The notes below the pieces were generated by a model that had not been told where the DNA came from, did not search any database, and saw only the letters and a program-made list of their open reading frames with translations. The position numbers were made by a program, and so were the translations under genes. Of a stretch of 64,000 nucleotides of DNA, positions 1 through 64,000 are shown in pieces (the first letter of the stretch is position 1; each line of letters begins with the position of its first letter). Source of the DNA: Argopecten irradians. Taxonomy: Eukaryota. The DNA lies in assembly GCF_041381155.1 (NCBI RefSeq), contig NC_091144.1, positions 38,732,437 through 38,796,436 of the forward strand, given 5' to 3'.

Positions 1-236
1 ACCAATGATTGACCCAGTCCAATCTCGCTATAATATGAACTGGTCACAAATGATCGACCCAGTCCAATCCCGCTATAATATGAACTGGTGACCAATGATT
101 GACCCAGTCCAATTTCACTATAATTTGAACTGGTCACGAGAATGATTGACCCAGTCCAATCCCACTATATAATATGAACTGGTCACAAATGATTGACCCA
201 GTCCAATCTCGCTATAATATCACCAGTGGATTTGAT
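1..236. repeat. Tandem repeat, ~60-bp unit x4 (accaatgattgacccagtccaatctcgctataatatgaactggtcacaaatgat)
   Basis: Direct visual periodicity. Confidence 0.9.
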
Positions 237-404
237 ACCGTACTTTAGTAAGTAACTTGGTAAATACACATTTGTAGATAACATACGTGCAATTTCAATT
301 CACCCGTGATGAATGTGTATGCTTCTTTTTACCTTTATATTTTCTGTTTTTTTTTTTTAGCTTTGTAAGGTGATAAAAATGGTTTTGTGACCATTTCAAC
401 CAAT

Positions 405-459
405 ATGGATACGACAAAGAGCAGCCTTGTGTCCAAATGGTCAGTCACTCCTGGTGCAG
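405..459 (+). CDS. TEP1: TEP1-like exon 1 (putative start codon; MDTTKSSLVSKWSVTPGA)
   Basis: ATG at 405 in good Kozak context (aatATGg); GTATGT donor at 460; phase-1 end matches phase of exon 2. A 3-codon uORF (ATG 379) lies upstream. Start assignment is tentative. Confidence 0.45.
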
Positions 460-512
460 GTATGTTATATACAACTGTATACTGTTTGTCAAGTTAGCCG
501 AAGTATCAATTT

Positions 513-700
513 TTAGCTCAAAGGGCCGATGAGCTTATGTCATGGCGCATGGTCCATCGTCAGTCAACTTTTCACAAAAATTGCTACCAGTCATGAACTG
601 GTTCTATGGATTTTGACCAAATTTCATCTGAAGCTTCCTGGGGTGAAGGGGAACCAATATTGTAAAATTGATGGGCCAGCCCAGAACCCACAGAGCTATT
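513..700. mobile_element. Interspersed repeat family A (SINE/MITE-like, ~200-250 bp) copy; head tagctca..gggccg(a/g)tgagcttatgtcatggcgc, tail ...ggggaaccaat(a/c)ttgta(t/a)aaa...gggcc
   Basis: Homologous copies at 4100-4790, 16690-17010, 21868-22100, 33420-33790 and 60935-61080. Confidence 0.6.
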
Positions 701-901
701 TCCATCGTAATGCAATTCATAGTAAATTATCATAATTTTCTATTTCATTTACATCAAGGTACATGTATTTGCCAAATTTTACAAAGTACAAGGAAATGCT
801 AAATTGAAATGCACTGAAATTTAGCCACCCTACTTCATACAATAACACCAAAATATTCTAAGAATGGTTTCTCCTATTAAAACCATGTGTTGTTTTTGCA
901 G

Positions 902-1746
902 GCCTAAAACTGACTGGAGGAAATGGTACCGGGCTCTCACAGACAGGGGGCAGCACCAGTCGAAGTGGTACCAGCCTCTCACAGACAGGGGGCAGCACCA
1001 GTCTTCAGTCCCCACTCTTGTTGTCATTACAACAGAAAACTTCTGGATATGGAAATCTTGGAAAGCATAAGAGCTCCACAAAGGAGGCATCCTTTACAGA
1101 GAAGAAGAATAAGCTGCCGGACAACCGATTAAAGACAGCGCCATCTATGTTGTGTAGTCAAGGAGACCGTTCTCTTCTGGCGTCCAATCTCCAGGGTAAC
1201 CTCGGAGGACTGTCTAGTTCACTACTCTCCACCTCAAGTCTTAGATCTGCTACACCTCTTACCACCAATAATAGTGCTAAGCTGAGCCGTCCGTTGTCCA
1301 CTACGCTGCCAGGAAGTTCCTATTTGACAGGAAGCGCCTCTTTGACAGGATCTCTATCGACACATGGCTCTAATGTTCCAGCTTTACTGGATCAAAAATT
1401 GTCCACTGAAAAGGCATCCCTTTTGGGCACATCTACTTTGTCTACAAAGATGGCTGTAGGGGTCACAAAGATGGCCGTTGGGGTCACAAAGAGCAAGAGA
1501 TCAGGAAAGAGGTCACATGACCAGGTGAGCGAAAGGAAAGAGAAAAAGACAAAATCAAAGGGAATCATAGGTGAGGAGCAGATGCAGATGCTGGCCATGA
1601 AACGCTACAAAATTGAGACTCCGGAATATGACCTGAGCCAAGTGATTCCTAAGAGTGACGAGATTTTAGATGATTTTATGGATGTGGACAACGATCCATT
1701 ATTAAACAGAATTCAAGTTCCTCTTCATGATGTTAATGGCATGAAG
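902..1746 (+). CDS. TEP1: TEP1-like exon 2, Ser/Thr-rich N-terminal region (contains 42-nt and 21-nt in-frame direct duplications)
   Basis: Acceptor ttgtttttgcag at 890-901; open frame 281 codons; GTAAGT donor at 1747; ends ...LHDVNGMK. Confidence 0.7.
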
Positions 1747-1789
1747 GTAAGTGGCTTTTACGCCATATAGAAGGTAGTTAATTATTACT

Positions 1790-3560
1790 GGCCTTTAAAT
1801 TATCACTGCATTAGTTTATATGTTTTCATGTATTAATATGTTTCTGTTACAGCTGGCCTTTGTCAATGCTGTTAGTGTATATGTTTTCATGTATTAATAT
1901 GTTTCTGTTACAGCTGGCCTTTGTCAATGCTGTTAGTGTATGTGTTTTCATGTATTAATATGTTTCTGTTACAGCTGGCCTTTGTCAATGCTGTTAGTGT
2001 ATATGTTTTCATGTATTAATATGTTTCTGTTACAGCTGGCCTTTGTCAATGCTGTTAGTGTATATGTTTTTCATGTATTAATATGTTTCTGTTACAGCTG
2101 GCCTTTGTCAATGCTGTTAGTGTATTGTTTTCATGTATTAATATGTTTCTGTTACAGCTGGCCTTTGTCAATGCTGTTAGTGTATATGTTTTCATGTATT
2201 AATATGTTTCTGTTACAGCTGGCCTTTGTCAATGCTGTTAGTGTATATGTTTTCATGTATTAATATGTTTCTGTTACAGCTGGCCTTTGTCAATGCTGTT
2301 AGTGTATATGTTTTCATGTATTAATATGTTTCTGTTACAGCTGGCCTTTGTCAATGCTGTTAGTGTATTGTTTTCATGTATTAATATGTTTCTGTTACAG
2401 CTGGCCTTTGTCAATGCTGTTAGTGTATATGTTTTCATGTATTAATATGTTTCTGTTACAGCTGGCCTTTTGTCAATGCTGTTAGTGTATGTGTTTTCAT
2501 GTATTAATATGTTTCTGTTACAGCTGGCCTTTGTCAATGCTGTTAGTGTATGTGTTTTCATGTATTAACATGTTTCTGTTACAGCTGGCCTTTGTCAATG
2601 CTGTTAGTGTATGTGTTTTCATGTATTAATATGTTTCTGTTACAGCTGGCCTTTGTCAATGCTGTTAGTGTATATGTTTTCATGTATTAATATGTTTCTG
2701 TTACAGCTGGCCTTTGTCAATGCTGTTAGTGTATATGTTTTCATGTATTAATATGTTTCTGTTACAGCTGGCCTTTGTCAATGCTGTTAGTGTATATGTT
2801 TTCATGTATTAATATGTTTCTGTTACAGCTGGCCTTTGTCAATGCTGTTAGTGTATATGTTTTCATGTATTAATATGTTTCTGTTACAGCTGGCCTTTGT
2901 CAATGCTGTTAGTGTATATGTTTTCATGTATTAATATGTTTCTGTTACAGCTGACCTTTGTCAATGCTGTTAGTGTATGTGTTTTCATGTATTAATATGT
3001 TTCTGTTACAGCTGGCCTTTGTCAATGCTGTTAGTGTATATGTTTTCATGTATTAATCTGTTTCTGTTACAGCTGGCCTTTGTCAATGCTGTTAGTGTAT
3101 ATGTTTTCATGTATTAATATGTTTCTGTTACAGCTGGCCTTTGTCAATGCTGTTAGTGTATATGTTTTCATGTATTAATATGTTTCTGTTACAGCTGGCC
3201 TTTGTCAATGCTGTTAGTGTATATGTTTACATGTATTAATATGTTTCTGTTACAGCTGGCCTTTGTCAATGCTGTTAGTGTATATGTTTTCATGTATTAA
3301 TATGTTTCTGTTACAGCTGGCCTTTGTCAATGCTGTTAGTGTATATGTTTTCATGTATTAATATGTTTCTGTTACAGCTGGCCTTTGTCAATGCTGTTAG
3401 TGTATGTGTTTTCATGTATTAATATGTTTCTGTTACAGCTGGCCTTTGTCAATGCTGTTAGTGTATGTGTTTTCATGTATTAATATGTTTCTGTTACAGC
3501 TGGCCTTTGTCAATGCTGTTAGTGTATATGTTTTCATGTATTAATATGTTTCTGTTACAG
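1790..3560. repeat. Minisatellite, 61-bp unit x~29. Each unit is the acceptor (ttctgttacag) plus the first ~25 nt of exon 3
   Basis: Period 61 measured between tgtcaatgct occurrences; the array ends exactly at the exon 3 acceptor. Confidence 0.95.
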
Positions 3561-3695
3561 CTGGCCTTTGTCAATGCGGTTAGTGGATCCCTCATTTGCC
3601 AACCAAACTTCAGGAACTCCAATGACTTGACTAGGAAATCCTTGAGTGTTTTGGCTGAAAGGGTCGTGACCTTTGATCCAGAGTTCATCCTTAAA
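3561..3695 (+). CDS. TEP1: TEP1-like exon 3 (start of TROVE: LAFVNAVSGSLICQPNF...DPEFILK)
   Basis: Acceptor ttctgttacag at 3550-3560, the last copy of the 61-bp array; phase 0; GTCAGT donor at 3696; joins in frame to VALYTRKEL of next exon. Confidence 0.7.
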
Positions 3696-4099
3696 GTCAG
3701 TATCAAAACACTAAGACTATCCTTTCTGGTTTTGTTCAAATAAATGACTGTGACCTTTATTCATGGTCGCGGAGGTCAAAATAAATGTTGATAAAAGAAC
3801 TTCTCACAAAGTAAAATACCTAGTAAGTTATTCAGAAATTGAGTCTGTAGTATGCTGGATGATGAACTTGAGCCGTCCATGAGCCGTCTGTAAACTTTTC
3901 ACTTAAACGAGTTGATCTCAATAATGATATGGCCAGGGTACTAATATTAGGCATTTAGCATGCTAGAAGAAAGGGATACTAAGTTTGTTCAAATGAATGA
4001 AAATTACTCAACTTGATGTCATTTTTTTGGAAGAAATAAGTATTTACCAACATCAATTTGTTTTAACACAATTTTAATTTTTGGCAGATGACCATTAAA

Positions 4100-4790
4100 G
4101 CCCTTAAATTTGGGCCTCTTGTTTTTAGGTCATCTGACTAGTCATAAGGTTCTTGTTAGATTTTGACCAAATTTGGCCAGAAACATTTGTAGGGGAAGGG
4201 GAACAGATTTTGTATAAATGGTGACTCTGACCCCCCTGAGGCCTGAGGGGCAGGGCCCAATAGGGGACATTTTGCTAATTCCTTAAAACGCTACTAGTCA
4301 AAAATTTCTCATTTGATTTTGACCAAGTTTGGCCAGAAACATCTTTGGGGGAATGTGAAGAGATTTTGTATAAATGATGGCTCTGATCCCTTTGGGGCAG
4401 GAAGGGCGGGGCCCAATAGGGGAAATAGAGGAAAAATCCTTCAAAATGCTACTAGTCATAAAGTTTCAAAAGAATTTCAACCAGATTTGGTCTAAAATGT
4501 CTTTGAGGGATAGGGAACAGATTTTGTATAAATGGTGACCCTGACCCCCCTGAGGGGCGAGGCCCAAAAGGGGAAATAGTGGAAAATTCCTTCAAAACAC
4601 TACTAGTCATAAAATTCTCTTTGGATTTTGACCAAATTTGGTCGGAAACATCTTTGGGGAATGTGAAGAAATTATGTATAAATGATGGCTATGACCTCTC
4701 CCTGAGCCAGGACGGGACCCCAAAAGGAGAAGATGAGGAATTTGATTTGAAAAAGCTAGTAATCATAAACACCTCATAAAATTTTGGCCA
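4100..4790. mobile_element. Family A: four tandem, partial 3'-module copies (~160-170 bp each)
   Basis: Repeated ttgaccaaatttggccagaaacat...ggggaaggggaacagattttgtataaatggtgac(t/c)ctgacccccctgagg...gggcccaataggggaaat. Confidence 0.6.
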
Positions 4791-5032
4791 AATTTTGGGA
4801 ATGAGAAAAGATTTTGTATCGTGACTTTGCCCAACATCGTTGTTTCGGTTTCTATTTTACCAAATATTTGTTTTCCCTCATGTTATAATTTGTTGAAATG
4901 AATTTTCAGATGACCGTTAAGGCCCATGGGCCTCATGTATATATAGTCTGAAGTATAATTTAATAAAGATATTTTAATACTTTTGGAAATTGATAAAATT
5001 TTAAAACTTTTATATTTAACACTGTTTTCTAG

Positions 5033-5194
5033 GTGGCCCTCTACACTCGGAAGGAACTCAATATCCGTACAACGGCAAACTTTCTGTTGGCAATGGCTGC
5101 CAATGTTCATGCCTGTCGACCCTTTCTCAAAAAGTATTACGTCAAGTCTATCGCCCTTCCATCTGACTGGATAGAGGTAGCAGAAATATACCAG
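5033..5194 (+). CDS. TEP1: TEP1-like exon 4, TROVE (VALYTRKELNIRTTANFLLAMAANVHACRPFLKKYYVKSIALPSDWIEVAEIYQ)
   Basis: Acceptor ttttctag 5025-5032, donor GTAGGG 5195; strong TROVE-like sequence. Confidence 0.85.
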
Positions 5195-5204
5195 GTAGGG
5201 ATTG

Positions 5205-7410
5205 TCAAACCTGTGTAATATGAACTAATTGTCAGCCTGTGTAATATGAACTAATTGTCAGCCTGTGTGATATGAACCAATTGTCAGTCTGTGAAATATG
5301 AACCAATTGTCAGCCTGTCTAATATGAACCAATTGTCAGCCTTTGTAATATAAACCAATTGTCAGCCTGTCTAATATGAACCAATTGTCAGCCTTTGTAA
5401 TAAACCAATTGTCAGCCTGTGTAATATGAACCAAATGTCAGCCTGTGTAATATGAACCAATTGTCAGTCTGTATAATATGAACCAATTGTCAGCCTGTGT
5501 AATATGAATAATTGTCAGCCTGTGTGATATGAACCAATTGTCAGCCTGTGTAATATGGACCAATTGTCAGCCTGTGTAATATGAACCAATTGTCAAACCT
5601 GTGTAATATGAACCAATTGTCAGCTTGTGTAATATGAACCAATTGTCAGCTTGTGTAATATGAACCCATTGTCAGCCTGTGTAATATGAACCAATTGTCA
5701 GCCTGTGTAATATGAACAAATTGTCAGCCTGTGTAATATGAACCAATTGTCAGCCTGTGTAATATGAACCAATTGTCAAGCCTGTGTAATTTGAACCAAT
5801 CGTCAGCTTGTGTAATATGAACCAATTGTCAGCCTGTGTAGTATGAACCAATTGTCAAGCCTGTGTAATATGAACCAATTGTCAGCTTGTGTAATATGAA
5901 CCAATTGTCAGCCTGTGTAATATGAACCAATTGTCAGCCTGTGTAATATGAACCAATTGTCAGCCTGTGTTATATGGACCAATTGTCAGCCTGTGTAATA
6001 TGAACCAATTGTCAAACCTGTGTAATATGAACCAATTGTCAGCCTGTGTAATATGAACTAATTGTCAGCTTGTGTAATATGAACCAATTGTCAGCCTGTG
6101 TAATATGAACCAATTGTCAGCCTGTGTAATATGAACCAATTGTCGGCCCGTGCAATATGAACCAATTGTCAGCCCATGTAATATGAACCAATTGTCAAAC
6201 TTGTGTAATATGAACCAATTGTCAGCCTGTAATATGAACCAATTGTCAGCCTGTCTTATATGAACCAATTTTCAGCCTGTGTAATATGAACCAATTGTCA
6301 GCCTGTGTAATATGAACCAATTGTCAGCCCATGTAATATGAACCAATTGTCAGCTTGTATAATATGAACCAATTGTCAAACCTGTGTAATATGAACCAAT
6401 TGTCAGCCTGTGTAATATGAACCAATTGTCAAACCTGTGTAATATGAACCAATTGTCAGCCTTTGTAATATGAACCAATTGTCAGCCTGTGTAATATGAA
6501 CCAATTGTCAGTCTATGTAATATGAACCAATTGTCAGCTTGTGTAATATGAACCAATTGTCAGCCTGTGTAATATGAACCAATTGTCAGCCTGTGTAATA
6601 TGAACCAATTGTCAGCCTGTGTAATATGAACCAATTGTCAGCCTGTGTAATATGAACCAATTGTCAAACCTGTGTAATATGAACCAATTGTCAGCCTGTG
6701 TAATATGAACCAATTGTCAGCTTGTGTAATATGAACCAATTGTCAGCCTGTGTAATATGAACCAATTGTCGGCCCGTGCAATATGAACCAATTGTCAGCC
6801 CATGTAATATGAACCAATTGTCAACTTGTGTAATATGAACCAATTGTCAGCCTGTAATATGAACCAATTGTCAGCCTGTCTTATATGAACCAATTTTCAG
6901 CCTGTGTAATATGAACCAATTGTCAGCCTGTGTAATATGAACCAATTGTCAGCCCATGTAATATGAACCAATTGTCAGCTTGTATAATATGAACCAATTG
7001 TCAAACCTGTGTAATATGAACCAATTGTCAGCCTGTGTAATATGAACCAATTGTCAGCCTGTGTAATATGAACCAATTGTCAGCCTGTGTAATATGAACC
7101 AATTGTCAGCCTGTGTAATATGAACCAATTGTCAGCCTGTGTAATATGAACCAATTGTCAGCCTGTGTAATATGAACCAATTGTCAGCCTGTGTAATATG
7201 AACCAATTGTCAGCCTGTGTAATATGAACCAATTGTCAGCCTGTGTAATATGAACCAATTGTCAGCCTGTGTAATATGAACTAATTGTCAGCCTGTGTAA
7301 TATGAACTAATTGTCAGCCTGTGAAATATGAACTAATTGTCAGCCTGTGTAATATGAAGTAATTGTCAGCCTGTGTAATATGAACCAATTGTCAGCCTGT
7401 GTAATATGAA
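5205..7410. repeat. Minisatellite, 26-bp unit x~85 (aattgtcagcctgtgtaatatgaacc), starting 11 nt after the exon 4 donor
   Basis: Period 26; the unit matches the first intron bases attgtcaaacctgtgtaatatgaac. Confidence 0.95.
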
Positions 7411-7613
7411 ATAATGCATGTCAATCTAATGACACCCACATTTCAAATAACAGAATAACTCAATCATTTCACTTTGACTAATGTGACAATTGATTTCATA
7501 TGGAGGATAGGATAAGAAGAACACAATTTTCTGTAAGATCTTCTCTAAAACAGATTGGTTGTTTGACTCGACTTTTTTTAAAGTGTTTTAGAAATCTTTT
7601 TGCATTCTTGCAG

Positions 7614-7710
7614 GCTTTCCATGACAAGACCATTAGCCAGGGAGCTATACCAGCTGCCCTAAGGAAAGTCATGATCACAAAATTTCCTGATTTTGACAAA
7701 TACCAGCTTG
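7614..7710 (+). CDS. TEP1: TEP1-like exon 5, TROVE (AFHDKTISQGAIPAALRKVMITKFPDFDKYQL)
   Basis: Acceptor ttgcattcttgcag; donor GTAGGT at 7711; phase 0 in, phase 1 out. Confidence 0.8.
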
Positions 7711-8221
7711 GTAGGTCCTGTAATGTTACTTTCTTACAAATATCACATTGTTCTCGTTGTAATGATTTCAAAAGTAAGTAAATAAATGGCTGGGGTTTAT
7801 GATCATTGTTACAATCCACTGTCAGGGTTTCACTAACATTTTTAGCCACTACTCAGTTTTCCTGCTGTTAGTAGTTTCTATGTTAATGTTGTTTTAGGAC
7901 ATCAGTTATGGTTATGTTAAAACCTTATATTAAAAACTGTCTTAAGCAATTCTGAAAATCAAAATAAAAACTTATTAACATAAAAATTATGAAGGTCATA
8001 TTTGAAGAAGAAAACCGCCCAAATATTGTTGAGTGAAATGAAAGTAACAATTGAGTTATAATTGTCAGTTACATGCATCTGAAATCATATTCTATATAGA
8101 GAAATATTTTTTGCAAACAGATGCTCATTTAAGAACAAGAGTTGTGAAGCTTTCAACTTGTAGTGATTTCGGTACTTTGATTTTTCCTGTTTGTCAACGA
8201 TTGCTATTGATTTTGTTTCAG

Positions 8222-8496
8222 CAAAATACAACAAAGACAGCTCAAAGAAGAAAAAGAACAAGAAGACAAAGGAGGACACCACTAGCCCTGCCACAAGAGG
8301 TCAATTTAGGGGTAGAGGTCGAGGTGGGGTCAGAGGTGGTGTCAGAGGCCGGGGTAGAGGTCGCGGAGGTTATGACACAACGTTGACACCTGAACCAGTG
8401 AAAGACTCCAAGAAGAAGAAGAAGAAAAGTTTATTTGACTCTGATTCTTCAGACTCCTCGGATACGGACTCAGAGGACGAAATGTTGAAGAGACAG
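8222..8496 (+). CDS. TEP1: TEP1-like exon 6; RG/RGG-rich plus poly-Lys and acidic Ser-rich low-complexity insert
   Basis: Acceptor ttttgtttcag; encodes (A)KYNKDSSKKKKNKK...RGQFRGRGRGGVRGGVRGRGRGRGG...KKKKKKSLFDSDSSDSSDTDSEDEMLKRQ; donor GTGAGG at 8497; phases match neighbours. Confidence 0.75.
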
Positions 8497-9730
8497 GTGA
8501 GGAACCCATATTTGAAATAAATACTATTAGTTACACAGTTTGTTAGTGATCTAATAAAGAAACATATTGAGTCTAAAATAAACTTGTATCGTGCATTATT
8601 TTTCCGTATAAGGTCACTAATAAACTGTAACAAATTTATCCCGATGAAGACCCTTTCAATGAAGTAACTGCAAAATGCATTATGCATGGAAACTAAACCA
8701 AAACAACTCAAAACTTAATCAATTTTCATCTCATTGAATGACTCCAATGCGTTGTCATGGTCCATTTCTATTAAATAATCCTAAATAAGTATTGCCAATA
8801 TTTGTTTGCCTTGAAAGTGGTCACCAGAGCTGTTATTCAAACGTTTTGTCTTCATCTCTTTGAGTGCCATCATCACGAAGCATTACTTGACCGCCATCTT
8901 GTTGCGAATGGCATTAGGGGCAAAGAACGATAACTTTATCGCCAAACCTGATACAATTTCTACTAACCTGATACGACTATATCTTGGATATCACGTGACG
9001 TCTTTTTAACCAATAGGAGTACAAGATACTTGTCTGAGGCGGGATAAAGCCATGTATCGTATACAGTCGTGTTTTTTATACAGTATTCCTGCTACACTTT
9101 GATGGTCTCCACCATATTGATCTATGTAATGATTGTCTCCCCTTGTATGTAGGTATCTATTGTGATACTGTGTTTGTCAGTCGCCGTGAGGTTTTATCTC
9201 TTGAGTCAGTTTCACATGATGTTACAGTCACAAACATCAAAATTAATTATTATCCTCAAGAGCAGATAACTCTTTAATAAGCAAATACCAGATTTATATG
9301 CTATTACATACCACTATCTTAAGAGTTTTTATATCGCATACGATGATAGTTCGCCCAGACAATACTATGGTGTTCCTTTTCCGTCGGCAGCGGCGGCGTT
9401 GTCATTAACATTTCACTTTAAAGTTTTGCGTTTAGCTCCATTCCTCCAAAAGTTTAAGTCCAGAGGCTGTGAAATTTAATGATACTTTAAACTTTACTTA
9501 GCTTTTTTTATTTTCTTCTCCTCAGATGTTTTTTAATATTCCATTATATTTATGTAATAAATCAACAATGCGGTACCGGCGATTCTTGTAATTACGTGTA
9601 ATTCTTGTCTGTTTTTATCTGTTGACCATTATATGAAGATAAGTCAGAGCCCCTGAGACTTTACCCAAACTTTAAAGGTTATTTGATATGATAGTAGCTC
9701 TGTTGACTTGTAACCTTTTCCTATTCACAG

Positions 9731-9864
9731 ATCAGTGATGTTATTTATGATGAAAAGGAGAGTGAGTTAGAACTTTCCCAGGCAAAGTTTTCACTGAAGC
9801 AACTCATCCGGAAACTTCACATTGTGGAACCGGTGGAGCATGTTATGTGTCTCGTTGGGAAAAA
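9731..9864 (+). CDS. TEP1: TEP1-like exon 7 (ISDVIYDEKESELELSQAKFSLKQLIRKLHIVEPVEHVMCLVGKK)
   Basis: Acceptor ttcctattcacag; donor GTAGGT at 9865; phase 0 in, phase 2 out. Confidence 0.8.
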
Positions 9865-10084
9865 GTAGGTATACCCTGGATGTCTCTTTTGGAGTTGGAA
9901 ATAGTTGAAGTCTTATCACTAGAGGATTTTGACTTTTGATGGGTATAACATGCAATACTAATTATGTTACTAATGTGGAAAAATAATTACAAATGGGGTT
10001 TTTCAACCAAGGTTAAACCTATCCTCAATAATGTTTACCTACAATATGTCCTGAAAGCGGGGGATGGAAATTCCACGAATTTGC

Positions 10085-12990
10085 TTGTTTATGATAGGAT
10101 GAAATCTTTATGATTTATGCTCTGTGTTTATGATAGGATGAAATCTTTATGATTTATGCTCTGTGTTTATGATAGGATGAAATATTTATGATTTATGCTC
10201 TGTGTTTATGATAGGATGAAATCTTTATGATTTATGCTCTGTGTTTATGATAGGATGAAATCTTTATGATTTATGCTCTGTGTTTATGATAGGATGAAAT
10301 CTTTATGATTTATGCTCTGTGTTTATGATAGGATGAAATCTTTATGATTTATGCTCTGTTTATGATAGGATGAAATCTTTATGATTTATGCTCTGTGTTT
10401 ATGATAGGATGAAATCTTTATGATTTATACTCTGTGTATATGATAGGATGATATCTTTATGATTTATGCTCTGTTTATGATAGGATGATATCTTTATGAT
10501 TAATGCTCTGTGTTTATGATAGGATGATATCTGCTCTGTGTTTATGATAGGATGATATCTTTATGATTTATACTCTGTGTTTATGATAGGATGAAATCTT
10601 TATGATTTATGCTCTGTGTTTATGATAGGATGAAATCTTTATGATTTATGCTCTGTGTTTATGATAGGATGAAATCTTTATGATTTATGCTCTGTGTTTA
10701 TGATAGGATGAAATCTTTATGATTTATGCTCTGTGTTTATGATAGGATGAAATCTTTATGATTTATGCTGTGTGTTTATGATAGGATGAAATCTTTATGA
10801 TTTATGCTCTGTGTTTATGATAGGATGAAATCTTTATGATTTATGCTCTGTGTTTATGATAGGATGAAATCTTTATGATTAATGCTCTGTGTTTATGATA
10901 GGATGATATCTTTATGATTTATGCTCTGTGTTTATGATAGGATGAAATCTTTATGATTTATGCTCTGTGTTTATGATAGGATGAAATCTTTATGATTTAT
11001 GCTCTGTGTTTATGATAGGATGAAATCTTTATGATTTATGCTCTGTGTTTATGATAGGATGAAATCTTTATGATTTATGCTCTGTGTTTATGATGAGATG
11101 AAATCTTTATGATTTATGCTCTGTGTTTATGGTAGGAAGAAATCTTTATGATTTATACTCTGTGTTTATGATGAGATGAAATCTTTATGATTTATGCTGT
11201 GTGTTTATGATGAGATGAAGTCTTTATGATTTATGATGTGTTTATGGTAGGAAGATATCTTTATGATTTATGCTCTGTTTATGATAGGATGATATCTTTA
11301 TGATTTATGCTCTGTGTATATGATAGGATGAAATCTTTATGATTTATGCTCTGTGTTTATGATAGGATGAAATCTTTATGATTTATGCTCTGTGTTTATG
11401 ATAGGATGAAATCTTTATGATTTATGCTCTGATTATGATAGGATGAAATCTTTATGATTTATTCACTGTTTATGATAGGATGAAATCTTTATGATTTATT
11501 CACTGTGTTTATGATAGGATGAAATCTTTATGATAGGATGAAATATTTATGATTTATGCTCTGTGTTTATGATAGGATGAAATATTTACGATTTATGCTC
11601 TGTTTATGATAGGATGATATCTGTATGATTTATGCTCTGTGTTTATGATAGGATGAAATCTTTATGATTTATGCTCTGTGTTTACTTTAGGATGAAATCT
11701 TTATGATGTATGCTCTGTGTTTATGATAGGATGAAATCTTTATGATTTATGCTGTGTGTTTATGATAGGATGAAATCTTTATGATTTATGCTCTGTGTAT
11801 ATGACAGGATGAAGTCTTTATGATTTATGCTGTGTGTTTATGATAGGATGAAATCTTTATTATTTATGCTTGTGTATATCTTTATGATTTATGCTCTGTG
11901 TTTATGATGAGATGAAATCTTTATGATTTATGCTCTGTGTTTATGATAGGATGAAATCTTTTATGATTTATGCTCTGTGTTTATGATAGGATGAAATCTT
12001 TATGATTTATGCTCTGTGTTTATGATAGGATGAAATCTTTATGATTTATGCTGTGTGTTTATGATAGGATGAAATCTTTATGATTTATGCTGTGTGTTTA
12101 TGATAGGATGAAATCTTTATGATAGGATGAAATATTTATGATTTATGCTCTGTGTTTATGATAGGATGAAATATTTACGATTTATGCTCTGTTTATGATA
12201 GGATGATATCTGTATGATTTATGCTCTGTGTATATGACAGGATGAAATCTTTATGATTTATGCTGTGTTTACTTTAGGATGAAATCTTTATGATGTATGC
12301 TCTGTGTTTATGATAGGATGAAATCTTTATGATTTATGCTGTGTGTTTATGATAGGATGAAATCTTTATGATTTATGCTCTGTGTTTATGATAGGATGAA
12401 ATCTTTATGATTTATGCTCTGTGTTTATGATAGGATGAAATCTTTATGATTTATGCTCTGTGTTTATGATGAGATGAAATCTTTATGATTTATGCTCTGT
12501 GTTTATGGTAGGATGAAATCTTTATGATTTATGCTGTGTGTTTATGATAGGATGAAATCTTTATGATTTATGCTCTGTGTTTATGATAGGATGAAATCTT
12601 TATGATTTATGCTCTGTGTTTATGATAGGATGAAATCTTTATGATTTATGCTCTGTGTTTACTTTAGGATGAAGCTCTGTTTATGATAGGATGAAATCTT
12701 TATGATTTATGCTCTGTGTTTATGATAGGATGAAATCTTTATGATTTATGCTCTGTGTTTATGATAGGATGAAATCTTTATGATTTATGCTCTGTGTTTA
12801 TGGTAGGAAGAAATCTTTATGATTTATACTTTGTGTTTATGATAGGATGAAATCTTTATGATTTATGCTCTGTGTTTATGATAGGATGAAATCTTTATGA
12901 TTTATGCTCTGTGTTTATGATAGGATGAAATCTTTATGATTTATGCTCTGTTTATGATAGGATGAAATCTTTATGATTTATGCTCTGTGT
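10085..12990. repeat. Minisatellite, 40-bp unit x~72 (ctgtgtttatgataggatgaaatctttatgatttatgct). Each unit carries an acceptor copy, tgtttatgatag|g
   Basis: Period 40; the last unit provides the exon 8 acceptor. Confidence 0.95.
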
Positions 12991-12999
12991 TTATGATAG

Positions 13000-13157
13000 G
13001 TACCCTGACACCATGGAACTTTTCTATCAGAGCCGTCTGCCTGGAACATTTGAAGAGGAGCGGGCAGGCAAAAGGATGAAGCTGCCTATTCCAGAGACTT
13101 GGGAAACACAGGTGTCGCTGAAGGGCAATAAGGCCAAAACGTGGGAGGATCTCATAG
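13000..13157 (+). CDS. TEP1: TEP1-like exon 8 (YPDTMELFYQSRLPGTFEEERAGKRMKLPIPETWETQVSLKGNKAKTWEDLI)
   Basis: Acceptor tgtttatgatag, the last copy of the 40-bp array; donor GTAAGT 13158. Confidence 0.8.
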
Positions 13158-13639
13158 GTAAGTTTGATTTGTTGATCAGGGCCTTACAATGTAGGCATAG
13201 CTGTTTACAAAATGGCTGACAGGCAGCCATCTTTAATTTTGACAATTGAAGTTTGTTATTGCTATTTCTGAAAAAAATTAATGAAAGTATTTCTATATTT
13301 CATATGTAGGTTCCTCTTTGTCCCTAGAGCTTTTTCAATTCTCAATAACTTTCAGCTTATCAGTTTAAGATACAAAACATTAACATGGAAGGTTCAGACA
13401 CATACTTAGTTGGGCACCCACACATTTACATCAAGCACAAGTATGTGAAAGATCTGGATCAACATGATCAATTTAATAACAGCCATCTTAGATTTTGACA
13501 TTTAGAGATTTTGAGATTAAAATATTGCATAAGAAAATAGTGGTCTGTGGCTACGTGTAGACTTCATATGAAGTTTCACAATGTGTATCAATATTTTCAA
13601 AGGAAAAGGGAAAGCAGAAGAAGGTCACTGAAGGTCATT

Positions 13640-14140
13640 GACTGACATAGATCATATAAAAGTGGGCCCTAAGATCCCTCTGGGATCTCTTGTTAGAGTA
13701 AGATATATCTCAGTCAGTTCCATTCAATGGTGGGCGCTAAGATCCCTCTGAGATCTCTTGTCAGAGTAAGATATATCTCAGTCAGTTCCATTCAATGGTG
13801 GGCGCTAAGATCCCTCTGGGATCTCTTGTTAGAGTAAGATATATCTCAGTCAGTTCCATTCAATGGTGGGCGCTAAGATCCCTCTGGGATCTCTTGTTTG
13901 AGTAAGATATATCTCAGTCAGTTCCATTCAATGGTGGGCGCTAAGATCCCTCTGGGATCTCTTGTTTGAGTAAGATATATCTCAGTCAGTTCCATTCAAT
14001 GGTGGGCGCTAAGATCCCTCTGGGATCTCTTGTTTGAGTAAGATATATCTCAGTCAGTTCCATTCAATGGTGGGCGCTAAGATCCCTCTGAGATCTCTTG
14101 TCAGAGTAAGATATCATATTCCAGTCAGTTCTAATCAATG
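13640..14140. repeat. Tandem repeat, ~61-67-bp unit x~8, ending ~45 nt before the exon 9 acceptor
   Basis: Repeated gtgggcgctaagatccctctgggatctcttgttagagtaagatatatctcagtcagttccattcaat. Confidence 0.9.
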
Positions 14141-14184
14141 GTTGACAATCTGTGTGAGATCTCTTGTTTTGTTTTTGATATCAG

Positions 14185-14294
14185 ACCACAATAAGCTGCC
14201 CTTCATGGCCATGTTGAGGAATCTTCGGAACCTGATCAAAGCGGGGATATCAGAGAAACACCACACCAACATCCTACATAGACTAACAAATGAG
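14185..14294 (+). CDS. TEP1: TEP1-like exon 9, TROVE (DHNKLPFMAMLRNLRNLIKAGISEKHHTNILHRLTNE)
   Basis: Acceptor tttttgatatcag; donor GTTTGT 14295; phases consistent. Confidence 0.8.
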
Positions 14295-14439
14295 GTTTGT
14301 ATTCTTATTTTGATTAGTCAAAAGATGACCGCCAGGCCATCATCTTGGATTTTGATAATTGATTTTGTTACTGCTATTTCTAGTACTGTGGGATCATTCT
14401 GAAATTACATATTTTATGTAGTTTGTAATTTGCGTCTAA

Positions 14440-15110
14440 TGTAGTTTTCTTTAGCTCTCTTTTCGAAAAGAGGTGGGGAAAGCTTATGGAATCAGAGTGG
14501 CATTGGAAATCACAAAGATAAAGTTTTGATGCAAGTGTTGAAATCCTGTTTTCTGTAGCAACTGAAATTGATTTCCACATTGAAGAAAGAAATGGCTTTA
14601 TTTTTTGACTTTGTAGAGACTCAAGATGGTGCATGTTGTGAAATGTGATTTATTATCTGTAGCAAGTGACAGATTTCTACATCAATATAGGATTATGTGT
14701 TGTGTATTGACAATTATTTTAAGGGAGAAAACACTGTATTTTGAGAATTTCAATAGGCCCAAAGAGCTGAAATTACCGGTTAAAGTTGTGGTGCAAGTGT
14801 TGTAATACTGTTATCTCTAGTACCTGATATGGATTTCTGCCCAATGTTGAATTATAATTTTTTTTTGTATGGATAAATATTTAAAGGAGGAAAAATCGGA
14901 ATTTTGAGAATTTTAAGATGCCCCAAGGTGCCAGTTTGTACTTTGCTTTCCCTACCTTCTTAACATTGATTTCTGTCTGAATATCGAGACTTAGAATTAC
15001 ATAGTAGATTGTTAGGGATTTATTGGCAATCTTTTTGGGGGTAAAACACAGGATTTTAAAGAATTTAAAAATTCCCAATGGACAACAGTGTACTTGCATG
15101 ATCAAAAGAT
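14440..15110. repeat. Diverged ~190-bp tandem repeats x3-4 (intron 9)
   Basis: Recurrent blocks ...gagaattt(c/t)aa(t/g)a(g/t)gcccaa(a/g)g...tgcaagtgttg...atttc. Confidence 0.5.
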
Positions 15111-15176
15111 ATTTAAAAGCTGTCCGTGGCTAGTTTGTTGCTCTTTATTTAAACATCTCGAAATTTCATTTTTTAG

Positions 15177-15267
15177 AGACAAGTCGTAAACAGCAAGCAG
15201 TTTCCATTCAGATTTTTCTCTGCGTATGAGGTTCTGGGAAATCTAGAAAAGGATTATGAAACAAGTC
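15177..15267 (+). CDS. TEP1: TEP1-like exon 10, TROVE (RQVVNSKQFPFRFFSAYEVLGNLEKDYETS)
   Basis: Acceptor tttcattttttag; donor GTAAGT 15268. Confidence 0.75.
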
Positions 15268-15450
15268 GTAAGTAATTTAAAATTATCGCATGTACATAAG
15301 GCTCAGTCAATTTTGCTGAAACACATTCACAAAAGTGACTGTTAAACAATAACTCAATTTTATCTCTAATATATATCTTATTGAGTTTAAATTGCATGAT
15401 TTTGTTTAACACCTCTTTCAGTACTTACAGTACTTTGATTTTTTTGGCAG

Positions 15451-15604
15451 AGGCAAACATAGTTGCCGCCGCTGAAGAAGCAGCTGGTATGACTGACGCC
15501 CCTGTTACACGTGGAAGGGGCCGTGGGGCTAGAGGCGGCCGAGGGGGTAAGAAGACCAATCCTGAAATGTGGTGGCTCGACAAGAAGAAGAAGAAAGGAC
15601 CACA
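15451..15604 (+). CDS. TEP1: TEP1-like exon 11; second RG/RGG-rich plus poly-Lys insert (ANIVAAAEEAAGMTDAPVTRGRGRGARGGRGGKKTNPEMWWLDKKKKKGPQ)
   Basis: Acceptor tttttttggcag; donor GTATGT 15605; an internal GTAAGA at 15547 is a possible alternative donor. The long form is preferred because it parallels exon 6. Confidence 0.6.
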
Positions 15605-15932
15605 GTATGTATATGATGTTCATTAAAGTTTAAATGTAATATAAATAATGTTTCAATGTACATTTTGTGATTTTATAACAACATGTAAAACATGTTAAAT
15701 GAAGTTATTGTATAAGTCACAATTAATTGATTTCAATGCTTGATTCAGAAGTGGATACAGAAAAGTCTCTAAATTTTTACATCTGATTTCATGCTTCCTA
15801 AGAGAAAATCTGTTTAACTGTAAGGCAATCATCAATTTAGTTCATACCTGTTCAAATGTCTTCAGTAAAAAATCATTAGAATTAAATGTACACCATTGGA
15901 ATGGAGGTGAATGTTTTGTTTGAACTTCCCAG

Positions 15933-16113
15933 GGAGACTCCATTTGACTTGCAACTGATTACAAGGTACAAAAAAGCCCTGGATAAATCAGTGAAGATCG
16001 CCACAACGTACAACGTCCAGCCGATACGAGGGCGAACCATCGTCCTCTGTGACATTGGACCAAGCATGGAAGTCAACTGTACAGCAGCCAAGGGTCTCGG
16101 CAAGCCAAGACAG
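15933..16113 (+). CDS. TEP1: TEP1-like exon 12, TROVE vWA-like (ETPFDLQLITRYKKALDKSVKIATTYNVQPIRGRTIVLCDIGPSMEVNCTAAKGLGKPRQ)
   Basis: Acceptor gaacttcccag; donor GTACAT 16114. Confidence 0.85.
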
Positions 16114-16689
16114 GTACATACACACTAGAACTCTCTGTACCGACTATAGTTGACAGAATTTTACTTTCCCTCTTCCCCATTGTCGACTATAGTTGACACT
16201 CAATATTGGTGTTCTTTATTTCTTATTATATTCAAATTTTCAATACAGTGATATATGAAAAGTATTTTAAGTTGCAAATAAACTTTCTTGTTGCTAAATA
16301 AATATTCATTTTTAATATGCGCGATGTATACTGTTTTAATGGCAGAGGTACAAGATAGATCAAACAGAAGTTATCATCATAAACATGGCGGTTTGTTGCA
16401 CCTTTCGCTCCAGATTGCAATATCAAGATAAAATCTTGATTCAGGTTATAAATGATTTATAGGATTAATTCTATTAGTAAGTAAGTTTAAATGATTGCAA
16501 TAACCTTAGCATGTTGAAATTAATTGAATAAGCACACAACAACTAGACATTTTATCCGACACTTTTTCAAAAGCTTCCGGGGGTGAGACTAATAATTATA
16601 TCTGGTACGGAATCCAGTAAGAATACAGTTCGGAAACAGTTAACTGTAACAATATGAAGGACCAAAGGCTTATGCGATATCATGGCGTC

Positions 16690-17010
16690 AGTCGTCCATC
16701 AGTCAGTCAACAATCGACTTTTTCTTCATAACCGCTTTGTGGAATTTAACAAAATTTGGTAGCATCCTTAGGGATGATGACTGAAAGTTGTACAAATGGT
16801 GGGACTGACCATCTATGGGCCTGAGAGGCAGGGCCAAAAGGAGTCAATATGGCTGTTTTCAAGTAAATGATTTTTCTCTAAAACTAAGCATTGAATAGCT
16901 TTTATATTGTATGGTAGCATCATTTTATGGTGGGAATTGAAAATTGTACAAATGGTGGGGCTGACCCTTCGGAGGCCTGAGGGGCAGGCAAAAAGGGTGA
17001 ATATAGCTAT
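16690..17010. mobile_element. Family A: two tandem partial copies
   Basis: ...aaatttggtagcatc...gaaagttgtacaaatggtgggactgacc...gggcctgagaggcagggccaaaagg, x2. Confidence 0.55.
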
Positions 17011-17039
17011 TTCAATATATAAACATATCTATATGTTTG

Positions 17040-17914
17040 TAGGATATTACATTTGTTGACTCATTGTAGATGATTGACTCGTTGTAGATGAAGGAGGTTG
17101 TAGTATATTACATTTGTTAACTAATTGTAGATGAAGAATTTTGTAGTATATTACATTTATTGACTCGTTGTAGATGAAGGAGGTTGTAGTATATTACATT
17201 TATTGACTCGTTGTAGATGAAGGAGTTTGTAGTATATTACATTTGTTGACTCGTTGTAGATGAAGGAGGTTGTAGTATATTACATTTATTGACTCGTTGT
17301 AGATGAAGGAGGTGTTGCAGTATATTACATTTGTTGACTCGTTGTAGATGAAGGAGGTTACAGTATATTACATTTGTTAACTAATTGTAGATGAAGGATT
17401 TTGTAGGATATTACATTTATTGACTCGTTGTAGATGAGGGAAGTTGTAGTATATTACATTTGTTGACTCGTTGTAGATGAAGGAGTTTGTAGTATATTAC
17501 ATTTGTTGACTTGTTGTAGATGAAGGAGTTTGTAGTATATTACATTTATTGACTCGTTGTAGATGAAGGAGTTTGTAGTATATTACATTTATTGACTCGT
17601 TGTAGATGAAGGAGTTTGTAGTATATTACATTTATTGACTCGTTGTAGATGAAGGAGTTTGTAGTATTACATTTATTTATTTTTATTGACTCGTTGTAGA
17701 TGAAGGAGTTTGTAGTATATTACATTTATTGACTCGTTGTAGATGAAGGAGTTTGTAGTATATTACATTTATTGACTCGTTGTAGATGAAGGAGTTTGTT
17801 GTATGTTACATTTGTTGACTCGTTGTAGATGAAGGAGTTTGTAGTATATTACATTTATTGACTCGTTGTAGATGAAGGAGTTTGTAGTATATTACATTTA
17901 TTGACTCGTTGTAG
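17040..17914. repeat. Minisatellite, 43-bp unit x~20 (gtagtatattacatttgttgactcgttgtagatgaaggaggtt). Each unit is an acceptor (cgttgtag) plus the start of exon 13 (atgaaggaggtt)
   Basis: Period 43; abuts the exon 13 acceptor. Confidence 0.95.
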
Positions 17915-18067
17915 ATGAAGGAGGTTGCAGTTCTACTCGGCCTGATGTGTAAATACTCGTGTGAGGAATGTGACCTGATTGCCTTTACTCAGCAGACTTA
18001 CTTCAATGTTCACCTCAAACCTGGCACGATTCTCGAGAATATGGACATTGTTTTAAACCCAGACCTT
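17915..18067 (+). CDS. TEP1: TEP1-like exon 13 (MKEVAVLLGLMCKYSCEECDLIAFTQQTYFNVHLKPGTILENMDIVLNPDL)
   Basis: Acceptor cgttgtag, the last copy of the 43-bp array; donor GTAAGT 18068. Confidence 0.8.
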
Positions 18068-18225
18068 GTAAGTTTGTCTTGGTTATCTTATTTACTCTCT
18101 TATGTCTGTAGTATGCACTATGATTACCAGATAGTAGGTTTGTGATTCAGGCCCATTGGGCCTGTGTTCTAATCTATTTCCTATTCCCAGCAATAATAAC
18201 AGAACTTGTGTGTTTTGTTTGACAG

Positions 18226-18315
18226 CTATCCACCAGTGTATCGAAGAATTCTCAACCGATGCCTTTTATGTTACCACATCAAATCCTTTCTGATGCTCTA
18301 AGGGACCGAGTACAG
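18226..18315 (+). CDS. TEP1: TEP1-like exon 14 (LSTSVSKNSQPMPFMLPHQILSDALRDRVQ)
   Basis: Acceptor ttttgtttgacag; donor GTGAGT 18316. Confidence 0.8.
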
Positions 18316-18394
18316 GTGAGTAGCCTAGATCTTTTTAGTCATTTGAATGAAAAGTTTACGCATGGTACATGCGGTCTTGCATAACGATGAATGA

Positions 18395-18960
18395 AGCATG
18401 ATGACAATAGGTCATCTGACCCTTCCAAAGTCCAAGGATACTCATATTGGGCCTGTATCATGCTGTGATTAAGGGCTATCAAGTTTGTTCAAATAAATGA
18501 CCTTGACCTTCATTTAAAGTCACAGGGATCAAATAAGCTAAAGTCTTTAACCACTTCTTGTCAACTTCTAAGAGACTTAGAGACTTTTATATTTGGTCTG
18601 TATCATGCTTGGATTAATAGACTAAAATGTTAAAACAACCAAGTTTTTTTCATATGAATGACCTTAACCTTCATTTAGGGTCATAGTGGTTAAAAAGATT
18701 GAAATCTGTAAACAACTTCTTGTCAATAACTAATAGCCCTAGAGACCTGATATTGGGCCTGTAGCATGCTGGGATGAAGGGCTATCAAGTTTGTTCAAAT
18801 GAATGACCGTAACATTCATTTAAGGTCACAGGGGTTAAATAGTTTAAAGTTTTTAAACAAAATTCTGTCAATAACTTAAAATGATGCCTAAAATACTGAT
18901 ATTGAGTCTGTAGCATACTAGAATGAAGGGCTTATATGTTTATTCAAGCGAAAGAACTTT
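18395..18960. repeat. Interspersed ~160-bp satellite-like family B: ~3.5 tandem units (..agagacctgatattgggcctgtagcatgctgggatgaagggctatcaagtttgttcaaatgaatgaccttgaccttcatttaaggtcacagggg(t/a)tcaaata(g/a)gctaaa..)
   Basis: Homologous arrays at 27130-27595 and 32550-32830, plus a fragment at 3905-3995. Confidence 0.75.
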
Positions 18961-19299
18961 ACCTACTTTAAGGTCAAAATTTCAAAAATATATATCGGAA
19001 ATTTACTACTTCAACTGATGAGAGAGTTCCTTGTGTTGCCTTTACTATGACTGTGTTGTTTTGTGCCGATAGTTAGATGACTGTTAACACCCACGGGCCT
19101 TTCATACAAATCTTGATATTGAATAGATTTAATTCATCCCTGATATTTCTAATTGCCTATTATTGGTGTAGGTGTTTTAGATTGCTAAGTAAAGCTGATT
19201 CCTGGGGTAGTAGCTTGTGGCTACCTAAGTTCACAACAGCTTTGATACCTGGGTATTTCAAATTTATGTTTGAATATCATAAAACTTCATGAGTGTATT

Positions 19300-19745
19300 T
19301 CCTTGATCATCTGATAGTCTGATCTCAGGACATAATGAAATGGATGTACTTGTATATTTACATGACGATCTGTTGTAAGGCAGAATGTTCTTAGGACATA
19401 ATGAATTGGATGTACTTGTATATCTATATGACGATCTGTGGTAAGGGAGAAAATTCCTAGGACATAATGAAATGGACATACTTGACATGTATATTTACAT
19501 GACGATCTGTTGTAAGGCAGAAAATTCTTAGGACATAATGAAATGGACATACTTGTATATTTACATAACGATCTGTTGTAAGGCAGAAATTTCCTAGGAC
19601 ATAATGAAATGGACATACTTGTATATTTACATGACGATCTGTTGTAAGGCAGAAATTTCCTAGGACATAATGAAATGGACATACTTGTATATTTACATGA
19701 CGATCTGGTTGTAAGGCAGAAAATTCTAAGGACATAATGAATTGA
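19300..19745. repeat. Tandem repeat, ~65-bp unit x~7 (ggacataatgaaatggacatacttgtatatttacatgacgatctgttgtaaggcagaaaattcttag)
   Basis: Visual periodicity; 50 nt upstream of the exon 15 acceptor. Confidence 0.85.
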
Positions 19746-19797
19746 ATATACTTGTATATTGGAAGGTGGAATATACTTATATATTGATGTTTAATAG

Positions 19798-19940
19798 GTT
19801 GATAACTTGATCTTCCTGAGCGGTGGTGACAATGTACCTACCCAGCAACAGTATCTATCAACTTTTCTGAAAAAATACAGAGAGATTGTCAACCCCAATC
19901 TCCTGTATGTCAACATTTCCTTCGCAGGCAAGAGTTGTGG
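19798..19940 (+). CDS. TEP1: TEP1-like exon 15 (VDNLIFLSGGDNVPTQQQYLSTFLKKYREIVNPNLLYVNISFAGKSCG)
   Basis: Acceptor atgtttaatag; donor GTAAGT 19941. Confidence 0.8.
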
Positions 19941-20648
19941 GTAAGTGTTAGAAATGATTTGGAACTTTTATCTATAGTCAATTCTACCGACAGCCTGTGG
20001 TATTTTGACCCACATGGTAAAATGACCCAAGGTCAGCATGCTAGTACCATCATACATACTTGATGATGATCATAAGAAAATCTGTCAGCATGTTTCAAAT
20101 TAAAAGAGAAGTACAAGGAAATACAGGTACTGTGTCTGAATATACTATTAGGTAAATGTTTATTTGAGTAAGTTGTCTGAAAAAGTAATAAAAACATTGA
20201 TGTCACTATTTTTTGATTTCTTTAGGTTATAATGAATTTTTCTTTGTTTTCATACCAAATCTGGCTTTATGACCGTCCTACACTTTTTTTTGCATACCCC
20301 TACGGTATGAAAAAAACATCTGAGAATGGGAAAAAACCCTGACGTTATCGTGACGTCACAATAGAGACATTGACGTGCGTATTGATTAAGAAAAAGAATC
20401 CCTTGAAAAATCACTAGAATGGTCCATTTAATCATACTTTATTTTATCAAATAGATTATGAAATTAATATATGAAAAAATGAAAAAAATTGTGACATCAA
20501 TGAAATAAATTTCGTTTGTGAGAATCCGCTAAAAAGAATCGGGCAATCAGAAAGTTTAATTTATTATGAAAGTAAAGAAAAAACTATTTTACTTAAACAA
20601 CAATGAGAGAAGTAAAGATGAAACTTTATTTTTTATTATTTTTCGCAG

Positions 20649-20720
20649 ATTTTCCGAGAGTATCATTCCCGAGCATGACAACGATATTTACATCTCCGGC
20701 TACAGTGACCAGATTCTGAG
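20649..20720 (+). CDS. TEP1: TEP1-like exon 16 (FSESIIPEHDNDIYISGYSDQILR)
   Basis: Acceptor ttatttttcgcag; donor GTAAGA 20721. Confidence 0.8.
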
Positions 20721-21392
20721 GTAAGACAAACTAATCGGCCATATACATAAGAAAAACTAACATCATCTTCGTAACCAGCATTCAGATGAAATTTGGTTCC
20801 ACAAAAAATAAGTATGTTTACATTATAAAAAAAAAACATTTGAAGTTTTCTTTTTAAATTGGCCATATATATTAGAATTTATCACATAACTAGTCCATCA
20901 TGCCAAGTCATACGGCCATGTCCTAAATATCATAAGATACATGTGTAATAACACTATTGTGATGTCACTGGTAGTTTTGGCGTCATAATCTATATGTGAT
21001 GTCGCTTGATTGTCTCAGTAGACGGAAACGTCACATCTGAGCCAGATTTCTTGTTTTATAAGAGACGAAATCTTAAGTTTTACTTATATCTCTATTATTA
21101 AAAGTTATTAATAAATTAGAAACTTACACTCGTAACTATGTGATATGAAATTTATCAAACTCGTTAAATAATCTGATATGCCACTCGTCTAAAGGCTCGC
21201 GGGATATAAAATTGAACTTGTTTGATAACTTTCATATCACATAGCCACTCATGTAAGATTGTCTATTTATTGGCCAGGTGTTGTCATGTAGGCCCAGTCC
21301 TGTACTGTCCAGTCCTTTGATGTTAATGTGATGGAGACAGGTATTTCTAGCTTCTAAAGGAAATTTCTTATCTTTCATTTAATCTTCTGTAG

Positions 21393-21554
21393 GTTCATAG
21401 CAGAGAGAGGAGAAGGGGGACAACTGCGTCATGTAGAAAAGATAGATGAAGCTTTTGACCTTCGACCTATGCCTGCAACATCAGCAGACCGAAGAAGCAA
21501 ACAAAAACTGGAGAAGCCAGAAAAACCTCTTCCTATAGTGTCTAATACTCGCAG
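21393..21554 (+). CDS. TEP1: TEP1-like exon 17, linker (FIAERGEGGQLRHVEKIDEAFDLRPMPATSADRRSKQKLEKPEKPLPIVSNTR)
   Basis: Acceptor atcttctgtag; donor GTAAAG 21555. Confidence 0.8.
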
Positions 21555-21669
21555 GTAAAGATTGGGGAAATACTATGTAGATAGAGCTGGCTCTGTTTAG
21601 TGTCTTAAATACCTGACTGTTATACAAAATTCTTTTGTATTCTGTTGATGATTTTTTTATTTTTTTCAG

Positions 21670-21846
21670 CTGGAAAACTCTCCGTGTGTTTATTTCGTCT
21701 ACATTCCGTGATATGCATGGGGAAAGAGACATTCTTACAAGAACTATTTTCCCGGAGTTGCGTGCCCTTGCCAAGCCACACTTTATCAATGTGTATGAAA
21801 TTGACCTGCGGTGGGGCGTCACAGAGAATGACACAAAAACTAACAG
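21670..21846 (+). CDS. TEP1: TEP1-like exon 18, DUF4062-like block upstream of NACHT ([58 protein letters not shown])
   Basis: Acceptor atttttttcag; donor GTAAAA 21847. Confidence 0.85.
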
Positions 21847-21867
21847 GTAAAACTACTGTTTTTTCGT

Positions 21868-22100
21868 TTGCTCACCTGGCCCAAAGGGCCGGTGAGCTTA
21901 TGTCATGGCGCGGCTTCTGTCGTCCGCCCGTCAACATTTCCTTTAAATCGCTACTACTCGTAGAGTTCTACATTGATTGTAACCAAATTTGGCCAGAAAC
22001 ATCCTTTGAGGAGAGGGAACAGTTTTTTTTTCCTTTTTTTTTGGCTCTGACCCCCTTGAGCAGAAAGAGTGGGGACCCAATAAGGAAATAAAACATAAAT
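21868..22100. mobile_element. Family A: near full-length copy
   Basis: ttgctcacctggcccaaagggccggtgagcttatgtcatggcgcgg...aaccaaatttggccagaaacatcctttgaggagagggaacag...ggggacccaataagg. Confidence 0.6.
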
Positions 22101-22266
22101 CTTTGAATTTCTTCAAAAAAGAAACAGTGATCCTGTATTCAGAACTTACTTGGTATTGTTAACCAGGTGAGTGATACATGCCTTCTGGGCCTCTTGTTTG
22201 TTTTTCCTTCTTATGGACAAGGTGATTTGAGTCTATATTATTCCTACTTTTGATTTGTATTTCCAG

Positions 22267-22509
22267 GACAATGGAGCTCTGTCTCTCAGAGGTGAAACAA
22301 TGCAACCTGTTCTTAGGAATCCTGGGAGAGAGGTACGGCTGGATACCGGAGAAGTACATCGTCCCGGACACAGCTGAGTATGACTGGGTCAGGGAGAGTA
22401 AGCCTGGTCTGTCTGTTACAGAAATGGAAATGTACGCTGGAGCCCTCAGTCAGCCGCAGCAAACACAGCAGTCAGCGTTCTTCTTCATCAGGGATAGCAA
22501 GTTTGAAAA
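22267..22509 (+). CDS. TEP1: TEP1-like exon 19 (TMELCLSEVKQCNLFLGILGERYGWIPEKYIVPDTAEYDWVRESKPGLSVTEMEMYAGAL...FFIRDSKFEK)
   Basis: Acceptor gtatttccag; donor GTAGGA 22510. Confidence 0.85.
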
Positions 22510-22969
22510 GTAGGATACAATTTCATACATCACAATTTGAATTTCATCTACTTGTACTAAAAAAGTTTTTGAGAATCATTATGGTATCTGAAATTGATTG
22601 GCTGATGGAAAATCTGCAAGTGATCCCCCCAAACCTATAGAGTAGAAAATTGTTTACTACTGTATAGTTGTTAAATTTTGCGGGTGTAAAATTTCACAAT
22701 TGTTTCACCATTATTTGCAGGGGTTTATTTTCGCGAATTTTCGTAGAAGCCTATGAAAGCGCCATTTAGAGGACAGATTATGATATGTAAACCATAATTT
22801 TCATAAATTTCGTGAGGTATTAGATTTCGCAATTTTTGATGGATCTGAGAATTTAGCAAAATTAAACCCCCCCCCCAGATATTAGAACCATTACAGTATT
22901 TAAACATTTGTTGGAGTGACAAGTTAACCTAGAGGTCGATTGAAGAATCGTTATCTTTTACTGTTGTAG

Positions 22970-23204
22970 AAATATTCCTCAAGAATTTATGTCGGACTTT
23001 GTCGCTGAGAATGATGAATGTAAAGAGAAAATGGCTGCCTTGAAAACAAGGATACGAAACAGTGGCTTGGAGGTGTATGATGGGTACCCTTGTGAGTGGG
23101 GTGGCGTCGCCGAAGACAAACCTCTCGTATCAGGTCTTCAACAATTCGGTGCTCGAGTACTTAACAACCTTTGGAACGCCATAAATAAACAATACATTGA
23201 GGAG
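22970..23204 (+). CDS. TEP1: TEP1-like exon 20 (NIPQEFMSDFVAENDECKEKMAALKTRIRNSGLEVYDGYPCEWGGVAEDKPLVSGLQQFGARVLNNLWNAINKQYIEE)
   Basis: Acceptor ctgttgtag; donor GTACTT 23205. Confidence 0.8.
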
Positions 23205-23773
23205 GTACTTCATTCTGAAAAAAAATTCTTCTAAACATTCTGTATCTTTTATAAATTTCTGAACTTCAATAAGAATAGAAATGATTGATTAAAAAGCAAA
23301 ACTTAGAAATGTTAAACGATTATTGCTGGGTTCAAACTTTTCATGTTTTTAGCCCCTCACCAAACGGGCAGCTATCTTGGATTTTAATAGTTGAAAGTTT
23401 GTTACCGCTATTCTCAAAAATTACTGAGGAAATATATCTGAAATTTGATCTGTAGATTCCCCTACGACCTTAGTTGTGCAAATTGCATTTTGGGACCAAC
23501 AAGATGGCCAACAGGGATCATCTTGTATTTTGATATTTGAAGTTTGTTACCACTATTTCTCAGAAATAACTACCTAAAATATAAACTCATATTCCATATT
23601 ATGTAGGTTCTTGTAGGACCCTAGTTGTGCATATTGCATTTTGACACCTATCTGCTCTAATCTTATATTCATACAAGGCCAGGAGAGGATTGCCTCAGAC
23701 ACCGAAGGGATCATAGACTCAAATTGATTGAAAAAATTGAAACTGGTGTAAAGTCTCAACTTTGTATTTGCAG

Positions 23774-23956
23774 CTTGAGGTGTTGGATGAAAATGCACAC
23801 ACAACAAAACAGCACCAGGCGATGTTGGAGCGTCATCAAGAAAACTTCGTTGGACGAAAGACAATGATAAAGGAATGCCTCAAACAGCTGCAGTTTTTGC
23901 CCTCTGGAATTCTGGGATTGGTTGGCAAACCTGGAACTGGGAAATCTGCTGTCATG
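23774..23956 (+). CDS. TEP1: TEP1-like exon 21, NACHT Walker A (…FVGRKTMIKECLKQLQFLPSGILGLVGKPGTGKSAVM)
   Basis: Acceptor tgtatttgcag; P-loop GKPGTGKS; donor GTAACG 23957. Confidence 0.9.
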
Positions 23957-24281
23957 GTAACGATTTTCATATAATTAAAAGTAATTGTTTAGTTAAGGGT
24001 TTGAGTTTAGTTCATACTAAAAGCATGAAAAAGGCTGGTATAGTCCAAAGCCCAAACATACATAAGGCATGAAAATCAGGAATTTTACAGTGCATTAATT
24101 TTCTCTTGTAACAAATGCATCATACATGCTTGTCTGTCCATTTAAATGATTTTCACAACTTAATTCATTTCAACTGATGGTTTTTAATAGATTACAGAAG
24201 ACAAAATAACAAAATATTTCGTCCAGTTATGACACATATTGCTTTTAATAAATGGGCACTTGTGAATCCTGTGTCTTGTAG

Positions 24282-24457
24282 GCCTCAGTAGTACATAGTT
24301 ACGTGGACTCAGCCATGTGTGACAGTGCCATGTCAGTCCTGACGCATGTCGTGGGAGCTGCACCAGGTTCTACCAATATTCTGGCTACCCTCCGCCGTCT
24401 CACACACGAGGTCAAGCGCAGATTTGGACTGGTCAAGGAGGTTCCTGAGGATTTCAA
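24282..24457 (+). CDS. TEP1: TEP1-like exon 22, NACHT (ASVVHSYVDSAMCDSAMSVLTHVVGAAPGSTNILATLRRLTHEVKRRFGLVKEVPEDFK)
   Basis: Acceptor tgtcttgtag; donor GTAAGA 24458. Confidence 0.85.
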
Positions 24458-24629
24458 GTAAGATTAGTGATAGATAGTGGGTCAGTAGGTGCCCTAACTT
24501 GAGTGTACCATATTATAAGCCGTAGAAGACAACAATTTTACAAAAAAATTTTTTGTATTTTTTAATTTTTTTTTTGGGGGGGGGGGGGAGGGGATGTTAC
24601 GTCACCTGGGACGAAGTCTCAGATAATTT

Positions 24630-25525
24630 ATTGGGAGTAACAGTAAATATATTTTGTTTAAGGACGCTAAGAATGTAAGAGTAAATGTATTTTGTTTTAG
24701 GACACTGAGAATGGAAGAGTAAATGTATTTTGTTTAAGGACGCTAAGAATGTAAGAGTAAATGTATTTTGTTTAAGGACGCTAAGAATGTAAGAGTAAAT
24801 GTATTTTGTTTTAGGACGCTAAGAATGTAAGAGTAAATGTATTTTGTTTTAGGACGCTAAGAATGTAAGAGTAAATGTATTTTGTTTTAGGACCCTGAGA
24901 ATGTAAGAGTAAATGTATTTTGTTTAAGGACGCTAAGAATGTAAGAGTAAATGTATTTTGTTGTAGGACGCTAAGAATGTAAGAGTAAATGTATTTTGTT
25001 TTAGGACCCTGAGAATGTAAGAGTAAATGTATTTTGTTTTAGGACGTTGAGAATGTAAGAGTAAATGTATTTTGTTGTAGGACGTTGAGAATGTAAGAGT
25101 AAATGTATTTTGTTGTAGGACGTTGACCCAGGTGATGGGCGAGATGCTGAGATTGTAAGAGTAGATGTATTTTGTTTAAGGACCCTGGAAATGTAAGAGT
25201 AAATGTATTTTGTTGTAAGTCCCTGAGAATGTAAGAGTAAATGTATTTTGTTGTAGGACGTTGACCCAGGTGATAGGAGGGTTGACCCAGGTGATGGGTG
25301 AGATGCTGAGAATGTAAGAGTAAATCTATTTTGTTGTAGGACGTTGACCCAGGTGATGGGTGAGATGCTGAGAATGTAAGAGTAAACCTATTTCGGTGTA
25401 GGACATTGACCCAGGTGATGGGTGAGATGCTGAGAATGTAAGAGTAAACCTATTTCGGTGTAGGACATTGACCCAGGTGATGGGTGAGATGCTGAGAATG
25501 TAAGAGTAAATCTATTTTGTTGTAG
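24630..25525. repeat. Minisatellite, 38-63-bp unit x~17. Units contain an acceptor copy (ttttgtt(t/g)tag|gac) and, in the 3' half of the array, the first ~30 nt of exon 23 followed by a GTAAGA donor-like motif
   Basis: Repeated gacgctaagaatgtaagagtaaatgtattttgttttag, then an expanded unit ggacgttgacccaggtgatgggtgagatgctgagaatgtaagagtaaa... Confidence 0.9.
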
Positions 25526-25673
25526 GACATTGACCCAGGTGATGGGAGAGATGCTGGCTGAGGCCGGTGCGATGTGTGGCTCACCGTTAATCGTGTTTAT
25601 AGATGGTATTGACTTGATGGAGAGTGCCTATCACCCAGACAACCTAGAGTGGCTGCCTGATCCCGTCCCAAAG
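25526..25673 (+). CDS. TEP1: TEP1-like exon 23, NACHT Walker B (TLTQVMGEMLAEAGAMCGSPLIVFIDGIDLMESAYHPDNLEWLPDPVPK)
   Basis: Acceptor ttttgttgtag, the last copy of the minisatellite; hhhhDGID Walker B; donor GTATAC 25674. Confidence 0.85.
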
Positions 25674-26686
25674 GTATACATTGTGGCACATTTTAACAGG
25701 CATGCTCATTCTTTTATGTCAATGCAGTAATTTCTTTTCCACAACTTTAAATTTCCCTTTTCATCGTTGCCATTTTCTCATTATATACAAATCACCTCAA
25801 ATCTCGACGGAATGCTATGGGTAAGTGGCGCTTCTCTGTGGTAATGTTTTGCAAGCAGTCTAAATAGGAGATGACCTGCCCAGATGCTAAATGGTGTCAG
25901 CGCATTCCGCGTTTTCATATAGCAGTACGCTCTGCCTCTATACCAGACGTGTATAATATTTAAGTCTGGTGTCAGGGCTAGAACGAATATACATACCCGG
26001 CCTACTATAGCTTTCGGCCGGGTACGAATTGGTGTCTACATGTCCTAGTGGAGCAGTGCCTCCGAAAATCACTTGGACACAATTTTCTATACTTTTTGTA
26101 GGTTTCCAATTATTTAATGTTTATACAAGCATTTACATAATATTTTTGTCCAAAGAAAAACATAACTTCTATTCTTAATATATACCGTACCGCTCACAAG
26201 ACGTCAAGTTCACAATTTGTAGACTTGCCATATACATTCCCTTCAACAAGACCTTTATATGTATATGTATGTTAAATAATGTCTCGCTGTAAATTAAATT
26301 TTTTATACAGTTCAGTTTTACGTCCCAGTAGGTAAGTGATATAAAACAAGTATGATAAAAAACATACCAACGCGAAATAATGTTTTCCCTGATCCTTCCT
26401 TTGCTCCATTAGCAGTAATAGGCACCAATTGTAGCTCTAAAGACGACACTACTTCCTATCTTAAAGTCTTTTGAGCTTCAATATTGCAGCTAGTGTCAGG
26501 GCCAGAGTATCGCCGGATAATAAATAGTTATTGTCAATTATATATCAGATTTTGGTGTTGGAAGAAAGTAGGTATGTTATACCAAAGGCCACTATTCATG
26601 CACTTGACCTTTGAACCCAGAGATGAGTGACCACTGATTTATTTGGCCCATTTGACTTAAGGCGTTACATCTGCTGTTTGTTACAG

Positions 26687-26863
26687 AATGTTTCGTTCGT
26701 TCTAACTGTTCTGGATGGTGGTAAATGTCACAAATCACTACAGCGCCACAAAGGTCAGGAGATTGTCGTGGGAGGGTTGGATATGTGGGACAAAGCGGAT
26801 GTGGTCAGAACTAGCCTGGCCACTCACAGGAAGACTCTGGATGAGACTCCATTTAATAACCAG
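26687..26863 (+). CDS. TEP1: TEP1-like exon 24, NACHT (NVSFVLTVLDGGKCHKSLQRHKGQEIVVGGLDMWDKADVVRTSLATHRKTLDETPFNNQ)
   Basis: Acceptor ctgctgtttgttacag; donor GTAAGT 26864. Confidence 0.85.
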
Positions 26864-26874
26864 GTAAGTTTCTC

Positions 26875-27135
26875 CCTTCAAATGTGCTTCATCTCTGAAT
26901 GTGCTCTAACTCCACAAGTACACTACATCTCTGAATATACCCTACTCCACAAAATATGCCTCATATCTGAATATACCCTACTCCACAAATACATTTATCT
27001 CCAAATATGCCGTTCTCCAAAAATACACTTCATCTCTGAATATGCCCTACTCCATAAATATACTTCATTTCCAAATATGCCCTACTCTACAAATATGCTC
27101 CACCTCAAAATATGCCCTACTACACAAATACTCCC
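26875..27135. repeat. Tandem repeat, ~37-bp unit x~7, beginning right after the exon 24 donor
   Basis: Repeated (a/c)tccacaaatacacttcatctctgaatatgccctact. Confidence 0.85.
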
Positions 27136-27595
27136 ATCTTAACAACTTCTTGTGAATAAGTAAGAGCCCTAGAGACCTGGTGTTGAGCCTGTAGCATGCT
27201 GGGATGTAGGGCTACAAAGTTTGTTCAAATATCAACTTTTGACTATTATTCAAGGTCACAGGGGTCAAATAGGCTAAAATCTTTAAATGACTTCTTCTCA
27301 ATAACTAAGAGCCCTAGATATTTGATATTGGACCTGTAGCATGCTAGGATGAAGTGCTAGCAAGTCTGTTCATGTAAATGACCTCATACATAATTCAAGG
27401 TCAAAGAGGGTCAAATTTTCATAAACCTTTAAATGACTTTGAATTCTTGTCAATACTGCAAGTGGTCGAGGGACCTGATATTGAGGCTGTAACATGGTTT
27501 GAGGAAGGGCTACCAAGTTTGTTGATATAAATGACCTTGACCTTCATTTAATGTCGGGGAGGTTCATATAGGCTACAATCTTTAACGACTTACTG
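27130..27595. repeat. Family B ~160-bp units x~3
   Basis: Same consensus as 18395-18960. Confidence 0.75.
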
Positions 27596-27800
27596 TGTAC
27601 TTCAGTTCTACTGAGTGGAATTCCAGATGAGTCAAATTATTTTCATTGGTCCATTGAATTTTGAGATAACAAGTTTCGACAGGTACTATATATTGTATTT
27701 GATTAGTCAGGTGATGTTACGGCTTATTGGGCATCTCATTGTAAATTATTAAACAACAATAATCGTTGAAAAAAACAGAAAACATTTATTGATGTTGATT

Positions 27801-28178
27801 TAAAGATGCTCCACCACCAACAGAGCATATATGATATTCATCATTTCAACAATAATTGGTGTTAAATCGTGTTTATATATGTCTAATTAACACAAAAAAT
27901 AATATAAAATAATATATTTCGTCTTTGGTGCATGCACAATCAGTAATTCATTCTACATAGGATATAGTGACACAGAATTTTTTCATCTATCTTTTCTACA
28001 TGACACAATTAATTATATTTCATGTTTTTAACTTGAAGTGAAATTAGAAGCTCAAACTTTTCAATGGTGGTAATGGTGTAAAGTAAGTAACTTTTGTAAC
28101 TGAAGAAAAATACGAATTCGTCTGCTCCTGTTTTTGATAGTTAAGATTTACCATTTGTCAGCCGTGTAGCATCTTTAA
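27801..28178. mobile_element. TIR-MITE copy 1 (~375 bp); TIR aaagatgctccaccac / gtg(t/g)agcatcttt; flanks are compatible with a TTAA or TA target site
   Basis: About 85% identical over its full length to 29019-29387; the ends are reverse-complementary. Confidence 0.65.
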
Positions 28179-28226
28179 CATACTATTATGTATTATGATG
28201 ATTCTATTTGTTGACTTGCTGTGTAG

Positions 28227-28319
28227 TTGAAGCTGTTACTATCTAAGAAGGAAGCCACTGTACCATTGTTCCTGAAGCTTGCCTGTGAGGAACTGCGGGT
28301 ATTTGGAGTGTTTGAAAAG
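28227..28319 (+). CDS. TEP1: TEP1-like exon 25 (LKLLLSKKEATVPLFLKLACEELRVFGVFEK)
   Basis: Acceptor cttgctgtgtag; donor GTTAGT 28320. Confidence 0.8.
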
Positions 28320-29018
28320 GTTAGTTTGTGTAAATATTCCGTATTTGCATATTACAGAGTTATCCGCCCTTGCGGGTAGTCACTGATTGTGACGTCATGT
28401 TTTTGCGAGAGTAACGTCATACTTTTCGGAGGAAACGACGTGAATTGAGCTCACAAAATAATGATGTAACAATTGATACCTACCTGCAAGGGAGCCAACC
28501 CTGTAACATGCAAAGACGGAATTGCAACTGTATGGTGAGTAATCTACATCAGGACAATATTTTCTCATTTTCAAAGGAAAACAGTGGGAAGGCATTAATT
28601 CTTATCCATGAAATTATAACATATAGTTCTCTTAAAACAATATCAAGAAACTGTCATTTGATAAAATTTTATCTTCCCATTTTAAAGGCCCAGTACCTTA
28701 CTGAAACAAAAAAAAAAAAAAAAAAAAATGCGAGTTTCCCTCTGCATAATCGATGAAATATTCATTTCGCTGTTTTGACGTCTGATGCAGTGATAGACCT
28801 GCAACTAACATGCATCAATTAAAAGGGTAATGAGAAGACAACTCGAGGGATGAAAATTGACATTGAAGTTATTTTTATTAAATTGTTCAGAAGGTGATGA
28901 AAAGTGTAGTATTAACGAAAATTCAGCTAATATCTTTTTCAACTCAGCAAAATTATCATGAATCGCATTTTACATTTCCATTTAAAAAAAAGCCATTTTT
29001 GGAAATGAAATGGGTCTT

Positions 29019-29387
29019 TAAAGATGCTCCACCACCGACAGAGCATAACTGATATTCATAATTTGAACAATAATTGGTGTTTAATTTTGTATATATATGC
29101 CTAATTAACACAAAAAATAACATAAAAAAACTATTTTGCCTTTGGTGTATGCGCAATCATTACTTCATTCTATATAGGATATAGTGCCACGGAATTTTTT
29201 CGGGATGCAATTAATTATTTTTCATATTTTTAACCTGAAGTAAAATAAGAAGCTTAAACTTTTCAATGGTGGTAATGGTGTAAATTTACAAGTAAGTAAC
29301 TTTTGTAACTGAAGAAAAATACTAGTTCGTCTGCTCCTGTTTTTGATCGTGAAAAAATACCATTTATCAGCGGTGGAGCATCTTTAA
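29019..29387. mobile_element. TIR-MITE copy 2 (same family as 27801-28178), in the next intron and in the same orientation
   Basis: aaagatgctccaccaccgacagagcat...cagcggtggagcatcttt. Confidence 0.65.
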
Positions 29388-29471
29388 GGTATTTGGGACC
29401 CACAAAAATAATTGGTAACACAGTTTTAAATATTATCTATACAAGTATCTCATTTCCAATGTGTTTTGTAG

Positions 29472-29604
29472 GTCAGTAACAAACTGAAGTCTCTCCCTCA
29501 TACAGTACCACACTTACTACAAGATGTATTAGGTCGTCTGGAAAATGACCTTGGCAAAGATACAGTGGTCATTGCGATGTCTCTCCTCATCTGTGCTAGG
29601 GAAG
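29472..29604 (+). CDS. TEP1: TEP1-like exon 26 (VSNKLKSLPHTVPHLLQDVLGRLENDLGKDTVVIAMSLLICARE)
   Basis: Acceptor gtgttttgtag; donor GTAAGA 29605. Confidence 0.8.
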
Positions 29605-30166
29605 GTAAGACAAGTAACTATCCAGATATCACCATGGTGGTGCATAATGTCAGTCAACAAGATTGCGAAAAGGTCGTATACGTAGCAAACTTGTATTTGG
29701 TTAGTGGGAATTAACATTTGTTACTGCTATTCCTCAAAACGTGCCTTGAAGAGATCTCTTGACTAAACTTTCATAATGATGTAGGTTTTTCTTTGTCCCT
29801 ATAGATTGTCAATTGAATTTAATTTGTGAATGAAAAGGAAACAAAATGACTGATTTCTTGGATTTTGACACTTTCTCAGAAAGTACTGAAGAGGTATATC
29901 TTCCTCTAAATTGGAACTTGTAGTGTCTTCTTGGTTCAGAGTTCAATTTTGGTATAAACCCAAACACAACATGGCAGACAGTGATCATATTGAATTTGAT
30001 AATTAATACACTACACCATTGAAAGGAGATACTGATGTGTCTTGATAATTAATACATTACACCGTCTGAAGAATATGCCAATGTTTCAATATTCCGCTTG
30101 AAATTGTATATGATAGAAGGTTATTATGAATGTGACGTTATATACATATTTTTGCTTTCTGACAAG

Positions 30167-30344
30167 GTTTGGATGCTGCAGAGCTACATGACCTGATGAG
30201 TTTGAAGTGCCTGTTAGGGAACACTAAGATTACTGTACAGGGCGTTATCAACATCTGTTTGGACCAGGAAAACCTTATACCACCCCTTATCTTCTCCCAG
30301 GTCAAAAGGGCGCTGCAGACTTTCCTCAATCCTCAGGATCGCTG
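30167..30344 (+). CDS. TEP1: TEP1-like exon 27 (LDAAELHDLMSLKCLLGNTKITVQGVINICLDQENLIPPLIFSQVKRALQTFLNPQDRW)
   Basis: Acceptor tttgctttctgacaag; donor GTATGT 30345. Confidence 0.8.
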
Positions 30345-30689
30345 GTATGTCTAATAGTTATATACTATGCTCAAAACATTTTAATTTGTATAATTTTTTT
30401 GTGTTATGATTTCTAATTGTATAGTAAATTTAATCATACTCAAAAAGACAATATGTGAGAGGCATTTGATCTTCATCATATTCATATTCCTAGGGATAGT
30501 TTTTTTTTATTCCTATCAATCTAGTCGTATAATTAATTGGTAAGATGAAAATAGAAAACAGAACCTTGATGTTATAGATTAAGAGAAAATGTCTATCATA
30601 TCAATGTAAATTAAACAAAGAACTATTAGCTGTCTGAAAATTGAACTTGAAAGCAGTTACTCTTTGATTAAACAAACAGAATTTAGTTT

Positions 30690-31049
30690 AACCCATGCAG
30701 GTCCTATTTTCACTTTGCCTGTATCCTACAGGAGTACCAGACTGAGTTTAGCCATGATGCAGGTCTTACTTTTACTTTGCCTATATTTTACATGTGTACC
30801 AAACTAAATGAATTAAGCCAATGCGGGTCCTACTTTCACTTTACCTATATTTTACATGAGTACCAAACTAAATGAATTAAGCCAATGCAGGTCCTACTTT
30901 CACTTTACCTATATTTTACATGAGTACAAGACTAAATGAATTAAGCCATTGCAGGTCCTACTTTCACTTTGCCTATATTTTACAGGAGTACCAGACTAAA
31001 TGAAATAAGCCAATGCAGGTCCTACTTTCACTTTACCTATATTTTACAG
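30690..31049. repeat. Tandem repeat, ~60-bp unit x~6. Each unit is an acceptor (tattttacag) plus the start of exon 28 (gagtaccagactaa...)
   Basis: Repeated caggtcctactttcactttacctatattttacaggagtaccagactaaatgaattaagccaatg. Confidence 0.9.
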
Positions 31050-31159
31050 GAGTACAAGGCTGAGTTTAGCCCATGCTGATATAGCCGCTGCAGTAAGACA
31101 GCGTTATCTGCGTGGATCAGCAGCAGAACAAGAGCTATCTCTTCACAAGCTACTGGCCG
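31050..31159 (+). CDS. TEP1: TEP1-like exon 28 (STRLSLAHADIAAAVRQRYLRGSAAEQELSLHKLLA)
   Basis: Acceptor tattttacag, the last copy of the ~60-bp array; donor GTATGT 31160. Confidence 0.75.
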
Positions 31160-31560
31160 GTATGTTTCTGAATCAGCGAATTCACTTTTTATTTTTTAGA
31201 ATTAACAACTTGAAGGTCTTTATTAATCAGAACTGACAAACAGAGTGTGAAATATAGCACTACAATGAAATCGGAAATTCACCAATGAGATATTAGAGCA
31301 TATAGTTGTTCCTAGCTATGGATGTGGTCGATTGCACCCGGGTATTACTCAAGTTAGTGGTAGATAAAGTCTCCAAATGGTTGTGCTTTAGATGAAAACA
31401 TTTTCGATTGTATCTTCTTGAAAACATTTCTCCGTTTGAAATTATTTGATGATAATTATCCTCGATACTGTAAAGGTTGGTTATTTGGTGTAGCGAAGCC
31501 TGTAGACTTAACGTTAAGGTGTTGTACTTGGAGTAATGAAGTAGGTGTCCCCTGGATATA

Positions 31561-32060
31561 CAGTGGAACTTGGTTGATACGAACTCGGATAATTCGAAAA
31601 CCTGGCTAAATACGAAGTACTTTGCCGGTCCCAGCCGAATCCTCTCTCTATCTTTGTTTGAAGAACTAGGATAATTTGAATTAGGAAATCTTGAAGAACT
31701 CGGATAATACAAAGTTAATGTTGGGTCCGAACGACAAAACTCATACATAAAATGTTCTTATAATTCGAAATGAGATTTTTTGGACAACGCGATCGCCAAA
31801 AATGCCGATTTCTTTTTCATAAATCTACTGTAGAACGGCATTTTGAAATAGATATCTCGATTTTATTGTTATAATTTTGCAACTACCATCGGTGGTTTTG
31901 ACATCTCTCTTGTTCACATCGTATAAAGAACATGGAACTAGTCTATATATACCAAGTAAAGAGATAGTCAGTAGACATGAGAACTCGCTTAATTCGAACA
32001 CTCGGATAACTTGAAATTTTATCTCAGTCTCTTCAAGTTTGTATTAACCAAGTTCCACTG
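31561..32060. mobile_element. Non-autonomous Tc1/mariner-like MITE (~500 bp) with ~35-bp TIRs beginning CAGTGGAACTTGGTT, flanked by a TA target-site duplication
   Basis: 5' end cagtggaacttggttgatacgaactcggataattcgaa. The 3' end is its reverse complement, ...ttcgaattaagcgagttc...aaccaagttccactg. TA present at 31559-60 and 32061-62. No transposase ORF. Confidence 0.7.
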
Positions 32061-32125
32061 TACGATGTCTAATTATAAAACTCTCTCTAGAAATGCTTCC
32101 TTAATCATATGTGATTTTATTTCAG

Positions 32126-32214
32126 GTTATTTTTACCGACAAGCTGACCCAGACAAAAACCATAGTTTCTGTGGTAACAGCACTAGAGCTTTCTGTGAGC
32201 TTCCCTATCACTTG
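32126..32214 (+). CDS. TEP1: TEP1-like exon 29 (YFYRQADPDKNHSFCGNSTRAFCELPYHL)
   Basis: Acceptor gattttatttcag; donor GTAAGT 32215. Confidence 0.8.
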
Positions 32215-32549
32215 GTAAGTTCTCATTAAAGTTGGTTACATCATGTTTTAAAGTCATGTGACCTGAAGGCTCAAGATTACCTATAGTTATTGTACCTGAA
32301 AAAAGAATCGTCTGCTGTTGTCCACTGTCCGCCATTTGCTGTCAGTAAACTTTTCACATTTTAAAACTCTGAAGTTATACCATTTTCCGTTTCTATCCAA
32401 AATCCAAGAACTCCTTTTCTGCCAGTTAGTTTTAGCTAAAACTTGCTTGAAATGATCCTGAAATGGTCCTGATCAGGTGCTGTTATTTTTGAGGTCGATC
32501 CTAAATCCAAGTCATCATGCTTCATCCATCATCATGCACCATGCTTCAA

Positions 32550-32830
32550 TAACCAAAAGGTCCAGGGTATACTCATATGGGCCTGTAGCAAGCTGGGATG
32601 AAGAGCTACTATGTTTGTTCAAATGAATGACCTTGACTGTTATACAAGGTCACAGGGTTCAAATAGGCTAAAATCTTTAAATGACCTCTTGTCAATAACT
32701 AAGAGACCTACAGATCTGATATTTGGCCTGTAGCATGCTGAGATGAAGAGATACCAAGTTTGTTCAAATGAATGACCTTGACCTTAACTCAAGGTCACTA
32801 AGGTCAAATTAGCTAAACAAATTCTCTTCC
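32550..32830. repeat. Family B ~160-bp units x~2
   Basis: Same consensus as 18395-18960. Confidence 0.75.
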
Positions 32831-33010
32831 TTTAAGTCATGATATTACATCGTGATTCACATGTGAAAGACTCACAAGTTTACACACATGGTTTTGGTTG
32901 GTTTATTTGGTCATCTAACCCAAACGATCTTCTCTAGTTGTGTGTAACTTAACCTGTCATATTTAATTACCAGGGTAATCTATGTATGATTTAACATCTG
33001 TTTGTTCCAG

Positions 33011-33125
33011 TCATGTGCTGGAGAATTTAAGGAACTGCAAGACATCCTTTGTAACATCAAGTTCATTGACAGAAAGTTTGCCCTTGGCCTTGGGCCCAGA
33101 CTGATGGACGACTTCCAGGTCAAAG
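33011..33125 (+). CDS. TEP1: TEP1-like exon 30 (SCAGEFKELQDILCNIKFIDRKFALGLGPRLMDDFQVK)
   Basis: Acceptor ctgtttgttccag; donor GTAGCA 33126. Confidence 0.8.
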
Positions 33126-33419
33126 GTAGCATGAATACATTAACATATTTTCACCAATATTTTCCAATTTCAAAAAAAATTTGAAACAATATTTCAGTAA
33201 CAGTTCTATCCATGAGAAAAGTATTTCATAGTTTTGTAAAGGAAACCTAGGATTTAATTTTGCAGTATATACCAATTCCTCTAAATTCAATATTCACAGA
33301 TAAATAAGTTTTAATGTTGTCAATGTATAGATATCTTTTCAATTAAGTTTGAGTGTAATTTCTTGGGAGAGATGTCATTTGGGATAAGGGTACACAGTAC
33401 ACAGAGTTACGACATTGGT

Positions 33420-33790
33420 ACGATTATGTAATGGCGCGTCGTCTGTCCTCCAGCGTCTGTCAACTTTTCACAAAAATCCCTACTTCTCATAAACGGCTGA
33501 ATGGATTTTCATCAAATTTGGTCTGGAGCTTCCTTGGGTGAAGGGGAACCAATCTTGTATAAACAGGACCCTGGCCCCCAAGGGGCCTGAGGGGCGGGAT
33601 CCAATAGGGGAAATATAGCAAATTATTTAAAATCCTTCTTCTTCTGTGGGAATGAAGGGATTTAGCTCTAATCTGATGCTTCCTTGAGTGAAGTGGAACC
33701 AATTTTGTATAAACTGTGGGGCTGTTCCCCCAGGGGCCAAAGGGGCGGGGCTCTATAGAGAAAATATAGCAAATTCTTTAAAATCTATAT
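33420..33790. mobile_element. Family A: one copy plus a tandem partial duplication of the 3' module
   Basis: atggcgcgtcgtctgtcctcc...caaatttggtctggagcttccttgggtgaaggggaaccaatcttgtataaacagg...ggggcgggatccaatagggg, repeated. Confidence 0.6.
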
Positions 33791-33980
33791 GTAGAAATAG
33801 ATTGAGTTCAATTCTAAAGCCTTCAAGTTGGTAGCTTGTGTTCTTAGCCTGAAACAGGTGAGCGATGCAGGCCCAATGGGGCTCTTGTTTTTATAAGCGG
33901 CTATGCAGTAATGGTCCCAGAATTATGAAGAATTATGATTAAATAAGTTGTAAATAGTGATTGACTTAAAGTCATTTCAG

Positions 33981-34086
33981 TTTTTAGTAACAAAGCGCTG
34001 GATAAGGAACAAAACAAGATGATGATGTCGGACAGTTTCCAGCAATTCAAAATGTTTGTGTCGAGAAACATGCATATATTGACCAG
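33981..34086 (+). CDS. TEP1: TEP1-like exon 31 (VFSNKALDKEQNKMMMSDSFQQFKMFVSRNMHILTR)
   Basis: Acceptor gtcatttcag at 33971-33980 is the only one giving an open frame with the correct phase; donor GTATGT 34087. Confidence 0.65.
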
Positions 34087-34356
34087 GTATGTCTGTAGTT
34101 GAGCTGAAGTGGCCAAGTAGTCACCACATATTACCAATAGCCTGCCACCTCTTGAGTCCAGAATTAAAAACACATGTGCCACAGTTGTTGCCTACTGACC
34201 AATGCAATCAGTTCGATTAATTAGGGGTATTCGAGGAATAAAAGTTCGAGTTAAAGGGGTTATACTGGGCTTAAGCATTATGCAAAGAGGGAAAAAGAGA
34301 CAAATATTTATGTGTAACTTGTGTTTTCATCGTTTGATTATGTGTTATTTGAACAG

Positions 34357-34519
34357 TTACCCGGGTCTGGCATGGCAGCAGGCCATTAATGGACCGTCAC
34401 ACTCGCTTCCCGCTCAACAAGCTGGCAGTTTACAAAGCGGCACCAAGCAGTATGTCGAGTGGAACAACAAACCAGAAACTAAGGATCCATGCTATCTTAC
34501 AATGGACAATCTACCACAG
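34357..34519 (+). CDS. TEP1: TEP1-like exon 32 (YPGLAWQQAINGPSHSLPAQQAGSLQSGTKQYVEWNNKPETKDPCYLTMDNLPQ)
   Basis: Acceptor ttatttgaacag; donor GTAAAA 34520. Confidence 0.8.
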
Positions 34520-34626
34520 GTAAAAAAAATCTTAACGATTGAAGGGTCAAAACCATCTATAGAATAGAGTTATTCTAACCCTAACCTATTTGATGTGTTC
34601 TATAACTTTTATTTCCTGTTTTACAG

Positions 34627-34722
34627 CCAGTTATGTGTGTAGCCATCAGCCAAGACTCTGAGTACTTTGTGTGTGGAGGTCTGGACGGATTGGTACGACT
34701 TTACAATATGGACACAGGCAAT
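34627..34722 (+). CDS. TEP1: TEP1-like exon 33, WD40 (PVMCVAISQDSEYFVCGGLDGLVRLYNMDTGN)
   Basis: Acceptor tcctgttttacag; donor GTAAGT 34723, which is followed by ~23 tandem copies of the donor region. Confidence 0.85.
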
Positions 34723-36125
34723 GTAAGTAATCAAAGTACTGAAAGTACTGATACAGAATGTAAAGTCAGGCCATGTAATAATCAAAGTACTGAAAGTACT
34801 GACAAGAAATGTAAAGTCAGGCAATGTAATAATCAAAGTACTGAAAGTACTGACACTGAAATGTAAAGTCAGGCCATGTAATAATCAAAGTACTGAAAGT
34901 ACTGACATGGAATGTAAAGTCAGGCAATGTAAGTAATCAAAGTACTGAAAGTACTGACAAGAAATGTAAAGTCAGGCAATGTAATAATCAAAGTACTGAA
35001 AGTACTGACACAGAATGTAAAGTCAGGCCATGTAATAATCAAAGTACTGAAAGTACTGACAAGAAATGTAAAGTCAGGCAATGTAATAATCAAAGTACTG
35101 AAAGTACTGATACAGAATGTAAAGTCAGGCCATGTAATAATCAAAGTACTGAAAGTACTGACAAGAAATGTAAAGTCAGGCCATGTAATAATCAAAGTAC
35201 TGAAAGTACTGACAAGAAATGTAAAGTCAGGCAATGTAATAATCAAAGTACTGAAAATACTGACTCTGAATGTAAAGTCAGGCCATGTAATAATCAAAGT
35301 ACTGAAAGTACTGACATGGAATGTAAAGACAGGCAATGTAATAATCAAAGTACTGAAAGTACTGACACGGAATGTGAAGTCAGGCAATGTAATAATCAAA
35401 GTACTGAAAGTTACTGACACTGAATGTAAAGTCAGGCAATGTAATTAATCAAAGTACTGAAAGTACTGACATGGAATGTAAAGTCAGGTCATGTAATAAT
35501 CAAAGTACTGAAAGTACTGACAAGAAATGTAAAGTCAGGTCATGTAATAATCAAAGTACTGAAAGTGCTGACAAGGAATGTAAAGTCAGGCAATGTAATA
35601 ATCAAAGTACTGAAAATACTGACACTGAATGTAAAGTCAGGCCATGTAATAATCAAAGTACTGAAAGTACTGACATGGAATGTAAAGACAGGCAATGTAA
35701 TAATCAAAGTACTGAAAGTACTGACATGGAATGTGAAGTCAGGCAATGTAATAATCAAAGTACTGAAAGTACTGACACTGAATGTAAAGTTAGGCAATGT
35801 AATTAATCAAAGTACTGAAAGTACTGACACTGAATGTAAAGACAGGCCATGTAATTAATCAAAGTACTGAAAGTACTGAAAGTACTGACACTGAATGTAA
35901 AGTCAGGAAATGTAATAATCAAAGTACTGAAAGTACTGACATGGAATGTAAAGTCAGGCAATGTAATAATCAAAGTACTGAAAGTACTGACACTGAATGT
36001 AAAGTCAGGCAATGTAATTAATCAAAGTACTGAAAGAAATGTAATAATAAAAGTACTGAAAGTACTGACATGGAATGTAAAGTCAGGCAATGTAATTAAT
36101 CAAAGTACTGACACAGAATGCAGGT
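34723..36125. repeat. Minisatellite, 60-bp unit x~23. Each unit is the end of exon 33 plus the donor (caggcaatgtaa(g/t)taatcaaagtactgaaagtactgac...). Open in the exon frame as a 20-aa repeat CNNQSTESTDxECKVRx
   Basis: Period 60. Starts at the exon 33 donor. A further diverged exon-end copy lies at 36178-36205 (atggacacaggtaatgtaagtaat). Confidence 0.95.
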
Positions 36126-36221
36126 AAAATCCTGCTCATAATTAAAGTACTTGGACAACATAAGTAAAAACCTGCTCATAAACATGGACACAGGTAATGT
36201 AAGTAATGCTAGAATTGAATA

Positions 36222-36994
36222 CTGTAAACCAACTTCTATTCGTGTGCGATTTACTTTTGCGAATTTCACGATCAACTAAAAATTGCAAAAGTTAATCTCT
36301 GCGAGTTATTATCGATACATTTGTATGGCTGAATAGTTCAAAAATGCTTTGTTAAAATTAAGATGATCATATTTGTTCAGAAGTATAATATCTATGTTCA
36401 AACTAAATAAACAATACACAGTTCAGTAAATCTAAACTTGATAATCCCAAAATGCTACCGTCCGTATGAGACGGTGTTTGTGTCGGCCGCCATGACATGC
36501 CAGGCGGAAATCATTATCGATGCATTAGTTTTGTTTCAGTGAGGGGACAAAAGGGGTCACTTCAGTTCCAGAGATTTTAGATCTCAAGTCCCTGAATTTT
36601 GAGTTATGGTATCCTTTTTAGCAACATGTAGTAGATGTTGTTTTGTTTTGTTTTAACTACACTAATACTGACATGTTTACACAAAGACTCAAGGCATACT
36701 GATCGTCACCAGTACTGGCAGATTCTATTGTTAGTTGTGTGTGAACGTGAGTTCTATTCTGTCGTACTGTACGTGTTTGTATAGGGATTAACACTTAGGC
36801 ATGTTACAAATGAGATACATTTACTTTATACAAACGCAAGTAAATGGCTATAGTCTGTTTCACAAAAACAGATCTGTAATACCTTATCAATACTTTATGT
36901 CAGGAAAGGTAATGGACCAATAGTCTGATCCCCAAAAGTTAATCTCTGCGAATTTGTTTTGAAACGGAAATCACGAATAAAAGTTGGTTTACAG
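36222..36994. mobile_element. Non-autonomous TIR element (~770 bp) with long (~80 bp) terminal inverted repeats (ctgtaaaccaacttctattcgtg...), flanked by TA
   Basis: 5' end ctgtaaaccaacttctattcgtgtgcgatttacttttgcgaatttcacgatc...gttaatctctgcgag. Its reverse complement lies at 36940-36994. TA flanks both ends. Confidence 0.65.
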
Positions 36995-37144
36995 TAGTGG
37001 GTTTATGGATGAATAAACAAATTGTCACTTAGTTTGTAATAAGCCTACACTCAAAACTGAAAAAGAACAGTCCATTTTGGTGAATTTTGCAAAGGTAAAT
37101 TTCTTTTTTTGATGTGAATAACTCAAGTGCTACTGTTGTTCCAG

Positions 37145-61412: not shown

Positions 61413-61586
61413 GTAAGTCCATTTATCCTTTTCGTCCATGTTTGATTATCATTTACTTTTTTCTTTTTTTTTAAAGATTTATTTTTCTTATATTCCATAG
61501 TACATGATATCTTGATTGTATTTCATTTGGTTTGGTTATTTACTAGGATATAAGTTTTGATGACTGTTACCGTCTCTCTTTTACAG

Positions 61587-61766
61587 CATGGACGGAAGCT
61601 AAATTTGTTTGACAGTTACATTATTTCTCCGTCGAAGGATGTACCCTTCCACAGACGGATACCTGTAAGAGTGTTAGACCTGACGGGTGGTAACAGTACT
61701 ACAGAGTGCTACGCCGTCACATCTACTGGCCAGATCCACCAGCTGTCCTCCCTCACACACACCAAG
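61587..61766 (+). CDS. TEP1: TEP1-like exon 51, WD40 (HGRKLNLFDSYIISPSKDVPFHRRIPVRVLDLTGGNSTTECYAVTSTGQIHQLSSLTHTK)
   Basis: Acceptor tctctcttttacag; donor GTACAG 61767. Confidence 0.8.
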
Positions 61767-62068
61767 GTACAGTATTTTATCAGGTTTTTGTGCACCCTGA
61801 ATGCTCAATGAATACAGAAATCTTTATTGCTTTTCTTATCTTATAGATAATATTTGTTGTTAACAGATACCTAAGAAGATACATTTCATGTTTTAGATTT
61901 TTCTTTAAAATGTACAATATTTATGTGTTTGTTTGTGAAGTTAGAAAATGAAAGGAAGCAGCATTTATCGTATGGTGGGACAAAAGTTGACAGTATAATA
62001 GGGACTGCTGTAGTTATTTAGACTCAATCAGCATCCATGTTTCTGACTAATTGTTGTCTGCTTTCCAG

Positions 62069-62179
62069 ATCCACAGTGGTACTGTTACATGTGTGGACAT
62101 GTGCGAGTCTTTTGTGTTTACTGGGGCGCACGACTGCACCGTCAAAGTCTGGCGACGACAGGATAATAAATTAAAACAG
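62069..62179 (+). CDS. TEP1: TEP1-like exon 52, WD40 (IHSGTVTCVDMCESFVFTGAHDCTVKVWRRQDNKLKQ)
   Basis: Acceptor ctgctttccag; donor GTCAGT 62180. Confidence 0.85.
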
Positions 62180-62289
62180 GTCAGTAGCCACAGAATCACA
62201 ATGTTCTTTTAGACATTTTTAGGACGCCATGCTTCATTTGTCATTGTGTGCTGTGCACCATCATTAATCTGTGAACTTTTCATTTAAAA

Positions 62290-62510
62290 AATGGCGGCCT
62301 TTTATGATCTTAAGGTTTTAGCCATGCCATTTCTTGGGTTGTAAGAGTTTCGGCCTTTTATGATCTTAAGGTTTTAGCCATTTCTTGGGTTGTAAGAGTT
62401 GTGACCTTTATGATCTTAGGGTTTTAGCCCTCTCTTAGTTTTAAGAGTTGTGGTCCTTTATGATCTTAGGGTTTTAGTCCTCTCTTGGGTTGTAAGAGTT
62501 GTGGCCCTTT
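62290..62510. repeat. Tandem repeat, ~55-bp unit x4 (ggccttttatgatcttaaggttttagccatttcttgggttgtaagagtt)
   Basis: Visual periodicity. Confidence 0.85.
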
Positions 62511-63462
62511 ATGATGATATTCATATCGATGAGAACTTCCTTAAGCTTGTGGTAGGTCTGTTATTTCCTGACTTTGTTTCGTTTTAGAAATAATCATTAG
62601 CAACATACTTATTTCTGTAAAGATTCTTGTCCAAAAGATAATTTAGACTTTCACTTTAAGCAGTGATTGTATAGAATTGAATATAAATAATGTTCATGTG
62701 TATAATTTGACATTACAGTAGTATGTAAATATATTTTTTTTTTATTTGCTCTAATTTTTCCTATTCTCATCAGATATAGTTTCTACTATTGGAAAAAATG
62801 TGACATATTTACTTGCGATTGTTTTAAACCTTACATCTCATCTTGTGGAAGTTATACTAAATTAGTGTGACATCAATAAACCTGCCAGAGAAACATTTCA
62901 TGGCAATATGCCCAGGTATTCAGTTTCATTTATTTATGAATATAAATCTTTGTGTAAGTATTAACCTTAATATATATTGTGTCCATTTTGAAACTAGGTC
63001 AACAGCAATCCATTTCCTTACATGTCCAAGGTTAATAACAGTAATAAAAGTGTTATAGAGTATACACTGTTTATGTTGTGTCAACATTTTTCCTTACAAT
63101 ACCAGTTTTGTGGTTTCCCATGGTGACATTAAGTCTTGTAAATAATAACAAAAACAACTATTTCAGTAATTTCCAATATTGAAAAAAGGTTTATCGTGTG
63201 GTGAAATTTTCTAAATCTATCACACTTGTCATCAAAGTTCAACATTCATCTGTAAAAATGACCTCTGACCTCTTCTTGTGGAATAGATAATTTGACCAAG
63301 CCAGTTTCTACGTGTTATACAATAGCATATTCTTGACCTTTGAAACTGTCTACATTTGAATATTCTTGACTACTGTCTTCATTTGCATATATTTCTTACG
63401 TTTGACACTGTCAACATTTGCTTTGACCTTTGAACCTATTTGACCTTTTGATGATGTTCCAG

Positions 63463-63597
63463 GTTGGACTGTTCTTCTGTCCCGCTCCTGTTGAGAGTCT
63501 AGCCATAATCAGCCAATCAACAACCGACAAATCCCAGATTCGTCTTGTTTGTGGGGACCAACTTGGGACCATACATTTCCTGACCTGGAGAAAATAG
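63463..63597 (+). CDS. TEP1: TEP1-like terminal coding exon 53 (VGLFFCPAPVESLAIISQSTTDKSQIRLVCGDQLGTIHFLTWRK*)
   Basis: Acceptor gatgatgttccag; in-frame TAG at 63595-63597; 3' UTR follows. Confidence 0.8.
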   Translation, partial: VGLFFCPAPVESLAIISQSTTDKSQIRLVCGDQLGTIHFLTWRK

Positions 63598-64000
63598 ACA
63601 TTTTCATTGCAAGTGCTTTGAACTTTCACAATTAATACTTTATTGAACAAACATAAAGACTTTGTATCATGATTATTTTTTTTTTATTTGTTCATGTAAA
63701 TATGTCTTGAATTGTAACTGTCATGTTTTGAATTATAATTTTACACACTTCCCATGCAGCCATGTTTTGTGTTGTTTGACCCAGGGCCATAAGCACTCTA
63801 CATGTACAGGTAGCAGTATGACTTTATCACACTCTGTCACTTCTAATTAATATTGAAGAAAACTTACAAGTCATATAAATGTCTTAAAAGTTGTGAAATG
63901 GTTATTTTCACACATAAAAAAATCTTTTAAGGTTTCATAATGTTAATGAATATTCAAATTATGGATGTAAATTCAATTCACTACACACTTTTTTTTCCTG

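Follow-up and report, generated by a model that had tools for sequence, protein, structure and literature searches.

What two blocks of arginine-glycine repeats and lysine runs contribute to a domain that binds small RNAs is the question raised by a gene of ~50 exons in Argopecten irradians, contained in the 64,000-nucleotide stretch of DNA analysed here (the window). A first-pass annotation had assigned the gene to TEP1, placed both blocks in its TROVE region, and described them as paralogous-looking and possibly lineage-specific additions modulating RNA binding or condensate behavior.

As judged from its predicted domain order, the gene is indeed a TEP1 ortholog. A splice model of 18 exons running through positions 8222 and 15604 yields an uninterrupted frame of 924 aa, whose N-terminal part matches TROVE (Pfam PF05731, E = 2.6e-102, 343.7 bits, cut-off 23) over residues 4-472 of this partial model, with both RG segments inside the match. 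The vWA domain follows directly: hhalign aligns query residues 445-666 with the Ro60 vWA region 346-538, pairing the DxSxS-like motifs DIGPSM and DVSASM, and a structural model of the oyster ortholog presents an alpha/beta fold in this region, with vWA matches by Foldseek. Upstream of the putative ATPase lies a predicted DUF4062/TIR-like NADase domain (PF13271, 62.4 bits, cut-off 24.7), and the family profile matches the crystal structure of the human TEP1 TIR domain (11gz, E = 1e-74). The ATPase region carries the Walker A motif GKPGTGKS; with a rough exon concatenation as the query, HTH_NWD1 reached 28.8 bits (cut-off 27), and AAA_16, AAA_22 and nSTAND1 matched under their cut-offs. This putative STAND/NACHT region aligns collinearly with that of Mizuhopecten TEP1 (76-90% identity). 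Overall, the two proteins are 83% identical, which places the window in a scallop. Finally, the C-terminal WD40 propellers are of the TEP1 type (Beta-prop_TEP1_2nd, 167.9 bits, cut-off 89; Beta-prop_TEP1_C, 144.3 bits, cut-off 32). With the ATPase taken as putative, this order is that of vertebrate TEP1, in which TROVE and vWA precede DUF4062 (TIR-like NADase), a STAND/NACHT ATPase and WD40 propellers, the TEP1-specific models among them. The TROVE match and the propellers bear out the initial assignment.

Ro60 (TROVE2), which consists of TROVE and vWA only (~540 aa) and has no NADase, NACHT or WD40 part, was considered as an identity and rejected, given that the window gene continues into predicted NADase, putative ATPase and WD40 parts. 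Like the window protein, Ro60 and the bacterial and phage Rsr/Ro proteins combine a HEAT-repeat ring with a vWA fold, and the TROVE fold held in common with Ro60 is a homologous module, not a sign of family membership.

Translation reproduces the RG/RGG boxes, the poly-Lys runs and the acidic Ser tail reported earlier for exons 6 and 11, and the limits then given to the region, 8222 and 15604, coincide exactly with exon borders at AG/GT sites. Positions 8224-8496 translate as KYNKDSSKKKKNKKTKEDTTSPATRGQFRGRGRGGVRGGVRGRGRGRGGYDTTLTPEPVKDSKKKKKKSLFDSDSSDSSDTDSEDEMLKRQ and positions 15453-15602 as ANIVAAAEEAAGMTDAPVTRGRGRGARGGRGGKKTNPEMWWLDKKKKKGP. The features are the following:

8222..8496, + strand: exon 6, a dedicated "loop 1" exon of 275 nt (AG/GT borders, open frame)
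8233..8274, + strand: K-rich stretch KDSSKKKKNKKTKE, net charge +6, family consensus KYNxExxxKxxxxKxK
8293..8370, + strand: RG/RGG box 1, TRGQFRGRGRGGVRGGVRGRGRGRGG, with 9 RG, tri-RG plus di-RGG, net charge +9 (translation, regex)
8410..8427, + strand: poly-Lys run KKKKKK, encoded by five AAG and one AAA
8428..8481, + strand: acidic Ser-rich tract SLFDSDSSDSSDTDSEDE, net charge -8, with four S/T-x-x-D/E sites
9731..9864, + strand: exon 7, an acidic return helix (ISDVIYDEKESELELSQAK), then the conserved FSLKQLIRKLHIVEP
15177..15267, + strand: exon 10, the conserved QFPFRFFSAYEVL helix leading into loop 2
15451..15604, + strand: exon 11, a dedicated "loop 2" exon of 154 nt (AG/GT borders, splice model)
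15507..15548, + strand: RG/RGG box 2, TRGRGRGARGGRGG, then KK, with 5 RG, tri-RG plus di-RGG (translation, regex)
15564..15596, + strand: "WW plus basic" motif EMWWLDKKKKK after box 2, conserved in molluscs
15933..16113, + strand: exon 12, ETPFD...LITRYKKALD..., where the chain re-enters the core and the vWA domain begins (splice model, hhalign)

Apart from a conserved (A)KYN at its start, exon 6 encodes only the variable loop. Its borders, as well as those of exon 11, are the same in Saccostrea, Solemya and Patella, and by this comparison of gene models each loop is carried on an ancient dedicated exon. The RG density of both boxes is far above chance: box 1 holds 9 RG dipeptides in 26 aa and box 2 holds 5 in 14 aa, where the make-up of the remaining protein would predict 0.05 and 0.03, and outside the boxes there are 2 RG in ~880 aa. 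RGG/RG regions are reportedly defined (Thandapani and colleagues, 2013) by tri-RG, that is RG(X0-4)RG(X0-4)RG, and/or by di- or tri-RGG. The motif scan suggested in the first-pass annotation finds tri-RG and di-RGG by regex in both boxes and, under the 0-4 spacing rule, tri-RGG in neither. A paralogous relationship between the two was rejected: they share no more DNA 6- to 12-mers than synonymous-codon shuffles do (P = 0.97-1.0), and the phylogenetic distributions of the two loops differ. By these comparisons the likeness between the boxes is compositional only.

It is very unlikely that the RG-coding stretches are an annotation artefact or a non-constitutive segment, spliced out of the mature mRNA as an exitron so that the protein would usually have no box. 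Exon 6 does contain one in-frame GT...AG pair (8300-8452, 153 nt) with a donor score of 6/9 and an acceptor pyrimidine fraction of 0.75, within the range of the real introns of the gene, and the Mizuhopecten RefSeq protein has no box 1 core. However, this candidate would remove a segment different from the Mizuhopecten gap, the frame is open across both boxes, the candidates in box 2 have poor acceptors (pyrimidine fraction of 0.45 or less), and RG boxes lie in frame in independent gene models or genomic exons of Saccostrea, Solemya, Mya and Patella. As for transcripts skipping these exons altogether, an eventuality envisaged from the start, neither 275 nor 154 nt is a multiple of 3, and therefore the loss of either exon 6 or exon 11 shifts the frame.

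The position of the boxes was approached through the AF2 model of the oyster ortholog, standing in for the window protein, and through profile alignments with Ro60. The TROVE/vWA core of the oyster model is confident (pLDDT >90), and Foldseek matches it to Ro60/Rsr structures with a probability of 1.0 and a target-normalised TM of up to 0.69. The two RG boxes come out as coil with pLDDT 41-53 (~41 for the counterpart of box 1, 47-53 for that of box 2), and a confident helix precedes each; the boxes are thus disordered tips in the oyster ortholog, as modelled. By the family consensus, the K-rich stretch is more widely conserved than any other part of loop 1; its counterpart in the model forms a confident helix (residues 432-451, pLDDT ~90), and the WW-basic motif is predicted as a helix too (residues 713-724, pLDDT 59-68).

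The alignment of the TEP1 profile with verified Ro60 (hhalign probability 98.8%) pairs FSLKQLIRKLH with WSHKDLLRLSH187, so that the His codon at 9818-9820 in exon 7, the near-invariant H253 of the family consensus, aligns with Ro60 H187. Indeed, Ro60 and Rsr have in common with the window protein the conserved KY...LLR.xH helix with the Y-RNA-contact His. Loop 1 is directly N-terminal to this helix, the placement of the gap relative to Ro60 K170/R174 being ambiguous by a few residues. Loop 2, at the junction of TROVE and vWA, pairs with Ro60 KTGHGLRGKLKW; the loop that Ro60 itself has at this point, GHGLRGKLKW, is short, basic and rich in Gly. Ro60 has few residues at loop 1 and ~17 at loop 2 and, unlike the window protein, carries neither an RG box nor a poly-K or acidic tract there. 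H187 of Ro60 makes a direct Y RNA contact on the outer surface of the ring (PMC4030889), and the H187S mutant loses Y RNA binding (PMC11277228).

We give about even chances to the reading in which the RG segments are disordered cationic arms that add electrostatic, low-specificity RNA contacts on the TROVE ring. Two strongly cationic arms, each made of an RG/RGG box and poly-Lys, would project from two surface loops of the Ro60-like ring, and in molluscs the basic character of both loops comes largely from the RG/RGG repeats. The arm of loop 1 would emerge just before the helix bearing the equivalent of H187, and it is this position that makes an RNA-binding role of the boxes plausible. The arms may raise the affinity or the on-rate for a small structured RNA in the ring, be it vault RNA, telomerase RNA or another ligand, and the acidic Ser-rich tract may fold back onto the basic arm of loop 1 as a phospho-tunable brake.

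Low-specificity contacts that raise affinity or on-rate are what the RGG/RG regions lying beside folded RNA-binding domains provide in FUS, FMRP and hnRNP U, and such arms would most likely act in the same way. In these proteins, as well as in nucleolin and fibrillarin, disordered Arg-Gly repeats (GAR regions) with tri-RG and di-RGG patterns accompany a folded RNA-binding module. The window boxes differ from these regions in being short (14-26 aa), in occupying surface loops inside a domain instead of terminal or inter-domain tails, and in sitting on a TROVE ring instead of beside RRM, KH or zinc-finger domains. The RGG/RG regions of FUS dominate affinity and have degenerate specificity (PMC5570134). 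The TROVE region of TEP1 shows limited specificity in its binding of vault and telomerase RNAs (PMC7916137; bioRxiv 10.64898/2026.09.21.753143), and mammalian TEP1 associates with vault particles as well as with vault or telomerase RNA (PMC7916137).

Charge along loop 1 runs +6, +9, +6 and then -8, and such blocks of opposite charge are a pattern associated with self-association; RG/RGG motifs are, moreover, well-established substrates of PRMTs and ligands of Tudor domains. The segments could accordingly be protein-interaction or condensate modules, whose methylated RG would recruit Tudor proteins such as SMN-type assembly factors, drive multivalent interactions or phase separation, or attach TEP1 to the inside of the vault. 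Nevertheless, at 14-26 aa the boxes are short in comparison with typical phase-separating RGG domains, and their position beside the RNA-contact helix favors an RNA role; we regard this reading as improbable.

A combination of K-rich, RGG and acidic-Ser blocks also resembles nucleolar proteins. The poly-Lys runs, alone or together with the GAR-like RG, might thus send a fraction of TEP1 to nuclear or nucleolar sites of telomerase or small-RNP assembly, and the acidic Ser tract would modulate this under the control of CK2, in the manner of proteins of the nucleolin or Nopp140 type. Across the family, the K-rich beginning of loop 1 is conserved, K[KR]x[KR] occurs six times in loop 1 and twice in loop 2, and loop 2 contains one bipartite-like pattern, KK-x9-KKKKK, with a 9-aa spacer. 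However, the K[KR]x[KR] regex is of low specificity, the bipartite-like pattern is not conserved in oyster, and the K-rich stretch appears in the oyster model as a confident domain-attached helix and not as a free linear motif. Moreover, vertebrate TEP1 is described as mainly a cytoplasmic vault component (PMC7916137). We consider a localisation role unlikely.

The distribution across taxa separates the loops from their RG content. The TEP1/p80 homologs examined number 240-odd and extend from ciliates to mammals; in every one of them the two sites are K/R-rich loops, of variable length (loop 1: n=241, median 45 aa, median K+R 29%, range 10-240 aa; loop 2: n=238, median 61 aa, median K+R 21%, range 17-163 aa). 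In vertebrate TEP1 they likewise follow YQLAKYN and FPFRF(F/L)SAY, but are K/R/P-rich without RG repeats (Physeter PRTHRAKRRPHRPPRPP..., Oryzias TRKHRCKHSTKKRKGKK...) and have neither an acidic Ser tract nor a WW-basic motif. With 0-2 RG dipeptides, the vertebrate TEP1s have no RG box at either site, in line with the first-pass annotation. The tri-RG motif occurs in 6/8 molluscs versus 1/40 named non-mollusc metazoans. The idea of lineage-specific additions, and the ortholog comparison proposed along with it, consequently hold for the RG boxes, which are restricted and not universal, but not for the loops, present in every homolog and borne on ancient exons: from these alignments, the lineage-specific part is the RG content, and molluscs have changed the flavor of pre-existing basic loops.

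RG boxes are conserved across the conchiferan molluscs, though not always in the same loop. RG counts for loops 1/2 are 9/5 in the window protein, 0/7 in Mizuhopecten, 9/0 in Mya and 2/9 in Solemya; both loops carry RG boxes in Patella and Saccostrea, whereas RG is strong in loop 2 in Solemya and Mizuhopecten and in loop 1 in Mya. The flanks are also shared. The WW-basic motif reads DNWWIEKKNK in oyster, ENWWLDRKKK in Solemya, EMWWLDKKKN in Mizuhopecten and FEWWLKKKAK in Patella, and the acidic Ser-rich tract is common to bivalves, Patella, Elysia and some invertebrate-like TEP1s without an RG box. All five bivalves sampled keep at least 7 RG in at least one loop, which loop being variable, and this suggests selection for an RG arm rather than for an exact site. 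No single box appears indispensable, since the entire RG core is missing from loop 1 in the RefSeq model of Mizuhopecten (the closest relative found), Mya has no box 2, and RG is nearly absent from Elysia and Octopus; neutral turnover would give the same pattern.

This leads to a further possibility, that of neutral low-complexity expansions, in which slippage builds and removes RG, K and acidic-Ser runs in permissive exposed loops, with overall basicity selected at most. The wide length ranges of both loops agree with it, as do the variable RG counts between bivalves, the lack of a box 1 core in the Mizuhopecten model despite 83% overall identity, and the whole galectin-like domain accommodated in loop 1 of rotifer-type homologs. 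At the DNA level, internal repetition of box 1 is mildly elevated (P ~0.04). On the other hand, the arginines of box 1 use five different codons, and in box 2, where internal DNA repeats were looked for and none found, four different codons encode the five arginines, unlike what recent slippage leaves. Mixed codons and few DNA repeats point to maintenance at the protein level rather than to fresh slippage. Furthermore, RG boxes in both loops persist from Patella to bivalves, across a deep split, with their flanks (WW-basic, acidic Ser) conserved, at least one box is retained in 5/5 bivalves, and distant eukaryotes have arrived independently at this composition in these two loops. We hold the neutral reading to be possible, though rather doubtful.

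If RNA-contacting arms are nonetheless what molluscs acquired, they might affect more than affinity. TEP1 is described in 2026 preprints as a STAND protein with an active TIR-like NADase, whose TROVE/vWA head RNA may regulate. It is conceivable, if quite speculative and in our estimation improbable, that the RG/RGG arms of molluscs are a lineage-specific retuning of an RNA sensor, shifting or broadening the RNAs engaged (G-rich, structured or foreign) and gating NADase signalling, the movement of the box between loops then reflecting selection for at least one arm per molecule. If true, mollusc TEP1 would constitute a natural experiment in which disordered arms set the ligand range of an RNA-sensing STAND protein.

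Beyond molluscs, RG boxes are found at the same loops in the amoebozoans Flamella, Phalansterium and Gocevia, in ciliate-like p80s and in the bdelloid rotifer Adineta, and their taxonomic distribution is that of independent origins in amoebozoans, ciliate-like protists and a rotifer. Among protist p80/TEP1-type proteins, the box is in loop 1 in Flamella and Phalansterium, and in loop 2 in Gocevia, Apiculatamorpha and ciliate-like metagenomic p80s. Relatives that have no RG box are interspersed among these proteins, implying that the box either arose more than once or was lost repeatedly. None of the RG-bearing protist proteins has the acidic Ser tract, and in place of the WW-basic motif of molluscs their flank reads KK-x-IIPxxMP, as exemplified by P0128, ...ARGGRGAPRGGRGAVRGGRGRGG...RKKKVIIP.

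On sequence grounds, the gene in the window is the TEP1 ortholog, of ~50 exons, of this scallop (Pectinidae), an assignment that follows from its domain set and its collinear match to the TEP1 of Mizuhopecten. The DNA is eukaryotic in character (GC ~36%, GT-AG introns, many intronic minisatellites), and a run of 18 exons (3561-23204), bordered by AG/GT throughout, joins into an unbroken frame of 924 aa. The spliced protein matches the Pfam TROVE domain at E = 2.6e-102, with both loop segments inside the envelope, and the downstream exons encode DUF4062 (62 bits), a STAND ATPase region that has a Walker A motif and a winged helix of NWD1 type, and WD40 repeats, for which TEP1-specific propeller models score 168 bits (cut-off 89) and 144 bits (cut-off 32). 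In an exhaustive HMMER search the closest relative found was the Mizuhopecten yessoensis 'telomerase protein component 1-like' protein (XP_021378535.1, 2701 aa), which shares 83% identity across the 924 aa and is collinear with 955-63594 of the window, through its final residue. An Rfam search of 7500-16500 on both strands gave no match. The numbering of exons 6 and 11 in the first-pass annotation agrees with such a gene, and both intervals have exact exon borders:

8222-8496: exon 6, coding for loop 1, a variable Lys/Arg-rich loop of the TROVE region that holds RG/RGG box 1
15451-15604: exon 11, coding for loop 2, the second such loop, which holds RG/RGG box 2

Exon 2 (955-1746) encodes a long N-terminal low-complexity stretch rich in Ser, Leu and Thr (…LLSTSSLRSATPLTTNNS…); comparable stretches are present in the TEP1s of Patella, oyster, Solemya, Adineta and Branchiostoma, and the oyster counterpart (residues 1-275) is modeled as fully disordered, with a pLDDT of ~30. 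The DUF4062 region (21670-23204) is well conserved. A TEP1 family profile matches the newly deposited human TEP1 TIR (DUF4062) structure 11gz_A at E = 1e-74 and, weakly, the bacterial KpSwz DUF4062 structure 10wc_A; the former match is consistent with 2026 preprints on TEP1 as an active NADase, in which DUF4062 is redefined as a TIR-like NADase and TEP1 as a STAND protein, perhaps regulated by RNA.

Translation of both loop exons reproduces verbatim the peptides first reported: exon 6 gives KYNKDSSKKKKNKKTKEDTTSPATRGQFRGRGRGGVRGGVRGRGRGRGGYDTTLTPEPVKDSKKKKKKSLFDSDSSDSSDTDSEDEMLKRQ and exon 11 gives (Q)ANIVAAAEEAAGMTDAPVTRGRGRGARGGRGGKKTNPEMWWLDKKKKKGP(Q). Box 1 contains 9 RG dipeptides in 26 aa and box 2 contains 5 in 14 aa, against 0.05 and 0.03 expected from the composition of the remaining protein, which holds only 2 RG in ~880 aa; densities of this order cannot be chance. 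Both boxes are tri-RG and di-RGG motifs under the usual regular-expression definitions, reportedly those of Thandapani and colleagues from 2013. Loop 1 is, in addition, a succession of charge blocks, namely +6 (Lys helix), +9 (RG box), +6 (K6) and -8 (acidic Ser tract), followed by an acidic return helix, and the acidic tract (SLFDSDSSDSSDTDSEDE) has four CK2-type sites.

The two boxes had been described as paralogous-looking, a relationship that we reject: their shared DNA 6- to 12-mers are no more numerous than when the same peptides are recoded by shuffling synonymous codons (P = 0.97-1.0). Box 2 uses four different Arg codons and is free of internal repeats. Box 1 uses five, with mildly raised internal repetition (P ~0.04), a pattern compatible with some history of slippage but not with a fresh microsatellite.

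A different picture from that of two recent inserts emerges when the whole TEP1/p80 family is considered. The segments following the conserved YQLAKYN (loop 1) and FPFRFFSAY (loop 2) were extracted from ~300 homologs with an HMM built on the columns of the query, and were recovered in 241 and 238 proteins, respectively. Both loops are found in vertebrates, arthropods, nematodes, flatworms, echinoderms, a sponge, amoebae and ciliates; loop 1 measures 10-240 aa (median 45) and loop 2 17-163 aa (median 61), with median Lys plus Arg contents of 29% and 21%. The Lys-rich start of loop 1 even belongs to the family consensus, KYNxExxxKxxxxKxK. Each loop has its own exon, with identical borders in the genomic DNA of Saccostrea, Solemya and Patella (loop 1 exon, '(A)KYNKxSS...RQ'; loop 2 exon, ending in '...K' before 'ET.(F/Y)D'). 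The idea of newly added segments thus does not hold, and the comparison argues that both are ancient loops.

In the Patella vulgata genome (L003, OW026350.2), TEP1 is split into two gene models, 10001-15910 and 16277-25910; the break falls inside the loop 1 exon, right after the acidic tract, and the exons are collinear across it (tblastn).

The structural setting was approached through the model of the oyster ortholog (P0123, 68% identical to the window protein), which has both boxes and stands in for the scallop protein. Its TROVE/vWA core has pLDDT values above 90 and matches the Ro60/Rsr/TROVE structures 9kop, 9l5y, 1yvp, 2nvo, 2i91 and 9nep, with a probability of 1.0 each. In loop 1, the Lys-rich stretch forms a helix (residues 432-451, pLDDT ~90), coil is predicted for the RG box and the acidic tract (pLDDT 40-44), and a Glu-rich helix leads back into the core. 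Loop 2 begins with a long helix (652-684, pLDDT 93) that gives way to a disordered RG box (pLDDT 47-53) and then to the helix 'WWIEKKNKQKEE' (pLDDT 59-68). Used as sequence queries against the PDB, the protein and the family profile aligned to vertebrate Ro60 in its vWA part only, and no TEP1 TROVE structure was found there, the TIR domain (11gz) being the only part of TEP1 solved.

With the human Ro60 sequence verified against chain 9nen_A, hhalign aligned it to the TEP1 family profile with a probability of 98.8% and set TEP1 FSLKQLIRKLH against Ro60 WSHKDLLRLSH187. This alignment would place loop 1 immediately N-terminal of the helix bearing the His that contacts Y RNA, the gap position relative to Ro60 166-179 being uncertain by a few residues. 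In Ro60, H187 touches Y RNA at the outer surface of the ring (PMC4030889), and Y RNA binding is lost in H187S (PMC11277228). Where TEP1 has loop 2, at the TROVE/vWA junction, Ro60 has only a short basic loop, KTGHGLRGKLKW, with which loop 2 aligns.

RG/RGG boxes are far less widespread than the loops that carry them, as the mollusc counts illustrate.

RG dipeptides in loop 1 / loop 2 of mollusc TEP1 proteins
Window (scallop): 9 / 5
Patella (gastropod): 8 / 6
Saccostrea (oyster): 9 / 6
Mya arenaria: 9 / 0
Solemya: 2 / 9
Mizuhopecten: 0 / 7
Elysia: 1 / 1
Octopus (apparently defective model): 0 / 0

Of the molluscs, 6/8 carry a tri-RG motif in at least one loop, versus 1/40 of the named metazoans other than molluscs, the single case being the bdelloid rotifer Adineta (Fisher P 1.5e-5, phylogeny not corrected for), and every vertebrate has at most two RG in each loop, which bears out the suggestion that the boxes lack a vertebrate counterpart. 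Lineage specificity, as originally proposed, therefore stands for the RG boxes, mainly molluscan among animals, but not for the family-wide loops. Outside animals, Flamella and Phalansterium have tri-RG motifs in loop 1, and Gocevia, Apiculatamorpha and many p80s of ciliate-like or other protists have them in loop 2; overall, they occur in 7/241 loops 1 and 24/238 loops 2. This distribution points to repeated acquisition of RG/RGG repeats by the basic loops, in molluscs, amoebozoans, ciliate-like protists and a rotifer. Within molluscs, Patella and Saccostrea have boxes at both loops, and Patella (FEWWLKKKAK), this scallop, Mizuhopecten, Saccostrea and Solemya share a 'WW plus basic' motif following box 2; both boxes are therefore older than the gastropod/bivalve split. 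The acidic Ser tract is more widely distributed than the RG box, being present in all five bivalves, Patella, Elysia and some invertebrate-like sequences that lack an RG box.

Each of the sampled bivalves carries 7 or more RG in one loop or the other, and the loop differs by species; the box appears to move between loops. Mizuhopecten lacks the ~41-aa RG core of loop 1 (P0199, residues 443-447; window 8281-8409), keeps both flanks, and has a longer loop 2 box, with 7 RG against 5 in the window. This gap may be a genomic deletion or a difference in gene model or splicing, with neither favored. A rival view of box 1 is that its coding stretch is not constitutively included in the mRNA. Skipping either loop exon (275 and 154 nt) shifts the frame, and exon 6 holds an in-frame GT...AG pair, 8300-8452 (153 nt), a candidate exitron. 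Its donor (GAG/GTCAAT) agrees with the consensus at 6/9 positions, its acceptor combines a tract of 75% pyrimidine with CAG, and this splice-site quality falls within the range of the real introns of the gene; splicing at this pair would take out box 1 together with the K6 run and a portion of the acidic tract. The segment that the candidate would delete is not the one missing from Mizuhopecten.

The best-supported reading, drawn from position, composition and conservation, is that both RG/poly-Lys loops would act as disordered cationic arms supplementing the RNA-binding surface of the ring, and that the acidic Ser tract of loop 1 could compete intramolecularly, tuned by phosphorylation. In FUS, FMRP and hnRNP U, RGG/RG regions beside folded domains give RNA binding of high affinity and degenerate specificity (PMC5570134), and the TROVE region of TEP1 shows limited specificity in its binding of vault and telomerase RNAs (PMC7916137; bioRxiv 10.64898/2026.09.21.753143). 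The boxes might instead serve as nuclear localization or nucleolar targeting signals, or mediate interactions with Tudor proteins or condensates. The strongest rival is neutral low-complexity drift in permissive loops, in favor of which speak the dispensability of single boxes in some species and a galectin-like domain in loop 1 of rotifer-type homologs. In these (P0207 of Brachionus plicatilis, P0005, P0010, P0012, P0210 and P0212), loop 1 reaches 220-240 aa, and Gal-bind_lectin (Pfam) scored above its cut-off (28.5 vs 22.1 bits) in 2/4 loops scanned, so that the site of mollusc box 1 appears to have received a whole galectin-like domain.

A full-text search on TEP1 or TROVE with RGG returned no paper describing RG/RGG boxes in TEP1, and no discussion of the TROVE loops was found in two of the three 2026 preprints on TEP1 as an NADase. 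The TEP1 family is well known, as is the motif class, and the box-bearing sequences are already in public databases; mollusc-conserved boxes on family-wide basic loops are a new, if incremental, aspect. RNA selection by the TEP1 head is poorly understood, and two basic loops that flank an RNA-contact helix of Ro60 type offer concrete, cheap targets for how TEP1 engages RNA. They also exemplify how low-complexity sequence can evolve convergently at structurally defined sites.

Minisatellite arrays of 0.3-3.5 kb, with periods of 21-68 bp and up to 85 copies, are present in at least 15 introns of the gene, among them:

1811-3585: minisatellite array, 61-bp unit ending ...TGTTACAG/CTGGCCTTTGTCAATGC
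5201-7410: minisatellite array
10086-13000: minisatellite array, last copy of the 39-bp unit supplying the acceptor of exon 13000
13662-14142: minisatellite array
17073-17931: minisatellite array, 43-bp unit including ...TTGTAG/ATGAAGGAG
24637-25556: minisatellite array
34715-36036: minisatellite array
40166-41179: minisatellite array
41719-45232: minisatellite array
46411-48843: minisatellite array
50788-52256: minisatellite array
54130-55779: minisatellite array
58561-60509: minisatellite array

Several arrays adjoin an exon, their repeat unit including the splice acceptor and the first exon bases, an arrangement that would set dozens of decoy acceptors ahead of the real one.
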